A DNA stretch of 64,000 bases from Candidatus Eiseniibacteriota bacterium. Its GTDB lineage: Bacteria > Eisenbacteria > RBG-16-71-46 > CAIMUX01. The position numbers were made by a program, and so were the translations under genes. A model generated the notes under the pieces. It worked only from the letters and a program-made list of their open reading frames with translations. It ran no database searches and was not told the DNA's origin. Every line of letters begins with the position of its first letter. Positions within the stretch are counted from its first letter, which is position 1. Below are positions 1 through 64,000 of the stretch, in pieces. The stretch spans positions 249,258 to 313,257 of the forward strand of contig JADJQY010000005.1 in assembly GCA_016712505.1 (NCBI GenBank), read 5' to 3'.

Positions 1-145
1 ACATCTCGGCACTGGCGATTGCGATTTCGAGCGACATGATTGGTCCTTCCCTTGACTCCGAGTCCTCACCCGTCGGTCCGGCGTCGCCTCACCCCGAAAG
101 GGGCGGCGGCCCCCGGCACGCCGCGGGGAAATCGTTCCATCGAGC

Positions 146-1213
146 CTACACCTCGCGCAGGAGATCCCCGGGCGCCTCCGCGCCGACCCCGTTCCGCCCG
201 GCATTGGGCAGGAATGCGCCCGCGGCGCGCAGGTGTTCGGCCGCCTCTTCCGGCGGGGTGGGATTGATGTAGAACCCCGTCCCCCACTCGAATCCGGCGA
301 CCTTGGTCAACTTCGGCATGATCTCCACATACCAGTGGAAGTGGTGCTCCTCTTTCCACTCGTTGAGCGGTGAGGTGTGGAGCACGAAATTGAACGGCGG
401 TCGATTGAGGGTGACGTTGATCCGCTGCAGGGTCTCGCAGAGCAACGCGGAGAAGGAGAGGATCTGGTCGTCGCGCATCTCCTCGAAGCTCGCCTGGTGC
501 TTCTTCGGCATGACCCAGGTCTCGAACGGAAAGCGCGCCGCGAACGGCTCGAAGCAGATGAAGTCCTCGTTCTCCGCCACCACCCTCCGCGCCGCGGTCC
601 GCTCCTGGTCGACGATGTCGCAGAGGATACACCGCTCCTTGAGCTGGAAGTGCTGCAGGAACCCGTTCAGAAGTTCCACCGTTCGCCGGGGCACGATCGG
701 AGTAGCGATCAATTGCATGTGGCTGTGCTCGAGCGATGCGCCCGCCGCCTCGCCGTGGTTCTTGAAGATCTGGATGTAGCGGAAGCGCTTGTCCTTCGAC
801 AGGTCGGTGATCCTCTCCCGACAGGCGCGGATCACCCGGGCCACCTGCGCCACTGGCAGATCGGCGAGATCGTCGTCGTGCTCGGTGGTCTCGATGATCA
901 CCTCGTGCGCGCCGATGCCGTTCATCTTGTCGTAGATCCCCTCGGCTTTGCGCAGCAGCTCGCCCTCGATCTGGAGCGCGGGAAACTTGTTCGAGACCAC
1001 GCGCACATCCCAGCCCGGCGTGTCCGGACGCCCCCCGTCGGAGCGAATCGAGTAGACCTCCGGCGGAGTCTTCTCCTCGTTGCCCGGACAGAACGGACAG
1101 AAACCGCTCTTCTTCGCGGTCTGCGTCGGCCCGAAGTCCGACGGCCGCTTCCCCCGCTCGGTCGAGATGATGACCCAACGACCGACGATCGGATCTCGGC
1201 GGAGTTCAGGCAT
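146..1213 (-). CDS. galT: galactose-1-phosphate uridylyltransferase-like (HIT-superfamily hexose-1-P nucleotidyltransferase)
   Basis: N-terminal CPFCPGNE zinc motif and an HSHMQ (HxHxQ) active-site motif, typical of GalT. The stop codon is TAG. Confidence 0.65.
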   Translation of the reverse strand: MPELRRDPIVGRWVIISTERGKRPSDFGPTQTAKKSGFCPFCPGNEEKTPPEVYSIRSDGGRPDTPGWDVRVVSNKFPALQIEGELLRKAEGIYDKMNGIGAHEVIIETTEHDDDLADLPVAQVARVIRACRERITDLSKDKRFRYIQIFKNHGEAAGASLEHSHMQLIATPIVPRRTVELLNGFLQHFQLKERCILCDIVDQERTAARRVVAENEDFICFEPFAARFPFETWVMPKKHQASFEEMRDDQILSFSALLCETLQRINVTLNRPPFNFVLHTSPLNEWKEEHHFHWYVEIMPKLTKVAGFEWGTGFYINPTPPEEAAEHLRAAGAFLPNAGRNGVGAEAPGDLLREV

Positions 1214-1406
1214 GGTGCGTCTTCCTCGCTTCCGTCTTTGGCGAGAGCAGTCTTGCCGTTCCCGCGTGTAACCGGCTTAGACCCCGCTCTTGCCTCTTAC
1301 CGTGCAGGACTCGCCTTCCGGGAGTCCCGCAGTCCCTGCGATCCCTCGAAGGCTGCGCGGAGAATCGCCCTCTCGGCCGGGCCTAGCACCTCGCCTCGCC
1401 TTCCCA

Positions 1407-2567
1407 TCACGATTTCGGCCGTTTCGAGGAACTTGTCCAGCGCGTACTCCGATCCCCCGGGACCGCTCCCCAGGCGAAGTCGGGCACCCACTTCTCCGCC
1501 ACCGCCGGGTCGCCGAACAGGTTCGCGCCGAGCCCCACCACCGTGCCGGTGTTGAGCAGGCAGCCGATCCGAGTCTTCACATGGTCGCCAAGAAAGCTCC
1601 CCACCTTCTTGAGCCCGGTGGGAACCTCGACACCGTTCAGTTCCAGCCGCACGTAGGAGTAGTTGTTCTTCAGATCGGAGGTGGTTGTCAAGGCGCCCAG
1701 GTTGATCCACTCGCCCAGATAGCTGTGCCCCAGGAAGCCGTCGTGCGCCTTGTTGACAAACCCGAGGGCGACGCTCGCCTCGACCTCTCCTCGGATCCGG
1801 CACTGGAGCCCGACGGCGCTACCGCTGCCGATCTTCCCCCCAAGCAACCGACTCCTCGGCCCGGCGAAGAACGGACCCTTGATCCAGGTGTGCGGCTCCA
1901 CCTCGCACCCCTCGGCGAGTACGACCGGCCCCTCCCGGGCGTCGAGCACCGCCCCGTGATCGATCCGGCAGCCGCCACCCAGGCGGATCGCCTCGGTGGC
2001 GTACCCCGCCGTGGGGGCGAGCGCGGGAGGGGGCAGATCCCCGACCAGCCGCTCGAGGTCGGGCCCGATCAGCGCCTCGTGGTGACGCAACAGGTCGGCC
2101 AGGCCGAGGAGCAGCCGCGCGTCCGGAAGCTCGATCGTCCTGCTCGCGGCGGCGGCGGCGCGGGTCAGCCGTTCCGACAGCTCCGCCTCTCGCTGCTCAG
2201 CACTGCCGAGGGCAGCGACCATCCCCGTTCCCAGGCGGAACGCGATCAGGCGATCCTGACTGCGGGCGACCTGGTCCGGCTCGAGCGTTCGCAAGCTGGC
2301 CAAGCTGGTCGCTTCGGGGACGAGGAGATCACTCACCCAGAGATCACCGACCTCCGGTGCAACCTGCGAGAAGGCGCATCGATTGCGACCGATCGGGGCG
2401 AGGAGCGCGCGGGTGACCAACGTGACCTCCGCCCGGTGCGGGGCCGCCAACCGCTCCCACCGTTCCTGCATCCGCTCCACCCCAACCATCAGGCGGGAAG
2501 CGGGCCGAACCCAGGTGAACGGCCGCAGGGCGACCGACGCGGGATCGTCGTAGACCCGGAGTTTCAT
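1407..2567 (-). CDS. hexapeptide-repeat (left-handed beta-helix) protein, putative acyl- or nucleotidyl-transferase
   Basis: The C-terminal 200 aa is rich in imperfect hexapeptide repeats (for example LGGGCRIDHGAVL and IGSGSAVGLQCRI). The N-terminal 180 aa is unassigned. The start overlaps the SPOR gene stop (TAGATG). Confidence 0.45.
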   Translation of the reverse strand: MKLRVYDDPASVALRPFTWVRPASRLMVGVERMQERWERLAAPHRAEVTLVTRALLAPIGRNRCAFSQVAPEVGDLWVSDLLVPEATSLASLRTLEPDQVARSQDRLIAFRLGTGMVAALGSAEQREAELSERLTRAAAAASRTIELPDARLLLGLADLLRHHEALIGPDLERLVGDLPPPALAPTAGYATEAIRLGGGCRIDHGAVLDAREGPVVLAEGCEVEPHTWIKGPFFAGPRSRLLGGKIGSGSAVGLQCRIRGEVEASVALGFVNKAHDGFLGHSYLGEWINLGALTTTSDLKNNYSYVRLELNGVEVPTGLKKVGSFLGDHVKTRIGCLLNTGTVVGLGANLFGDPAVAEKWVPDFAWGAVPGDRSTRWTSSSKRPKS

Positions 2568-3347
2568 CTAGCGCGCCACCGTCTGCGGGGTCACGGGAAC
2601 GAGGAAGGCGTCGGCGTAGCCGAGGCCGACCGCCTGTTCGAGCCAGACCAGCGCCTCGGCGCGCGATCCGGCGGCGGTGCGCACCTTGAAAAGACCGTTC
2701 TCCGACTCGACGAAGAGTGGCAGGCGCAGGAACTCCGACATCGTGGCGCGCCGATCGTCCGCCACCTTCTGCGTTCCGGTGGCGAAAAGCTGAACGCGAT
2801 AGCGAAGTTCGGCCCCGTCCCGGTCGACTGGGGCCGGGCGCACCCCATCCCGGCCAGCCCCATCCCGGCCAGCCCCAGCCGGGTCGACCCCAGCCGGCGG
2901 GGCGTTGCTAGCGGGGGCAGGAGCTGCCGAGCGCGTAAGCGCGTCCGCGGGGCGAGTCGCCGGGGGAACGCCCCGGTCGTCAACCCGCTTGGCGGCGTCC
3001 CGTTCGTCCTCGAGCTTTGCAGTCTCCGGGGTGAACGGCTCCTCCTCCGGGATCGCCTGGGGCTCGCGCGGCTGGCGCACCTGCGCCGCCAGCGCAGGAG
3101 TGTCCTTCTTCTCCCGGCCGGACAGCGGGAATGCCTCTGCCGCATCACTGGCGGTCTGGTTGGCCGGATCCTCCGAGGGGTAGACCCGATTCACCCCCGG
3201 CACGACGATGGCCAGGGGGGGCGCCCCTTCCTGTTCCGTGGCCTGGGGGTGCACCACCGGAGGGTTCACCGGACCCCGCGGCGGCGGCTCGGGTGTGGTC
3301 GCGGGAGCAGGTTGCTGTTCCGCCACCGGGGCCGGCGGACGCACCAC
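2568..3347 (-). CDS. SPOR domain protein (peptidoglycan-binding), Pro-rich linker
   Basis: C-terminal SPOR-like segment YRVQLFATGTQKVADDRRATMSEF...FKVRTAAGSRAEALVWLEQAV. The N-terminus probably extends upstream to about 3443, where a signal/transmembrane-like segment is encoded in frame. Confidence 0.55.
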   Translation of the reverse strand: MVRPPAPVAEQQPAPATTPEPPPRGPVNPPVVHPQATEQEGAPPLAIVVPGVNRVYPSEDPANQTASDAAEAFPLSGREKKDTPALAAQVRQPREPQAIPEEEPFTPETAKLEDERDAAKRVDDRGVPPATRPADALTRSAAPAPASNAPPAGVDPAGAGRDGAGRDGVRPAPVDRDGAELRYRVQLFATGTQKVADDRRATMSEFLRLPLFVESENGLFKVRTAAGSRAEALVWLEQAVGLGYADAFLVPVTPQTVAR

Positions 3348-3443
3348 GGCGCGCTTGGAGGCGCAGCCCGGGGCGACCGCGAACAGCAGGGCGATCCAGA
3401 CCGCACCAGCGAGCGCCGGGAGCGCCCGGGGATCGCGACTGAA

Positions 3444-4538
3444 CTAGAAGTGCCTGGCAAACCGTGCATCGAGTTTTCCCTCCTCGACCAGTCGACGGAT
3501 CTCCTGCGCGCGATCCTTCGCGCACACCAGTGTGGCGTCCCCGACGCGCACCACGATCATCTTTTCGATCCCGAGCACGGCAAGCAGCCCGCCATCCTCG
3601 GAGTAGAGCAAGCAGTCGGCGCTGTCCTGCGCCAGGACCGGGCCGCGCACGCGATTCCCTCGCGCGTCGACCGGCTGCTGATCACCCCACGCCGGCCAGG
3701 AGCCGAGATCGCTCCAGGCGAAGGGAGCCTCCACCACCGCCACATCCTCCGCCCGCTCCGCGAGCGCGTAGTCGATCGAGATCGAGGGGCAGGCTTGGTA
3801 GTAGGCCGACCACTCTTCCGCCGTCACGCCGCGGGACAGGGCATCCCGCAGACGATCGAGAGGGGGAGCCATGTCGGGACAGTGCCGACGCAGGAGCCGC
3901 GCCACGCCGGCCGCATCGAAGAGAAAGATCCCGCTGTTCCAGTAGCACCGTCCACCCGCGAGATAGGCTTCCGCGCGATCGACGCTCGGCTTCTCGTGGA
4001 AGCGGCGGACGCGATAGGCGTGCAAGCCGGTCGGCGCGGACCGCGGAAGGGGGAGCGCCTCGTCCCGCTCGATGTAACCGTACCCCGTCTCGGGGTAGCT
4101 CGGGGTGATGCCCAGGGTCACGACGCGTTCGGGGTGTTCGGCGAGAAGAGTTTCCGCCACCTTCACCGAACGCCAGAATTCTTCGGTGTCGGGAATCCAG
4201 TGATCGGAGGGAAGCACGACCAGGGCACCTCCCCCTCCGGCCAGGATCGACTCCGCCGCGGCCCCCAGGGCGGGCGCAGTGTTCCGCCCCGTCGTCTCCC
4301 AGAGGAAGTGGTCCCGCGGGATGTCGAGCGGGATCTGGTCGAGGCTGGGGCCAAGATCGACCGCCGCGGCGATCCAGCGATGCGAAGACTCCACCCGCGA
4401 GGCAACCCGAGCGATGGTCGCTTCGAGCAGACTTCGGTCCCCGACCAGCGGCAGTAGCTGCTTGGGCCGGAGACGGCGACTGAGCGGCCAGAAGCGCTCT
4501 CCGCGTCCACCGGCCAAAATGACGACATGCAGGCTCAT
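3444..4538 (-). CDS. manC: mannose-1-phosphate guanylyltransferase (GDP-mannose pyrophosphorylase)
   Basis: MSLHVVILAGGRGERFWPLS...LLPL glycine-rich nucleotidyltransferase signature. Start trimmed to an internal ATG at 4538. The stop codon is TAG. Confidence 0.75.
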   Translation of the reverse strand: MSLHVVILAGGRGERFWPLSRRLRPKQLLPLVGDRSLLEATIARVASRVESSHRWIAAAVDLGPSLDQIPLDIPRDHFLWETTGRNTAPALGAAAESILAGGGGALVVLPSDHWIPDTEEFWRSVKVAETLLAEHPERVVTLGITPSYPETGYGYIERDEALPLPRSAPTGLHAYRVRRFHEKPSVDRAEAYLAGGRCYWNSGIFLFDAAGVARLLRRHCPDMAPPLDRLRDALSRGVTAEEWSAYYQACPSISIDYALAERAEDVAVVEAPFAWSDLGSWPAWGDQQPVDARGNRVRGPVLAQDSADCLLYSEDGGLLAVLGIEKMIVVRVGDATLVCAKDRAQEIRRLVEEGKLDARFARHF

Positions 4539-4645
4539 GTGGTCGCGATTATTGAAGTCCGTCCCGCTCCCTTCAACCTCAATCTCAGCGGGCCTGGATT
4601 GAACCGCCCGCGGTGGCGCTGGGCGCCTGTCGGGGAGGGAGGAAA

Positions 4646-5836
4646 CTAGCCGCGGTCGCGCCGGGCGCGGGAGCCCGCATCGCGCGGCGACTCCAGGACC
4701 GTCAGTTTGGGCTGCCCTTCCGGCCGGGCTTGACTGGCGTCGTGCCCTGCTCCGGAGAGGAGGTCGAGGTAGACCGCCTCGGTCGCCTCGGTGATCTTCG
4801 CCCAGGAGTAGTGCTGTTCGGCGTGCCGGCGACAACGGCGCGCCACCTCATCGACCTGCTCCGGATGTGCCAGGAGGTGGGAGAGTTTGTCCCGCAGGTC
4901 GAGGACGTCGCGGTTGCGGAAGGTCACCGCACAGTCCTCGATCACCTCCAGGTTCTCCGGGATGTCGCTCGCAAGGACACATTTGCCGTGCGATATCGCC
5001 TCGATGAGCGAGATCGAGAGCCCCTCCAGGATGGAAGGTTGAACCACCATGTAAGCGTTCGACCACATCTCCTCGAGCAGGTCGCCGTAGACGTAGCCCA
5101 CCATGTGGATCCGCTCATCGCCGTTCCGAATGCGCATGAGCGAATCGACGTAACCATCTGAAAAGCTGGATCCTCCGGCCATCACCAACCGGGTATCGGT
5201 CTTGAGCTGGCTCCAGGCCTCGAGAAGGTAGTGGCACCCCTTCTCCGGAACCAGACGCCCGACGTAGAGCACGTAGCGGTGCTTGTCCAGGCCGTACTTC
5301 TTGAGCTTGTTCGGGGGGCGGAACACCCCCGGGTTGGCCCCATTGGGGATGAACGCGGTGTCGACGTTGTACTTCTCCAGGAAGTACTCCCGCAGAGTCT
5401 TCGAGACCACGATGGTCTTGTTCGGGAAGTGGATCGCCGGGGTCTCGCAGGCCTTGAGGAACCAGGAGGCGAGCTTGCCCCACTTGCCCCGCTCCCAGTC
5501 CAGCCCGTGCACCGTGACGACCGTCTTCGGCCCCCAGAGCCGCGCCAGGCGGGCGAAGACCGAGGGGCCCAGGGCGTGGTAGTGGATGATGTCGTAGCTG
5601 CGGAAGAGGGAGTCGACGGTCGCGAGCGCACAGTGGGTGATCGTGTCGAGGTGCTTGGTGTTGACGCTCGGGAGGCGACGGATCCGCACTCCGCGGTAGG
5701 TTCCCTGCTGGTGCGAGTAGTGAAAGCGGCTGTAGACGTCGACCTCATGGCCTCGTTCGACCAGACGGGTGCCGATCTCCTCGACATGCCGTTCGATCCC
5801 GCCATAGGTGGCCGGGATGCCCTTCTGGCCCACCAT
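4646..5836 (-). CDS. glycosyltransferase family 4
   Basis: N-terminus KIAMVGQKGIPATYGGIERHVEEIG and a C-terminal GT4 EX7E-like region. The start is uncertain (ATG at 5836 or TTG at 5848). Confidence 0.7.
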   Translation of the reverse strand: MVGQKGIPATYGGIERHVEEIGTRLVERGHEVDVYSRFHYSHQQGTYRGVRIRRLPSVNTKHLDTITHCALATVDSLFRSYDIIHYHALGPSVFARLARLWGPKTVVTVHGLDWERGKWGKLASWFLKACETPAIHFPNKTIVVSKTLREYFLEKYNVDTAFIPNGANPGVFRPPNKLKKYGLDKHRYVLYVGRLVPEKGCHYLLEAWSQLKTDTRLVMAGGSSFSDGYVDSLMRIRNGDERIHMVGYVYGDLLEEMWSNAYMVVQPSILEGLSISLIEAISHGKCVLASDIPENLEVIEDCAVTFRNRDVLDLRDKLSHLLAHPEQVDEVARRCRRHAEQHYSWAKITEATEAVYLDLLSGAGHDASQARPEGQPKLTVLESPRDAGSRARRDRG

Positions 5837-5844
5837 GGCGATCT

Positions 5845-7107
5845 TCAAACCCTGGCCTCCCCGCCCGACGTCTTGCCGGAACTCACATCCTGATAGATGG
5901 CGAGCAACCGGTCGAGGTGCATCTCGATCCCGTGCTCCCGCTCGATCTTCGTCCGGGCGGTCCGCCCCATACGTGGCAGATCGGCCGCCGGACCGGTCAT
6001 CCAAAGCAGAGCGTCGGCCAGCGAAGCCGGGTCGCCGCTCTGATGCAGACGCCCGGTCTCACCATCGATCACCAGTTCCGGGATTCCGCCGATTTTCGCC
6101 CCTACCACCGGTCGTCCCAAGGCGAAAGGTTCGAGAATCGCATATGGGAGGTTTTCGTACCACTCCGACGGGACGACCGCGAAGGCGGCATCACGAATCG
6201 CCTGGTGGAGCGCGTCCCCCGAGCGGTAGCCAAGAAACTCCACCCTCCCGGGGGCGGCAGTTTGTGCCCGGGCCTCCAGTTCGCCCCGCAGCGGCCCCTC
6301 CCCCAGGACCCGTAACTTCAATTGGCCCTGCGGCAAACGCGCCATGGCCTCAATCAGGGTGGCAATTCCCTTTTCCCGCGAGAGGCGACCAACGTAGACG
6401 CAGTGAAACGGCTCCCGAGCGGGCTCGGAGGCTGGGCGGTACCGCTCGATCGCCACGAAGTACGGCAGGTGGACCAGCCGCTCGCGTTCGATCCCAAACT
6501 CCGCGACCTTTTCCAGCATGAAGCGGCTCGGGCAGATGAAGCGGTCGACCTTGCGGTAGGTGCCGAGCCCCTCGTGCAGGAATGCCTCCGCGGCCCCGAC
6601 CAGACTCGCCCCGGTCGAGTCGAGGAGACAGCGATGCCGGACCGCCTCGAGGTACTTCCCCCCCTTGCACCGCTCACAGATCCGGCCCTCGGTCATGAGC
6701 AGATAGGCCGGACAGACCAGTTTGTAGTCGTGCAGGGTCTGCACGACCGGCACGCCGGCACCCCGGAGCGCGGCGATCACCGAAGGAGAGAGCTGGTGGT
6801 AGATGTTGTGCAGGTGGGCCACGGCAGGCCGGCTGACGCCCGTCAGCGCGTGCACCGCCCGCTCCGCCTCGCGGTTCCAGATCGCCCGGAGCCCGTGACG
6901 GATCTTCGCCAGCGGCCCGAGGCCGCCGCGGTAGTCGACCTCCTCGACGAAGCGATCCCCGGGTGCGCCGGGCAGGTTCGAGGAGTGGGCCATCGCGAGG
7001 GGACTGACTTCATGCCCCCGGGCGCGCAGCGCCTCCGAGATGTCGAGGTAGTACCGTTCCGCCCCTCCCTTCACGTAATGGAACTTGTTGATCTGGAGAA
7101 CCCTCAC
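5845..7107 (-). CDS. glycosyltransferase family 4
   Basis: MRVLQINKFHYVKGGAERYYLDISEALRARGHEV, a GT4 N-terminal motif. The C-terminal domain carries the conserved E...E region. Overlaps the next gene by 4 nt. Confidence 0.75.
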   Translation of the reverse strand: MRVLQINKFHYVKGGAERYYLDISEALRARGHEVSPLAMAHSSNLPGAPGDRFVEEVDYRGGLGPLAKIRHGLRAIWNREAERAVHALTGVSRPAVAHLHNIYHQLSPSVIAALRGAGVPVVQTLHDYKLVCPAYLLMTEGRICERCKGGKYLEAVRHRCLLDSTGASLVGAAEAFLHEGLGTYRKVDRFICPSRFMLEKVAEFGIERERLVHLPYFVAIERYRPASEPAREPFHCVYVGRLSREKGIATLIEAMARLPQGQLKLRVLGEGPLRGELEARAQTAAPGRVEFLGYRSGDALHQAIRDAAFAVVPSEWYENLPYAILEPFALGRPVVGAKIGGIPELVIDGETGRLHQSGDPASLADALLWMTGPAADLPRMGRTARTKIEREHGIEMHLDRLLAIYQDVSSGKTSGGEARV

Positions 7108-8237
7108 CGCGCCCCTCCGAGCTGGGCCGGCTCGACGTCGCGATAGAGGTCGGCCACCCGAGCACTCATGGCGTCGGCCCGGAAACGGCGGTCGAAACGT
7201 TCCCGGCCGGCGCGTCCGAAGCGCGCGCGCAGATCCGGGTCGGAGAGGAGACGCCCCAGCGCCCGGGCCAATCCGGCGGTATCCCCGGCCGGCACGAGGA
7301 GGCCGGTCTGCTCGGGGTCGATCACCTCCGGCACACCGAACACCGCGCTGCCGACACAGGGAAGTCCCGCCGCCATCGCCTCGAGCAACGTGAGCGGCAT
7401 TGACTCGACCAGGGACGGAAGAACGAAGAGGTCGAAGGCATGCATCGCGCGAGCCGCATCCGCGGCCGGACCGGCCAGGCAGAGGCGGTCCGAGATGCCG
7501 AGCTGTCTGGCCTGCGATTCGAGCTGTGTCCTCTCCTCCCCCTCGCCGATGATCACCAGCCGCCAGGCGGGCTGGTGGTCGCGGAGTTGGGCGCAGGCCT
7601 CGAGGAGCAGGTGCTGCCCCTTACGCCGGGTGAGAGCGGCCACGTTTCCCACCACCAGATCGTCCGACCCCACGCCCCAGGACGAGCGCCGGGCCGCACG
7701 CTCCTCGGCCGAGAAGGGGGCGGCGGCATTCACCCCGTTGTCGATGATCCGGATCTTCTCGAAATCCATGCCGTGGAGATCGACCAGGAAGTCTCGGTTC
7801 TGTCGGGTCATGACGATGATGCGATCGATCCAGTGGGAGAAGAACACCTTGGTCGGAAACTTCCGGTACTTGCGCTCGATCATGGGCAGGTGCTCGGTCG
7901 AGACGACGCGGGCATATCCCGCCTCGCGCGCCGCCCAGGCCACGGACGAGACCCCGGCATCGTACGAGCTTGGGAGGTTGAGATGAAGCACATCTCCTCC
8001 CACCGCGCGAAAGCGCCGGACCATGCGGGGCAAGCGGGGAAGCCAGGAGAAGCCGGGACGCTCCAGCTCGTGGACCCGGACCCCCTGAGCGGTCAAGAGT
8101 GCCCGCAGCCGCTCCGCTCCCGGATCCGGGGGTAGGACGGCGGTCAGGGTGAACCGTTCGCGGTCGAGATGCTCGGCCAGGAGCGCGAGATACATCTCCG
8201 CCCCGCCAAAGTAGAGGGCATCGGAATAGAGGGTCAC
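7104..8237 (-). CDS. glycosyltransferase family 4
   Basis: RVTLYSDALYFGGAEMYL with a C-terminal GT4 domain (VGNVAALTRRKGQHLLLEA...). The ORF is open up to 8375. The start was placed at GTG 8237 to avoid overlap. Confidence 0.6.
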   Translation of the reverse strand: MTLYSDALYFGGAEMYLALLAEHLDRERFTLTAVLPPDPGAERLRALLTAQGVRVHELERPGFSWLPRLPRMVRRFRAVGGDVLHLNLPSSYDAGVSSVAWAAREAGYARVVSTEHLPMIERKYRKFPTKVFFSHWIDRIIVMTRQNRDFLVDLHGMDFEKIRIIDNGVNAAAPFSAEERAARRSSWGVGSDDLVVGNVAALTRRKGQHLLLEACAQLRDHQPAWRLVIIGEGEERTQLESQARQLGISDRLCLAGPAADAARAMHAFDLFVLPSLVESMPLTLLEAMAAGLPCVGSAVFGVPEVIDPEQTGLLVPAGDTAGLARALGRLLSDPDLRARFGRAGRERFDRRFRADAMSARVADLYRDVEPAQLGGAR

Positions 8238-8269
8238 GCGCAGCGGCGGTGAAAGGGTCTCAGCTCCGC

Positions 8270-9814
8270 TCACGGTTGGGGCCCCGCATCCGATCGGGGG
8301 AGCACCCAGACGTCGATCCCGGTGAACTCCCGGGTGCGCTCCGGCGGATGCTGCTCCGCCATCCACCGTCGCCACTGCCCGGCCGGATCGACCGCCTCGG
8401 CGCGGAAGACGATCACGTAGGTCCGCGGGTGGGCCGCGATGAGCGAGTCGAAACGGGCGAATTGCTGGGCGCGCGTCAGCATCCCCCAGTCCCCCAGATC
8501 GGCCTTCCGGATTCCGTCCGCGCCGCGACGCATACCCCGCCAGTGGTACCGTTCGAACGGTTCGTCCGTGCCGACCACGAAGAGCAGCTCACCCGGCTTC
8601 GCCTCGGACCGCAGGAACGCCGCGGCGGCACGCGCGTCGTCCTTGTCGTACCGGGGATCGGTGAAGTAGCGCCCCAGACTGACCCCGGTGGGAACGAGGA
8701 TGCACAAGGCCAGCAACCAACGCCAGACGATGCGCCGTGGGGCCAGGAGACCGAGCGCGAGCAGAACCACATACGCGGGGAGCGCGGCTGCCGCGTAACG
8801 CGGGTTGAACACCTTGAGGTTTCGGAGCGCGACGAGAAAGGTGAGCAGGGTCGGCAGGAATGCCAGGAGCAACCAGTAGCGTCCCTCGCCCCGAAGTCGC
8901 CAGGCAGCTCGCCCGCCGAGGAGCACCGCTCCACCGAAGCCGATCATCGCCGCGAGCAAGAGGGGGAGATCGGGCCGGAAGAGCTCGAATCCCATCCCCT
9001 GGCGCAGCTCACGCAGGCTGGGACCGAGGGAATAGCCGACGGAGAAGACGAAGTAGGTGAACGGAATTCCCAGCCACGGGGCGGTGGTCTCCCCCCGCAA
9101 GCGCTCGGTCGCCTCGATCGGCGCGAGATCGAGCGCGCCGGAGGGCTCGAGATGGCGCACCCAGAACCGGTAGATCCAGGGTGAAAGGGCCAGCGCGGTG
9201 ATCCCCCAGCTGACCAGCGCGAGGCGCCGGATCCGTCGCTGCGTGGCCCACTCATACCCGGCCTGGATCATCACCGCAAAGAGGTGGGCCAGATTGCTGA
9301 GGAAGCCGAACAGATTGGCCAGGGTGTAGAGCGCCCCGCGCCCCCCCCCGGCCGGCAGATGAAGGTACGCACCACTCGAGAGCACGACGAAGAAGATCAG
9401 GAGCGCGTAGTTGCGGATCTCCTGCGAGTACCAGAGATGAAACGGGGACACCGCGAGCAGGCCCGCGGCGAGCAAAGCAGGAGCTCGATCGAGGCGCGGC
9501 CGCACCGCCCAGTAGAGTAGCGGCACGGTCGCGGCACCGAAGAGGGCCGAGAGCGAACGGAGTGCCGCCTCCCCCGTGCCGAAGAGCCGCGACCAGAGAT
9601 GGAGGAGCAATGCGTGAAGCGGGCCGTGGAGATTCTCGAACCACTGATCCCAGCCGAATCGGCCGAAGACCGCGGCATACTTGATGCTGAAGGCTTCATC
9701 CACCCAGACCGACTGCCGCGCCAGCGCGAAGAAGCGAAGCCCGAACGCAATCAGCGTGAGGCCGAGCAGGATCCGGCCCTCACGGGTCGAATGCCGCGCC
9801 CGTTCCTGCGGCAT
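8270..9814 (-). CDS. glycosyltransferase family 39 (ArnT/PMT-like polyprenyl-phosphate-sugar dependent transferase), multi-pass membrane protein
   Basis: ILLGLTLIAFGLRFFALARQSVWVDEAFS...AVSPFHLWYSQEIRNYALLIFF, typical of the GT39/GT83 N-terminus. Many predicted transmembrane segments. ATG at 9814 is preceded by GGAAGGAGAG. Confidence 0.65.
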   Translation of the reverse strand: MPQERARHSTREGRILLGLTLIAFGLRFFALARQSVWVDEAFSIKYAAVFGRFGWDQWFENLHGPLHALLLHLWSRLFGTGEAALRSLSALFGAATVPLLYWAVRPRLDRAPALLAAGLLAVSPFHLWYSQEIRNYALLIFFVVLSSGAYLHLPAGGGRGALYTLANLFGFLSNLAHLFAVMIQAGYEWATQRRIRRLALVSWGITALALSPWIYRFWVRHLEPSGALDLAPIEATERLRGETTAPWLGIPFTYFVFSVGYSLGPSLRELRQGMGFELFRPDLPLLLAAMIGFGGAVLLGGRAAWRLRGEGRYWLLLAFLPTLLTFLVALRNLKVFNPRYAAAALPAYVVLLALGLLAPRRIVWRWLLALCILVPTGVSLGRYFTDPRYDKDDARAAAAFLRSEAKPGELLFVVGTDEPFERYHWRGMRRGADGIRKADLGDWGMLTRAQQFARFDSLIAAHPRTYVIVFRAEAVDPAGQWRRWMAEQHPPERTREFTGIDVWVLPRSDAGPQP

Positions 9815-9867
9815 TGGCTCTCCTTCCGGTGGAAAGCTAGGGGCGAGGGGAGACCTGCCCGGAGTCC

Positions 9868-10932
9868 TCAGTAGGCGCCCTCCCCGCTCACGACGGCAGG
9901 GATCGTACGGATCAGGATCGCCAGATCCAATGCCAGACCTTGGCGATCGATGTATTCCATGTCGAGGCGCATCCACTCGTCGAACCCGATGCGACTCCGG
10001 CCGCTGATCTGCCAGAGGCAGGTCAGGCCAGGCCGCACCGAGAGGCGGCGGAGCTGCCACGGCTCGTACTGCAGCACCTCGTCCGGAATCGGAGGGCGCG
10101 GTCCGACCAGGCTCATGTCCCCCACGAGGACGTTCCAGAGCTGCGGGAGCTCATCCAGGCTGCTGCGGCGCAGGAATCGCCCGACGCGCGTGATGCGCGG
10201 GTCCGAGGCGATCTTGAAGACCGGGCCATCCGCCTCGTTGCGGTGCAGGAGGTGGTCGCGGTAGGTGTCGGCACCCACCACCATCGAGCGGAACTTGTAG
10301 AAGCGGAAACGACGCCCGCCGCGCCCAACCCGCCAGGAGCAATAGAACGTCGGCCCGGCCCCCTCGATGCGAATCGCCAGGGCGATCCCCAGGAACAGCG
10401 GCGCGAGCATGAGGAGAGCGAGCCCGGCAGCTGCGGCATCGAACCAGCGCTTGCCGAACCGCTGATAGAGGCCTCGCTCCGGGTGCAGGGGAACGTTTGG
10501 GAGCTCACGCGTGGTCGCGCGGCCCGCCTCCGCATCCGCCGTCGGCCCGCCCAGGATCGCGGCATTCCGCGAGGCGGGAGTCCCGGTCCCGGCGGTCGCG
10601 ATCTGACCGCCGGACGCGGCGGCTGGCGCGCCGGCAGAGCCGCGCGAAGGGCCGGGAGAAAACGGAGTTCCTCCCTCGGTCACAGTTTCACCCGCGCCGA
10701 GTCGGGACGACTCCAGCGCCGCGCTCCCCTCCCGGGCAAAGGCTCCGGTCGGGACCCGGTCCGGGGTTCGGTGCAGGCTCAAACCGCCCACCTCTCGATC
10801 TTCACCCCGATCGGGTACTGCTCCCTGGTACGCGAGGTCCACCCCCTGGTTGCTGCTACTTCTGGGTGTCTGCCCGAGGCTGGCCGAGGCGACGGGGGGC
10901 CAGACTCGCGTCCCCGGACGCCCTTGCCCCAC
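9868..10932 (-). CDS. polyprenyl glycosylphosphotransferase (Bac_transf family sugar transferase), initiating enzyme
   Basis: [22 protein letters not shown]...[12 protein letters not shown]...[21 protein letters not shown]. Preceded by a Gly/Ala/Pro-rich N-terminal region. The true start may lie further downstream. Confidence 0.75.
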
Positions 10933-11020
10933 CTCGAGCGGGTGGATGGAAGAGACGCAAAAATCCTAGCACAGCGCTTTCCAGGATGGCAAACCCTGTA
11001 CGGAATCGATTGTTGAGTGG

Positions 11021-12526
11021 TCAGGAACTGGCCGATCGGGGCCGCAAGATCGGCTCGAGAGCGTCCGCCGCCCCCTCGTCGGTCGCAGGCGGCGGCCCTT
11101 GTTTCACCAGTCGCGTGGCCACCACCGCCAGGGCGAAGAGCATCCACATGAGGTAGACGTAGACGTTTCCCCGCTGGTGCTCGTCGCGGATCTGGGCCAC
11201 GGCGAACATCAGAACCTGCAGGTGAAGCACCGCCTGGGCGGCAGAAGCCATCGACCCCCGGACGAAATTCACCCGGGTTCGAGGCCGGCTGACCCAGATC
11301 ACCTTGCCGATCAGCCAGACAAAGATCATCAGCCCCACGAACCCGGTGGTATAGAAGTAGAAGAGATAGGCGCTGTGGGGCCAGTAGACCACCCCACGCC
11401 CTCCCTTCAGGTCGTAGAACGGCCCGTGACCGATCCAGAGATGGTCGGGGATCTTCCGCAGGATCGCGGTCCAGGCCTCGATCCGCGTGTCCGGGATACC
11501 GCGCTGGAACTGGGTGTTCGCGATGCGGCCGAAGAGGGTGAGGCGGGAGAGCCACTTTCCGGTGATCGCCTCGAGGGACAGGCTCCCCACGACCAGCACC
11601 GGCACGGCGAGGGCGATCTGATCGAAGCGCAGCCGTTCGCGCTGCAGCCACATGTAGTAGAGCCCGCCCAGGACCCAGATCGCCGCGCCTCCGCGGTTGA
11701 CCGACAGGGCGATCATGACCAGGCAGAGAACGCACAGGCTGCCGTACCAGACCCGGTGGGATGTCTTGGTCGCCCGCCGCGCCTGGGTCAGGTGGAGGTA
11801 GAACATCATCGCGCTGTAGTCGGCCAGCAGCCCGTGGAACCCAAAGATCCCGCCGATGCGCCCCCCCGTCGCCGTACTGTGCCCTCCGCGATAGAGGAAC
11901 CACTCCGGAACCAGCTGGTACCCCTTGCCGAAGAACTCGACCAGCGCGGTGACGAAGATGAACCCGCTGGTGATCGAAAGGGCGCGCAGCACTCCCGCCA
12001 GCTGATCCTCGGTGCGGATGCCGTTCACCAACAGGACAAAGAAAACGATCCCCGCGACCAGGAACTGCATCACCCCGAGCCCGTTCATCAGGCCGAAGGT
12101 CGAATCGACGTTGATGAACGAGAGGGCGTGGATTCCGAGATAGGCCCAGATGGCCCAGTCGATCGGTGTCCGGACCGGTCGGGACGCGCGGCCAAAGGTC
12201 ATCTGGACCAGCCAGACGAGCATGAGCAGGCCGAGGAAGAGGACGTTGGTGTCGGCCAGGAAGATGAAGGTCGGCACCACGAAGATGACCGAGAAGAGGG
12301 CGAGCGAACGGGCGAGCGGAAGGCGCGTCACCGCCAGGAGGAAGAGGAGACCGGCCCCGAGCTTGAGGTAGCGCGGAGTGAGGCTGAAGAACTGCGATGC
12401 GACGAACGCGCCCAGGAGCAGGGCGAGCGGAACGGTCACCCACGAGCTGAAGATCAGCTCGTGGATCGGGCGGGCGTAGCGAATTCTCCGGTTCACGCTC
12501 CCGTTCATTCCTCGTCCGTTTCGCAT
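11021..12526 (-). CDS. O-antigen ligase / polymerase family protein (Wzy_C domain)
   Basis: About 10 transmembrane segments and a periplasmic loop with WIGHGPF...HSAYLFYFYTTGFVGL (Wzy_C-like motif). Confidence 0.65.
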   Translation of the reverse strand: MRNGRGMNGSVNRRIRYARPIHELIFSSWVTVPLALLLGAFVASQFFSLTPRYLKLGAGLLFLLAVTRLPLARSLALFSVIFVVPTFIFLADTNVLFLGLLMLVWLVQMTFGRASRPVRTPIDWAIWAYLGIHALSFINVDSTFGLMNGLGVMQFLVAGIVFFVLLVNGIRTEDQLAGVLRALSITSGFIFVTALVEFFGKGYQLVPEWFLYRGGHSTATGGRIGGIFGFHGLLADYSAMMFYLHLTQARRATKTSHRVWYGSLCVLCLVMIALSVNRGGAAIWVLGGLYYMWLQRERLRFDQIALAVPVLVVGSLSLEAITGKWLSRLTLFGRIANTQFQRGIPDTRIEAWTAILRKIPDHLWIGHGPFYDLKGGRGVVYWPHSAYLFYFYTTGFVGLMIFVWLIGKVIWVSRPRTRVNFVRGSMASAAQAVLHLQVLMFAVAQIRDEHQRGNVYVYLMWMLFALAVVATRLVKQGPPPATDEGAADALEPILRPRSASS

Positions 12527-12532
12527 CCGGTC

Positions 12533-13576
12533 TCAGTCCCGCGCCGGCCCCTCGAGGCCTGGCCTTCCCGCCTCGGGCGCCTGCTTGGTTATCGACCCGG
12601 TTTCCGCCGGGCGCGAGGACGAGATACCCGGGACTTCCTTCAGGCTCACCTGCTCCAGGGCGAAACAGAGGAGCCCGACTGCGGTCGTCGGGATCCACTG
12701 GCTGGCGTGGTAGATCAGGGTGAAGGTCAGCGCGATCGACGGATCGACTCCGTACGGCTTGAGCGCCAGGGTTCCGGCGTACTGCAGCGTGCCGACGAAC
12801 CCGGGGGCGGACGGGACCATGGTTCCGATCGCCATCACCACCAGGACGACCACCCCAGCCTCGGCCGGAAGATCGAGATCGAGCGCGCCGAAACAGAGCA
12901 CCACCACCCCGATGAGCGAGGCCCACATCGCGACGGAGAGCAGCAGCGCGGCCAGCATGGCGCGAGGGTGGCCCAGGACGCCGAGACCATCGCGAAAATT
13001 CCGGGTGATCTCGAGGGCCCGCGTTCGGAGGCGCTCCGGCGCGAACCGTTCGACCAGCCGAAGAAAGATCCCCGGGCGGACCTTGAGCAGCACCAGCAGG
13101 GCGTAGATCGGGGCCGAGACGGCGACCAGATACCCGCCCCACCCCCGGACCGCCTCCGGGAGGCGGTGCGAAGCGAGCACCAGCGCGAACAGCCCGAGCA
13201 GGACGAAGGTGTCGAAGAGGCGCTCGATCACGATCGAGGCCAGCGCGGAACTCCGGCTGATGCCGGCGCTCCGACCCACCAGGTAGGCGCGCCACAGTTC
13301 CCCCAGACGCGCCGGAAAGAGATTGTTGCCCATGAATCCGATCATGGTGGCATTCCACAGGGGGCGCATCCCGATCGGGCGGACGGTCAGGAGCAGGAAG
13401 CGCCAACGCCAGGCCCTCAGGAAGTAGGCGGCCATGGTGAGGACCACGGTAGCCAGGAGCAGGTCGAGCCGCACGCGCTGCAACGCAGCCAGCACCTCCC
13501 CGAGCTGCGCGTTCCGGAACGCGAGCCAGAGAAAGAACGCGCTGAGCAGCGTCCCGATCAGGAGTTTCGTCTTCAC
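12533..13576 (-). CDS. flippase-like / lysylphosphatidylglycerol-synthase transmembrane-region (UPF0104) family membrane protein
   Basis: LRAWRWRFLL and GNNLFPARLGELWRAYLV motifs. Multi-pass membrane protein. Confidence 0.6.
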   Translation of the reverse strand: MKTKLLIGTLLSAFFLWLAFRNAQLGEVLAALQRVRLDLLLATVVLTMAAYFLRAWRWRFLLLTVRPIGMRPLWNATMIGFMGNNLFPARLGELWRAYLVGRSAGISRSSALASIVIERLFDTFVLLGLFALVLASHRLPEAVRGWGGYLVAVSAPIYALLVLLKVRPGIFLRLVERFAPERLRTRALEITRNFRDGLGVLGHPRAMLAALLLSVAMWASLIGVVVLCFGALDLDLPAEAGVVVLVVMAIGTMVPSAPGFVGTLQYAGTLALKPYGVDPSIALTFTLIYHASQWIPTTAVGLLCFALEQVSLKEVPGISSSRPAETGSITKQAPEAGRPGLEGPARD

Positions 13577-14736
13577 CCGGCCTGTCCTATCGAGCCGATC
13601 TCGCGTCGCAGCAACGCGTGGATCCCCGCCAGGTCGGTCGGCGGATCGAGGTCACGGCAATTGCTGAGCAGCGTGGTGTACATGCTGGCATCGTTTGGAT
13701 GATACCCGTGCATTCCCCGCACCGGCTGCCCGGACATGAACGAAGGAACGAGAATCTCTCCCTCGCGGAGCAGGAAGATCGCCTCTCCGTAATCGGCCTC
13801 CGGAAACCAGGCACGTTCAGCGCGGAGCTCTCGCTCATCGAGCAGGCGACCATAGGGTAGTTCCGCCAGCAGGGCGAGCACCGCACGTCGGGCGGCGTCG
13901 GTCCCGAACCAGAAGCGGGCCATCGTGCTGTCGAGGAAGAAGAGGAAATCACGCGGCACGGACAGTCCGAGCCGATCGAGACGCGACCAGAGATCGTGCG
14001 TGGCGGAGACTTCGGCCATTCCGTGGTCGCCGAAGGCAAAGGCGCGCACCTCTCGGTACCTGCGCCGCGCAGCCACAAGCAGGTCTCGCATCCGTCGCTC
14101 CAGTGAGGCCAGACAGGCCGCGGTCGCCTCACCCTCCGGGCCGTGCGCGTGCATGGTGGCGTCGAGTTCGGCGCTGTAGAGAAAGAGAACCGGGCGCTCG
14201 CCGCGATCGATCTCCTCCCCCAGCTCGGCGAAGGCGCGGGCCTCCGGCACCGTCCAGTTCCAGAGTCGACCTCCCGCCGCGGCCACGAGGTCGGCCAATC
14301 CGAGGTGCGCCCCGAATCCTCCCGGGGAGAACACATCGTGGCGTTGCGACAGGTCGAACCGCGAGAGGAGCGAGAGCGGCACCTCGTAGAGTGAGAAGTA
14401 CCCGGTGACCCCGGCGCGGCGGAGCGAAGCGGCGGCCCACCTCCGCAGCGTCCACTGCCGCCCGGTCATCCCGGAGAGAGGCCGGAGCCACCAATCGAGC
14501 CGGGAGAACACCCCGTCTCGTCCCGCGCGCCGATACATCGATAGATGCCGGTGCTCTTCGGGCAAGAGCCCCGACATCAGCGTGGGCAGGGCGGCACTCG
14601 AGTAGCCGAGGACGCTCCTGACCGGGTGCCGGGCGGAATCGAACTCGGGAAGAAACGCGTGAGATCCGGCCTGGGTGTAGCCCAGCGCGTCGATCAGAAA
14701 GATCAGCACCAGCCGTTCGGACACAGGTCTCCTCAT
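13573..14736 (-). CDS. nucleotide pyrophosphatase/phosphodiesterase (NPP, type I phosphodiesterase / alkaline-phosphatase superfamily)
   Basis: LIFLIDALG, SSAALPTLMSGLLPEEH (nucleophile-loop motif), GDHGM and GMHGYHPND. Confidence 0.65.
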   Translation of the reverse strand: MRRPVSERLVLIFLIDALGYTQAGSHAFLPEFDSARHPVRSVLGYSSAALPTLMSGLLPEEHRHLSMYRRAGRDGVFSRLDWWLRPLSGMTGRQWTLRRWAAASLRRAGVTGYFSLYEVPLSLLSRFDLSQRHDVFSPGGFGAHLGLADLVAAAGGRLWNWTVPEARAFAELGEEIDRGERPVLFLYSAELDATMHAHGPEGEATAACLASLERRMRDLLVAARRRYREVRAFAFGDHGMAEVSATHDLWSRLDRLGLSVPRDFLFFLDSTMARFWFGTDAARRAVLALLAELPYGRLLDERELRAERAWFPEADYGEAIFLLREGEILVPSFMSGQPVRGMHGYHPNDASMYTTLLSNCRDLDPPTDLAGIHALLRREIGSIGQAG

Positions 14737-14752
14737 GGCAGCCTGGGCCGCC

Positions 14753-15862
14753 TCAGGGCAGCGCAGGCAAGCGTTCCGCGCTCGCCGCCTCCGGTGGCAG
14801 TTCGCGTCCCATCCAGCGCCGGGAGTATGCGTTCCACTCTTCGTCGGGCTCTGCCCAGTAGCGCAGGGCCAGGGCGAGGCGCCGGAGCTCCGGAGTGGCG
14901 ATCGGATCTCCGTTCAGCATGCAACGGCCCAGGACGCGCATCGCCCCCCCCTCCCCCGGACGCAGGCGAAAGTGATCCCGCCAGGCCCGCCAGAGATCCC
15001 GGAGCGCGAGCTGATCGCGCAGCACGATCCGTTCCCGGGGCAGATCCGGAGATTCCATCAGCACCCGGCGCAAGGCAAGCCGATAGGGCTGGAGCGTCGA
15101 GAAGTCCGGGCCGGAGGATTCGGGCTGTTCGAAGTACCGACCGGCCAGCCGCGCGAGTTCGCCCACCGAATCCGGGGCGGGCACCTGGCCGATCAGCCGC
15201 AGGCGGTTCCGCTGACCGACGCAATAGGCGCCGCGAAAGACCAGCCAGGCGGTCCAGTTCGCCGTCAGGGCCTTGGCCAGGGCGTGCGTGAACCGGGCAT
15301 CGCTGCGGGGATCGGTCCCGTGGTCTCTCTCCCGCTCGGCCGACGCACTCCAGAGTTCAAGCGCGCGGTTACCCAGCAACCTGAACCCCTCGTAGGCGGG
15401 GATTCGGGCCGGAGCCGGCGCTACCAGGGGCAAGAATGTGCCCGGGCGCGACCAGAGAATCGTCCCCGCCGTCACGAGATCACACCAGCCGAGGGTAGGA
15501 GCCTGGCGCCCGAGGGCGGCGGTCGGATAGATCCCGATCGTCAAGTGGGGATCCCCGTCCTCGAGCAAGGTGTCGGCGGCATGCTGCGCGGCGCGACGCA
15601 AGGCGGTCGACGGCCAGTGGTCGACGATGAACGCCAGATCGAGGTCGGAGAGTACGACCGGGACGGGCCCGATCCGGCCGAGCGCCTCGCCGGTCGAGGC
15701 GCTCCCCCCGAGGTAGATCGCACGCACGGCGCACGGTTCGAGTGCCGCCGACACGGGACTCAGGGCGCGCGCGAGCACCTCCCGGCAGCGCTGATCGACC
15801 CACGCTTGGTGAGAGAACGGCTGTTCGGGGAGGGTCCAGGCGGAGAGAAAGCTGCGCGGCAC
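14753..15862 (-). CDS. uncharacterised protein with an N-terminal pol-beta-type nucleotidyltransferase motif
   Basis: YLGGSASTGEALGRIGPVPVVLSDLDLAFIV matches the hG[GS]...D.D pattern of minimal nucleotidyltransferases. The remaining roughly 250 aa is unassigned. Confidence 0.45.
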   Translation of the reverse strand: MPRSFLSAWTLPEQPFSHQAWVDQRCREVLARALSPVSAALEPCAVRAIYLGGSASTGEALGRIGPVPVVLSDLDLAFIVDHWPSTALRRAAQHAADTLLEDGDPHLTIGIYPTAALGRQAPTLGWCDLVTAGTILWSRPGTFLPLVAPAPARIPAYEGFRLLGNRALELWSASAERERDHGTDPRSDARFTHALAKALTANWTAWLVFRGAYCVGQRNRLRLIGQVPAPDSVGELARLAGRYFEQPESSGPDFSTLQPYRLALRRVLMESPDLPRERIVLRDQLALRDLWRAWRDHFRLRPGEGGAMRVLGRCMLNGDPIATPELRRLALALRYWAEPDEEWNAYSRRWMGRELPPEAASAERLPALP

Positions 15863-15878
15863 GCGAGCCTGGCCGCGG

Positions 15879-16655
15879 CTACAGACGACGGTAGATGAAG
15901 CCTGGGATCGAATAGCGGCGTTCGTTGAGGACCACGCCGAGGGCGCGCCCGCGGGCCTGATTGATCAGCCGGATCGCCTTCTGCACGATCTCGCGTCGCG
16001 TTCGGTTGGCCCGCACCACCAGCACCATTCCGTCGGTGCCGGCCCCGATCAGGCCACTCTCCGGAGCGAAGAGCAACGGCGAGGTGTCGAGGATGGAAAA
16101 GGCGTAGTGGCGATCCACCTCGCGGCGGAACGCGCCGAGTCGCTCCGAGGAGAGGAGATCGAGCGGCGAACCGGCATTCGAGCCTCGAGGCAGGAAGTGG
16201 AGATTGGCCAGCTCGGTGGAGCGCACCGCCTCCTCCAGGCGAGTCTTCCCTTCGAGCACGTCGGAGAAGCCGAGCCCGTCGGCCGCTTCCTTGAGCGCCC
16301 CGGAGAGGCTTCTCGGGTATCCGGCGATGTCCGCGTCGACCAGCAGCACCGGCCGCTCTTCCCAGTGCGCCAGCTCCCGGGCGAGAAGCAGCGCGAGGGT
16401 GCTCGATCCCTCCCCGGGCACCGCGCCGCTGAAGGCGACCATGCAGGAGCGGGTGGTATCGAGTTCGAGCAAGATCCGCTGGCGGAGGCCCTCGATCTCC
16501 AGTTCGCGGGTCCCGCCAACACCGCGCACCTTTGCACCTCCGGCAAGGGCCGCGCCGCGTCCGTCCCGCGGGGTCAAGGGCTCGAGTGGACCCTCAGCCG
16601 GCGGCCGCTTGCTCCCCGCTCCTCCCTTCTCCAGAGCATCGTAAATGTTGCTCAT
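15879..16655 (-). CDS. BY-kinase-like (CpsD/ExoP C-terminal type) P-loop ATPase, PEP-CTERM-locus tyrosine-autokinase-like
   Basis: SGAVPGEGSSTLA (Walker A without the canonical Lys), LLVDADI (Walker A' region), VVLNERRY...IYRRL C-terminal tail. The start ATG overlaps the upstream TGA (TGATGA). Confidence 0.55.
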   Translation of the reverse strand: MSNIYDALEKGGAGSKRPPAEGPLEPLTPRDGRGAALAGGAKVRGVGGTRELEIEGLRQRILLELDTTRSCMVAFSGAVPGEGSSTLALLLARELAHWEERPVLLVDADIAGYPRSLSGALKEAADGLGFSDVLEGKTRLEEAVRSTELANLHFLPRGSNAGSPLDLLSSERLGAFRREVDRHYAFSILDTSPLLFAPESGLIGAGTDGMVLVVRANRTRREIVQKAIRLINQARGRALGVVLNERRYSIPGFIYRRL

Positions 16656-17503
16656 CAGGTGCTCCGGTAGAAGGAGGCGGTGGGCGCATTCTCCGCGACC
16701 CAATCGAGCTCTCGCGCCGCTTCGCGCACATGGTCGGCCGTGATCTTCTCCGCACCCTTGACGTAGCCGACGAGAAGCGAGCGGTCGCAGATCTGGTTGA
16801 TCAGGCGGGGCAGGCCGGCCGACTGGCGGCCGACTTCCTCCACCGCGCCGAAATCGAACAGCCCCGTGACCCTTCCCTGGCTGGCGACCGCGAGGCGGAA
16901 GTCGATGTACTCGCGCACCGCCTCGCCCGGCAGGCGGGAGAGATCGTAGACCCCGGGGATCCGCTGCCGCAGCTGGCGCAACGAGTGACGCCCGAGCAGC
17001 GTGCGCAGCTCCGGCTGGCCGACGAGCACGATCTGGATCAGCTTGGTGTTGGCCGTCTCGAAGTTTGAGAGAAGGCGGAACTCCTCCAGCGACTCCTCCG
17101 AGAGGTTCTGGGCCTCGTCGATGATGAGCACCGCGTTCCCCTGCTTGTCCCGCATCCGGAGGAGGAACTGCTGCAGGGCGAGGAGCAGGTCGACCTTGCT
17201 CCGGCCCGCAGGCTGCACATTGAAGTCGAGCAGCGCGAGATAGAGCAACTGTTTGAAGTTGAGCCGCGCGTTCATGACGATCGCGGTCTCGATCTCCTCG
17301 GGAAGCTGCCCGAGCAGGGTCCGGATGAGCAACGTCTTTCCCGTCCCCACCTCGCCGGTGAGGGCGAGGAACCCCTTCCGCTGTTCGATCCCGTAGTGCA
17401 GGTAGGCCAGCGCATCCCGGTGGCTGCGGGTGAGGAAGAGAAACCGAGGATCTGGGGTGATCGAAAACGGCGACTCCTGCAGCCCATAGTATGACTCGTA
17501 CAT
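16655..17503 (-). CDS. ExeA/GspA-like AAA ATPase (PEP-CTERM-locus putative secretion ATPase type)
   Basis: Walker A GEVGTGKT and Walker B LIIDEAQNL. Confidence 0.7.
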   Translation of the reverse strand: MYESYYGLQESPFSITPDPRFLFLTRSHRDALAYLHYGIEQRKGFLALTGEVGTGKTLLIRTLLGQLPEEIETAIVMNARLNFKQLLYLALLDFNVQPAGRSKVDLLLALQQFLLRMRDKQGNAVLIIDEAQNLSEESLEEFRLLSNFETANTKLIQIVLVGQPELRTLLGRHSLRQLRQRIPGVYDLSRLPGEAVREYIDFRLAVASQGRVTGLFDFGAVEEVGRQSAGLPRLINQICDRSLLVGYVKGAEKITADHVREAARELDWVAENAPTASFYRST

Positions 17504-17515
17504 CTCGCCCTCCCG

Positions 17516-18898
17516 TTACCGCAGCTTCCCGACCGAACCCAGAACCGGCAGCCGCAGGTGTGTTTCCACCTCGGTGGCGTCCTTCAGGGAGTGATCGAGC
17601 CCGTCGAGCAGGAATGCCAGGGCAAATCCGACGAAGAGCGACAGGAGCGGAATCAGCGCCATGCGGACGATGTCATTGGTCCGCAGGGCGACCGCCTTCT
17701 GGGCAGCCTGCAGCACCAGGACGTTGTAGTCGGAAGTGCCGGTGCGTTCGATCCGAGCCTGGATCTGCTTCTCGACCAGCGCGTCATAGTCCGCCTGAAG
17801 CGACTTGAGCACGCGGTCGAACGAGGTCAGTCGCGCTTCCTTGGACGGAAAGCCGGACAGTTCGGAGTCGACGTAGTGCAGCGTGCCGAGCAGCGCCTCC
17901 TCGCGGGCCTTCAGCACCTCGACCTTCGACTCCAGGTGTTTCAAGTAGCTGTCCACTTCCCGCTTCAATTCCTTCTGCAGCTCCTCCATCCGGGTCTTGT
18001 GCCCGAGCACTTCCGGATGCTGCTCGGTGTACTGCCCAGCGGCGGTGAAATAGGCGGTCCGTTCCTGGATCAGTTGCCGCTTCACCTCCGCCACCGTCTG
18101 GTCGTCGCTGTTGTCCGCTTCGGAGAAGGGATAGACTTCGTAGTCCCCCTTGGCGCTGCCGCGGATGCGGGACCGCATCACCTCTACCTTGGCCTCTTCC
18201 GACGCGAGATCCGCGCGGACATCGTTCAGTTTCAGTTCGGTCGAACGACGCACCTCGATCAGGCTGGAACGCTCCTCCGAGATGCGCACGACCGACTCCT
18301 CCGCCATGAAGTCGGCCCGGCGCTGTTCCCAATCCTCGAGTTGCAGGCGCAGGTCTTCGATCTCTTCGCGGAAGAACTTGTCCACTTCAGGCACCGCGCG
18401 CACCTGCTGCCGGAACTCCGAGTAGGCCTGCGTGATGGCGCGGCAGCCATCGCGCGAGGCGATCGGATCGAGATCCTGATACTTGATGTAGATGACGCTC
18501 GACTTGCCGTTGATCGCCGCCGTGACCCGTCCGGGTTCGAGTTCCACCGGCTTGCCGTCCCCGCCGGTGGCGTGTCCCGCGTCGAGCAGCTTCTGGGCCA
18601 ACTCGATGATGTGACCGCTGGTCACGGTCTCCATCTCCGAGTTGAGTTCCTCTTCCCAGGAGAGGAGCGGCTTCATCCGGGAGGTGTAGGCGCTTTCGGG
18701 CTGGCCGCGGCTGACCAGCACGCGGGCGACCGACTCGTAGAGCACCGGCCGGGTGGCATTGAGCAGCGCCACCACTCCCAGCCCGGCCAGGAAAGCGGCG
18801 AACACGACCCACTTCCGCCGGAAGCAGACCGCCGCGAAGTCGCGGAGGCTCGCCTCGCGGGGAGTGTCGCCCTCTCTTTGAATGACTGCGCCGTCCAT
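17516..18898 (-). CDS. polysaccharide chain-length determinant (Wzz/PCP family) protein
   Basis: N-terminal and C-terminal transmembrane segments flank a long coiled-coil periplasmic region. The start was trimmed to the ATG at 18898. The stop codon is TAA. Confidence 0.65.
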   Translation of the reverse strand: MDGAVIQREGDTPREASLRDFAAVCFRRKWVVFAAFLAGLGVVALLNATRPVLYESVARVLVSRGQPESAYTSRMKPLLSWEEELNSEMETVTSGHIIELAQKLLDAGHATGGDGKPVELEPGRVTAAINGKSSVIYIKYQDLDPIASRDGCRAITQAYSEFRQQVRAVPEVDKFFREEIEDLRLQLEDWEQRRADFMAEESVVRISEERSSLIEVRRSTELKLNDVRADLASEEAKVEVMRSRIRGSAKGDYEVYPFSEADNSDDQTVAEVKRQLIQERTAYFTAAGQYTEQHPEVLGHKTRMEELQKELKREVDSYLKHLESKVEVLKAREEALLGTLHYVDSELSGFPSKEARLTSFDRVLKSLQADYDALVEKQIQARIERTGTSDYNVLVLQAAQKAVALRTNDIVRMALIPLLSLFVGFALAFLLDGLDHSLKDATEVETHLRLPVLGSVGKLR

Positions 18899-18935
18899 GA
18901 CTCTGGTTAACCCCGACTTCGTGTTCCCGATCGCC

Positions 18936-19820
18936 CTAGCGGAAAATCGTGCGCGAGGAGTTGACGTTGAAGGCGTTCCAACCCTCGAGGAAGAGGGTGA
19001 ACGGCGCGATGTTCTGCCGCATCCACTGATCGACGAAGACGTTGAGATTCCCGACGAAGGTCTTCGGTACGAAAATAATGTCGAAGGGGCGGAGCGGCAT
19101 ATCGGTCCGGGCGCCGCCATCGATCAGCGCCTGCTTGAGGTCGAGGGAGAACACCTCCGCGCTCTCCGCGCCGGTCCTGCGGATCACCACCACCTGATTC
19201 TGCTTGCCGCTCGACTTGAACCCACCCGCCTGGGCCAGGGCCTGCAGCGCGGTCATCCCCTTGTGAAACTGATGGTCGCCGGGGATCTCGACCTCCCCCA
19301 TGACGTAGACCCGCTGTTCACCAAAGGTATTGACCATGAGCTGACAATCGGGGAAGCGCAGGATCCGCCCGAGCTTCTGGCGAATCTCCTGCCCCACGTC
19401 GTCCGCAGTCCGGCCGAGCGCGAATATCGTTCCTTCTACTCCCGGATAAGTGAACGACCCGTCGGGGAGGACGCGGACCGCGCGGGAGAGATCGGGCTGC
19501 CCGACGACCAGGACGGAGAGTTCGTCCCCAACGCCGATGAAGTAACGCTGCGTGGTGTCCGCCTCGGCCGGCAGGGCAACCGGGGGCTTGATCTCGGACC
19601 CGGAGGCATCGGGTCCCTCCTCCCCGGGCGACGGCTCCTCGATCCCCGGCTCCCCCGGCGAGGGCGGCGTGGGGTCGCGATACGGAGACCGCGGCGCGTC
19701 GGGAGAGACCAGCGGGGGAAAGTCCCGCTGCGGCTCGGGCTGGTCCTGGGCCGAGCCGAGTGCCGGCGCGAACAGGAGCGGCATGAGGGTGCACAGGATC
19801 AGGAGCACGAGCGTCGACAT
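18936..19820 (-). CDS. polysaccharide export protein (Wza-like, Poly_export + SLBB domains)
   Basis: Signal peptide MSTLVLLILCTLMPLLFAPALGSAQ, then YFIGVGDELSVLV and SFTYPGVEGTIFALG, followed by an SLBB-like region. First gene of the operon. The stop codon is TAG. Confidence 0.7.
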   Translation of the reverse strand: MSTLVLLILCTLMPLLFAPALGSAQDQPEPQRDFPPLVSPDAPRSPYRDPTPPSPGEPGIEEPSPGEEGPDASGSEIKPPVALPAEADTTQRYFIGVGDELSVLVVGQPDLSRAVRVLPDGSFTYPGVEGTIFALGRTADDVGQEIRQKLGRILRFPDCQLMVNTFGEQRVYVMGEVEIPGDHQFHKGMTALQALAQAGGFKSSGKQNQVVVIRRTGAESAEVFSLDLKQALIDGGARTDMPLRPFDIIFVPKTFVGNLNVFVDQWMRQNIAPFTLFLEGWNAFNVNSSRTIFR

Positions 19821-19874
19821 CCCTGTAGGGGTCGCGTCGAAACGTCGAGCGCATGGGGAGACAACGCCCGCGCA

Positions 19875-19886
19875 TTGCGCGCGCAA
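19875..19886. promoter_or_regulatory. perfect 12-bp palindrome TTGCGCGCGCAA in the EPS-operon upstream region
   Basis: Lies about 55 bp upstream of the Wza start codon in a 280-bp non-coding region. Possible regulator operator. Confidence 0.25.
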
Positions 19887-20098
19887 CGCCTTCCCCCGGC
19901 GGCGCCTCCCATCCTTGGAACGGGCCATGCTTCGAGATTCCTGCGGTGATTCTCAACCCTTGCGACGCGCTATCGAACGCCGCAAAGCAATGTCGTCGGC
20001 TCGAACGCGGGGGACCTCACGATCCGGGCACGCTAGCAAAGCGCCCGGCGCGACGTCAACAATCCCCAAGCGGGCCAACCTCTTGATCGGCGCGGCGC

Positions 20099-21076
20099 TC
20101 ATCCACCTTGAGCCTCCACGGCCGAACGGCCGGGGCCGGGGCGACGCAGTATCACGTGACAGAGCAGGGGAAGCAGGATCTCGTGATGACCGATCAAATA
20201 ATAGCCACGCCCCACCCCGCGCGTCGGTCGCTCGACCACGTTCTGCGCAGGGCGGTAATGGCGCTGGAAATCGAACACCGCGGTGGTCAGGTCGGTGAAG
20301 TGCGTGCCGAGGTTGGTGGCCACCGATACGGCCTTGAGGAACACCTCGGGGAGCAGGACCGCCGAGCCGAGGTTGAGGGCGACCCCCCGGGCAAGTTCGA
20401 CCACCTGCCGGGTCAGGATCCGGAAGTCGCGCGCGCTCGCCTCCCCCGCAGCCGCCCCCGAGAAGCTCGGGTGCTGTTGGTTGATGTCGGTCCCGATCGA
20501 GAGATGCACCGTCGCGGGCACCCCCAGCCGGTAGGCCGACGCGAGCAGGCTCAGCTGCACGTTCGGCGGCGCCGCCTCGAGAAACGCCCGGCCGAGCCCT
20601 TCTCCCAGCCCTTCCTCTCTCCGCGCGGCCTCCACCGTCCATTGGTTGAGCCAGAGCGAGGTTTCCCGCGCCATTCCGAAGCGCCCCTCGGGGAGATGCG
20701 CTCCCACGTCCTCCGACGTCTGCCCGAAGAAGGCGATTTCCAGATCGTGGATCGCCCCCGCCCCATTGAGGGCGAGCGCAGTGATCCACCCTTCCTCCAT
20801 CAGCCGGATGAGACCGGGGGCCAGCCCGGTCTTGATGACGTGCGCCCCGGCCATGACCAGAACGCCCGCGCCGGCTGCGCGCGCCGTTGCGATCCGCTCG
20901 ACCAGATCGCGGAGTTCGCGCGCGGCGAGCAGATCGGGGAGGGAGTTCCAGAAGGCCTCGAAGGAGTCGAGATCGGCCGGCGGATGGTACATCTGCTCGG
21001 TCGCGACCTTGCTCGCCCGTTCGGCCACCGGGTAGGTGCGCACCCGCGAGAGATCGACTTCCTCGTAACGTGACAT
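20099..21076 (-). CDS. deoxyhypusine-synthase-like family protein
   Basis: [40 protein letters not shown] aligns with the eukaryotic DHS block [49 protein letters not shown] is similar to IPVFSPALTDGSLG. Confidence 0.45.
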   Translation of the reverse strand: [325 protein letters not shown]

Positions 21077-21925
21077 CTACTTTGCGGCCTCCGGCTCGGG
21101 TCGGATCAGCTCGGTCAGAACCACGGAGATCGAGCCGACCGGGATCTTGCTCTTCATCTGCACCGGGATGCGGCGTTCGTCGTCGGTCAGCCAGATGGTG
21201 AGGCGCCCTTCGTGCTTGAAGAAGGCCCCGCTGCGAAGCGTCGGTTCGACCACAATGCAATCGAAGGTGCCGGCCGGGGTCTCCACCCGTTCCCGCTTCT
21301 CCACACTGACCTTGATCGGATAGTTCTTCCGATCGGCATGGCTGTCGAGCAGAAACTCGGCCCCGTCCTCCAGGGACATGGTACGGACGATGTAGAACGC
21401 GGAGAGCACGTCGTAGGTCCCGCGCGGGATCGGGAACTCCCGGCCGTCGTGGTAGCGGGCGATCCCCGCCTCCTGGTCGAGCCGGACGACCTGATCGGCC
21501 TTGTAGCGCCCTTCGCGCAAGTGCTTCTCGAAGTGCCGGCTCCAGAGCGAATCAACATCCATGTAGCTCTCGTAGCGGTCGCGCACCGGATAGACCTTGT
21601 CGAAGACCGCACTCGAGCTGGCGGTCGAGACGACATGGAAGCAGTCGTGGCCGTCGACCGTGGTGCGATCCACGATCGAGAGCGTCGCCTCCCCCGCCGG
21701 GATCTTGCCGTAGCGCACCGAGAAGACCAGTCGTTCCCCGACCACGATCGCCGGGTTTCGCCCCGGCCGATCCGCCGCGGCGGTGTCCGGAATCGCCGCC
21801 GCACCGGCGGTCGAGTCGGCCGAACCTGCGATCGCCCGGTCGTTCGACTGCGCCCGCGCCAATCCGGCCGAGATCAGGAGGAGCCACAGCGCGAACAGGG
21901 ATCGCGCCGGCCCGGAGGGACTCAT
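21077..21925 (-). CDS. DUF3108 domain protein (secreted)
   Basis: Signal peptide MSPSGPARSLFALWLLLISAGLARAQ followed by a DUF3108-like body (LVFSVRYGKIPAGEATL...). The start overlaps the dut stop. Confidence 0.5.
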   Translation of the reverse strand: MSPSGPARSLFALWLLLISAGLARAQSNDRAIAGSADSTAGAAAIPDTAAADRPGRNPAIVVGERLVFSVRYGKIPAGEATLSIVDRTTVDGHDCFHVVSTASSSAVFDKVYPVRDRYESYMDVDSLWSRHFEKHLREGRYKADQVVRLDQEAGIARYHDGREFPIPRGTYDVLSAFYIVRTMSLEDGAEFLLDSHADRKNYPIKVSVEKRERVETPAGTFDCIVVEPTLRSGAFFKHEGRLTIWLTDDERRIPVQMKSKIPVGSISVVLTELIRPEPEAAK

Positions 21926-22404
21926 GCCGGCTCCGGCCGCGGGGTAGACGCGACCCCGGTATGTCCGAATCCGCCGTCGCCCCGCGCGGTATCGTCGAGC
22001 GTGGCGACCCAGCGAAAGCCGACCGGCGGCACCTGCTGAATGATCAGCTGGGCGATGCGGTCGCCGTGCTGGAGCACCAGGTCCTCGGTTCCGAGATTGA
22101 CCAGGAGGACCAGCACCTCCCCACGATAGTCGGAGTCGATCGTGCCTGGTGCGTTCAGCACGGTCACGCCGCGCTTCAGAGCCAGCCCGCTGCGAGGGCG
22201 CACCACCCCTTCGAACCCGGAGGGGATGGCCATCATCAGGCCGGTGGGCACCGCGCATCGTTCCCCCGCGCGGAGGGTCAGCGGCTGCTCCAAGCACGCC
22301 GCGAGATCGAAGCCACTGGCCGCCTCGGTCATGCGCGACGGGAGCTGAGCGCCCTCACGGCAGGGAAGGCAGAGCACTTCGGCCCGAGGCTGATTCGATT
22401 CCAT
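21922..22404 (-). CDS. dut: dUTP diphosphatase
   Basis: GFDLAA, RSGLALKRGVTVLNAPGTIDSDYRGEV, GDRIAQL and GFGHTG motifs. Confidence 0.9.
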   Translation of the reverse strand: MESNQPRAEVLCLPCREGAQLPSRMTEAASGFDLAACLEQPLTLRAGERCAVPTGLMMAIPSGFEGVVRPRSGLALKRGVTVLNAPGTIDSDYRGEVLVLLVNLGTEDLVLQHGDRIAQLIIQQVPPVGFRWVATLDDTARGDGGFGHTGVASTPRPEPA

Positions 22405-22437
22405 GTCAGGCACCCTCCGCCACCGCACGCCCGGCAA

Positions 22438-23739
22438 TCAAAAGTCGAGATCGCCGAGGCGCGGGCGTTCCTTGGTCGCCGGACCCAGGGTCACGAGCGA
22501 GAAGGCTTCCGGTCGCAGCAGCTCCTCGGCCGCGAGCCGCACCTCTTCGGCCCCCACCGAGGCGATTCCGGCCACCGTCTCGGCGATCGGGATCTGTCGA
22601 TCGAAGTAGAGCTCATCGTGTGCGAGGCGGCTGATTCTCTCGTACATGCTCTCGTAGGACAAGAACAGTCCGGAGAGAAGCTGCGCGCGCGCGCTCTCCA
22701 GTTCCCAGCGCTTGATTCCACCCCGCTTGATCTTCTGCAGTTCCTTCCCCACGAGGCGAAATGCCCGGCTGAGCTTGGCCGGCTGGCAGCCGAGCAACAC
22801 CCCGAACATGCCGGTATCGCGATACGATTCGCCGAAGGAGTAGACGGAGTAGGCCAGCCCCTCGTCCTCGCGGATCTTCTGGAAGAGGCGCGAACTCATC
22901 CCTGCACCGAGGATGGTGTTGAGTACGGCGTGCGCATGGCGATTCGGTTCGCGCGCGGAGGGACCGGTCCGTACCAGACAGAGGGTCGATTGCTGCAGGT
23001 CGCGCTCCTCATGTCGCTCCGAGGGGCGAGGGAGGCGCATCCGCGTCCGCTGGATCGAGGGTGCGGTGCGCGGAAGTCGGATTCGGCTGGCCAGATCCTC
23101 GCGCAAGCGGGGCAGATCGAAACGGCCGGCGACGGTGACGATCAGGTTTGGTTGGCTGTAGTGGGCGCGGTGGAAGCTTCGCAGCGTGCGGGAGGAGACC
23201 GCGGCGAGACTCTCCTCGGTACCGAGGATCGGGCGGCCCAGGGGATGCCGGGATCCGTAGAGCAATTCCGCCGCGAGATCCTGAACCTTCTCCTCCGGAT
23301 TGTCCTCGTAGCTCTGGATCTCTTCCTCGATCACCTGCCGTTCACGATCGACCATTTCGGGATCGAAACGCGGTTCTCCCACCAGTTCCGCCAGAACATC
23401 GAGCGCCTGGCGCTGATGCCCCTCGAAGACCCGCGCGTAGTAGCAGGTGGTTTCCTTGGTGGTGAAGGCGTCGATCTGGCCGCCGAGCGCCTCCATTCGT
23501 TGCGCGAGCTGATACGCGCTGTGACGTCGGGACCCCTTGAACACCATGTGCTCGATGAAGTGGGCCAGGCCCGCCTCGGGCGCCGACTCGTGCCGGGAGC
23601 CGCTGCGGAACCACAGTCCGAGGGCCAGCGAGGGAATGGTCTCGACCGGCTCGGCCAGCAGGAGCGCGCCGCCCGGGAGGATCTCCCGGTGGAGCTTGCT
23701 CTCGATCGTGGCGTGCCGGATCTCGCGCAGGAACTTCAA
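22438..23739 (-). CDS. M16 family (pitrilysin/insulinase-like) zinc peptidase
   Basis: HFIEHMVFKGS (HxxEH zinc motif) with a second, inactive M16 C-terminal domain. Confidence 0.8.
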   Translation of the reverse strand: MKFLREIRHATIESKLHREILPGGALLLAEPVETIPSLALGLWFRSGSRHESAPEAGLAHFIEHMVFKGSRRHSAYQLAQRMEALGGQIDAFTTKETTCYYARVFEGHQRQALDVLAELVGEPRFDPEMVDRERQVIEEEIQSYEDNPEEKVQDLAAELLYGSRHPLGRPILGTEESLAAVSSRTLRSFHRAHYSQPNLIVTVAGRFDLPRLREDLASRIRLPRTAPSIQRTRMRLPRPSERHEERDLQQSTLCLVRTGPSAREPNRHAHAVLNTILGAGMSSRLFQKIREDEGLAYSVYSFGESYRDTGMFGVLLGCQPAKLSRAFRLVGKELQKIKRGGIKRWELESARAQLLSGLFLSYESMYERISRLAHDELYFDRQIPIAETVAGIASVGAEEVRLAAEELLRPEAFSLVTLGPATKERPRLGDLDF

Positions 23740-23915
23740 CCGCGTCCGCCCCTGGAGGGTACCGAGTTCGAGACAAACGATCGGACCGGAGGATTCCCCC
23801 GGTCCGATTCGCCGTTCGGCCTGTTGACCGCCCGGCAGGATGTGCCCCTGCCCGTCAGGCCCTATGAACCTGCCCGTCAGGCCGGATGAACCTGCCGCCC
23901 CCGGAGGGGCCGAGT

Positions 23916-26012
23916 CTACTCCGCCGCTTCCTGCAGCACGGCCCGGCGCGAGAGGCGGATCTTCCCTTCCTCGTCGACGCCGATCACCTTGACCAGGACC
24001 ACGTCTCCCTCGGCAAGCACGTCCTCCACCCGGGCGACGCGGTGGTTTTCCAGCTCGGAGATGTGAACCAGTCCGTCACGTCCGGGCAGGATCTCGACGA
24101 AGGCGCCGAAATTCACGATCCGCTTCACCTTCCCGCGGTAGGTGCGACCGATCTCCGGGTCCTCGGTCAGGGCACGGATGATGTCGACCGCGCGATTGGC
24201 CATCTCGGAGTCGACGCAAGCCACCTTCACGGTACCGTCGTCCTCGACGTCGATCTGAGCCCCGGTCTCCTCGCAGATCTTCTTGATCATCTTGCCGCCC
24301 GGCCCGATCACGTCGCGGATCTTGTCCGGGTTGATCTTGATCACGATGATGCGCGGCGCGTAGACCGAGATCTCCTTGCGGGAGTCGGCCAGCGTCTGGT
24401 TCATGATCCCGAGGATGTGGATCCGTCCCTGGCGCGCCTGCTCCAGGGCCTTGGTCAGGATGCCGAAGTCGAGCCCCTTGATCTTGATGTCCATCTGGAT
24501 GGCTGTGATGCCAGCTTCCGTTCCCGCGATCTTGAAGTCCATGTCGCCGATGTGATCTTCGATCCCCATGATGTCGGAGAGGATCGCCACCTGATCCCCG
24601 TCCTTGACCAGGCCCATGGCAATGCCCGCGACCGGCGACTTGATCGGGACGCCGGCATCCATCAGCGAGAGGCTGCCGCCGCAGACCGAGGCCATCGACG
24701 AGCTGCCGTTCGACTCCAGGATGTCCGAGACGATCCGGATGGTGTAAGGGAACCGCTCATTGGCCGGGACGACCGCAGACAATGCCCGCTCGGCCAGCGC
24801 GCCGTGACCGATCTCGCGCCGCCCTGGTCCGCGGTTCGGCCGGGTCTCACCGACCGAGAAGGGCGGGAAGTTGTAGTGGAGCATGAAGGTCTTCCACGAC
24901 TGCCCGGTCAGTTCCTCGATTCGCTGCTCGTCGACCGAAGTGCCGAGGGTCGCGACGACCAGGGCCTGGGTCTGTCCCCGGGTGAAGAGCGCGCTGCCGT
25001 GCGTGCGGGGTAGCACTCCGACCTCACAGGTGATCGGGCGGATCTGATCGGTCTTCCGGCCGTCAGCGCGAACCCCCTCGTCAAGCACCATCTTGCGCAG
25101 GACTTCGCTCTCCAGCTTGTCCACGATCTTGGCCACCGCCTTGGTGCGGTCCGGGGTGGTGTCGGCCGCCCCGACCGGAGCAAACTGGGCCAGTGCCTCC
25201 GTTCGCACGCCGTCCATCGCCCGCTCGCGTTCCATCTTCTCGGCGATGCGGACCACCTGCTCCACCTTCGGGCGGTAGGTCGCGGCGACCGTCTCCTTCA
25301 ACCCGGGGTCGATTTCCCGTACCGGCAGGGTGCGCTTCGGCTTTCCCGCCGCGGCGACCAGTCGGCTCTGCAGCCGACAGAGTTCGGCGATGTGGCGATG
25401 GGCGAAGTTGAAGATCTCGACGAGTTGCGCTTCGCTGATCTCGCGTGACTCTCCCTCGACCATGACGATCGAGTCCTCGGTCCCCGCCACCACGATGTTG
25501 ACCCGGCTCTCCTCCAGCTCGCTCGTGGTCGGATTGACCACCAGCTCTCCCCCGACGAGTCCAACCCGGACTGCGGCGAGCGGAACCGGGAACGGCATGT
25601 CCGAGAGGCAGACCGCGGCGGAAGCGCCGAGCATGCCGATCACGTCGGAGTCGTTTTCCTGATCGCTGGAGAGGACGTCCACCTGGATCTGGATCTCATA
25701 GCGGTTGCTCTTCTCGAAGAAGGGGCGCAGCGAGCGATCGATGAGGCGCGAGGAGAGGATCTCCTTCTCCGTCGGGCGACCTTCGCGCTTGAAGAACCCG
25801 CCCGGAATGCGACCCGCGGCGTACGTGCGCTCGCGATAGTCGACCGTCAACGGGAGAAAGTCGCGGTCGATCTCGGTCCGGCCGATGACCACCGTGGCCA
25901 GCAGCACGGTGTCCGCGTAGGTGACCAGGACCGCGCCCGAGGCCTGCTTCGCGAGGCGTCCCGTCTCCACCGTGAGGGGACGGCCGCCGAGTTCCAGTTC
26001 TAGTTTGTGCAT
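23916..26012 (-). CDS. pnp: polyribonucleotide nucleotidyltransferase (PNPase)
   Basis: Two RNase PH domains, a KH domain (ITAIQMDIKIKG) and an S1 domain (GRTYRGKVKRIVNFGAFVEI). GGAG Shine-Dalgarno sequence before the ATG at 26012. Confidence 0.95.
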   Translation of the reverse strand: MHKLELELGGRPLTVETGRLAKQASGAVLVTYADTVLLATVVIGRTEIDRDFLPLTVDYRERTYAAGRIPGGFFKREGRPTEKEILSSRLIDRSLRPFFEKSNRYEIQIQVDVLSSDQENDSDVIGMLGASAAVCLSDMPFPVPLAAVRVGLVGGELVVNPTTSELEESRVNIVVAGTEDSIVMVEGESREISEAQLVEIFNFAHRHIAELCRLQSRLVAAAGKPKRTLPVREIDPGLKETVAATYRPKVEQVVRIAEKMERERAMDGVRTEALAQFAPVGAADTTPDRTKAVAKIVDKLESEVLRKMVLDEGVRADGRKTDQIRPITCEVGVLPRTHGSALFTRGQTQALVVATLGTSVDEQRIEELTGQSWKTFMLHYNFPPFSVGETRPNRGPGRREIGHGALAERALSAVVPANERFPYTIRIVSDILESNGSSSMASVCGGSLSLMDAGVPIKSPVAGIAMGLVKDGDQVAILSDIMGIEDHIGDMDFKIAGTEAGITAIQMDIKIKGLDFGILTKALEQARQGRIHILGIMNQTLADSRKEISVYAPRIIVIKINPDKIRDVIGPGGKMIKKICEETGAQIDVEDDGTVKVACVDSEMANRAVDIIRALTEDPEIGRTYRGKVKRIVNFGAFVEILPGRDGLVHISELENHRVARVEDVLAEGDVVLVKVIGVDEEGKIRLSRRAVLQEAAE

Positions 26013-26222
26013 CGTTTCTTCTCCTGTTCTCGCCACCCACCGGCCACGATCGAGATGAAGCGCCGGTTGTGTAGATGGCTTCTCGGCGCACCTGCGCCGC
26101 CTACTTGTGGACCTCTACAAACGGATGAGGATCGAGGCGCGGCCGGACTCCGGGCCGCGCTCGTTCGGGGGAGAGATGCCGGGCTGGGAGCGAATGCCGA
26201 TCCGCGGCATCCCGAAGACGTG

Positions 26223-26320
26223 TCCCAACGGACGTATCCCTACGGACGTGTCCCTACGGACGTGTCCCAACCGACGTGTGCCAGCAGACGCGTTACAGCA
26301 GACACGTTCCAGCCGGGTGT
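26223..26320. repeat. tandem array A: about 7 x 14 bp (TCCCTACGGACGTG consensus), decaying at the 3' end, in the pnp leader
   Basis: Direct reading: tcccaacggacgta / tccctacggacgtg / tccctacggacgtg / tcccaaccgacgtg / tgccagcagacgcg / ttacagcagacacg / ttccagccgggtgt. Confidence 0.85.
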
Positions 26321-26385
26321 TATCGAGCGGGCTGGTGCGTAGGCGTTCCGGCCTCTTCCTCAAGCGCCCACCCGCCGTCTGGTGC

Positions 26386-26491
26386 CCTGCCGACTGGCAG
26401 CCCTGCCGTCCGGTAACCTGCCGTCCGGTAACCTGCCGTCTGGTAACCTGGCGTCCGGTAACCTAGCGTCCGGCAGCCTGCCAGGTTCCAG
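26386..26491. repeat. tandem array B: about 7 x 15 bp (CCTGCCGTCCGGTAA), inverted relative to array A
   Basis: cctgccgactggcag / cctgccgtccggtaa x2 / cctgccgtctggtaa / cctggcgtccggtaa / cctagcgtccggcag / cctgccaggttccag. The reverse complement TTACCGGACGGCAGG resembles the array A/G core TACCGACGG. Confidence 0.85.
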
Positions 26492-26556
26492 CGGGCGTCC
26501 CTTCACCGCACCATGGCGGCAACCTCCTGCGCCCCTCAAGGAACCTGCGCTTCCGA

Positions 26557-26590
26557 CTGAAAAGCCCCCGATTCGATCGAATTGGGAATC
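26557..26590 (-). terminator. candidate rho-independent terminator downstream of rpsO
   Basis: On the minus strand: CCCAATTCG-AT-CGAATCGGG hairpin (one mismatch), then GG and CTTTTC. A second GC hairpin (CCCCC-gctgt-GGGGG) lies just upstream. Confidence 0.35.
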
Positions 26591-26673
26591 TCAAGCCCCC
26601 ACAGCGGGGGTTGTTGCGGGCCGCCAATCCCAGAAGACTCGGCGGCCGCCGCACCACCCCAAGGGGGCGTCGA

Positions 26674-26943
26674 CTATCGACGCAACCCGAGTTCCTTCAC
26701 CAGACTGCGATAGCTCTCCAGCTTGGTGTTCTTCAGGTACTCGAGCAACTTGCGCCGCCGACCGACCATGCGGAGAAGCCCGCGGCGGGAATGATGATCC
26801 GTCGCGTGCTTTCTAAAGTGTTCGGTGAGGTGCCGGATCTTTTCGGTCAAGAGCGCAATCTGCACTTCCGGCGAGCCGGAATCCAGGTCATGCAGCTTGT
26901 ACTTGCCGATGATCTCCTGTTTCTCTTCCTTGGACAGTGGCAT
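26674..26943 (-). CDS. rpsO: 30S ribosomal protein S15
   Basis: [15 protein letters not shown]...[16 protein letters not shown]. Confidence 0.95.
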
Positions 26944-27228
26944 CAAACTCCTCCAGACATCCCCGGCCGGACTCTCCGACCGCTCGGATACGGCGCTTCG
27001 CGCATACCGCGAGCCGCTCCCCCGACCTTGAACTTCAGGGACCGCCTCACCGCGTCCCGCACTCCGAACCCGCGGTTGAGCGGGTTCGCAGCCACCGGAA
27101 AACCTGTAGCCACAGGAACACGTTGAGCGATCGTGGACGGGTTCTAAGGACGCGCTCTGCCGAGGCCGATCCCCGACTGATCATCCCTACCAGAATCGGG
27201 CCATACTACTGTTTCATTCGCTTCGATT

Positions 27229-28200
27229 TCAACGGATTCCTTCGATCGGCGGCAGGACGGGATCTCCGATTTTCGGCACCTTGCCCTGGAGTCGGAGGCG
27301 AGCCTCCTCGATGTCCCGGGCCACCGCCTCCTTCAGTGCCGGAAGCCCGTCGAATCGAATTTCCGCTCGAATTCGCGCTTCGAAATAGACCGGCAGAACT
27401 TTCCCCCTCAGATCGCCGCTCCAGTCGATCAAGTGGACTTCCACGGTATCGGCAGCATCATCTGTCAACGTTGGGCGACGTCCGACATTGATCGCCGACG
27501 GCACCACACCCCCCGCGATCTCGGACCAACCGGCCTAGACACCGCGGGCGGGCAGGCAGGTTCCCTCCGGAAAAACGAGATTGGCTGTCGGGACGAGCAG
27601 CTTGCCTCCCTCCCCCCGACCGAACCCCACCCGCCCCTCGAGCAGATAGGTCCGCCCCAGGACGCGGCTCGCCTCCTCCACCGCGCCACGGCGCAGCGCC
27701 TCCCGAACACGGGAGGAAGACCACGCGCACCCCGCATCGAGAACGGGCGGGAAAACCTCCGCCGTGAAATCCCGCTCGCGCCCGAGTTCACGCAGCAGAT
27801 CGATCGTTCCTTCGCGACGGTTCCCGAAGCGAAAATCCGCTCCCACCCAGAGCTCGCGCAGGTCGAGACGCGCCAGGAGCACGTCAAGGAAGGCGCGCGG
27901 CGAGAGTGCGGCCATGGCGGGGGAGAACGGGAGCAGCCAGGCGTGCGTGAAGCCGAGTTCGGCCAGGGCCCGCAGCTTTTGCTCCCGGCTGGCCAATCGG
28001 TGGACCGGAACACCGCGGGCCAGGATCTCGATCGGGTGGGGATGAAAGCTGATCGCCACTGGAGTGGCCTCGAGGGCGGCAGCGCGCATCAACACGGACT
28101 CGAGCAAGGCGCGGTGGCCGCGATGAACGCCGTCGAACACCCCGATGGTGGCAATCGCCGGGCCGGAGATGAACGGTTCGGAGGAACGAGGATCGAGCAC
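27229..28200 (-). pseudogene. ribF: bifunctional riboflavin kinase / FAD synthetase interrupted by an in-frame TAG (27535-27537)
   Basis: Two same-frame ORFs (27535..28200 and 27229..27507). Read through, the sequence is ...PARGV*AGWSEIAGGVVPSAINVGRRPTL..., where * aligns with the conserved Tyr of the riboflavin-kinase PxxGVY motif. Confidence 0.6.
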
Positions 28201-28336
28201 GGGCCGGTACCGCTCTGGATCGCCGACTAGATGACGCGTTCGAGTTCGAGGCAGAGAGACGCGTCGATCGGCCGATCAGCCGGACCCGGCAGGAGGTCCC
28301 ATCGCGCGATCGCCAACAGATCACCCGCCGGACCGA

Positions 28337-29179
28337 TCAACCGCACCCGTTGACCCGGCCGCGGGTTGCCTCGATGTGGAGCGCGTTCCGCGGAGGGACT
28401 CCGCCCTGCCGCAGCCGGCGGATCCAGGCATGGTCCACCTTGATGCCCTGCAAATGGGAGAGCGCGCGATTCATGTCGACGGCCTGCGAAAGCAACCCGT
28501 CACGAGTGCTCCCCGGGGGCGAGATGAGCCGACAGGCGTCGGCGATCTCGAATGGACCGACGTGGGTGCGGGAGAGAGTCTCGATCATCCCCACCGTGCC
28601 GACCGCCTTGGCCAGGTCCTCGGCCAGCGTCCGAATGTAGGTTCCCTTCCCGCACTCGACTTCGAAATCGACCCGCGGCAGCTCCACCTTGGTGATGGTG
28701 AAGCGGCCAATCTCCACGCGTCGCGCCTTGCGTTCCACCTCCACGCCCTTGCGCGCCAGGTCGTAGAGTCGCTGCCCGTCGATCTTGACGGCCGAGACCA
28801 TCGGAGGAATCTGCTCGATCGCTCCGATGAAGCGATCGGCCGCCGCCTGAAGCGCACCCTGATCGAGAGCCGGCACGGCCCGCTCTTCCACCACCTGTCC
28901 CCCGAGATCACCGGAGTCGGTGCGCCGCCCGAGCCTGAGCGTGCCGCGGTACCCCTTCCCGAGGTCGACCAGATGGGTGAGCAGCTTCGTGGCGCGCCCG
29001 ACGCAGACGATGAGCACGCCGTTGGCGAAGGGATCGAGACTTCCTCCGTGACCGACCTGACGGATGCCGAGGATACGACGAACCCGCGAGACCGCGTCGT
29101 GGCTGGTCCAGGGGATCTCCTTGTAGACATTGAGCACCAGGCCGGATGATTCGAGCGCGAGATCGGGATTACTCATCAT
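28337..29179 (-). CDS. truB: tRNA pseudouridine(55) synthase
   Basis: GHGGSLDPFANGVLIVCVGRATKL (catalytic Asp motif). Confidence 0.9.
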   Translation of the reverse strand: MMSNPDLALESSGLVLNVYKEIPWTSHDAVSRVRRILGIRQVGHGGSLDPFANGVLIVCVGRATKLLTHLVDLGKGYRGTLRLGRRTDSGDLGGQVVEERAVPALDQGALQAAADRFIGAIEQIPPMVSAVKIDGQRLYDLARKGVEVERKARRVEIGRFTITKVELPRVDFEVECGKGTYIRTLAEDLAKAVGTVGMIETLSRTHVGPFEIADACRLISPPGSTRDGLLSQAVDMNRALSHLQGIKVDHAWIRRLRQGGVPPRNALHIEATRGRVNGCG

Positions 29180-29546
29180 CGCTGCCACCCTGTGTCGGCC
29201 CATCGGAGAGACCGAGTTCGTGGAGAATCTTGGATATGCGCAGGCTGTACTCGATCCCCTTGTCGGCCCGGAAGATCAGATCCGGAGTACGGCGGAGCGT
29301 GAGCTGCCGGCCGAGTTCGCTGCGGAGGAAGGGACGCGCCCCGACCAGCACCCGCAGGGCAGCTTCCTGGGTTGCCTCATCCCCCAGCGCGGAGACATAG
29401 ACCCGCGCGACCGAGAGATCCTGAGCGACCTCGACCCGCATCACGCTGACCCAGCTAAGGCGCGGGTCGCGCACCCGGTTTCGCAGGATCTCGGATAGTT
29501 CGCGCCGGATCTCCTCCTGCACGCGCTCCATGCGGACGCCCTTCAT
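29169..29546 (-). CDS. rbfA: ribosome-binding factor A
   Basis: RVQEEIRRELSEIL...VSVMRVEVAQDLSVARVYVS. The stop codon is TAA. Confidence 0.85.
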   Translation of the reverse strand: MKGVRMERVQEEIRRELSEILRNRVRDPRLSWVSVMRVEVAQDLSVARVYVSALGDEATQEAALRVLVGARPFLRSELGRQLTLRRTPDLIFRADKGIEYSLRISKILHELGLSDGPTQGGSDDE

Positions 29547-29552
29547 CGCTCC

Positions 29553-29942
29553 TCAACTTTCCCGGTCGTCGACGTCCTCGTACCCTTCCAGCGTCCAGTC
29601 GTCGGAATCGCCGTCCGCACCGCGGGGGTCGGACGACGCCGACTCTTCCACGTCGTCGATGTGCCGCACCAACGACCGGACATCGGTGACCACCACCCGC
29701 GGGTCACTCTCGATCTCCTGACGGATGGCCAGGAGGGAGGCGCGACCGCTCGATTCGGAGAGAACGACCAGGGCGAACCCCAGCGCGGCGCGCTGCAGGA
29801 GATCCTGATGATCGACCTCCGCCACGGAGGCGTGATAGCGGGCGCGGAGGTGTTCCTTGAGATGCCGAACCACGGCGCGCTTCGCCTTCAGCGAGCCGCT
29901 GTCGCGGATGATCAACTCGACTCGAGCGACGGCGTAGAACAT
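29553..29942 (-). CDS. DUF503 (YlxP-like) protein
   Basis: MFYAVARVELIIRDSGSLKAKRAVV. Conserved position between infB and rbfA. Confidence 0.7.
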   Translation of the reverse strand: MFYAVARVELIIRDSGSLKAKRAVVRHLKEHLRARYHASVAEVDHQDLLQRAALGFALVVLSESSGRASLLAIRQEIESDPRVVVTDVRSLVRHIDDVEESASSDPRGADGDSDDWTLEGYEDVDDRES

Positions 29943-29981
29943 GGATTTTCGTGCGGCGGGCACCGATGGCGCCCGCCTGGT

Positions 29982-32858
29982 CTACTCGAGTTTGCGCGCC
30001 ACCTCTTCGACGGTGTACGCCTCGATGACGTCACCTTCCTTCATGTCGTCGTAGCCGTCGAGGCCGATGCCGCACTCGAAGCCGGTCTGCACCTCGCGCG
30101 CGTCGTCCTTGACCCGCTTGAGCGAGGCGAACTTGCCGTCCCAGACCACGTCTACCCCACGGTAGACCCGGGCCCGGTCGTTGCGGCTGATCGAGCCGGA
30201 GACCACGAAACAGCCGGCGATCGCCCCCACCTTGGTGATGTGGAACACCTTTCGCACCTCGGCCGAGCCCTTGATCGTCTCGACCTTCTCCGGCGCGAGC
30301 AACCCGGCCATCGCGTCCTTGATGTCCTTCTCCACCTCGTAGATCACGCGATAGAGACGGATGTCGACCTTCTCGGTCATCGAGAGCTGGTGCGCCTTGG
30401 CATCCGCACGGGTGTGGAATCCGATGATGATTCCGCCCGAGGCCTTGGCCAGGAGGACGTCGCCTTCGGAGATCAGGCCCACCCCGGAGTGGATGATCCG
30501 CACCTTCACCTCGCTGGTCGACAGCTTGGTCAAGGTGTCGCGCAGCACTTCCACCGAGCCGGCCACGTCGGCCTTGAGCACGACGTTCAGTTCCTTCAGA
30601 TCGCCTTGCTTGATCCGCTCCTGGATCGACATGAGCGAGGTTGACTGCGTCTGGAGTCGGATCTTGTGCTCCCGCGCGATCTGCGCGCGGTAGACCGCGA
30701 TCTCCCGCGCCTTGGCTTCGTCCTTCATCACCGTGAGGACGTCGCCGGCCTGCGGAACGTCGTTCCAGCCGAGCAATTCCACTGGCGTCGACGGTCCCGC
30801 GACGGTGAGGCGCTGGCCCCGTTCGTCGTTCATGGCCCGCACACGACCCGACTGTCCACCGCAGACATAGGCATCGCCTACCCGGAGGGTGCCGTTCTGT
30901 ACCAGCAACGTCGCCACCACCCCGCGCCCGGAATCGCGCTTCGATTCGATCACGACTCCGCGAGCCGGGCGTTCCGGCTCGGCCTTCAGTTCGAGCAACT
31001 CGGCTTCGAGCAGCAGCCGTTCGAGCAGCGCTTCGACGTTCTGGCCGTGCTTGGCCGAGATCTCGACCGCACCGACCTTGCCGCCCCACTCCTCGATGAG
31101 CACGCCGTTGTCCGCCAGCTCCTTCTTGATCCGCTCCGGGTTGGCATTGGCCAGATCGATCTTGTTGATCGCCACCACGATCGGCACGTTGGCCGCCTTC
31201 GCGTGGTTGATCGCCTCCAGGGTCTGAGGCCGAACCCGGTCGTCCGCCGCGACCACCAGGACCACGATGTCGGTGACCTGGGCACCCCGGGCGCGCATCG
31301 CCGTGAACGCCTCGTGTCCCGGCGTGTCGAGGAACGCGACGTTGCCCTGTGGCAGCCGCACCTGATACGCACCGATGTGCTGGGTGATGCCGCCGGATTC
31401 CGTCTCGATCACCTTGGTCTTCCGCACGTAGTCGAGCAGGCTGGTCTTGCCATGGTCGACATGGCCCATCACGGTGACGATCGGGGCGCGCGGCTTCTTG
31501 TCCCAGACCTCGTCGCTCTCCTCCTCCTGGGCCAGCATCTCCTCGCCGAACTCGGTCTGGAAGTCCGGCTCGAAGCCGAACTCGTCCATGATCGTGGCGA
31601 TCGCATCCTTGTCCAGTCGGTAGTTGATCGTGGCCATGATGCCGAGCTGGAAGCAGGTGGCGATCACCTCGTTCGGCTTCGCCTCCATCATCGAAGCGAG
31701 CTCCGCCACGGTGACGAACTCGTGGACCTTCAGCGTGCGGCTGACCTCCTCGACCCCCACTTCATCCGAACGGCGGCGGCGTCGCGAACCGCGCGAGCGC
31801 CCGGCATCGATGTTCGCCATGGTCCGCCGAACGTTGTCCCGAACCGCGGCCTGGTCAACCGTCCGCTTGCCGCGCTTCTTGTTTGCTCCGCCGCGATTGC
31901 CGAAGAGCGGAGCCCGTGGCGCCCCAGCCGAAGGCGGATTGAGCACCGGCGCGTTACCGCGCTGTGGCGGACCTCCCGGTCGCCCGGGGGGACCGGATTG
32001 CGGGCGGTAGCCAGGACCACCGGGACGACCCTGATCACCGGGACGACCCTGATCGCCGGGCCGACCCTGATCGCCAAGCCGACCCTGGTCCCCCGGTCGC
32101 GGCGGGTCTCCAGGGCGGTACTGGCCGGCCGGAGGCCGACCGCCGGGCGCACCGCCGCGATTGGGCGGACCACCTGGCCCGGGTCGTCCGCCACCCTGGG
32201 GCGAACCGGTCGCGCGGGCAGGGTACCCCCCGGTCGTGGCCGGGCCGCGATTCCCACCGGACGCGCCCTGCGGCGGGCCTCCCGCCGGGGAAGACGAGCG
32301 CGGCTGCGTCGGGCGCTGGGTGTAGTCGGGATACGGACCGCCGTGCGGCTGGTATCCCGCGGTCGGCGCATTCGGATTCGTCGGTCGCGGCGGAGCGACC
32401 GGGCCGGTCGTTCCGCTGCCCCCCTGGGGAGGGGTCGAAGACGAGCTCGCCCCCGCGTCGCCCACACCACCGGCGCCGCCGCTGCCTGGCCCCACGCCGG
32501 CGGAGCCGGATCCGGCTGAACCCGCGCCAATCGCTCCCGGTGCGGACACTCCGGCGGTCGGAGCCACGGTGCCCGGGGCGGAGGGAAACGAGGCCGGCGC
32601 CTGCCCCGCGGGGGGCGTCACCTGGCGAGCCTCCTCCACCTTGCGATTGATCTCGTGGTGAAGGGCTGCCTTCTTCTCCGTCTCGCTCTTGGTCTTCGCC
32701 CTCTCTTCGCTGATCTGGGCGCGGATCTTGGTGACGAGGTCGTCGTCGATCGCGCTCATGTGGCTTTTCACATCGTCACCGAGTTTGGTGATGATGCTGA
32801 CCAGAGCATCGCTGGAGATCTTCAGTTCACGAGCGAGCTGGAAGACGCGTGTCTTCAC
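29982..32858 (-). CDS. infB: translation initiation factor IF-2
   Basis: GTP-binding domain [16 protein letters not shown]...DTPGHEAF...NKID. Long Gly/Pro-rich N-terminal region encoded by 18-bp DNA repeats around 32021-32092. Confidence 0.95.
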
Positions 32859-34474
32859 GCATTCGCCTCACTTTCGTCGTTCTCGGCCGGTGTTGCCTGC
32901 GCGCGTCCCGTATCCGGGTCGGCTCCGCCGGCGTCTTCACGGGCGCCGGAGTCGCTCATCGCGGGAGTGTCGAGGGAATTCCCTTCCGCCTGCACGCCCC
33001 TGTCGTCCGAATCGGTGCTGTCGTCCGAATCGGTGCTGTCGTCCGAATCGGTCCTGTCGCCCGAATCAGTCCTGTCACCCGAATCAGTCCTGTCCGTTTC
33101 GTCGCTTTCGGTTTCCGAGTCGTTCCGGGCCGCGGGATCGTCAGCCGTAGCTTCCTCGCCGACCTCGCCGACCTCGATTTCGGCCCCATCCACATCGGCA
33201 TCCGCCAGGTCGCCGGAAGCGCCCCCGGCGCGCCGTTCGAGAATCTCCCCGCCGAGCGTGAGCAGACGGGTGGCGGTCTTCTCGCCGATCCCCGGGATCG
33301 CCATCAGTTCCTCGACGGACGTGCGCATCACGTCCTGGAGCGTTTCCTTCCCCGCCTTGATCAGCTTTTCCACGGTGCGCGCGCCCAGATCCTTCTCGAG
33401 CTCCTCGAGCTCGATCTCGGCCGCCTCGCCCGAAGCCGCCTGCATCTGCGACTGGCTCTTCAGGTCGATCGCGTAGCCGGTGAGCTTGCTCGCCAGGCGT
33501 GCGTTCTGTCCGCGGGTACCGATCGCGACCGAGAGGCCCTCGTCCGCCACGACCACGGTGGCGCGACGCTCCAGCTCGTTCGGAATGACGTCGAGTACAC
33601 GCGCGGGTGACAAGGCGCGAGAGAGAAACAGCTTCGGATCCGGGCTCCAGGGCACGATGTCGATCCGCTCTCCCCCGAGTTCGCGGACGATGGCCTGCAC
33701 GCGCGCCCCCTTCATTCCGACGCAGGCGCCGACCGGATCGACGCGGTCGTCATGGGAGACGACCGAGATCTTGGTGCGGGATCCGGGCTCGCGGGCGATG
33801 TCCTTGATCTCGACCACGCGCTCGAAGATCTCCGGAACCTCGTTCTCGAAGAGTCGACGCACGAAGTCGGGGTGCGTCCGGGAGAGGATGAGCTGTGGCC
33901 CCTTCTGGTTCTTGTCGACGTCGAGCAACAGAGCGCGGACCGGCTCACCGATCTTGAACCGGTCGCGGAAGATCACCTCCCGGGGCGGAATCATCCCCTC
34001 GGTCTTCCCCAGCTTTACGATCACGCTCCCTCGATCCACCTGGGAGACCGCGCCGCTCAAGATCTGCCCCTTGCGCTCGATGAACTCCTGGAAGACGTTC
34101 TCCCGTTCCGCCTCACGAACCCGCTGGACCAGCACCTGCTTTGCGGTCTGGATGGCGTTACGCCCAAACTCGGCCACCGGCACGTCCACCGGTACCGTCG
34201 TGCCGAGGCGGACGCCGGGATGGGACTTCACCGCCTCCTCGTAGTCGATCTCTCCGGCCAGATCGATCGCGACCTGCACCACCTTCTTGTGCACGCGGAC
34301 ACGGATCTCGCCCGAAATCTCATCGAAGGCGACCTCCACGTCTGCCGCGGTGGCATAGCGCTTCTTTGCCGCGCTGAGCAGCCCGACGGTGAGCGTCTCC
34401 ACCAAGAGGCGCCGATCGACGCTCTTCTCGCGGGAGATCTGCTTCAGTGCTTCGAGAATTTCCTCAGTAGCCAT
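32855..34474 (-). CDS. nusA: transcription termination/antitermination factor NusA
   Basis: MATEEILEALKQISREKSVDRRLL, S1 domain, two KH domains and an acidic C-terminal tail encoded by an 18-bp tandem repeat (33002-33091, (DSTDSD)n). Confidence 0.9.
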   Translation of the reverse strand: MATEEILEALKQISREKSVDRRLLVETLTVGLLSAAKKRYATAADVEVAFDEISGEIRVRVHKKVVQVAIDLAGEIDYEEAVKSHPGVRLGTTVPVDVPVAEFGRNAIQTAKQVLVQRVREAERENVFQEFIERKGQILSGAVSQVDRGSVIVKLGKTEGMIPPREVIFRDRFKIGEPVRALLLDVDKNQKGPQLILSRTHPDFVRRLFENEVPEIFERVVEIKDIAREPGSRTKISVVSHDDRVDPVGACVGMKGARVQAIVRELGGERIDIVPWSPDPKLFLSRALSPARVLDVIPNELERRATVVVADEGLSVAIGTRGQNARLASKLTGYAIDLKSQSQMQAASGEAAEIELEELEKDLGARTVEKLIKAGKETLQDVMRTSVEELMAIPGIGEKTATRLLTLGGEILERRAGGASGDLADADVDGAEIEVGEVGEEATADDPAARNDSETESDETDRTDSGDRTDSGDRTDSDDSTDSDDSTDSDDRGVQAEGNSLDTPAMSDSGAREDAGGADPDTGRAQATPAENDESEANA

Positions 34475-34626
34475 GAGTCGTCTCGACCTCGTTGCGCCCC
34501 GGTTCGGGCGAGGCACCACGCCCCGCTCGGTTCACGATCATTCACCTGTCCCAAACTCATCCCGGCAGCAGGCGTTCCGGGCCAGCCTTCAGATCCGGCC
34601 AGCGGCCTCGCACGCAGTCCTGCCTC

Positions 34627-34712
34627 CCCAAAGAACCCCAGCCCAGCCCTGGCCGAAGAACCCCTGGCCGAAGAACCCCTGGCCGAAGAACCCCTGCCCG
34701 AAGAACCCCTGC
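34627..34712. repeat. tandem array C: 4-5 x 15 bp (GCCGAAGAACCCCTG) in the rimP-nusA spacer
   Basis: gccgaagaacccctg x3, then cccgaagaacccctg, then a degenerate unit. A partial copy precedes the array. Confidence 0.85.
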
Positions 34713-34723
34713 CTGCACTCGAA

Positions 34724-35383
34724 TCACGAGGTCGGCTGCGGTTCATCCGCCTCGGTCCTCGCCAGGTCGGGCCCCGACGCGACCCCTCGACGCCTCCACG
34801 GGTCCATGTGGACATGGGCCGACTCGATGTCGCTCAGCCGCACGAACCGCCGCGCGGTGCTCGGAGCCGCCAAATCGGAACCGCGATCCCCGGTCAGGCC
34901 CGCGGTCGGTACCGTGACACCCCGCTTCGACTTCTTCTGCTTTCCGCGGGGACTGCCCCCGCGCCGACCGGCATCCGGCGCCATCGGCTCGAGCCAGAAG
35001 CCGTCCGTTTCCCAGAGCCCGATCGCCCCCTCCAGGTGGCGGATACCGCCGCCCGGATCGCGCCAGTCCAGCTCTACCCGTTCTCCGACGAAGCGGCGAA
35101 AGTGCCGTTCCTCGCTGATCGGGCGGTTCATCCCCGGCGACGAGACCTCGAGGCTGTAGCTATTGCGCAGACTTGGATTCGCATCCAGAACGTTGGCCAG
35201 CGTGCGACTGAACTTCGCGCAAGCCTCGACCGGCAGCCCGTTGTCGTGGTCGAGGGTGACCCGGATGTTCTGAATCCGGCTGCCGCGTGCCACGGAGCAC
35301 TGCACCAGTTCGTCGCCGCCCTCATCGAGCAAGGGCCGGATCAATTCCTCGAGTTCCTCGCGACGCACCGTTCCGCTCGCCAA
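34724..35383 (-). CDS. rimP: ribosome maturation factor RimP (with an Arg/Gly-rich C-terminal tail)
   Basis: LEELIRPLLDEGGDELVQCSV...SLEVSSPGMNRPI. Confidence 0.8.
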   Translation of the reverse strand: MASGTVRREELEELIRPLLDEGGDELVQCSVARGSRIQNIRVTLDHDNGLPVEACAKFSRTLANVLDANPSLRNSYSLEVSSPGMNRPISEERHFRRFVGERVELDWRDPGGGIRHLEGAIGLWETDGFWLEPMAPDAGRRGGSPRGKQKKSKRGVTVPTAGLTGDRGSDLAAPSTARRFVRLSDIESAHVHMDPWRRRGVASGPDLARTEADEPQPTS

Positions 35384-35674
35384 CCCTCTCTACGCTGCCG
35401 ACACACGTACTGGCAGGACACGACACCCGCGGTTCCGCCCGGTCCCGCCGCGCGGAACCAGTCTGCCGCAGACCAATGCCAACCAGCGGACCCCCACCGA
35501 TGGGTGCCCGCTTCGCTCGGTCGCCCGCGAACGCTCACGGAGGCCCCGCCTGAAGACGGGGGTCTCACCGCGAGACCGCCTCCCGCACAAAACAAATAGC
35601 GTGGACGGAAGGCCCACGCACGAGGAAGCTACATCACCCTTCGGAGTTCGAGCAAGGTGAGATATTCCGGGGGG

Positions 35675-36592
35675 CTAGGGGGCGGCGAGTTCCCCCCCGT
35701 AGATCAGGTCGAGCACGACCGTCCCGACCCGCTCGAGGGTAGTCGAACTGAGCCGGTCCGGAGTGTCCTTGAGGGTGTGCCAGTTTGGATCACCCCAGCC
35801 GATGATGAGCGCGGAGGGCACCCCGCGGCGGAGCCAGGGCAGGTGATCGTCGGTAATGGCGTAGCCGACTGCCGGGTTGAACTCCGCGAAGCCGCGGCGG
35901 GCCGCCAGATCGAAGATCAGATCGGAGAGATCCGGGAAATACCGCTGCGAGTAGAGCTCGCGACCGAATTGCGCCCCCGGGGCGCCGATCATGTCCAGTA
36001 CCAGCACCCAATCGGGGAGACGACCGACCCATTCGGAGGCCAGGCGCTGGCTCCCCAGGCAGAACTCCTCGGGCTTGTCGTCCCGCCCCAGATCCTCCGC
36101 GTCGAAAAGCACCAGATCGACCCCGATCGGCGGGGGGTTGTCGCGCAGAACTCGCGCCAGGGTGAGGAGCAGCGCCGTACTCGACGCCCCGTCGTTCGCC
36201 CCCAGGACCGCCTTCGCGCGCGCCTGGGGATTCGGATCCTGGTCCGCCCAGGGGCGGGAGTCCCAGTGCGAACCGAGGAGCAGCCGCGGCCGGGCCTCGG
36301 GGCGAATCGAGATGATCAGATTGGTGCAGGCGAGCTCCCGACCATCAGCGGGCGAGATCACCTTGAAGGGGTGGGCGCGATAGGCGACGCCAAGGGAATC
36401 GAGGTGAGAACGAAAGGCCGAGAGGCAACGGGCATGCGCCGGCGTGCCCGGCACCCGGGGACCGAAGGCGCACTGTCGCCGCACCCACTTCATGGCGCTC
36501 TCCCCGGAGAGAGCCGGAGCCGCGGCCTCGACCGGGTCGGCCGACAGGAGCAGCGCCCCGAGCGCCAGCAATCGCCCGACGCCCCCCCGCAT
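35675..36592 (-). CDS. M28 family zinc peptidase (secreted aminopeptidase / glutaminyl-cyclase-like)
   Basis: Signal peptide, then LLGSHWDSRPWADQDP, GANDGASSTALLLTLA and LFDAEDLG metal-ligand motifs. Confidence 0.7.
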   Translation of the reverse strand: MRGGVGRLLALGALLLSADPVEAAAPALSGESAMKWVRRQCAFGPRVPGTPAHARCLSAFRSHLDSLGVAYRAHPFKVISPADGRELACTNLIISIRPEARPRLLLGSHWDSRPWADQDPNPQARAKAVLGANDGASSTALLLTLARVLRDNPPPIGVDLVLFDAEDLGRDDKPEEFCLGSQRLASEWVGRLPDWVLVLDMIGAPGAQFGRELYSQRYFPDLSDLIFDLAARRGFAEFNPAVGYAITDDHLPWLRRGVPSALIIGWGDPNWHTLKDTPDRLSSTTLERVGTVVLDLIYGGELAAP

Positions 36593-39500
36593 CAGAAGGT
36601 GAAGGCGGCCGAGACGGAGATGCTGACCAGGCGTGTCGTGTTCCCCTCGTTCTTGTTGTCGGTGTTCTGCCCCACGCTCAGCGATGCCTTCCCGTTGATG
36701 TTGTCGGTGAACTGATAGTTGGCGTCGGTGGTGACCTTCAGACTGGAACGATCATCCCCGATCACGTCCTGCCCCGCCCCGAAGCGCGAGGTGGTCGATT
36801 TGTTCTGCGACCAGTCGATCGCCCCTGAGAGGTCGAGACGGGTTTGCACCACCTTTTTCTGGTTCGTGACCGGCACCACCACCGTCTTGGTCAAGCGGAT
36901 CGTCTTCTTGACCGTGAGCAGAACCTTGCGCGAGATCGACTCGTTCAGGTTCCCCGGTGGCGGATTGTAGCTCTGGGTGCGGGTGACCCGCGAGTCGCTG
37001 CTCAAGGAGGCGGTCATCTCGTTGTTCAGCGTCAGGTTCAGGTTCAGCAGGGGCGAAAACGCGGTGCTCCTCTGCTCCGTGTCCCGGGTACGCCCCTGGG
37101 AAGCGGTCGTCTGGAGCTCTCGCGAGAAGTTGGTCGTCGCCTGGATGCTCTTTACCCGCGACTCCAGGCCGAGGACCTTGACCAGCGCCTTTGGCGCCGT
37201 GCCCCAGTTCACGTTGAGATCGGGCCACTTCGTGGTGACCCGCGTCGTCGGCTGCTGCGCGTTCTGCCGTTGGTTCGATTCGGTCCGGTTTGCGCTCGTC
37301 CCCACGCTCACATTCTGCGGCATCCGGAGCGAGGTGGTCAGGGTGAAGGTCTTCCCTTCGCTCTCGGTCGACTGGGCCAGCCCTACCGGGCGAGTGTCTC
37401 CGCCCGGGTTGTCACTCAGCCCGAGCTGATAGAGCATCGAGGGAGTGCCGCGCTGGCTGCTGCGACTATTGTCGTGGGTGAGCGAGTACTGCAGCTGCAT
37501 CGGTTCGAGTTTGAACCCGCGCGGGCCGGAGCCGGCCGACGAGTTTCCCGACTTCTCTCCCTTCCCCCCCCGACCCAGTTTCGCCAGCTCGCCCAACGCG
37601 AGGCGAGCGGAGAAGCTGGTCGAGTTCCCCGAGCGGAACGAGTTGGTCCGCTCCTGGCGGTCCTGCTGCAGGTTGGTGTACTGCAGGAAGTCGATCCCCG
37701 AGCGCCCGCTCCAGGTGACCTTGGGCGCCACCGAGGTCTTCAAGATCGGGATGTCGTAGTTGGTGCTCAGATCCTGTTGTCGCGCGGTCTCACGACCGAG
37801 GTTCAGCCCGAGCAGGCGTGGGGCCCCTTCTCGGAGCTGCAGATCCCGGTTCGAGCTGATCCGGTAGTTCAAGAACTGCAACGGTCGCATCCCCGCTCCC
37901 AGGTTGAGCGCGGCGCTATTGCGGTTGGAGGTCGGGGCGAGGCGGAAGGGCGCGGCGAGGTCGCTACGGACGTAGCGACGGCTCCGGTTCCGCTGCCCAT
38001 TCAGGGTGGCGCTGACCGAGTTGGGCAGCAACTGCGCCCGCCACCCCTTGCCAAGGTTGAATGCGGCAAGGTTGTCCAGCGCCATTGCCCAGGAGACGCC
38101 CCCGGTGGCATTGGTCGTGGTGTCGCGCTGGGTTGGGGTGAGCGAGGTCGCCTTTCGATGCGAGCCGTTCAGCCTGAACGGGGCCAGGCCGTAGCGCACC
38201 CATGGGTTCTCCGATGACTCCTTCTCGATGCTGACCTCGAGCCGTCGCTCGTTGGTCTCGCTGATGTCGCGATCGGTGGCTCGATCGAGCACCAGGTCGC
38301 TGTTGGTCTGGAACTTCGGGACGCGACGGTCCCGCGCGGCCGACCAGCGGACCGGCAGGCGGATCCCGAGCGGCGAGAGGAATCGATCGACATTGACGGT
38401 GCTGGCCAGGTTCACCGCCGTGGTGGTGGTCCCGGAGCCGCGCTCCTTTCCGATCGAGAGGAAGTCGGCGTTGGTCCGGGTGAGGTTGCCGCTGAAGCTG
38501 GCCACGTCCGAGAGATTGGTCTGGACGCTCATGCGCGTGGCGTACCCCCGGTCCTTCTTGACCTGGGTGAGGCGCAGCTCGTTGATCCAGACGTTGCCCC
38601 GCCCGAGAGTCGACTGGCCCCGGTTCGCGACGAAGAAAGCGATCCGCTGGATGCTGGTCAGGCTCGGATTCCCCTTTCGCGAGATGACCGCACCGTTGGG
38701 CAGGCTCCGACTGGCGATCTTGGTCACGGAGTCCGGCACGTCGAGCTGCAGCTGGGACATCTCTGCGAAGTCCATCCGAACCAGGTACCAGTCGCTCAAG
38801 ATCGGAATCCGGTACTCGTAGTAGTTGGTGGTGTTGCTGTTGGCATCGCGACAGAGCCGGATGGTCGCCTGGAGATTCGCGTCCCCCAGTTCCGACCGTT
38901 TGCGCAGGTAGAACTCCATGTTCTCGTAGAGCGTGTAGTCCTGCCGGGTGGGATAGGTGCGGTAGATCGACGCCTTGTGCGCCGGGGCGAAGTTCGACAG
39001 CTCGAGGGTGATCGACTGCTCGCGCTCGGTCACGTTGTTCTGTTTCCCCGGCTTGAACGGTGGATCGTAGACCGCGGCATCGTCCTTGTTGTTCAGCACG
39101 CTGACGAAGAAGTCCTCCCCCGGGCCGATCTGCTCCGGCGGGAGCGGCCGGTCGGCCAGGTTGGCCAGCGGCCCCTCGTACCAGCGGTTGCCGATGATCT
39201 CCAGCCCGCCGATCTGGAGCAGGGTCGAGTCGGCCAAGCTGTCGACCCAGACCCGGGCGTGGAGGATCTTCTCCCAGCTCGGCTCGATTCCGGGTCGGCT
39301 TTCGATCCGCACCAGGGAGTCACTGTCGAGCGGGATGCGGACCCGGCGCCAGCCGTTGTCCGATCGGATGGCGAAGTTGAGATCGTTCCGTCCTTCGTAG
39401 TCGCGGAAGACGTCGGTTTCCCAGAGCGTGGAGTCGCCGAGATCGATCGACACGGTGAAGTAGCTGCTCAGGGTGGAAAGTGAGCTGTCGTCGTTCAGGT

Positions 39501-39840
39501 CCTCGCTGTCCATCTCCTGATTGCCTTCGGTGCCGTTGACCTGAGCGTACTTGCGCGGACTGGTCTCGCTCACGTCGTCATCGAACTTGTAGTCGTCGCG
39601 CGGATCGTCGCCCGATCGACCTGATTGGATCCGGTCGAGGCCCACGTCCTCGTCTCCCTGGGTTCCCTGGTCGAGGCGGCCGTCGTTGTTCTGATCCTCG
39701 GTGTCGAGCTTGCCGTTCGGAGTGACGATCGTTCGCTCGCTCGGTGGTCGGCGGAGATCATTGGGATCACCGCGGTACCAGATGGCGTCCTCGTTCACCG
39801 AGCCAAGGTCGATGTGGAGGCGGCCGCGCCGCTTCGCCAC
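36592..39840 (-). CDS. SprA-like giant cell-surface / outer-membrane protein, C-terminal fragment (frame 0)
   Basis: 1082-aa ORF rich in Asn/Thr/Ser beta-strand-like repeats, ending in ...SISVSAAFTF (beta-barrel C-terminal Phe). Contiguous with two upstream frames. Confidence 0.5.
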   Translation of the reverse strand: MAKRRGRLHIDLGSVNEDAIWYRGDPNDLRRPPSERTIVTPNGKLDTEDQNNDGRLDQGTQGDEDVGLDRIQSGRSGDDPRDDYKFDDDVSETSPRKYAQVNGTEGNQEMDSEDLNDDSSLSTLSSYFTVSIDLGDSTLWETDVFRDYEGRNDLNFAIRSDNGWRRVRIPLDSDSLVRIESRPGIEPSWEKILHARVWVDSLADSTLLQIGGLEIIGNRWYEGPLANLADRPLPPEQIGPGEDFFVSVLNNKDDAAVYDPPFKPGKQNNVTEREQSITLELSNFAPAHKASIYRTYPTRQDYTLYENMEFYLRKRSELGDANLQATIRLCRDANSNTTNYYEYRIPILSDWYLVRMDFAEMSQLQLDVPDSVTKIASRSLPNGAVISRKGNPSLTSIQRIAFFVANRGQSTLGRGNVWINELRLTQVKKDRGYATRMSVQTNLSDVASFSGNLTRTNADFLSIGKERGSGTTTTAVNLASTVNVDRFLSPLGIRLPVRWSAARDRRVPKFQTNSDLVLDRATDRDISETNERRLEVSIEKESSENPWVRYGLAPFRLNGSHRKATSLTPTQRDTTTNATGGVSWAMALDNLAAFNLGKGWRAQLLPNSVSATLNGQRNRSRRYVRSDLAAPFRLAPTSNRNSAALNLGAGMRPLQFLNYRISSNRDLQLREGAPRLLGLNLGRETARQQDLSTNYDIPILKTSVAPKVTWSGRSGIDFLQYTNLQQDRQERTNSFRSGNSTSFSARLALGELAKLGRGGKGEKSGNSSAGSGPRGFKLEPMQLQYSLTHDNSRSSQRGTPSMLYQLGLSDNPGGDTRPVGLAQSTESEGKTFTLTTSLRMPQNVSVGTSANRTESNQRQNAQQPTTRVTTKWPDLNVNWGTAPKALVKVLGLESRVKSIQATTNFSRELQTTASQGRTRDTEQRSTAFSPLLNLNLTLNNEMTASLSSDSRVTRTQSYNPPPGNLNESISRKVLLTVKKTIRLTKTVVVPVTNQKKVVQTRLDLSGAIDWSQNKSTTSRFGAGQDVIGDDRSSLKVTTDANYQFTDNINGKASLSVGQNTDNKNEGNTTRLVSISVSAAFTF

Positions 39841-42590
39841 CCCTGGCGCCAGGCGTCGAAGCGCACGAAGTCGTTGATCCAGATGTCGAGGAACTGGGCC
39901 CGCGACAGATCCGCCCCGCGGGTGGAGATCGACTGCACCACCCCGGACCAGGAACGCTCCCGCTCCCCATCCGTCTCCCCCGCCGGGAACACCTTCATCT
40001 CGAGCACCGTGCGATTGTCATCCCCTTCGGTCTGCTCGAGGGTCGGCTGCAGGTCCCCCTCCCGCACCTTGGCCCGAGGGGAGTACCAGTAGAGTTCCCC
40101 TTTGCGCACGGAGGCCTCCTGCTCGCCCAGATCGTCGAGCAGCGGGGCGGGAATCGAGGCCGGTCGCCAGGCGCGGCGGTTGAGGTTGAGCGACTGAATG
40201 TCCTTCACCCCGTCGAAGTCGTCGACGTACAGCTTGTCCCGGGTGTTCGGATTGGGAAACGACATGCCGAGACCGGCGTCGAGGTCGAAGCGGGACGGTG
40301 CGCGAGCCGTGACCCCGGGCAGGGCGTTGGCCAGTCGGGTCAGCATCCAGGCTTCGGTCTTGTACGAACCGGTGAACTCACCGACCAAGGTGTGGGCCGG
40401 CTCCTCCCCCAGGCGCGGTCGTTTTCCCTGCAGACCGGGCACTCCCCCCTTGCTCTCGTAAAGCCAGGCGGAGGAGAAGTTGAGCTTGCTGTCCTGCGGC
40501 CGGTAGGCTCCGGCCATCCCCGCGAGCGTCTTCTGATTTCCCCCTCCGAACGGGATGAATGAATAGGTGACCTGGATGTTCTCGCTCTGCTGCACGTTCG
40601 CGGCAGCCAGGATCTCGATCTCCCCGAGGTCGTAGTCGATGGTGTAGTCGCGGTCGCGCACCAACAGTCGCCCGCCGGCCCGCACCGACTCGCTCCCCTC
40701 GAGGATGTTGTAGGCATTGAGCTGGATGTTGCTCACCGGACTCCGGTAGGTGACCTCGATGTAGTACTGGCTGTCTCCGGGCTGCGGCGTACCCGACCAG
40801 TCGTAGACCCGCGGGGCGCGGAGGGCGGGGTCGATCGGGATGGTGTTCTCCGCGGTGCGTTGCTTGAGGGAGGTGCCGTCCGGACGGAAGCGGTAGAAGA
40901 GAAACTGGCCGCAGGTCGCGGGCTCGAGTCCAAGGTCGGCCGAGTCGGGATCGAACGGCCGGAGGTCGGGGAAGTAGAGCAGTCCGCTGCCCAGATCGAC
41001 CTGCCCGGGGTCGACCTCCTCGTCGGTTCCGGCCGTCGTCTGCCCCTCGGAGTTCAGGATGCCGAGGTCGAGCCCGGTCCGCTGGAGAAACGTGACGTTC
41101 GAGATCTGGTCCGGCTCGTTGTCGGTGCCCAGGGTCCGCTTCAGCCGGACGCGAAGCTGGAGCGAGCCGGCTTCGATCGATCGAGCCTGCAGGTCGTAGA
41201 CATTCTTGAGCTCGAGGTTCCGGACCGAGGCCCACGGACCCTCGGTCAGGTCGTTGCTCACATTGAGCGCGCTACCCGGACGGATCATCTTCAGGCTCAG
41301 CGTGTCGCCACTGGCGATGAACCCCACCCGCTCGATCGGTGTGGTGGTGCGCACCAGGTTTCCCGTCCCGTCCACCCCCATGGCCACGCCGCGGTAAGCC
41401 ACGGCCAGGACGTCGTCCTCGTCGAGCGGACGACTGAGCACCAGCCAGGGATTGCCCCGGTTGCGGTCGCGATTGATGACGTAGTCCTCGTCGACCCCCA
41501 TCTTGAGCAGGTGGAAGTTCCCCACTGCCACCGAGTCGACATCGGTGCCCACCGGCGGGCGAGGATCGCGACCGGTCACCGTCACCTTGCTCGCCCGGGC
41601 GTCGAGCTGGACGTCGTTGTTGCGCACCTTGTCGTCCACGAAGACGTAGAGCGAGTCATCGTCCACGTCCCACGGGCAGCCGTTCGGGTCGCGCAGGAAG
41701 AAGAACTTGCCCCGGATGAAGTCGGTGTCGTCGATCCGGATGGTGGTCACCTCGGCCGATCGTTCGATCGACTTCGAGTCGTTCTTTCCCTCCTGTTTGG
41801 AGAGAATCATGTTCACGTCGACCGCGGCCAGCTTGGCCAGCGCGCTGATGCCGAAGAGACCCTCGGCGCGGCCGTTGTAGGTCACGTACTGCGTTCCCGG
41901 GAGCGAGAGGTTGGTGTTCCCGAGGTTCACCTCCTGCACGATCTCGTCCTCGTAGCCGTCGTACTTGATCTTGATCCGGTTGGAGAGCGGCGTCGTGGCC
42001 TGACTCGCTTGATCGACGTCGACCTGCACCTTGTCGCCGATCGTACCGGTGAGGTTGAGGTTCAGTTCCTGCATCATGTCGAGCTGGGGGAACTTCGATT
42101 GCCCGCGACCGAACTCGGTCTCCCGCGCATTCGGACGCCACTGGCTGGTCCCGCCGAAGGTGATCCGCTCGCTGCCGCGCACCAGGAGGTTCGGCTCCCC
42201 CTTGCCGAAGATCGACTGGAGCTGGGACGGGACCTCGAAGGGGACGGTCAGCTTCACCATCCCCTTGTTCCCCTTGGCCACGTTGGCCCGCCCCTTCTCC
42301 GCGGTCTTCAGCTGGGTCAACCACTCCCGGCGGAAGTTCCGCAGCCCGAGGCGACGGAGGTACTCGGCGCGGGTCAGGCGCAGCCGCGGTCCAATCGGAG
42401 TCTGGCGATGCAGCTGCTGCACCTCGACCAGGGGGAATCGAGCTGGGCCGAGACCTGGAGCTGCAACGGATCGAAGGCATCGAGATGCGGTTCGGTCGCC
42501 TGGAGGAAGCGGAAGCCGAGGCTGTCGAGTCGCGCCTGTTCCGCCGGCTTCAAGAACCCCCGCGCGCGCACCGTCTCGCGAGCCGACCAC
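39795..42590 (-). CDS. SprA-like giant protein, middle fragment (different frame)
   Basis: 931-aa ORF (TFGGTSQWRPNARETEFGRGQSKFPQLDMMQELNLNLTG...). Overlaps the downstream fragment by 46 nt at a CCCC run. Confidence 0.5.
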   Translation of the reverse strand: MVGSRDGARAGVLEAGGTGATRQPRLPLPPGDRTASRCLRSVAAPGLGPARFPLVEVQQLHRQTPIGPRLRLTRAEYLRRLGLRNFRREWLTQLKTAEKGRANVAKGNKGMVKLTVPFEVPSQLQSIFGKGEPNLLVRGSERITFGGTSQWRPNARETEFGRGQSKFPQLDMMQELNLNLTGTIGDKVQVDVDQASQATTPLSNRIKIKYDGYEDEIVQEVNLGNTNLSLPGTQYVTYNGRAEGLFGISALAKLAAVDVNMILSKQEGKNDSKSIERSAEVTTIRIDDTDFIRGKFFFLRDPNGCPWDVDDDSLYVFVDDKVRNNDVQLDARASKVTVTGRDPRPPVGTDVDSVAVGNFHLLKMGVDEDYVINRDRNRGNPWLVLSRPLDEDDVLAVAYRGVAMGVDGTGNLVRTTTPIERVGFIASGDTLSLKMIRPGSALNVSNDLTEGPWASVRNLELKNVYDLQARSIEAGSLQLRVRLKRTLGTDNEPDQISNVTFLQRTGLDLGILNSEGQTTAGTDEEVDPGQVDLGSGLLYFPDLRPFDPDSADLGLEPATCGQFLFYRFRPDGTSLKQRTAENTIPIDPALRAPRVYDWSGTPQPGDSQYYIEVTYRSPVSNIQLNAYNILEGSESVRAGGRLLVRDRDYTIDYDLGEIEILAAANVQQSENIQVTYSFIPFGGGNQKTLAGMAGAYRPQDSKLNFSSAWLYESKGGVPGLQGKRPRLGEEPAHTLVGEFTGSYKTEAWMLTRLANALPGVTARAPSRFDLDAGLGMSFPNPNTRDKLYVDDFDGVKDIQSLNLNRRAWRPASIPAPLLDDLGEQEASVRKGELYWYSPRAKVREGDLQPTLEQTEGDDNRTVLEMKVFPAGETDGERERSWSGVVQSISTRGADLSRAQFLDIWINDFVRFDAWRQGWRSGAAASTSTLAR

Positions 42591-43198
42591 CGATTGACCA
42601 CGCTGTGGAGCAGGGCATCTTCGCTCGGGAACATCGAGACCGGACGGGTCCAGAGACCGACGCCGGGGGGAATCTCGATTTCACGGCTCGGCATCGGGCG
42701 CGCCTCGACCGGAGTGCCGGTGAGTTCGGGCGGCGGGGTCGAGAAGGGATCCACCGGCGGGGGTGGGGTGGCGCGGCCCTCCCCTTCGGCGGCGGCCGAG
42801 TCGACGAGCGCGCTGCCCCGGGCGGAGTCAGGGAGGGCGGTCAGGGACGAATCGCCCAGAACCGCGCTCGAGTCCAAGCCCGCCGCCTGGAGCACCTCCT
42901 GCAGGCTCGAATCGGGCCGTTCCGGGGTCGGTTCGAGGCTGTCTCCCGCCTCCCGTTGTGCGGCCACAGAGGGCAAGCTCGCCCCCGAATCCAGGACATC
43001 CGCGGGAGCATTGCCGATAGTCGAGTCGACGGGCGGGGGCAAGGGACGCGGCCGCGGGGTGGCGTTGACCGGATCCTCGATCGCTCCGGGCGCCCCGGCC
43101 TGGGACCGGGGACCGAAGAGGATCAAGGTCAGGGCAACAAGCAGCACCCATCCTACCGCCGGTCGGCGGGAGCCAGGCTCGATCTGTGCTGTAGGACG
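42374..43198 (-). CDS. SprA-like giant protein, N-terminal fragment with signal peptide (third frame)
   Basis: Candidate TTG start near 43198, then RRPAVGWVLLVALTLILFGPRSQAGA (signal peptide). The frame switches to the middle fragment near a GGGGG run around 42432-42436. Confidence 0.4.
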   Translation of the reverse strand, partial: RPTAQIEPGSRRPAVGWVLLVALTLILFGPRSQAGAPGAIEDPVNATPRPRPLPPPVDSTIGNAPADVLDSGASLPSVAAQREAGDSLEPTPERPDSSLQEVLQAAGLDSSAVLGDSSLTALPDSARGSALVDSAAAEGEGRATPPPPVDPFSTPPPELTGTPVEARPMPSREIEIPPGVGLWTRPVSMFPSEDALLHSVVNRWSARETVRARGFLKPAEQARLDSLGFRFLQATEPHLDAFDPLQLQVSAQLDSPWSRCSSCIARLRLDRGCA

Positions 43199-43285
43199 AA
43201 GGTGGATCAATCCGTGGCCCCGGACCCCGTCTGGCGATCGTTCTGATGTCCCGGAAGCTCGTGTTCCGGGGGCGTGCGGCCCAAA

Positions 43286-43360
43286 CTCTCCCGGTCCGGG
43301 CTCTCCCGGTCCGGGCTCTCCCGGCCCGGGCCCTCCCGGTCCAAACCCTCGTGGTCGGGA
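43286..43360. repeat. tandem array D: about 5 x 15 bp (CTCTCCCGGTCCGGG) in the sprA/lptF divergent spacer
   Basis: ctctcccggtccggg x2 / ctctcccggcccggg / ccctcccggtccaaa / ccctcgtggtcggga. Confidence 0.85.
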
Positions 43361-43597
43361 CCGATCTGGGCCGTGGAGCCGGCCCGCGAGCTGGGACGAT
43401 ATGGACCCGGCAAGTCGGTTCGCGTCATTCGGCTGGACCCGCCGGAAGGGCCGCAGGGTAGACCAGAATCTGCCGGTCGGCGATGGCGTGATCGACTCGT
43501 CGTCGGAACAGGCTCCGGCGCATATACTCCGCGCCCGGGCCGAGGTTTCGGTCCGGCTCGTTTCCAATCCGAATCAGGGAGGCGTTCGCGACACCGG

Positions 43598-44971
43598 ATG
43601 ATCTTGCAGCGCTACATCGTCCGATCACTGGTCGGGCCCTTTCTGCTCGGATTCGGGATCGTGACGTTTCTCCTCACGATGGACATGCTGCTCGATCTCC
43701 TCGATCTCATCATCGGGAAGGGCATTCCGGTCTGGACCGTCGTGCGCCTGTTCTTCCTGGCCCTGGGCTGGATGGTCGCCCTCTCCGTCCCCTGCGGCGT
43801 CCTCGTGGCCGTCCTCATGACCTTTGGCCGGATGAGCCAGGACAACGAGATCGTCGCCCTCCGGGCGAGCGGCGTCCACCTCTTCCGGATCCTGGCCCCC
43901 GCGCTGGGCACGTCCGCGATTGTCGCCATCGCCCTCGCCCTCTTCAACAACTACGTCCTGCCGGAATCGAACTATGCCTTCTCCCGCCTCCGGGACGAGA
44001 TGATGCGAAAGCGACCGACGGCGGAGATCCGCGAGGGGGTCCTCATGGACGACTTTCGCGGCTACCACCTCTTCATCAGCCGTCTGAACGACCGGACCGG
44101 GGAGATGCAGGACGTCTTGATTCTCGACGGCACCTCCTCCCCCACCTCCCCGCGCACCATCCTGGCCAAGAACGGGATCCTGCACTTCCGTCCGGAGGAG
44201 AACGCACTGACCCTCGAACTGTTCGACGGCCAGATCCACCAGGCCGATCCGAACGCCGCCGAGGGGACCTACCGATGGCTCGACTTCGGCACGCACATCC
44301 TCCGGATCCAGGAGGTGGGAGATCTCTGGCGCGAGGGAGTGCAGAAGCGACGGGGCCAGCGGGAGATGTCGGTCGAGGAGATGAAGGCCGAGATCCGGAA
44401 GCTCCAGGCGGATCGCGACAACACCATGAAGTACATCACCGGCGACCTGGAGAAACTCTCCCTGCCCGACCTCGAAACGCTCGACCTGCGTGACCCGGGT
44501 TCGGCGGTCCAGGGGGCGGTGGGAAGCCTCTGGCGAAAGGCACTCAAGCAGGCGAGGCCGCCCGCGCCGAGCAACTTCTCGGTGGACGAGCAACGGGTGG
44601 TGGAGGCGATCCGCTCGCGCCAGGGAGAGGTTCGCTCGGTGGAACGCCGGATCAGCGAGTTCCGGGTCGAGATCCACAAGAAGTTCTCCATCCCGGTGGC
44701 CTGTGTGGTCTTCGTGCTGGTGGGAGCGCCGCTCGGGATCCGCGCCCGCCGGGGCGGACTGGCGGTCGGCTTCCTGAGTTCCGCCTTCTTCGTCTTCTAC
44801 TGGCTCTGCCTGATCGGGGGCGAGCAGCTCGCCGATCGTCGGCTCCTCCCTCCCTGGGTTGCCATGTGGCTGGCCAACGTCGTCCTGGGGACCCTCGGAA
44901 TCTTCCTCACGCTGTCGGTCATCCGCTCCGGCGACCCCGGGCGGCCGCGACCGCAAAAGGCCGCGCCGTGA
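43598..44971 (+). CDS. lptF: LPS export ABC transporter permease (YjgP/YjgQ family)
   Basis: MILQRYIVRSLVGPFLLGFGIVTFLL, 6 transmembrane segments with a large periplasmic insert. ATG at 43598. Confidence 0.75.
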   Translation: MILQRYIVRSLVGPFLLGFGIVTFLLTMDMLLDLLDLIIGKGIPVWTVVRLFFLALGWMVALSVPCGVLVAVLMTFGRMSQDNEIVALRASGVHLFRILAPALGTSAIVAIALALFNNYVLPESNYAFSRLRDEMMRKRPTAEIREGVLMDDFRGYHLFISRLNDRTGEMQDVLILDGTSSPTSPRTILAKNGILHFRPEENALTLELFDGQIHQADPNAAEGTYRWLDFGTHILRIQEVGDLWREGVQKRRGQREMSVEEMKAEIRKLQADRDNTMKYITGDLEKLSLPDLETLDLRDPGSAVQGAVGSLWRKALKQARPPAPSNFSVDEQRVVEAIRSRQGEVRSVERRISEFRVEIHKKFSIPVACVVFVLVGAPLGIRARRGGLAVGFLSSAFFVFYWLCLIGGEQLADRRLLPPWVAMWLANVVLGTLGIFLTLSVIRSGDPGRPRPQKAAP

Positions 44972-44999
44972 CGCTTGGCAGGGGAGAAACGAAGGGACG

Positions 45000-46079
45000 A
45001 TGAGGATCCTCGATCGCTACCTGGTGCGGGAGTACCTCAACTACTGCTTCCTCGGCATCCTCACCTTCGTCGGCCTGTTCATCGTGGTCGACCTGTTCGA
45101 GAAGCTGGATGTCTTCGTCGACCACAAGGCGGGGGCCGGGCTGGTCGCGCGTTACTACCTCTACGGGGCGGGGACGATCGTCACCCAGGTGCTCCCGATC
45201 GCGCTTCTGCTCGGTTCCATCCTGAGCCTCAGCCAGCTCCGGAAATACAACGAACTGGCCGCGATGCAAGGCTCGGGACAAAGCCCGTGGCGCCTCGCCC
45301 GCCCTCTGCTCCTCGCCGGACTCGCCTTCTCCATCGGGCAGTACGCGCTCAATGAGGGGCTGGGACCCAGGATGTACGAAGGGCAGAAGCGGATCCTGAA
45401 CGAGGAGATCAAGCGTCTCTCGGGCACTGACTCACAGAGCCGTTCCGACGTGCGGTTCGTCGGGGCCGGCGGTCGCTTCTTCATCGCGCAGTTTTTCGAT
45501 GCCCGGCGCGAGACCTTGCGCGGCGTCTCGGTCCAGTACCTCGCTCCCCCCCGTCTCACCGCGCGGATCGACGCCGAACGCGCCAGCTGGGTCGACGGCA
45601 CCTGGCGGTTCGAGAATGGGCACCTCAGGAGTTTCTCCGACGCCGGTTCACACTCGATCCCGTTTCGGGCCTACGCCAGTTCGGAGATCGACGAGACCCC
45701 GCGCGACTTCGCCCGGCAGAGCGTCGACCCCTTCCACCTGGGCATGCGGGATCTGTGGCGCTACGCCGAACGGATCCGCGGCTCCGGCGGCGAGACGCAG
45801 AAGTACCTGACCAACTTCCATCTGCGCGCGTCGTTCCCCCTGGCGGGGCTGATCATGACGCTCCTGGGCGCGGCGCTCTCGCTCCGCGTGGTGCGAGGGG
45901 GCAACATCGCCGTCGGCCTGGGGCTCTCGGTGTCGGTCGGCTTCGCCTTCTTCGCCTTCGTGCGCATCGGTCAGGCGCTGGGATACAACGGCACGATCCC
46001 GCCGATGCTCGCAGCCTGGCTCGGAAATCTGGTCTTCACCGCGATCGGGTTCTTGCTCTTCTGGAAAGTGAGCCGCTAG
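45000..46079 (+). CDS. lptG: LPS export ABC transporter permease (YjgP/YjgQ family)
   Basis: [37 protein letters not shown]. Confidence 0.75.
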
Positions 46080-47491
46080 CCGGCGGGCGGGGGCGGAGGA
46101 GATTCCGCGCCTCCGGGAGCACTCCCGGCCGGTGGGGTCGGCGGCGCCGCTTCGCTCCTCATCTCTTCCAGGAAGTGGGTGTCCACCCCGCCACGACGAA
46201 ACCCTGGATGGCGCAGCACCTCGGCCTGGAACTCCATCGTGGTGTCGATCCCCTCGATCCGGGATTCGTCCAGCGCCCGCAGCATCCGGTCGATCGCCTC
46301 CTCGCGCGTCGCGCCGTAGGCGATCAGCTTGGCGATCATTGAATCGTAGAACGGCGGAATCGAGTAGCCGGAGTAGATGTGGGTGTCGAGCCGGATCCCC
46401 GGCCCCCCGGCGAAGTGCAGGCTCTCGATCTTTCCCGGCGAGGGGCGGAAGTTCTGGCGGGGCGATTCCGCATTGATCCGGCACTCGATGGCGTGCCCGC
46501 GGGGAATCACTTCCTCCTGCCCGAAGGGGAGCGGCTCACCCGCGGCCAGACGGATCTGCAGCTTCACCAGGTCGAGGGAGAGAATCATCTCGGTCACCGG
46601 ATGCTCGACCTGCAGACGGGTGTTCATCTCCATGAAGTAGTACGAGCCGTCCGCGTCGTAGAGGAACTCCATCGTGCCCAGCCCGCGGTAGCCGATCTGC
46701 TTCGCCCCCCGGCAGGCCGCCTCCCCCATCTTCGTACGGATGACCGGATCGAGCCCGGGTCCGGGCGCCTCCTCGATCAGCTTCTGGTGCCGCCGCTGAA
46801 CCGAGCAGTCGCGCTCGCAGAGGTGGACCACGTTTCCGAAGATATCGGCCGCCAGCTGGATCTCGATATGGCGCGGCCGTTCGAGGAACTTCTCCAGGTA
46901 CATCGCATCGCTGCTGAAGGCGGCCATCGCCTCGGCCTGCGCCATCGGGAGCGCGCGCTCGAGTTCGGCCCCGCTGCGCACCACGCGCATCCCCTTGCCC
47001 CCGCCTCCGTCTCGCGCCTTCAAGATCACCGGGTAGCCGACCTGCTCGGCGATTTCCAGCGCGTGCGGGACCGACTCCAGAATCCCCTCACTCCCGGGCA
47101 GAGTGGGGACCTTCGCCGCCTTCATGGTCGACTTCGCGACGCTCTTGTCCCCCATCAGGCGGATCGCCTCCGGCGTCGGGCCGATGAAGGTGATTCCAGA
47201 CGACTCCACCGCTTCGGCGAACTGCGCCTTCTCGGAGAGAAACCCGTAGCCGGGATGGATGGCGTCAGCCTTGGTGATGTCGGCCGCGGCGAGCAGGCGC
47301 GGGATGGCGAGGTAGCTCTCCGCGCTCTTCGCCGGCCCGATGCAGACCGATTCGTCCGCGATCTTGACGTGCAGCGACTCGCGATCGGCTTCCGAGTAGA
47401 CCGCGACTGTCCGGACTCCGAGCTCCCGACAGGCGCGGATCACCCGCACCGCGATTTCCCCTCGATTGGCGATCAGTACTTTCTTGAACAT
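46076..47491 (-). CDS. accC: acetyl-CoA carboxylase biotin carboxylase subunit
   Basis: [28 protein letters not shown]-grasp domain, [14 protein letters not shown]. Confidence 0.95.
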
Positions 47492-47567
47492 GCCACCCCC
47501 CGCCCGTCATCCGGGCCGTCCGCGGCCGGCTTCCCGGGCCTCGCGCCTTGGCCGGGCGGGGTTTGGC

Positions 47568-48785
47568 TCAGAAGCGGACGATGCCGGTCGGCCCTCCGCC
47601 GGCCGCGCGTCGCCCATCGGGCGCCGGCGACTCCTCGGTGGGCGCGGCTTCCTCCGTCGTCTCCCCGTCCTCGGCCTGCTTCTTCCCTTCGAACGCGTCC
47701 CAGGATGTGTCGCTCGAGGACTGGATGCCCTTGACGCGCAGTTCGAACTCGGTCGAGTTGGTCGCGCTCTTCAGCGCCTGTTCCAGGGTGATGAGCCCGA
47801 GCCGATACAGCCGCATGAGCGACTGATCGAAGGTCTGCATTCCATACTGCGTGGCCCCATCCTGGATGGCCGATCTTATCAGAAGCGTTTTGTCGTGGCT
47901 AAGCAGGTACTCCTGGATCGTGGGAGTGTTGATCAGGACCTCGGCCGCGGGAACGCGCCCCTGGCCGGTCGAGCGCGGGATCAGGCGCAGCGAGACGACC
48001 GCCTGCAAGGTGCTCGCCAGGAGGAAGCGGACCTCGTCGTGCTGGTGGGGCGGATAGAACGAGATGATGCGGTTCACGGTCTGCGCGGCATCGATGGTGT
48101 GCAAGGTGGAAAAGACAAGGTGACCGGTGTCGGCCGCCATGAGCGCGATCGACATCGTCTCCCGATCGCGGATCTCACCGAGGAGAATCACGTCCGGGTC
48201 CTGGCGCAGAATGTGTCGGAGCGCCGCGGAGTAGGTCTCGGTGTCGAGTCCGACTTCGCGCTGGGTGATGAACGCCTTGTCATCCCGGTGCAGGAACTCG
48301 ATCGGATCTTCGACCGTGATGATCGAGCGCGGCTCGCGTCGATTGATGCAATCGATCATCGACGCCAGCGTGGTCGACTTTCCGCTTCCGACCGTTCCCG
48401 TGACCAGGATGAGCCCACGCCGTTTGAGCGCGATCTGCTCCACGATCGGCGGGAGGTTCAGGTCCTCGAACCCCGGCACGCCCAGCGGGACGTGTCGGAT
48501 GGCGAGCGAGATGGTGCCGCGTTGGAAGTAGATGTTGCAGCGGAAACGGGCGAACCCGGGCAGGCCGAAGGCGAAGTCGATCTACCGCTCGGAGAGGAAC
48601 TTCTCCTTCTGGGTGGGACTCAGCAGCTGATCGAGCACCTCATCCAGCTCGCGCGCGGTGGCCGGGGCGTCGTTGAGTTGGAGCAAGGCCCCATCCACGC
48701 GGAGCTGCGGGCGGGCGCCCAGCTTGATGTGGAGGTCGGAGGCGCCACGCTCGATCATCTGGTCCAGAACGTTGCGGAAATCCAT
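47568..48785 (-). pseudogene. pilT: type IV pilus twitching-motility ATPase PilT interrupted by an in-frame TAG (48582-48584)
   Basis: N-terminal ORF MDFRNVLDQMIERGASDLHIKLG...FLSER stops at TAG. The same frame continues IDFAFGLPGFARFRCN...VTGTVGSGKSTTL (Walker A). The TAG aligns with a conserved Glu/Thr codon. Confidence 0.6.
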
Positions 48786-48900
48786 GTCGCACCCTCGTCA
48801 TCCGGACAGTGTCCCCGGGGCGAAGCATCGCCTCGCTGCCGCACCTGCGGCGAACCGCTGTTCCGGAGGGGAGCACCCCCGTCCGCACCGGCGGCGAGGA

Positions 48901-49431
<531 letters not shown>

Positions 49432-49486
49432 GGGTGGTTTCCTTAAGCCCGGTCGGACCGGGGTAGTAGAACGTCATCGCCTCGCC

Positions 49487-49930
49487 TCACGCGCGCAGTA
49501 GGCGATCAAGCGCCATCAGGGCCGCAAGATAGCTCCCCGGGCCGAATCCCATCACCACCCCCCGGCAGACTGGAGCGATGTGGTCGACCTGGCGGAAGCC
49601 CTCGCGGGCGAACAGATTGCTGAGATGGACCTCGATGACCGGGATCGGAAGGGCCGCGACGGCATCGCGGAGCGAGATACTGGTATGGGTCAGGCCACCC
49701 GGGTTGATCAGCACGCCGTCGGCATCCTGCCGCGCTGCGTGCAGCTGGTCGATCAGTGCCCCTTCGTGATTGGACTGGAAGGTCGAAAGGGTCAGGTTTC
49801 GGGCCCTCGCCTCCTGGTCGAGCAGAGCATCGATCTCGGCCAAGGTCGTCGTCCCGTACACCCCGGGCTCCCGAACCCCGAGGAGGTTCAGGTTCGGTCC
49901 ATGGAGAACCAGGATCCGCCCGGCGCTCAT
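49487..49930 (-). CDS. aroQ: type II 3-dehydroquinate dehydratase
   Basis: ILVLHGPNLNLLG...INPGGLTHTS...HLSN. Confidence 0.9.
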   Translation of the reverse strand: MSAGRILVLHGPNLNLLGVREPGVYGTTTLAEIDALLDQEARARNLTLSTFQSNHEGALIDQLHAARQDADGVLINPGGLTHTSISLRDAVAALPIPVIEVHLSNLFAREGFRQVDHIAPVCRGVVMGFGPGSYLAALMALDRLLRA

Positions 49931-50048
49931 CTACGCCTGCCCCCGCGCGGAGGCAGGCCGAGGCTCGGTGCGCCTGGCTCCCGAGGCAAGTCCGTGCTGA
50001 CCGTGCCTTGGATCGTGTTCATTCGGTTGGTCTATCACAATCCCAGGG

Positions 50049-51203
50049 TCAGGGCTGGCCCCCGCGTGAAGGCTCGGCGGCCGAGGCACCGGTGATGGTT
50101 CGTAAGGCCGCGCGAACCTGCGCAACCGGAACTTGGGCCGAGACGGTAGCCCGGCCCAACTCCGGTGTCAACACCCAGGCCCCGCCGTGACGGGACGCCT
50201 TCTTGTCCATGTCGAGCGCGGAGAACAACTTCTCCGGGTCGACGCCGGGCGCGCGGGTCGGGATCTGGTACCGCTCGAGCAGTCGCTCGATCCGCTCCGC
50301 CTCGGACGCCGGGAGCCCGGCGAGTTCGCTCGAGAGGGCGAGAGCCGCAACCATACCGACGCCGACCGCTTCGCCGTGCAGGAAGCGGTCGAACCCGGTC
50401 ACCGACTCGAGGGCATGCCCCGCGGTGTGCCCGAAGTTGAGGAGCTGGCGCAGTCCCAGATCTCGCTCGTCCTCCTCGACGATGCGCGCCTTGACGTGCA
50501 AGGCGCGCGCGATCGCCTCCTCCAGACGCGGAGATTGCAGCAATCGTGCCGGTTCCTCCGCCTCCAGCATGCGGATCAGCTCCGGGTCGCGGATCACGCC
50601 GCACTTGATGATCTCGGCCAACCCGGCGCGGAACTCCCGCGGGGGCAGCGTGGTCAGCCACTCGGGTGAGATCAGCACGGCCCGCGGCTGGTGGAACGCT
50701 CCGATCATGTTCTTGTGGCCGCCGTAGTTCAGGCCGGTCTTTCCTCCCACCGAGGAGTCGACCTGGGCGAGCAGCGTCGTGGGGATCTGCACATAGTCGA
50801 TCCCGCGCTGGTAGGTTGCGGCGGCGAACCCGGCGAGATCGCCTAGCACGCCCCCACCAAAGACCAGCAGAAGTCCATCACGACGGGTGCGTGCGGCGAG
50901 CAGGTGGTCGTAGATGCGAAAGAGCGTGGCGTGGTTCTTGACCGGCTCGCCGGCGTCGAACTCCAGCACGTGAAGCTCGATCCCCGCGCTCCCGAAAGCG
51001 GAGCGGAGATCCTCACCCCAGACTTCCCAGACCTTTCGATCGGCCACGAGTGGGCAGGGGTGGCTGGGCATGGCGGGGAGCAATGAACGCAGGTCCCAGT
51101 CGCGCCACGGTCCGATCCGAACCGGGTAGGCCCGATCCGCCAGGCCGACTTCGATCTCGATCACACAGATCTCCTTCAGGTCGTTCGGTGTGTCGGTCCC
51201 CAT
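50049..51203 (-). CDS. aroB: 3-dehydroquinate synthase
   Basis: GGGVLGDLAGFAAATYQRGIDYVQIPTTLLAQVDSSVGGKTGLN. Start trimmed to the ATG at 51203. Confidence 0.85.
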   Translation of the reverse strand: MGTDTPNDLKEICVIEIEVGLADRAYPVRIGPWRDWDLRSLLPAMPSHPCPLVADRKVWEVWGEDLRSAFGSAGIELHVLEFDAGEPVKNHATLFRIYDHLLAARTRRDGLLLVFGGGVLGDLAGFAAATYQRGIDYVQIPTTLLAQVDSSVGGKTGLNYGGHKNMIGAFHQPRAVLISPEWLTTLPPREFRAGLAEIIKCGVIRDPELIRMLEAEEPARLLQSPRLEEAIARALHVKARIVEEDERDLGLRQLLNFGHTAGHALESVTGFDRFLHGEAVGVGMVAALALSSELAGLPASEAERIERLLERYQIPTRAPGVDPEKLFSALDMDKKASRHGGAWVLTPELGRATVSAQVPVAQVRAALRTITGASAAEPSRGGQP

Positions 51204-51339
51204 CCCAGGAGGACGCCGCCCGACGAGCCGGCGGAAGCTAGCACGCGGCGGAGCTCGGGTCAAAAGTGGAAGCGGGCATCACCGCCCGCAGCCTGACGCA
51301 CGGGAGGTCGCGGGGAACGGGGGGCAGAGTGGCCGAGCC

Positions 51340-52584
51340 CTAGCGGTAGCGCGATCCCACCCGTTCGAGTTCGAGGAGCAGGTTTTCCTGGGCCGCCAGC
51401 GAGAGGCGCAACCGCTTCTGCCAGCTGAGGGTCAGTCGTTGCTGTCGCTCCATCCAGTCGAGCGAGCTACGATCGCCGACCTTGGTGGACAGCACCAGGG
51501 ACTCCCCGTCGCGGACGATCCCCAGCCGCACCGGAGATCCTGGGTGGGAACCCTGCACATATCCGGTCACCTGTTCCACCGCGCGCACCGGCTCGTTGTT
51601 GAGGCTGACGATCCGATCCCCGACCTGCACCCCGGCGCGCTCGGCCGGACTTCCGGAGAGGACCCCGGCAATCCGGACCGGCGACTCCCCCGGTGTGATC
51701 TGTTCGGGTGAGCCGGCGATCCCCCCGGCCTCCGTTTCGACCAGGAGGCCGAGAAAGCCGGCGCGCTCTGATTCCTGCGCGCGGAGACGACCATAGAGAG
51801 CTGCAGCCTCCTCGACCGACATCGCCGCGATGGTCCGCGCATCGAGCATCTGCCGCGCCCGCGTCGGGCAACCACCTACCATCGGGCCATCGTCCTGCCA
51901 GACGTCGACGTTGACCGCCACGCCGCGATTGCGCCCTTCGGCGTCCACGATCAGTCCACCGCAGGTGCCGGAGCAGCTCGCAAGACTGAGGCGAAAGACG
52001 CGACTTGAGGCGCCGCTGCGCTGCGCACCGATCGCATCGACGCGCGCCAGCCGAAAGTCGGCTCTGGCTTGCTCGTCATATCCAAACACGAGCATCCAGG
52101 CTCCTTCCTCGAGCGGCGGATCCTGGGGACGGAGCGATATCGGGTTCAATCCCGTGGGATCGTCGACCCGGATCATGCTGATTCCGGGCTTCACCTCCTG
52201 GGACAGGAACCGGGCCCGGCGGGATCGACCATCGGCCGGAACGACGAACAGGCTGTCGCCGGGCTGCGCCGCGTCCGCGCAGGTCAGAATCCGTCCCTCG
52301 CCGTCGACCACGATCCCGTTTGCCCAGAGGGTGGTTGACCCGTCGGCGTCACCGATCGAGACCTCACCCGGGAAGTTCGCGCGCTTGGAGACCACGAGCA
52401 CCACCGTCCGCTTCGATTGAGCAAAGATGGCGTCCAGGGCTGCGCCCAGGTCCGGCCCGTCCCCTTCCGCACTTGCCCAGGTCGGAAACGGAAGGAGCCC
52501 GAGTAGCAGCAAGTAGAAACGGAGCCAGAACCGAAACGCGGACCAGGGGCCAGTGCCCCCGGTCCGCGTTCCGGTCGGACTCAC
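51340..52584 (-). CDS. trypsin-like (S1 family) serine protease with C-terminal PDZ domain, secreted
   Basis: Signal peptide, then a protease-like domain (GTCGGLIV region). PDZ segment VRIAGVLSGSPAERAGVQVGDRIVSLNNEPV. The start is uncertain (GTG at 52584). Confidence 0.55.
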   Translation of the reverse strand: MSPTGTRTGGTGPWSAFRFWLRFYLLLLGLLPFPTWASAEGDGPDLGAALDAIFAQSKRTVVLVVSKRANFPGEVSIGDADGSTTLWANGIVVDGEGRILTCADAAQPGDSLFVVPADGRSRRARFLSQEVKPGISMIRVDDPTGLNPISLRPQDPPLEEGAWMLVFGYDEQARADFRLARVDAIGAQRSGASSRVFRLSLASCSGTCGGLIVDAEGRNRGVAVNVDVWQDDGPMVGGCPTRARQMLDARTIAAMSVEEAAALYGRLRAQESERAGFLGLLVETEAGGIAGSPEQITPGESPVRIAGVLSGSPAERAGVQVGDRIVSLNNEPVRAVEQVTGYVQGSHPGSPVRLGIVRDGESLVLSTKVGDRSSLDWMERQQRLTLSWQKRLRLSLAAQENLLLELERVGSRYR

Positions 52585-52672
52585 ACCTATGTGGCGGCCG
52601 GTCGGCCGCCGCGAGGGCCGGGGTCGCGTCGCAAGCGGCTCCGACAACCGGCACTCACCCCCCATCCGCACC

Positions 52673-53413
52673 TCAGAACACAACGACTTTTCGGATCACC
52701 GCTCCGGCCTGGGCGGGACGAGCCCCCACCGGGGCCGGCAGTGTCCCCACCTGCTGCAGCTGCGTGTCGGGAGCATTCGGCGCCCACCACTCAGGGGCCA
52801 GCACCTCGACCGACGCAACCTCAGGCGACGCGAGACCCGACGCTCCGCGGATCGGCGCGGAGGGGCCGTTCAGCACGCCGGCCTGGATCAGATCCGTATA
52901 CGGACTGGGGCGCTGCGAGGCACTCAAGAGCTGCCCCGTCCCCTCGGAACGGCTTTCTGACTCCTTGACCGTACCACGTCCGCCGAGGGTCGCGAGGGCG
53001 CCACCGAGATCCTGGGCCGAGTCGCGCGTGAATACGAAACCCGCCAGCCCACCGGCCACCAGCGCCGCGCCGAGAGGAATCGGCGCGGGCAGAAGTGCCG
53101 CACCGGTCTCCGCCCACCAGCGGCGGATGCGGGATAGCACCGCCGCGGGCTCAGACCTCGGCGCGACCCGGGCTCCCTGCGCCAGTTCGGCCTCGTAGCC
53201 TCGAACCTTGTCCAGCACCCGCCCGACGAACATCGGATCGGGGCGTGTCGGCGGAAGGGTGCGCAGCATCAGCACGGTCGATGCCATCGACTTCGCCCCT
53301 TCGGCACACGGCGGGCAGGTCTCGAGATGAGCATCCAGGTTCGCCCACTCGAGTGCAGACAGCTCCCCGTCGATCCTGGCCGAGAAGAGCTTCTGCGCCT
53401 CTCTACAGTTCAT
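52673..53413 (-). CDS. anti-sigma factor (zinc-finger zf-HC2 type, RseA/ChrR-like)
   Basis: HLETCPPCAE (HxxxCxxC) motif followed by a transmembrane segment. Overlaps the sigma gene stop. Confidence 0.7.
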   Translation of the reverse strand: MNCREAQKLFSARIDGELSALEWANLDAHLETCPPCAEGAKSMASTVLMLRTLPPTRPDPMFVGRVLDKVRGYEAELAQGARVAPRSEPAAVLSRIRRWWAETGAALLPAPIPLGAALVAGGLAGFVFTRDSAQDLGGALATLGGRGTVKESESRSEGTGQLLSASQRPSPYTDLIQAGVLNGPSAPIRGASGLASPEVASVEVLAPEWWAPNAPDTQLQQVGTLPAPVGARPAQAGAVIRKVVVF

Positions 53414-54032
53414 CGATCCCCCCCTCTACCATTCCACCCAGCATCTCCTGCAGAGACGTTCTGGCCCGGTTGATGCGGGAGCGCACCGTGCCCCCCGGAA
53501 TGTTCAGCACCTGTTCGATCTCCTCGTACGATAGCTGCTGCACGTCGCGCAGGACAATCACCTCCCGGTACTTCTCGGGGAGGCGGGCCAGGGCCCGGGC
53601 GACATGCTCCTGCACCTCGCGCTGACGAAGGCGACGGTCCGGCCGGGGGCCGGGATCGGCGGTGAACCGTCCCGAGTCTCCGGTCATCTCCACCAGCATA
53701 TCCAGGCTGACCACGTCCTTGGCCCGCACGCGACGGCGAATCTCGTTCTTCGCCAGGTTGACCGCGATGGTGTACAGCCAGGTGGAGAACTTCCCCGTCG
53801 GCATGTACCGCTCGCGATGAATGAAAACGCGGAGAAAGACTTCCTGCGCGATCTCCTGCGCCCGGTCGCGATCGTAGATGAAGCGGCTGACCAGATTGAT
53901 GATGCGGCCGCGGTAGCGATCGACGAGCAGCGCGAAGGCAGCTTCCGATCCGCGAACCACGTGCTCCATCAGGGATTCATCCGGCAGAGTTGAGAGGTCC
54001 GGAGTCGTCCGCGCAATCCCGACTGCCTGCAT
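53403..54032 (-). CDS. ECF-subfamily RNA polymerase sigma-70 factor
   Basis: Region 2 (YIAVNLAKNEIRRR) and region 4 (YREVIVLRDVQQLSYEEIEQVLNIPGGTVRSR). ATG at 54032 is preceded by AGGAG. Confidence 0.85.
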   Translation of the reverse strand: MQAVGIARTTPDLSTLPDESLMEHVVRGSEAAFALLVDRYRGRIINLVSRFIYDRDRAQEIAQEVFLRVFIHRERYMPTGKFSTWLYTIAVNLAKNEIRRRVRAKDVVSLDMLVEMTGDSGRFTADPGPRPDRRLRQREVQEHVARALARLPEKYREVIVLRDVQQLSYEEIEQVLNIPGGTVRSRINRARTSLQEMLGGMVEGGIDEL

Positions 54033-54059
54033 CTTGATCACTCCTCATGGCGTCGCCCG

Positions 54060-54088
54060 ATGAACCCGGATCCGACCCGGCGGTTCCG
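54060..54088 (-). promoter_or_regulatory. candidate ECF-type autoregulatory promoter (GGAACC-N16-GTTCAT)
   Basis: Read on the minus strand: taggcGGAACCgccgggtcggatccggGTTCATcggg, about 20 nt upstream of the sigma gene Shine-Dalgarno sequence. GGAAC-N16/17-GTT is the common ECF sigma promoter motif. Confidence 0.35.
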
Positions 54089-54244
54089 CCTACGGTCCGA
54101 CGCGACCTGGGCGTGGCCGCGATGGGCAGTTTGATGCGCATTCCCAACCATCGGCGGTGACTTTCTTCATCTTTTCGCAGAAAGCTCCGCCGACGGGCGA
54201 GAGGCTCCTCCGCCGGACAGGGAACCTCCGCTTCCCGCAAGGGT

Positions 54245-54274
54245 TTGACCGGGTACTGAGGCGGTGGTTAGACT
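54245..54274 (+). promoter_or_regulatory. candidate sigma70-like promoter for the lipoprotein/OMP genes (TTGACC-N18-TAGACT)
   Basis: tTTGACCgggtactgaggcggtggtTAGACTgaac, 38 nt upstream of the ATG at 54312. Confidence 0.3.
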
Positions 54275-54311
54275 GAACTCGGCCTCCCAGCAACCCGAAG
54301 CGAGGTGTTCG

Positions 54312-54818
54312 ATGTTCAAGAAGGAGAGCCTGCTCCTCGCCCTGGCGATGACCGCTGGCCTTCTGACCACGGCCGGCTGCTACACCCTGATCCGGCACCC
54401 GGTGGCGGACGTCTCCGACTTCCGGGAGGACGTTCTGACCGATGCGTCGCACGAGACGGGGGCCTGCTTCACCTGCCACGAGACCGGCGTTGTCTACACC
54501 CCGATCGGCAGCTCGCCCACCTGGGGCCCGTGGTATCCCCCTCCATGGTGGATGGAGCCGAATCCGCCTTCCGGCCCCGGCTCTTCCCCATCGGGACCGG
54601 ACGATCAGGTGCGGCATGGCTGGGATCGCGGCCCGGGAGCACCCCGCACCGAACCGGGAACCGCCCCCGGAGTCACCCCCACGCCTTCAGATCCGAGCGG
54701 AACCCCTGCCGCTCCCGTCGATCCCGTGCGGGCCGAGCCTGACCGGGTGAAGAACGACGACAAGGAAAAGGAAAAGCAAAAGGACAAGGACAAGGACCGA
54801 CGCGGCTGGGGTCGCTGA
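54312..54818 (+). CDS. small lipoprotein with a single CxxCH motif, Trp/Pro-rich core and Lys/Asp/Glu-rich tail
   Basis: MFKKESLLLALAMTAGLLTTAGC (lipobox), GACFTCHETG (CxxCH), WGPWYPPPWWMEP, KNDDKEKEKQKDKDKD C-terminus. Confidence 0.6.
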   Translation: MFKKESLLLALAMTAGLLTTAGCYTLIRHPVADVSDFREDVLTDASHETGACFTCHETGVVYTPIGSSPTWGPWYPPPWWMEPNPPSGPGSSPSGPDDQVRHGWDRGPGAPRTEPGTAPGVTPTPSDPSGTPAAPVDPVRAEPDRVKNDDKEKEKQKDKDKDRRGWGR

Positions 54819-54852
54819 CCCAAGCTTCTCGGTCCGGAGAAGGAGCCTGGTC

Positions 54853-56148
54853 GTGCCGAAGCTTCGCGGGATCGCGAATGGCCTCGTTTGGGTCCTGGTC
54901 ACACTCGCCACCCAAAGCGTCGAATCGCGAGCGACGATCCCCCCGGATGTGCCTCTGGTCAACCGACCCGGGGTCGGCACGCGAGCGCTCGGCATGGGCG
55001 GGGCATCGGTCGGAGTTTCCGAGGACTATCACGCCCTGGCGATCAATCCGGCGGGGCTGGCCCAGCTCCGCCGGGTCGAGTTCGGCCTGGAGTTCAAGCG
55101 CAAGTCGATCACCTCGGATGCGACCTACCTGGGCGAAACCCATTCCGTGCCGCTGGACAAGACGCGCATCCAGTCGATCGGCTTCGCCTATCCCTTCCCA
55201 ACCTACCGAGGCGCGCTGGTCGTCGGGATGTCGTATCAGCGGGTGGCCGACCTCGATCAGGACTATTACCGCGCCGGCCGAGGCGGGGAGATCCAGAGCG
55301 AGGTGGAGACGATCTTCGAAGAGGGTTCGGTGGGCGCCTATCAGGCGGGATTCGCGGTGGCCGCGAGTCCCAAATTGAATCTGGGTGCCACGGCGACGTT
55401 CTACTCCGGGGGCTCGGATCGCGAGCGATCGTTCACCTATCGGTCCACGAACGGCATCGACCGCGAGCGGACCAACACCACGCAGGAAATGGACATCCAC
55501 GCGATCAGCGGATCCCTGGGCGCCCTGGTGCAACTGCGGCCCGATCTGCGGCTGGGGCTGAGCCTCCATCTCCCCGAGAGCTTCACCCTCGAGGGGTCGG
55601 GAGACGATGACATCGTGCGGGTCGGGACCGAGCCGCCCGATACCCTGGACATCCTGGAGCCCTACACGTTCTCCGACGAACTCACGCTGCCGGCGCGATT
55701 CTCCGCGGGTCTGGCCTGGACCAGGAACGGTTGGTTGGCCAGCGCCGATGCGGCGATCGCCGACTGGAAACAGATCGACTACTACGGCCCGCTCCGCACC
55801 GAGGAGCGTGAGTACGTCTACCGCACCGAGGTCGACCTTCGGCTCGGCGTGGAATACACGTTCCCGAACACGCCGCTGCGGCTGCGCGCCGGATACGCCT
55901 CGCAGCCGGTGGCCTACCGCCCGATCGCCACCGACGTGTTCCGCGGGGAGTTCGCCTTCGCCGACTTCGAACAGGACCGACGCACCTGGGCGTTCGGCGG
56001 GAGCGTGCTGCTGGAGGAGTCGATGATGCTGGAGGCCGCCTATGTGACCGGCGGCTACGAGCGCCGCGGACGGAGCCCTCGGGGCGTGGAGACGATCGAG
56101 AAGCTCGATCAGAACGACCTGTTGGTCGGGGTCACGTTTCGGCTCTGA
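54853..56148 (+). CDS. FadL/OMPP1-like outer-membrane beta-barrel protein (PorV-like)
   Basis: Signal peptide, then RALGMGGASVGVSEDYHALAINPAGLA (N-terminal hatch NPA motif of FadL-family barrels). Alternating beta-strand pattern to the C-terminus. Confidence 0.5.
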   Translation: MPKLRGIANGLVWVLVTLATQSVESRATIPPDVPLVNRPGVGTRALGMGGASVGVSEDYHALAINPAGLAQLRRVEFGLEFKRKSITSDATYLGETHSVPLDKTRIQSIGFAYPFPTYRGALVVGMSYQRVADLDQDYYRAGRGGEIQSEVETIFEEGSVGAYQAGFAVAASPKLNLGATATFYSGGSDRERSFTYRSTNGIDRERTNTTQEMDIHAISGSLGALVQLRPDLRLGLSLHLPESFTLEGSGDDDIVRVGTEPPDTLDILEPYTFSDELTLPARFSAGLAWTRNGWLASADAAIADWKQIDYYGPLRTEEREYVYRTEVDLRLGVEYTFPNTPLRLRAGYASQPVAYRPIATDVFRGEFAFADFEQDRRTWAFGGSVLLEESMMLEAAYVTGGYERRGRSPRGVETIEKLDQNDLLVGVTFRL

Positions 56149-56163
56149 GTCGGGTCAACTCTG

Positions 56164-56270
56164 GGGCAGGGCCAGTCCTGAGGTCGGGCCAGTCCTGAGG
56201 TCGGGCCAGTCCTGAGGTCGGGCCAGTTCTGAGGTCGAGTCAGCTCTGCGGTTGGGTCAGATCTGCGGCC
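56164..56270. repeat. tandem array E: about 6 x 17 bp (GGGCCAGTCCTGAGGTC) between the convergent OMP and rnc genes
   Basis: gggccagtcctgaggtc x3 / gggccagttctgaggtc / gagtcagctctgcggtt / gggtcagatctgcggcc. Confidence 0.85.
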
Positions 56271-56292
56271 GCATCCCGCGGTGCGCGGCGCC

Positions 56293-57126
56293 TCAGGCCG
56301 GCTCTTCGCCTGGTCCGAACAGCGTCCCGTCACGGTCGACCTCGGCGATGCGGACCAGGGCGTTGGCAGCAGCGTTCTGCTCCGCCTCCTTCTTGTTGTA
56401 GCCCGAACCGCTCCCGAGCATCCGCCCCCGCACCGTGACATCGACGGTGAAGAGTTTCTTGTGATCGGGACCGTTCTCGGTCACCACCCGATACCGAGGG
56501 TGGGTCCGATAGCGCGCCTGCACCAGTTCCTGGAGTTCGCTCTTGTGGTTGGCCCGCCGCGGGTCGGCCAGAATGTCGTCCGCCCCGAAGAGCAGTTGGC
56601 GATGTACGAACTCCCGCGCCGCCTCCAGCCCCTGATCGAGATAGAGTGCACCGATCACCGCCTCGAAGGCATCGGCCAGGATGTTCTCGCGCTGATCCCC
56701 ACCGGAATCCCGCTCGGCGTCGCTCAGCAAGACATAGTCGCCGAGGTGAAGCTCCAGGGCTCGCTTGGCCAGGACGTCGCGGCAGACCAGCTGCCCCTTC
56801 TTCTTGGTCAGGTCCCCTTCCCGATCGTTGGGGTAGCGGTGATAGAGGTACTGGACCACGATCAGTTCGAGAACCGCATCCCCGAGGAACTCCATCCGCT
56901 CATTGGAGAAGCGCGAGTCGAGGCTGTTCCCGCCGAGGAATGAACGGTGGGTGAGGGCCTGCCTGAGCAGCGCATCGTCCCGGAACTGGAGACCCCAGGC
57001 GGTCTGAAACGCAGCGAGGCTCGCTGGGGCACCCTCGGGGCGCGCGCCGAGCGGAGCCCGAGGCGGAGGCACGGGAGTTGTCGGCCGGCCGAGCCACGAC
57101 CGGATGATTTCGATCAGGCGTTTCAC
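56293..57126 (-). CDS. rnc: ribonuclease III
   Basis: LLRQALTHRSF...NERMEFLGDAVLELIV (RNase III signature) and a C-terminal dsRBD. Confidence 0.9.
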   Translation of the reverse strand: MKRLIEIIRSWLGRPTTPVPPPRAPLGARPEGAPASLAAFQTAWGLQFRDDALLRQALTHRSFLGGNSLDSRFSNERMEFLGDAVLELIVVQYLYHRYPNDREGDLTKKKGQLVCRDVLAKRALELHLGDYVLLSDAERDSGGDQRENILADAFEAVIGALYLDQGLEAAREFVHRQLLFGADDILADPRRANHKSELQELVQARYRTHPRYRVVTENGPDHKKLFTVDVTVRGRMLGSGSGYNKKEAEQNAAANALVRIAEVDRDGTLFGPGEEPA

Positions 57127-57207
57127 TCGCGCACGAACCCCGACCCGGCGGGAAATAGGCCCGGAAACGCAGGGCGATCGTGCCGCTCACGGGCCGCGGA
57201 ACGTCGG

Positions 57208-58449
57208 TCAGCCGCGGTAACGACGGATCGCCAGGGAAACGTTGTGTCCGCCGAATCCGAAGGAGTTGCTGAGCGCCACCTCCACCTCGGCCCGCCGTGC
57301 CGTATTGGGCACGTAGTCGAGGTCGCACTCCGGATCCGGGTTCTCGAGGTTGATCGTCGGCGGAACGATGCCGTTCATGATGCTAAAAACCGTCGCCACC
57401 GCTTCGATCGCGCCCGCCGCGCCCAGGAGATGACCGGTCATCGACTTGGTCGATGAGACCATCAGACGCGACGCATGGTCTCCGAACACCGTTCGGATCG
57501 CCTGGCTCTCACATCGGTCGTTGAACTCGGTCGATGTCCCGTGGGCGTTGATGTACTGGACCTCCTCCGGCCGCAGACCGGCCGACTTGAGGGCGAGGTC
57601 CATCGCTCGGGCCGCGCCTTCACCTTCCGGCGCCGGTTCGGTGATGTGGTGGGCATCCGCGGTGGCCCCGTACCCCGCCAGCTCCGCATAGATCTTCGCC
57701 CCGCGCGCCTTGGCGTGGGTCTCCGATTCCAGCACCAGAATCGCCGCCCCCTCGCCCATGATGAAACCATCGCGATCGCGCTCGAACGGCCGGCTGGCAC
57801 GCTCCGGTTCTTCGTTGCGGGTGCTCATGGCGCGAAGCGAGCAGAAGCCGGCCATGGCGAGCGGAGTGACCGGAGCCTCACTGCCCCCGCCCAACACCGC
57901 GTCCTGTTCGCCGTAGCGAACCAGGCGGAACGCCTCTCCGATCGCGTGCGCGCCGGAGGCGCAGGCGGAAACCGTGGCGTAGTTGAAGCCCCAAGCGCCG
58001 TGAACCATCGACACCTGACCGGCGGCCATGTCGGCAATCATCATCGGCACGAAGAAGGGTGAGACCCGATCCGGCCCGCGCTCGACCAGGGCTCGGTGCT
58101 GCCCCTCCCAGGTCGTGGTCCCGCCGATACCGGAGCCGATGATCACCCCGATCCGCTCCCCGCGGTTCTCGGTGCAGTCCAGGCCTGAATGCTCGACCGC
58201 CTGGGTCGACGCCGCGATCGCGTACTGGGTGAACGGGTCGGTGCGCTTCGCCAGCTTGCCGTCCATGTACTGCGTCGGATCGAAGCCTTTGAGTTCGGCC
58301 GCGATCCGGGTCTTGAGCAGACTCGCGTCGAAGCGGGTCACCGGTCCGACCCCGCTCCGGCCTTCGATCAGCCCGTTCCAGAAGCTGCCGATGGAAAGCC
58401 CCAGCGGGGTAACCGCGCCCATTCCCGTAATGACGACTTTTTCTCGCAT
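57208..58449 (-). CDS. fabF: beta-ketoacyl-ACP synthase II
   Basis: REKVVITGMGAVTPLG, an active-site Cys region and HGTSTEFND (His motif). Start trimmed to the ATG at 58449. Confidence 0.9.
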   Translation of the reverse strand: MREKVVITGMGAVTPLGLSIGSFWNGLIEGRSGVGPVTRFDASLLKTRIAAELKGFDPTQYMDGKLAKRTDPFTQYAIAASTQAVEHSGLDCTENRGERIGVIIGSGIGGTTTWEGQHRALVERGPDRVSPFFVPMMIADMAAGQVSMVHGAWGFNYATVSACASGAHAIGEAFRLVRYGEQDAVLGGGSEAPVTPLAMAGFCSLRAMSTRNEEPERASRPFERDRDGFIMGEGAAILVLESETHAKARGAKIYAELAGYGATADAHHITEPAPEGEGAARAMDLALKSAGLRPEEVQYINAHGTSTEFNDRCESQAIRTVFGDHASRLMVSSTKSMTGHLLGAAGAIEAVATVFSIMNGIVPPTINLENPDPECDLDYVPNTARRAEVEVALSNSFGFGGHNVSLAIRRYRG

Positions 58450-58626
58450 CGCTCCATCCTCGAGCCAGGAGGCTCGGTCGGCCGTGCTCCGTCGAGGGGA
58501 GCTCGCGCCCCCTCGGCCTTGTGCGCCGGAATCACCCGCTTCGGGACTCACGCAGAGTCGGCGCGATCCCCCGGCACTTCGAGCCGGAACGTGGGGCGCC
58601 GGGCGCCCCTCCGACCGTCGCCCCGA

Positions 58627-58869
58627 CTACTTCGCCGACACGTTGTCTTTCAGATAGTTCAGCGCGTCACCGACCTTGGCCATCTTCTCCGCGGCCTCGT
58701 CGGGGATCTCGATCTCGAAGGCCTCTTCCAGGGCCATGACCAGCTCGACCGTGTCGAGGGAGTCAGCCCCCAAGTCGTCCACGAACGAGGCTTCGGGCAC
58801 CACCTTCTCCGGCGCCACGCCCAGCTGCTCGACGATGATGTCCTTCACCTTCTGCTCGTAGTTCTCCAT
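58627..58869 (-). CDS. acpP: acyl carrier protein
   Basis: [18 protein letters not shown] (phosphopantetheine Ser motif). Confidence 0.95.
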
Positions 58870-59082
58870 TCCGTCCTCCGTCGGGGTGCCCCCCATTGTC
58901 CTTCCCGAGTTCCAACCTTGCCGCCGGTTCCGAACCCCTCGAAGCGCGCTCCGGCGGGGACGGCGCCGACAACCCGATTGCGAGCAACCGGGTTTCGCCA
59001 GCGGCCAAAAGACCATCGCCCAAAAGTCCGTCGCACTCTAGCATCATTCGGGGGTCGATCGGCATCCCCGGTTGCAGGGCGC

Positions 59083-59195
59083 TGTTCGATCGGGGGCCCG
59101 TTCAATCGGGGGCCCGTTCAATCGGGGGCCCGTTCGATCGGGGGCCCGTTCGATCGGGGGCCTGTTCGATCCGGGCCCTATTCGATCAGGGCTCC
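59083..59195. repeat. tandem array F: about 7 x 16 bp (GTTCGATCGGGGGCCC) in the fabG-acpP spacer
   Basis: gttcgatcgggggccc / gttcaatcgggggccc x2 / gttcgatcgggggccc x2 / gttcgatccgggccct / attcgatcagggctcct. Each unit contains CGATCG and GGGCCC palindromes. Confidence 0.85.
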
Positions 59196-59242
59196 TGTCG
59201 GCGGCCTCCCGGATCGCCCCCTGCGCCGCCCGGGGGGTGCCG

Positions 59243-59992
59243 TCAGGCCATCAGCATCCCGCCGTCGACCCGGAGCACCTGGCCGGTCATGTAGCGCGTC
59301 TGCTCGGAGGCCAGGAACGAGACCAGTCCAGCCACGTCGTCCCCCTCCCCGAATCGCCCGACTGGAATCCGCGCCAACAGATCCTGCTGCACCTTTTCCG
59401 GCAGGACGTCGGTCATCTCGGTGCGGATGAAACCGGGGGCAACCGCGTTGACCGTGATCCCCCGTTCCGCCAGTTCCAGGGCGATCGAGTGGGTCAGTCC
59501 GATCAAGCCGGCCTTCGAGGCGGCGTAATTCGACTGCCCCTTGTTCCCCATTTCCCCGACCACCGAAGTGATGTTGATCACCCGGCCCCAGCGCGCCTTG
59601 AGCATCCCGCGCGAGAACGCCTTGATGCAGTGGAAGGCCCCCTTGAGGTTCACCGACAGCACCTGCTCCCAGTCCTCCTCTTCCAGTCGCAAGAAGAGGT
59701 TATCGCGGGTCAGACCGGCATTGTTGACCAGGATGGATGCCGGGCCGAGCTGTTCGGTTACTTGCGCGGCCAGCGCCTGAATGTCAGCCGGCCGGCCAAG
59801 ATCGCAGCGAAAGTGCTGGCAGCGTCGGCCGAGCGCCCGGATTTCTTGCACCACTGGACCCTCAGGGTCGCCGCTTCGGTCGGTGATCGCGACATCGGCG
59901 CCGTCCTGGGCGAGTCGCAGCGCAATCGCCCGACCGATCCCGCGACTCCCGCCGGTCACCACCGCCAGCCGCCCGCAATGCCATTCGTTCAT
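59243..59992 (-). CDS. fabG: 3-oxoacyl-ACP reductase
   Basis: LAVVTGGSRGIGRAIA...NNAG...YAASKAG (SDR family). Confidence 0.9.
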   Translation of the reverse strand: MNEWHCGRLAVVTGGSRGIGRAIALRLAQDGADVAITDRSGDPEGPVVQEIRALGRRCQHFRCDLGRPADIQALAAQVTEQLGPASILVNNAGLTRDNLFLRLEEEDWEQVLSVNLKGAFHCIKAFSRGMLKARWGRVINITSVVGEMGNKGQSNYAASKAGLIGLTHSIALELAERGITVNAVAPGFIRTEMTDVLPEKVQQDLLARIPVGRFGEGDDVAGLVSFLASEQTRYMTGQVLRVDGGMLMA

Positions 59993-60960
59993 CGTGCCGA
60001 GCCCTCCGTGGAGAGACCTGTGGTGGAGAGGTAGACCTCCAGTTGCTCCGCCGTGCCCAGGGGAGTGACCTTTGCCTCCTTGTCGACGCCGCGCACCAGC
60101 CCGGCGAGCACCTTTCCCGGGCCGATCTCGTAGAACTCGGTGATTCCGTCGGCCAGCATCGAGCGGACCGACTCCTCCCAACGCACGGTGCTGAGAAGCT
60201 GACGCTCCAGGGAATCGCGGATGGCCGGGGCGAAGTCAGCCCCGTCGGGAGCGACCGGCCGGGCGCTCTGGTTCGTCACCACCGGACAGCGTGGCGCCTG
60301 CATCGGAGTCTCGGCGAGCATCGCCCGGAGCCCGGTGGCCGCGCTCTCCATCAACGGGGAGTGAAACGCGCCGCTCACTTCGAGGCGGATGACCCGCTTC
60401 GCCCCGCCCGATTTCAGAATCTCCATCGCCGCCTCGACCGCCGCCACCTCTCCGGAGATCACCACCTGGCCGGGAGAGTTGAAGTTCGCCGCGCGAACGG
60501 TGCCGGACACACCGGACAGCAGCTCCGCGACCCGTGCCGCCTCGAGACCGAGCGCGGCGGCCATCGTGCCGGGGCGCTCCAGCCCCGCCTGGTACATCAG
60601 TTCTCCGCGTCGCCGCACCAGGCGCAGTCCGGCAGCGAAGTCGAACGCCCCGGCCGCGACATAGGCGCTGTACTCACCCAGACTGTGACCGGCCGCGCGT
60701 GCTGACGGCGCGGCGCTCCAGCCCAGTGCGCGCCAGGCCGCGATACTGTGCGTGAAGATGGCGGGCTGGGTATTGCGGGTCTGCTTCAGCTCCTCCTCCG
60801 GGCCCTCGAAGCACAGCCGCGCCAGATCGAAGCCCAGCACCGCATTCGCCTCGTCGAACACTGCGCGGGCCGCGGGAAATTTCTCGTAGAGATCCTTCCC
60901 CATCCCGACGAACTGCGAGCCCTGACCGGGAAAGAGATATCCGATGCTCACCGCATGCAC
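59989..60960 (-). CDS. fabD: malonyl-CoA:ACP transacylase
   Basis: LFPGQGSQFVGMG and GHSLGEYSA. GTG start at 60960. Confidence 0.85.
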   Translation of the reverse strand: MHAVSIGYLFPGQGSQFVGMGKDLYEKFPAARAVFDEANAVLGFDLARLCFEGPEEELKQTRNTQPAIFTHSIAAWRALGWSAAPSARAAGHSLGEYSAYVAAGAFDFAAGLRLVRRRGELMYQAGLERPGTMAAALGLEAARVAELLSGVSGTVRAANFNSPGQVVISGEVAAVEAAMEILKSGGAKRVIRLEVSGAFHSPLMESAATGLRAMLAETPMQAPRCPVVTNQSARPVAPDGADFAPAIRDSLERQLLSTVRWEESVRSMLADGITEFYEIGPGKVLAGLVRGVDKEAKVTPLGTAEQLEVYLSTTGLSTEGSAR

Positions 60961-61036
60961 TCCCTGTTCATGACACCGCGCGAAACCGGCTCGGGCCCCT
61001 TGGCGCGTGGGCCGACTCTGGAACGTGACGGACCGA

Positions 61037-62044
61037 TCACCAACGGACGAGCGAAGCACCCCAGGTGAGTCCCGCTCCGAAGGCCACCATCAGGACCAGG
61101 TCTCCCTCGTGCAGGCGTCCCTCGCGCCGCGCTTCGTCGAGGGCCAGGGGCACAGAGGCGGCAGAGGTGTTGCCGTACTTCTGGATGTTGAGATAGACCC
61201 GCTCGGGGGGAAGCTCGAGACGCTGCGCGGTGGCATCGATGATGCGGGTGTTCGCCTGGTGGGGAACGAGCAGCGAGACATCGGCCGGCGTGACCCCGGC
61301 GCGATCGAGGACGCGTCGACAGGCCTCCTCCATCCCCCGCACTCCGAGCTTGAACACCTCATTCCCCTTCATGTGGAAGTGGTGCTGTTGCTGGTCGATC
61401 GCCTCGTGGGTGATCGGGTGACGGGAGCCGCCCGCCGGCAGTTCAATCAGCTCCGCCGAGGTGCCGTCGGCACCGAGGTAGGTGGCCAGGATCTCCCCCC
61501 GCCCGTTGTGGGGCCCGATGATCGCGGCCCCCGCCGCGTCGCCGAAGAGGATGCAAACGCCCCGATCCTGCCAGTTCATGAACTTGCTCAGCATTTCGAC
61601 GCCGATCACCAGCACATGGTTGGCCAGTCCCGCACCGATCAGACCCCGCGCTACCTCCGTCCCGTAGAGGAACCCGGAGCAGGCGGCGGCGAGGTCCATG
61701 CAGTAGGCGCGCGGCGCACCGATCGCAGCCTGGACCAGGCAGGCGGTCGAGGGGAACTGATAGTCGGCAGTCACCGTGCAGACCACGATGGTGTCGAGTT
61801 GATCCGCGGTGATGCCGCTCGACTCCAGGGCCCTCCGCGCGGCGGCGGTGGCAAGATCGGAAGCCGCCGTCTTGTCGTCGGCGATGCGCCGCTCGCGGAT
61901 CCCCGTCCGGGCGACGATCCAGTCGTCCGACGTGTCGACCAAGGCTTCGAGGTCGTGGTTGGTGAGTACGCGATCGGGAACGGCCGAGCCGGTGCCGAGG
62001 ATCGAAACCGACCTAACCTGTGGCTTCTTGTCGCTGGAGCTCAC
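61037..62044 (-). CDS. fabH: beta-ketoacyl-ACP synthase III
   Basis: ILGTGSAVP, AACSGF (active-site Cys), HQAN and GNTSAAS. Confidence 0.85.
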   Translation of the reverse strand: MSSSDKKPQVRSVSILGTGSAVPDRVLTNHDLEALVDTSDDWIVARTGIRERRIADDKTAASDLATAAARRALESSGITADQLDTIVVCTVTADYQFPSTACLVQAAIGAPRAYCMDLAAACSGFLYGTEVARGLIGAGLANHVLVIGVEMLSKFMNWQDRGVCILFGDAAGAAIIGPHNGRGEILATYLGADGTSAELIELPAGGSRHPITHEAIDQQQHHFHMKGNEVFKLGVRGMEEACRRVLDRAGVTPADVSLLVPHQANTRIIDATAQRLELPPERVYLNIQKYGNTSAASVPLALDEARREGRLHEGDLVLMVAFGAGLTWGASLVRW

Positions 62045-63047
62045 GTGCGAGTTCCTCTCCGATTTTCTCCGCCACGCCCTGCCGGGCGGCGGTGCCACCG
62101 ACGCGAATGGCGTTCATGATCGCCTTCGCGGTGGAGCGTCCGTGCGAGATCACGACCACGCCGTCGACTCCGAGCAAGGGAGCCCCACCATACTCCTCGT
62201 AGTTCAACTTGTTCTTCAGGCCGCTGAACACCGGGCGAAGCAGGCCGGCGCCGATCTTGTACTTGATGTGGCTTTCGATTTCGCGGCGCACCGTCTGGAC
62301 CGCCATGTTCACCACGCTCTCGGCGAACTTCAGGATCACATTGCCGGTGAAACCGTCGCAGACCACCACGTCGGCATGCCCGGTCAGGATGTCCTTCCCT
62401 TCCACGTTGCCGATGAAGTTCATCTGTCCACGCCCCTCTTCAAGGAGCTTGTGCGCCTGCTGCGTCAGGTCGGAGCCTTTGCAACTCTCCTCCCCGATGT
62501 TGAGCAGCCCCACCTTGGGATTCTCGACCCCGTAAACCTGCTGAGCGTACACCTTCCCCATGACGGCAAACTGGAACAGGTGCATCGGCTTGCTGTCGGA
62601 GTTGGCTCCGACGTCGAGGAGTAGACAGTGGCCGGTCGGGGTGGGAACGATGGTTGCGATGGCGGGGCGCTGCACGCCGGCGAGGCGTCCGAGGCCGAGC
62701 AGACTCGAGGTGACGACCGCCCCGGTGTTGCCCGCGGAAACCAAGGCGTGGACCTGCCGCGCTTTGAGCATCCGAGTGGCGACCACGATCGAGGCATCCG
62801 GCTTCTTGCGGTAGGCCGTCGCGGCCGCCTCCGCCATCCCGATCGTCTCCGAACTGTGGACCACCTCGATCCCGAGGCGGGTCTGGTCCGCCAGCGACAG
62901 GTGACGGCGGATTGCCGGTTCATCCCCGATCAGGACGACCTGCAGCTCCGACCCGAAGGTCTCGGCGGCAAGGATGCTTCCCTCGACGATCGACTGCGGG
63001 GCGTGGTCCCCACCCATGGCATCGACGGCCACCCGTGGCTTGGCCAT
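62013..63047 (-). CDS. plsX: phosphate acyltransferase PlsX
   Basis: RVAVDAMGGDHAP...VSAGNTGA. Confidence 0.9.
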   Translation of the reverse strand: MAKPRVAVDAMGGDHAPQSIVEGSILAAETFGSELQVVLIGDEPAIRRHLSLADQTRLGIEVVHSSETIGMAEAAATAYRKKPDASIVVATRMLKARQVHALVSAGNTGAVVTSSLLGLGRLAGVQRPAIATIVPTPTGHCLLLDVGANSDSKPMHLFQFAVMGKVYAQQVYGVENPKVGLLNIGEESCKGSDLTQQAHKLLEEGRGQMNFIGNVEGKDILTGHADVVVCDGFTGNVILKFAESVVNMAVQTVRREIESHIKYKIGAGLLRPVFSGLKNKLNYEEYGGAPLLGVDGVVVISHGRSTAKAIMNAIRVGGTAARQGVAEKIGEELARELQRQEATG

Positions 63048-63230
63048 CCGGCTCACGTCTGGCACCGGACGGCACGCAGCGACCGGTCAGCGACCGGGCC
63101 GGGGGGCTCAGAAAGGATCCGCATCGTGTGGATTCGCGCCTCCGCGAAAGGGACTCCGGGCGGTCGACTCGTCCGGGGTCTCGCCATGGGTTCGCCTGCC
63201 GGAGAGACCCGGACCATCGGGGACGGGGTC

Positions 63231-63305
63231 CCTACGGACGGTGTCCCTACCGACGGTTTCCCTACCGACGGTTTCAGTGCCGACGGGGTCACTGAAACCG
63301 AGGAC
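63231..63305. repeat. tandem array G: about 5 x 15 bp (TCCCTACGGACGGTG), same family as array A, in the rpmF-plsX spacer
   Basis: tccctacggacggtg / tccctaccgacggtt x2 / tcagtgccgacgggg / tcactgaaaccgagg. Confidence 0.85.
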
Positions 63306-63319
63306 CGCTCGGGATGGAG

Positions 63320-63499
63320 GCGCAGGGCCCTATTCGTGGACCGCCACGATCTCTTCGTTGTTGTAGTAGCCGCACTGCGGGCAGACGTAGTGCGGGCGCT
63401 TCGCGCTTCTGTAGTGGTTGCAGCGGGATACGCTCGGGGCCTCGAGCTTCCACTGCCCGCGACGCTTGTCGCGACGGGTCGAGGAATGGCGGCGCTTCG
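63320..63499 (-). CDS. rpmF: 50S ribosomal protein L32
   Basis: Translates to MALPKRRHSSTRRDKRRGQWKLEAPSVSRCNHYRSAKRPHYVCPQCGYYNNEEIVAVHE. Not in the ORF track because it is under 60 aa. Confidence 0.85.
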
Positions 63500-63590
63500 G
63501 CAGGGCCATGATCGATCTCCTTCGGTCTTACGTTCCGAACACATTCATAACGGCCAGGCGGTCTACCCGCCCGGCGAACGGGTAAACCCG

Positions 63591-64000
63591 CTAGCGGGTA
63601 AAGCAGTCACAGGCGACCCGGTTCCGATCGACGCCGCAACGAGGACAGAGCCCAAGGCAATCGTCCTTGCAGCGAACGTGCCAGGGGATCTGCACCAGGA
63701 ACTCCTGACGCACTTCCTCGGTCAAATCCAGAAACCGGCCGTCATGGTAGACGATTCCCACATCGTCTTCACGCACTTCTTCAACCGGCCGATGATCCCG
63801 ACTCTCGCGCCGCTCGGCGAAGATCCGGAAGGGGGTGTCCACCCGGATCTCCACCGGCTCCAGGCACTTATCGCAGGAGGCGGTCGTCCGCCCGGTCAGG
63901 GTTCCCTGGACCTCGATCCGCGGTCCCCGGCGATAAAAGGTGCCGCGGAGAATCACCGGCCCCTCCAGGAGAAGCCGCTTCGGATCGAGGTCGAGGTCTT
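63591..64000 (-). CDS. yceD: YceD/DUF177 family protein (large-subunit rRNA accumulation protein), 5'-truncated by the window edge
   Basis: CDKCLEPV...CKDDCLGLCPRCGVDRN double-Cys motif. The ORF is open to the window end. Confidence 0.7.
   Translation of the reverse strand, partial: DLDLDPKRLLLEGPVILRGTFYRRGPRIEVQGTLTGRTTASCDKCLEPVEIRVDTPFRIFAERRESRDHRPVEEVREDDVGIVYHDGRFLDLTEEVRQEFLVQIPWHVRCKDDCLGLCPRCGVDRNRVACDCFTR

Follow-up and report, generated by a model that had tools for sequence, protein, structure and literature searches.

Two one-base gaps divide a T9SS sprA gene in a Candidatus Eisenbacteria MAG and are probably residual assembly errors

Introduction

Three contiguous open reading frames (ORFs) on the minus strand of a Candidatus Eisenbacteria contig together resemble one very large gene, but as assembled no uninterrupted frame runs through it. 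This raises the question whether the organism carries a broken gene, whether the gene is switched or recoded, or whether the interruptions are confined to the assembly. A sequence-only reading of the window (the whole stretch of 64,000 nucleotides that was analysed) had proposed a SprA-like gene split at two short homopolymers, and had left indel error, pseudogene formation and phase variation side by side as possible causes. T9SS, to which the SprA translocon belongs, is found in the FCB superphylum (PMC12398890, PMC9170169). A literature search for a link between Eisenbacteria and T9SS found no paper.

Results

The three ORFs are colinear pieces of a single SprA/Sov gene (Table 1), as had been proposed for a gene of about 2200 aa lying in three minus-strand frames. 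They align with residues 1-239, 239-1103 and 1103-2185 of the intact 2185-aa protein of a sibling MAG (GCA_020851285.1) at 99.9-100% identity, with residues 40-312, 315-1179 and 1180-2259 of a more distant SprA (L002), and with residues 77-202, 185-1049 and 1056-1221 of a further homologue (P0001). Intact single-ORF orthologues that are colinear with the window gene include, besides the sibling protein, those of L002 (2259 aa), L094 (2134 aa) and about 79 more relatives. When one base is added to the run at 42431-35 and one to that at 39840-43, the window sequence gives a single continuous ORF of 2185 aa, which differs from the sibling protein (MCC7143146.1) at 2 residues. The assignment to the T9SS translocon also holds. 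The TIGR04189 model scored 313.8 bits on the middle ORF, 161.8 bits on the C-terminal ORF and 493.1 bits on the full-length sibling protein (P0028), which was scored in place of the repaired window protein and differs from it at only those 2 residues; the equivalog cut-off is 200. In the GenBank record, which bears IPK72_ locus tags, the three pieces, MBK8231468-70, are labelled as three "hypothetical proteins".

Table 1. Features of the sprA locus and of other lesions in the window (positions are those of the window).
Feature	Position	Strand	Remarks
sprA/sov, whole locus	36592-43147	-	T9SS outer-membrane translocon; 2185-aa product after addition of one base at each of two runs
N-terminal sprA fragment, MBK8231470.1	42374-43147	-	257 aa annotated; sibling residues 1-239 at 100% identity, frame -1
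Middle sprA ORF, MBK8231469.1	39795-42590	-	931 aa in ORF listing, 875 aa annotated; homologous part 39840-42434
C-terminal sprA ORF, MBK8231468.1	36592-39840	-	1082 aa; Pfam SprA_N match; end ...SVSAAFTF*
Frameshift site 1	42431-42435		GGGGG on plus strand (CCCCC in gene); sibling 6, GAT TCC CCC CTG (D S P L); fused to CCAGG
Frameshift site 2	39840-39843		CCCC on plus strand (GGGG in gene); sibling and ~88%-identical species 5, CAG GGG GTG (Q G V); fused to CCTGG
"M28 peptidase", downstream on same strand	35675-36592	-	annotated start 36571; most like bacterial glutaminyl cyclases (6qql_A, E=2e-49)
lptF (43598-44971) and lptG (45000-46079)	43598-46079	+	divergent from sprA; synteny in 74/75 relatives
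truB lesion	28362-28364	-	GGG vs sibling GGGG; last ~45 codons frameshifted
ribF premature stop	27535-27537	-	TAT to TAG, window-specific; product 221 aa instead of 323 aa
PilT/PilU-family ATPase, premature stop	48582-48584	-	GAG to TAG at codon 68 of 405, window-specific
Intergenic C-run contraction	23745-23748		C4 vs sibling C6 (2 nt); fused to CCTGG; just upstream of M16 peptidase start

The N-terminal fragment begins with a hydrophobic leader, MLLVALTLILFGPRSQA, which is followed by a low-complexity region rich in Pro, Ser and Asp, and ends in a tail of 21 out-of-frame codons and a stop. Position 43198, previously taken as the end of this fragment, is CGT and no start codon; the annotation of both MAGs starts sprA at the GTG at 43147, and a TTG at 43210 is an alternative start which would add a positively charged n-region. 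Compared with SprA/Sov of Flavobacterium johnsoniae and Porphyromonas gingivalis (TIGR04189; PF14349, SprA_N), the gene is alike in its model score (493 vs 200), its length of about 2200 aa, the N-terminal hydrophobic leader, the C-terminal aromatic residue (...AAFTF), its single copy and a host within the FCB superphylum. It differs in that this host is a Candidatus Eisenbacteria member and not one of the Bacteroidota, in that its N-terminal ~240 aa are of low complexity and poorly conserved, and in its three-frame state as assembled.

The genomic context proposed for the gene stood in part. The genes lptF and lptG do adjoin sprA, whereas the candidate FadL-like outer-membrane protein (54751-56148) lies 12 kb away and scored 31 bits against PorV_fam (cut-off 90) and 78 against BamG (cut-off 250), and the supposed M28 peptidase is closest to glutaminyl cyclases. 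Within this clade a glutaminyl-cyclase-like gene is conserved as the partner of sprA (49 of 57 relatives). As the analysis shows, a bona fide SprA exists in Eisenbacteria and in neighbouring FCB lineages, and its gene lies in a conserved lptG-lptF <> sprA-glutaminyl-cyclase arrangement. Co-occurrence of the T9SS core genes (porK/L/M/N, porV, porU, sprE/porW) was viewed within the 64 kb only.

Alignment with the 99.86%-identical sibling contig placed the two frame changes to the base. The CCCC run lies exactly where it had been reported, while the coordinates given before for the GGGGG run, 42432-42436, are off by one. The 64 kb contain 720 G/C runs of at least 4 nt, one in every 89 nt or so, and 192 of at least 5 nt, and because such runs are so frequent a homopolymer at a break is by itself weak evidence. 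All three sprA segments are free of stop codons in their correct frames and exhibit no sign of decay. A scan of GTDB species representatives yielded 80 relatives. Frame breaks occur in the sprA of 2 of 81 relatives, and about 79 of the 81 read straight through both sites. The relatives L001-L009 (L002 among them) have non-repetitive codons at both positions; L001 was unusable as a reference for the C-terminus, as its contig continues into an aminotransferase after contig position 12334. The first homology search returned nothing closer than 53% identity and missed the same-species proteins because their 90%-identity cluster is represented by a C-terminal fragment. When JGI metagenome contigs were scanned with the middle protein, a single 41%-identical locus came up and no contig of the same species.

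The sibling MAG has an intact sprA, in which each of the two runs is longer by one base. Its contig (L083, L086, L092) could be compared with window positions 6655-56079 at 99.66-99.86% identity. Over these 49 kb all four small indels are homopolymer contractions, and all are in the window (42431, G5 vs G6; 39840, C4 vs C5; 28362, G3 vs G4; 23748, C4 vs C6). Two fall in sprA, one shifts the frame of truB and one is intergenic. Three of the four runs are fused to CCWGG, a property of 5-7% of such G/C runs (P about 0.001, post hoc). Of the 35 genes compared, the window has four in a broken state (sprA, truB, ribF and the pilT-like gene), whereas the sibling has all of them unbroken. The SNPs present a different picture. 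There are 17 synonymous, 11 non-synonymous and 12 intergenic changes, an enrichment at synonymous and intergenic positions, and polarisation with an outgroup assigned 6 to the window and 7 to the sibling. The outgroup consisted of Logan contigs (L094-L097) from another species of ~88% identity and is not same-strain evidence. Because of this enrichment and the even polarity, the substitutions look like real strain divergence and the assembly is not generally noisy in this respect. Within sprA itself, 6 synonymous and 2 non-synonymous differences were found.

The broken TruB, RibF and SprA products are confined to this one assembly, and full-length TruB and PilT are also present in independent Logan assemblies. 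The product of ribF, riboflavin kinase/FAD synthetase, is an essential enzyme in model bacteria. An altered genetic code with TAG as a sense codon was considered for the two premature stops and rejected, as both TAGs are private to the window and replace GAG and TAT. In Pfam checks the overlapping neighbour ORFs appeared as normal separate genes; these checks missed the lesions in truB, ribF and pilT, which were later exposed by the sibling comparison. A codon-usage frame scan alone was too noisy for the detection of frameshifts, and the region 1407-4457, which it had marked as suspect, simply contains three normal genes that share a frame. No match came from Rfam or tRNA scans of the window.

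Discussion

The two one-base gaps in sprA are probably residual consensus or assembly errors and not part of the organism's DNA, which makes the finding an ordinary one, most likely due to uncorrected long-read errors. According to this explanation, the MAG, presumably built from low-coverage Nanopore and Illumina reads, would contain one ordinary sprA/sov gene for a T9SS translocon of about 2200 aa. Two single-base deletions in short G/C homopolymers would have been introduced by base calling or polishing, and the cell would translate the gene into a single protein of 2185 aa. Consensus errors in R9.4 Nanopore data fall mainly into two classes, those at CCWGG (Dcm) sites and those in homopolymer length (Wick et al., 2019, PMC6591954), and homopolymer indels are expected to persist and to shift reading frames in bins of low coverage (Sereika et al., 2022, PMC9262707). 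The window resembles such data in its deletions of 1-2 bases in G/C homopolymers, three of four at CCAGG/CCTGG, and in its frameshifted gene calls on a long contig of a probably low-coverage MAG; it is unlike them in the shortness of the affected runs (3-6 nt). In accession range (MBK82...), contig size (359 kb) and taxon the window agrees with a set of activated-sludge Nanopore MAGs, whose Eisenbacteria members were covered only 8-10x by Illumina and 10-14x by Nanopore reads and were polished once with Illumina data (PMC8012365, Supplementary Data 3); on the strength of accession range and contig size, Nanopore is the presumed platform of the window. Two indels in one 6.6-kb gene are unsurprising given four indels in 49 kb, and the lesions are not specific for sprA, since truB, ribF and the pilT-like gene are broken as well. 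Some observations count against the error reading, namely the substitutions, which look like true divergence between strains, the two nonsense changes in ribF and the pilT-like gene, which are not classic homopolymer errors, the placement of both non-synonymous sprA changes on the window branch, and the sprA breaks in 2 of 81 relatives, according to which breaks, real or artefactual, recur in this long gene.

Of the causes left open by the sequence-only reading, indel error is the one favoured by the evidence, and a genuine recent pseudogene is possible though unlikely. In that case the deletions in sprA and the lesions in pilT, ribF and truB would be real and the T9SS translocon non-functional in this lineage, for example because pressure from phages or predators favoured the loss of surface machinery, or because selection was relaxed in a subpopulation. 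A second hit in the same gene would be expected once the first had removed selection, and both non-synonymous changes in sprA lie on the window branch, which would fit relaxed constraint. The nonsense substitution in the pilT-like gene, a second envelope or motility gene, is no typical homopolymer error, and the SNP spectrum speaks for two truly different strains. However, a pseudogene requires 4 of 35 genes, ribF and truB included, to have been broken on a branch of ~0.05% divergence, against no gene on the sibling branch, and extended over the genome it implies hundreds of pseudogenes in the absence of any other sign of decay. Moreover, all four indels are homopolymer contractions, three of them at CCWGG, a pattern characteristic of base callers, and the sprA segments themselves show neither stops nor decay. 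A more specific version appears distinctly unlikely: a wastewater strain would have lost both the T9SS translocon, through the two deletions, and the PilT retraction ATPase, through the nonsense change, with the deletions at G/C runs fused to CCWGG pointing to an indel hotspot linked to methylation or repair and to strain-level shedding of surface machinery.

Slipped-strand phase variation, in which the two G/C tracts would act as on/off contingency switches of sprA, is very improbable. As in the phase-variable surface genes of Neisseria, Haemophilus, Campylobacter and Bacteroides, the interruptions lie at G/C runs whose length takes two values in genomes that are nearly identical. Known G/C contingency tracts, however, comprise roughly 7 nt or more, far above the 4-5 nt of the window (5-6 nt in the ON allele), and runs of at least 4 nt occur by the hundreds in the window anyway. 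Two OFF lesions are present in one gene at the same time, and both would need to revert. The tracts are also not conserved, L002 and other relatives having non-repetitive codons there, and contractions of the same type hit the housekeeping gene truB and an intergenic site. Hardly credible, finally, is programmed recoding, in which ribosomes would shift into the -1 frame twice, on C CCC C and on G GGG, or transcription would slip there; the same applies to a function of the three ORFs as separate proteins. It is true that at both sites the P-site tRNA (Pro-CCC, Gly-GGG) would find a perfect match after moving back by one base. Yet the 99.86%-identical sibling, the ~88%-identical species and about 79 of 81 more distant relatives have no frameshift, and judged from these sequences the lack of conservation effectively refutes recoding. 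In addition, neither sprA site contains a canonical X XXY YYZ heptamer, and the 84 nt downstream of each fold no better than shuffled sequences (z +0.35 and +1.23). Against separate proteins, the middle and C-terminal ORFs lack a signal peptide of their own, and SprA forms a single 36-strand barrel which cannot assemble from separately exported pieces.

With residual assembly error as the probable cause, the sprA case is mainly a quality flag for a contig on which TruB and RibF are truncated and PilT is broken too. The gene calls of this MAG would mislead anyone who took them to mean that T9SS, twitching motility or flavin metabolism is missing. If the lesions were real, they would illustrate, on a modest scale, how surface machinery can be lost at the level of strains. 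The error also affects homology searches, as the C-terminal fragment, being the representative of its 90%-identity cluster, hid the intact protein from the search with the middle piece.

Results

The sequence-only reading of this locus had described a SprA-like gene lying in three frames, which is borne out by profile matches and homologues. TIGR04189 (NCBIfam, T9SS outer membrane translocon Sov/SprA) matches the middle ORF with 313.8 bits and the C-terminal ORF with 161.8 bits, the latter also containing the Pfam SprA_N match, and homologues from MAGs of Eisenbacteria, Zixibacteria and Krumholzibacteriia align colinearly through all three frames. Because of these matches and this colinearity, the three minus-strand ORFs, which adjoin or overlap one another, are pieces of one gene, a genuine SprA orthologue. 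An exact-sequence look-up traced the proteins of the window to a GenBank MAG labelled 'Candidatus Eisenbacteria bacterium' (locus tags IPK72_, 359,497-bp contig).

Inspection of the junctions showed that one additional base in each of the two runs at the sprA sites (see table) would bring the frames together at precisely the spacing of P0001, a SprA homologue from the JGI contig L001. The first ~1221 residues of P0001 (1449 aa) are SprA, and the same frame runs on into class-III aminotransferase-like sequence (L001 12334-13021, JGI Ga0619461_05877090); L001 is probably a chimeric metagenome contig. The window has a G+C content of 64-71% and contains 720 G/C runs of at least 4 nt, about one per 89 nt, 192 of them at least 5 nt long. 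A homopolymer at a break, taken alone, hardly means anything, and exact placement therefore needed a closer relative.

Scanning GTDB with one genome for each species yielded 80 loci, mostly from Candidatus Eisenbacteria, which together with L001 gave 81. SprA matches are single-frame in all but two of these, with an ORF of 2000-2500 aa where the contig permits. The two exceptions, L020 (~9928-10078) and L071 (~7862-7960), have one frame break each, and both come from low-coverage SPAdes co-assembly MAGs. In the closest of the 80 scanned loci, L002 (70% amino acid identity; 22 kb colinear with the window), both junctions are read through. Still closer is the 2185-aa protein MCC7143146.1 from the sibling MAG GCA_020851285.1, which belongs to the 90%-identity cluster of MBK8231468.1. 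This C-terminal fragment is itself the representative of the cluster, and a search with the middle fragment could therefore not reach the intact protein of the same species.

The sibling contig JADZDC010000176.1 was aligned to positions 6655-56079 as three overlapping pieces. Across 35002-56079 the identity is 99.862%; 27 positions are mismatched, and there are just two gaps, both of one base, one in each of the C/G runs that the sequence-only reading had named as frame-change points. Insertion of both bases into the window opens a 2185-aa ORF from a GTG at 43147 to 36592, whose product matches the sibling protein at all residues except 261 and 1439. The TIGR04189 search proposed for the fused product was made with this sibling protein, which scores 493.1 bits against a cut-off of 200. 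Strain differences within sprA are six synonymous and two non-synonymous changes, the correct frames contain no stop codons, and there is no decay within the gene.

Features of the split sprA gene and lesions of the window relative to the sibling MAG
Feature	Position	Strand	Window vs sibling	Product or effect
sprA, C-terminal ORF	36592-39840	minus		1082 aa, ending ...SVSAAFTF and stop; MBK8231468.1 (1082 aa), hypothetical protein
sprA, middle ORF	39795-42590	minus		931 aa; annotated as 875 aa, MBK8231469.1, hypothetical protein
sprA, N-terminal ORF	stop at 42374	minus		annotated as 257 aa, MBK8231470.1, hypothetical protein
sprA frameshift site 1	42431-42435		GGGGG (G5) vs GGGGGG (G6)	frame change
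sprA frameshift site 2	39840-39843		CCCC (C4) vs CCCCC (C5)	frame change
truB (28230-29179)	28362-28364	minus	G3 vs G4	frameshift; last ~45 residues replaced by 7-residue out-of-frame tail
intergenic C run	23745-23748		C4 vs C6	just upstream of M16 peptidase start
ribF (27232-28200)	27535-27537	minus	TAG vs TAT	221 vs 323 aa
PilT/PilU-family type IV pilus ATPase gene (47568-48785)	48582-48584	minus	TAG vs GAG	premature in-frame stop at codon 68

Counting the two in sprA, only four small indels separate the two MAGs in 49.4 kb, and every one of them is a homopolymer contraction on the side of the window, affecting unrelated genes, housekeeping ones included. Of the 35 genes compared, four carry a break in the window, and all are unbroken in the sibling. 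TruB is full-length (316-317 aa) in the sibling and in seven Logan contigs, and full-length PilT was likewise found in independent Logan assemblies. The stop in ribF removes the riboflavin kinase half, the remnant being annotated as hypothetical protein IPK72_12930. Codon 68 of the pilT-like gene is GAG (Glu) in both the sibling and L002, and apart from this stop the gene shares 99.75% identity with an intact protein of 405 aa. Truncated products of SprA, TruB and RibF are confined to this one assembly, and at six of seven testable SNP sites the sibling allele is the one seen in short contigs of independent origin (JGI 3300012956, Logan SRR25822718).

Discussion

The interpretation of the split is decided by the comparison with the sibling beyond sprA. 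The missing bases would be uncorrected long-read homopolymer deletions; these are the probable cause of the split, which most likely has no biological basis. Three of the four contractions (23745-23748, 39840-39843 and 42431-42435) are in G/C runs that directly join a CCAGG or CCTGG motif, a context shared by only 5-7% of comparable runs in this region (P ~0.001, post hoc). This suggests a context-specific base-calling problem or, possibly, Dcm-like methylation. Consensus errors of R9.4 Nanopore assemblies are dominated by two classes, CCWGG (Dcm) motifs and homopolymer lengths (PMC6591954), and low-coverage bins can be expected to retain homopolymer indels that shift reading frames (PMC9262707). 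Judging from accession range, contig size and taxon, the MAG appears to belong to the activated-sludge Nanopore collection of PMC8012365, which was assembled with CANU and polished with Racon, twice with medaka and once more with Racon using Illumina reads; its Eisenbacteria MAGs had a coverage of 8-10x Illumina and 10-14x Nanopore. That two of four indels per 49 kb fall into one 6.6-kb gene is unremarkable. A private SNP at 44517 breaks up a G8 run, which likewise follows CCAGG.

Of the three explanations offered by the sequence-only reading, indel sequencing error is thus favoured, given the one-sided contractions that also reach truB. A real, recent pseudogene is unlikely, although several observations fit it. 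Substitutions between both MAGs (17 synonymous, 11 non-synonymous, 2 nonsense and 12 intergenic) resemble true strain divergence, and a ~88%-identical Logan outgroup species (L094/L095), whose own SprA is intact (2134 aa), assigns them evenly to the two branches, six being window-derived and seven sibling-derived; general noise in substitutions is therefore not a property of this assembly. Moreover, the nonsense changes in ribF and the pilT-like gene are not classic homopolymer errors, and both non-synonymous sprA changes lie on the window branch. Yet a pseudogene would imply ~10% broken genes, ribF included, on a branch of ~0.05% divergence, which is implausible, and stop-free correct frames do not look like decay. 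Phase variation or recoding, even taken together, are very improbable: the tracts, of 4-5 nt here and 5-6 nt where the gene is intact, are short, one gene would have two of them, truB and intergenic DNA bear the same type of lesion, and the frameshifts are unconserved even at 99.86% identity. The tracts are also missing in relatives; at the corresponding positions L002 reads TCC AAT CGC and AGG CAC GAG. Compared with shuffled sequence, the 84 nt downstream of either sprA site show no better folding (z +0.35 and +1.23).

T9SS has been described in the FCB superphylum; a paper linking it to Eisenbacteria was not found in the literature searched. Among the neighbours previously taken as T9SS context, lptF and lptG were confirmed, a divergent lptF preceding sprA in 74 of 75 loci. 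The supposed M28 peptidase (35675-36592), directly downstream of sprA, is closest in solved structures to bacterial glutaminyl cyclases (6qql_A, E=2e-49; 7cje_A and 6qro_A, E about 1e-49). In 49 of 57 loci sprA is followed by an M28-family gene in the same orientation, and a conserved pairing of sprA with a glutaminyl cyclase is suggestive in view of pyroglutamate formation on secreted proteins of Bacteroidota. The FadL/Toluene_X-like outer-membrane protein (54751-56148) stays below the cut-offs of both PorV/PorQ (31 bits; cut-off 90) and BamG (78 bits; cut-off 250), the BamG score being the higher one. It adds no support for a T9SS neighbourhood.

Intergenic tandem arrays with 14-17-nt units in 2-7 copies occur at 26216-26290, 26370-26482, 34647-34711, 43286-43342, 56144-56265, 59084-59191 and 63222-63290, one of them in the divergent sprA/lptF promoter region. 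The two larger differences between window and sibling are copy-number differences in such intergenic 15-nt arrays, amounting to 15 nt and 25 nt.

Follow-up and report, generated by a model that had tools for sequence, protein, structure and literature searches.

A private in-frame amber codon in pilT, within a conserved accB-pilT-accC gene string of a Candidatus Eiseniibacteriota genome

The gene for a PilT/PilU-family ATPase in the 64-kb stretch of Candidatus Eiseniibacteriota DNA analysed here (the window) is interrupted by an in-frame TAG. This codon is a private allele in a conserved gene order, on a contig where TAG serves as a normal stop and where other disruptive differences occur. That the underlying base is erroneous, and no real recent mutation, is our inference. 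The explanation that we favour, and to which we give somewhat better than an even chance, is a mistake of consensus or base calling, in a metagenome assembly that resembles long-read ones, at an ordinary pilT in its ancestral position. The locus would then hold an ordinary gene for a PilT-family hexameric ATPase in an aroQ-accB-pilT-accC string, and the organism would make the full 405-aa protein with Glu68, with nothing recoded. The features on which the argument turns are as follows.

47568..48785, minus strand: pilT (PilT/PilU-family type IVa pilus ATPase), 405 sense codons and TGA, with the TAG as codon 68
48582..48584, minus strand: in-frame amber codon of pilT, TAG (plus-strand CTA)
48585..48785, minus strand: N-terminal pilT fragment of 67 codons, the sole product if the TAG terminates translation
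47568..48479, minus strand: remainder of pilT 3' of the TAG, of which the first possible restart, a GTG at 48479, would give 303 aa
48369..48404, minus strand: Walker A motif (P-loop) of pilT, VTGTVGSGKSTT, residues 128-139, intact
48901..49431, minus strand: accB (biotin carboxyl carrier protein), 115 bp upstream of pilT; Pfam Biotin_lipoyl, as read from the identical public gene
46076..47491, minus strand: accC (biotin carboxylase), 76 bp downstream of pilT; its stop is TAG
49487..49930, minus strand: aroQ (type II 3-dehydroquinase), upstream of accB; PF01220
27229..28200, minus strand: ribF (FAD synthetase / riboflavin kinase), with a TAG at 27535-27537 (Tyr222, TAT to TAG)

The amber codon at position 68 of pilT

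The sequence-only reading from which this analysis started described a full pilT between accB and accC on the same strand, and a TAG that follows KFLSER at 48582-48584. Both descriptions are correct, coordinates included; the interpretation placed on them is only partly supported. The reading frame at codon 68 runs KFLSER-stop-IDFAFGLPGFARFRCN, and the variable base is 48584, which is A in the window and C in all other assemblies, such that a single G-to-T change on the coding strand has turned GAG (Glu68) into TAG. Three independent, near-identical assemblies (GCA_020851285.1 contig JADZDC010000176.1, Logan SRR28161545 and Logan SRR25822718) have GAG at this position and encode an intact 405-aa protein. 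The TAG base is the sole difference between the window and a 1467-bp Logan contig (L003), and is likewise the sole difference in pilT from the NCBI contig. An ORF cut short by an early stop, where relatives keep it intact, is one mark of a pseudogene; as pilT carries no more substitutions or frameshifts, the further decay that would also mark one is lacking.

Comparison with more distant relatives drew on the best 80 loci from a scan of species-representative genomes, a set that does not include the species of the window and in which the closest locus is 70% identical. Codon 68 in these loci is GAG in 56, GAA in 23 and GAT in 1, giving Glu in 79/80 and Asp in 1/80, and an alignment of 44 homologues puts the conservation of Glu68 at 90% or more. 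The position had been described beforehand as a conserved Glu/Thr site, of which the Glu is borne out while Thr was not seen. No TAG is found at codon 68 in any of the 80 related loci or the three near-identical assemblies (0/80 and 0/3), and the 80 loci are also free of internal stops, those in the alignment falling beyond residue 373, at natural gene ends. The exact 67-aa PilT fragment has no record in any public assembly searched, and exact look-ups of the 303-aa PilT remainder, and of the AccC and PlsX products of the window, returned nothing on record. A 31-mer spanning codon 68, in which the variable base was left as N, had no matches in JGI metagenomes and hence carries no allele information. 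The 303-aa restart product would be without residues 1-102 of the N-terminal domain, and from the architecture of the PilT hexamer it is expected to be inactive.

Differences between the window and other assemblies

Across window positions 6655-58785, ~55 substitutions separate the window from the NCBI contig (identity about 99.7-99.9%). Those in coding sequence comprise 22 synonymous, 18 missense and 2 nonsense changes. The missense omega, calculated from the first 19 synonymous and 16 missense changes, is ~0.3, so that most of the differences look like strain variation under purifying selection, and window alleles are shared in a mosaic manner with SRR25822718. With 19-22 synonymous changes, ~2 nonsense changes would be expected if these were unselected, and ~0.1 at an omega of 0.05, for which the probability of two or more is 0.005. 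The nonsense count therefore fits the unselected expectation, and the disruptive changes look untouched by selection, as would be true of errors or of extremely recent mutations.

The second nonsense change lies in ribF, at codon 222 of 323, where the riboflavin kinase domain starts. This gene is called intact at 323 aa in the NCBI MAG, which has TAT at the site, and in five more distant Logan contigs; all relatives whose ribF differences were read have TAT at codon 222. The sequence-only reading had paired the two codons as sense-to-TAG events in the window. The ribF TAG is indeed present; the special meaning attached to the pair falls away, given that both are private one-base changes to what is an ordinary terminator in this DNA.

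Other disruptive differences take the form of short deletions. Compared with the NCBI MAG, the window lacks one nucleotide in each of two C/G homopolymer runs (39840 and 42431), and sprA (minus strand, about 36592-43150; type IX secretion), which is intact at 2185 aa in that MAG, appears in the window as three overlapping ORFs. At 28362, the loss of 1 nt from a G run shifts the frame of truB (minus strand) from residue 273 of 318 onwards, and at 23748, a 2-nt deletion in a C run is intergenic, between pnp and an M16 peptidase gene; the truB and 23748 deletions are differences from the NCBI contig specifically. A private allele accompanied by four homopolymer deletions, three of which frameshift genes that are intact elsewhere, is what would be expected of an assembly or consensus error, and deletions in homopolymers are what typically remains uncorrected in long-read assemblies. 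The contiguity of the window points the same way. The NCBI contig and a Logan contig, both from short-read assemblies, stop at 59130, part-way through an array of 16-bp tandem repeats (59084-59191) across which the window continues. This suggests that the window derives from a more contiguous, long-read-type assembly; it is from contiguity and the type of indel that we judge its presumed long-read nature. Two observations temper this account. Both TAG changes are transversions outside homopolymers, which is atypical of long-read error and speaks against an error at these bases. Further, differences in homopolymer or repeat length also occur among the public assemblies, for example in the Logan contig L002 at 48816, so that not every indel need be an error.

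The chief alternative is that the TAG is a genuine and very recent nonsense allele, by which PilT is cut after 67 residues, retraction is lost and the gene becomes a nascent pseudogene. We consider this possible and on the whole unlikely. The codon is unambiguous in the sequence, real strain variation with a synonymous bias exists between the assemblies, and the rest of pilT is undamaged, as would be expected of a very young allele; moreover, loss-of-function mutants of pilT are viable in many bacteria. Against this, the same 52 kb would need to carry real null alleles in ribF and truB, and two in sprA. RibF is normally essential, and stopping it at residue 222 of 323 takes away the greater part of its riboflavin kinase domain. 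The other substitutions, meanwhile, give evidence of effective purifying selection (omega ~0.3). In addition, no other assembly has the allele, the truncated products are both without record, and a stop 1 kb upstream of accC in a tight gene string might risk polarity on an essential gene. Were the TAG real, the organism would be a retraction-null strain, hyperpiliated and non-twitching, which may resist pilus-dependent phages.

Two further ideas about the differences between assemblies were rejected. The change H278Y in AccC was considered as a signature of error; relatives differ among themselves at residue 278 (L, F, V, Y, M, I), which renders the change uninformative. The window might also have been a public contig with planted changes, a notion set aside on account of the synonymous bias, the differences in array length, and the mosaic of alleles shared with SRR25822718.

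Short tandem arrays, with units of 14-17 bp in 2-7 copies, recur along the window at the following positions.

23847-23896: tandem array
26216-26290: tandem array
26370-26482: tandem array
34647-34711: tandem array
43286-43342: tandem array
56144-56265: tandem array
59084-59191: tandem array
63222-63290: tandem array

Those checked are intergenic, as in the interval from rpsO to pnp and upstream of acpP. Assemblies vary in the length of the arrays, with differences of 15 nt and 25 nt at 26442 and 34646.

TAG as a terminator in the window

Coding ORFs were approximated by high third-position GC (GC3), and the 44 ORFs in this proxy end in TGA (28/44), TAG (14/44) or TAA (2/44). The genes that end in TAG include infB, acpP, pnp, accC, a Poly_export gene and a DUF3108 gene, among others. 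When all ORFs were listed with TAG as sense, and ten candidate read-through ORFs translated, the result joined acpP to fabF, and infB to the ORF that follows it; with pilT and ribF set aside, each TAG proved to be a natural gene end with a new gene behind it. The rarity or absence of TAG as a terminator that recoding would entail is therefore not seen (14/44), and nor is any recurrence of the in-frame TAG in relatives, at either the pilT or the ribF site. In this GC-rich coding sequence, 63% of the possible single-base nonsense changes lead to TAG, and two nonsense changes would both be TAG with a probability of ~0.39, so that the occurrence of two TAGs is not remarkable.

Amber codons are recoded in several settings, including pyrrolysine decoding, the reading of TAG as Gln in some phages, and laboratory suppressor strains (supE/supF). 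Such systems resemble the window in having an in-frame TAG in genes that are otherwise intact and conserved. They differ from it in that TAG is a frequent and genuine terminator in the window, where the in-frame TAGs are unconserved among near-identical strains, and where neither a suppressor tRNA nor a pyl gene was seen. It is accordingly very improbable, in our estimation, that the two TAGs are real and read through, by an amber-suppressor tRNA or through tolerance of UAG, leaving pilT and ribF functional. In favour of such read-through, the two in-frame stops in conserved genes of the window are both TAG, with TGA and TAA unrepresented, one of the two lies in a gene expected to be essential, and GAG and TAT are each one step from TAG. 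Opposed to it are the fourteen TAG-terminated ORFs and the fusions noted above, the ease with which two TAGs arise by chance, and the sense codons of near-identical strains, among which nothing of the TAGs is conserved. Further, no TAG stop has been switched to another stop relative to the NCBI contig. A search for amber-suppressor tRNAs had been suggested in the sequence-only reading: the 64-kb window contains no tRNA gene of any kind, and no Rfam match.

Reassignment of TAG to an amino acid in this lineage, whether by a change of genetic code or as pyrrolysine, has the two in-frame TAGs as its sole recommendation and is rejected as having practically no chance, being refuted as far as the window can show by the TAGs at the natural ends of infB, acpP, pnp and the other genes named above, by relatives that never have TAG at the two sites, and by the replacement of different residues, Glu and Tyr, at each.

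In-frame stops in metagenome-assembled genomes are easily mistaken for recoding, and in GC-rich genomes nonsense changes are to be expected as TAG. The case of pilT and ribF has a value for quality control in this respect, in that near-identical public assemblies quickly expose both TAGs as private single-base differences.

The accB-pilT-accC string and its ATPase

In the window, aroB, aroQ, accB, pilT and accC follow one another in this order on the minus strand. The accC gene has the Pfam domains Biotin_carb_N, CPSase_L_D2 and Biotin_carb_C, as scored on the public gene. In many bacteria accB and accC are adjacent, as in the aroQ-accB-accC string of E. coli. The window shares with that string the succession of aroQ, accB and accC on one strand, and differs from it, together with three related phyla, in having pilT between accB and accC. 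In the near-identical assemblies, pilT has accB as its immediate upstream neighbour and accC as its immediate downstream one. Among the best 80 loci, accB and/or accC adjoin pilT in 61, and both do so in 59/61; accB adjoins pilT in 59 of the related loci (median spacer 49 bp) and accC in 60 (median spacer 32 bp), and several stop and start codons overlap in the linked loci. Those linked loci that could be named belong to Eisenbacteria, Krumholzibacteriota and Gemmatimonadota, with one labelled Bryobacterales, and in Gemmatimonadota aroQ is found about 1.2-1.6 kb further upstream of accB. The 19 unlinked loci derive from Acidobacteriota (Thermoanaerobaculia, Holophagae), Nitrospirota, Thermodesulfovibrionales and Desulfuromonadaceae, and some lie on short contigs.

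The linkage in three phyla, together with the short spacers, indicates that the placement of pilT is ancestral to this group and probably operonic, and suggests an ancient insertion of pilT in the common ancestor of these phyla. To judge by the spacing, pilT is probably co-transcribed with accB and accC. A promoter scan found no promoter-like sites between 46000 and 51400, and the two terminator-like sites in this interval are no more than in shuffled sequence (mean 2.1); spacing is therefore the basis for the proposed operon structure.

The sequence-only reading had taken pilT for an insertion into an accB-accC pair that is normally contiguous, and had itself named an intact pilT at the same place in relatives as the evidence against this. 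Such relatives exist, both in the near-identical assemblies and in the 61 linked loci, and that claim is overturned. A recent insertion into a formerly contiguous accB-accC operon of this genome draws on the adjacency of these genes in many other bacteria, and is already refuted, with a negligible chance of being right, by the linkage and short spacers in related loci, by a neighbour-joining tree that gathers the unlinked PilTs into a single clade free of linked ones, and by an unremarkable local GC of 0.665-0.670, as in the rest of the window.

We found no description of the accB-pilT-accC linkage, or of Eisenbacteria pili, in the literature searched. The conserved order is only a mildly new point, being an observation of synteny rather than of mechanism. 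It could nevertheless serve as a synteny marker for the three phyla, and it raises the modest question of why a PilT-family ATPase has been kept inside an acetyl-CoA carboxylase operon.

With codon 68 masked, the window protein finds its best database match in P0001, a protein of 405 aa that is encoded in a Candidatus Eisenbacteria MAG (GCA_020851285.1) and on the two Logan contigs; it is 100% identical, has Glu at residue 68, and is named by NCBI 'PilT/PilU family type 4a pilus ATPase'. The intact P0001, from which the window product differs at codon 68 only, scores 450.7 bits against TIGR01420 (cut-off 319.1) and spans model positions 2-342 of 343; this places it in the family, for which the model does not separate PilT from PilU. 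Residues G130, V132, G133, S134, G135, K136 and T138 of the Walker A motif are invariant in an alignment of 44 sequences (A1), as are E159/D160/P161/E163, E204 and T227/H229, among others, all of which are present in the window, and the protein thereby has the Walker A motif and catalytic boxes of the secretion-ATPase superfamily. The AIRNLIRE motif of PilT proper is lacking, the aligned segment being TIQEYLLSHDK (TIQEYLLS), and the protein is therefore filed as a member of the PilT/PilU family, and not as PilT sensu stricto.

Proteins of the PilT/PilU family form hexamers that use ATP hydrolysis to power the disassembly of type IVa pili. The closest solved structure is 5FL3 (E = 1.7e-113, residues 6-350), deposited as 'pili retraction protein PilT'; others are 5ZFQ and 6OJX, deposited as twitching motility pilus retraction protein/ATPase, and 2EWV and 2GSZ, deposited as twitching motility protein PilT. 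The window protein has in common with these solved PilTs a two-domain layout, the Walker A sequence GSGKST, and the conserved Asp/Glu and His boxes. A Glu aligns to codon 68 both in 5FL3 ('kEmDFAy') and in 5ZFQ ('nELDlSFG'). The differences are that the window ORF is broken at codon 68, that TIQEYLLSHDK stands in place of AIRNLIREDK in 5ZFQ and YVRELLKDEEK in 5FL3, and that a C-terminal tail extends past the region aligned to the solved structures. This tail, of ~50 residues, has invariant S358, D359, W362 and F365 in the alignment (S-D-x-x-W-x-x-F).

A role in pilus retraction is assigned to this ATPase by family membership. The window contains no pilus genes. A search for other pilT/pilU paralogues had been suggested in the sequence-only reading, and there is no second secretion-ATPase homologue in the 64 kb. 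The ATPase might instead be expressed with acetyl-CoA carboxylase and perhaps be functionally coupled to it, in the synthesis of envelope lipids, rather than act as a plain retraction motor. This idea, beside which the missing AIRNLIRE and the conserved S-D-x-x-W-x-x-F tail may be cited, strikes us as speculative and improbable.

Two smaller features of the string are recorded here. The tail, encoded at 47571-47720, is common to the PilT homologues of this group, and ends in a conserved terminal R-F or K-Y. Downstream of pilT, accC (minus strand) and lptG (plus strand) are convergent, and their overlapping TAG stops share the palindrome CTAG at 46076-46079.
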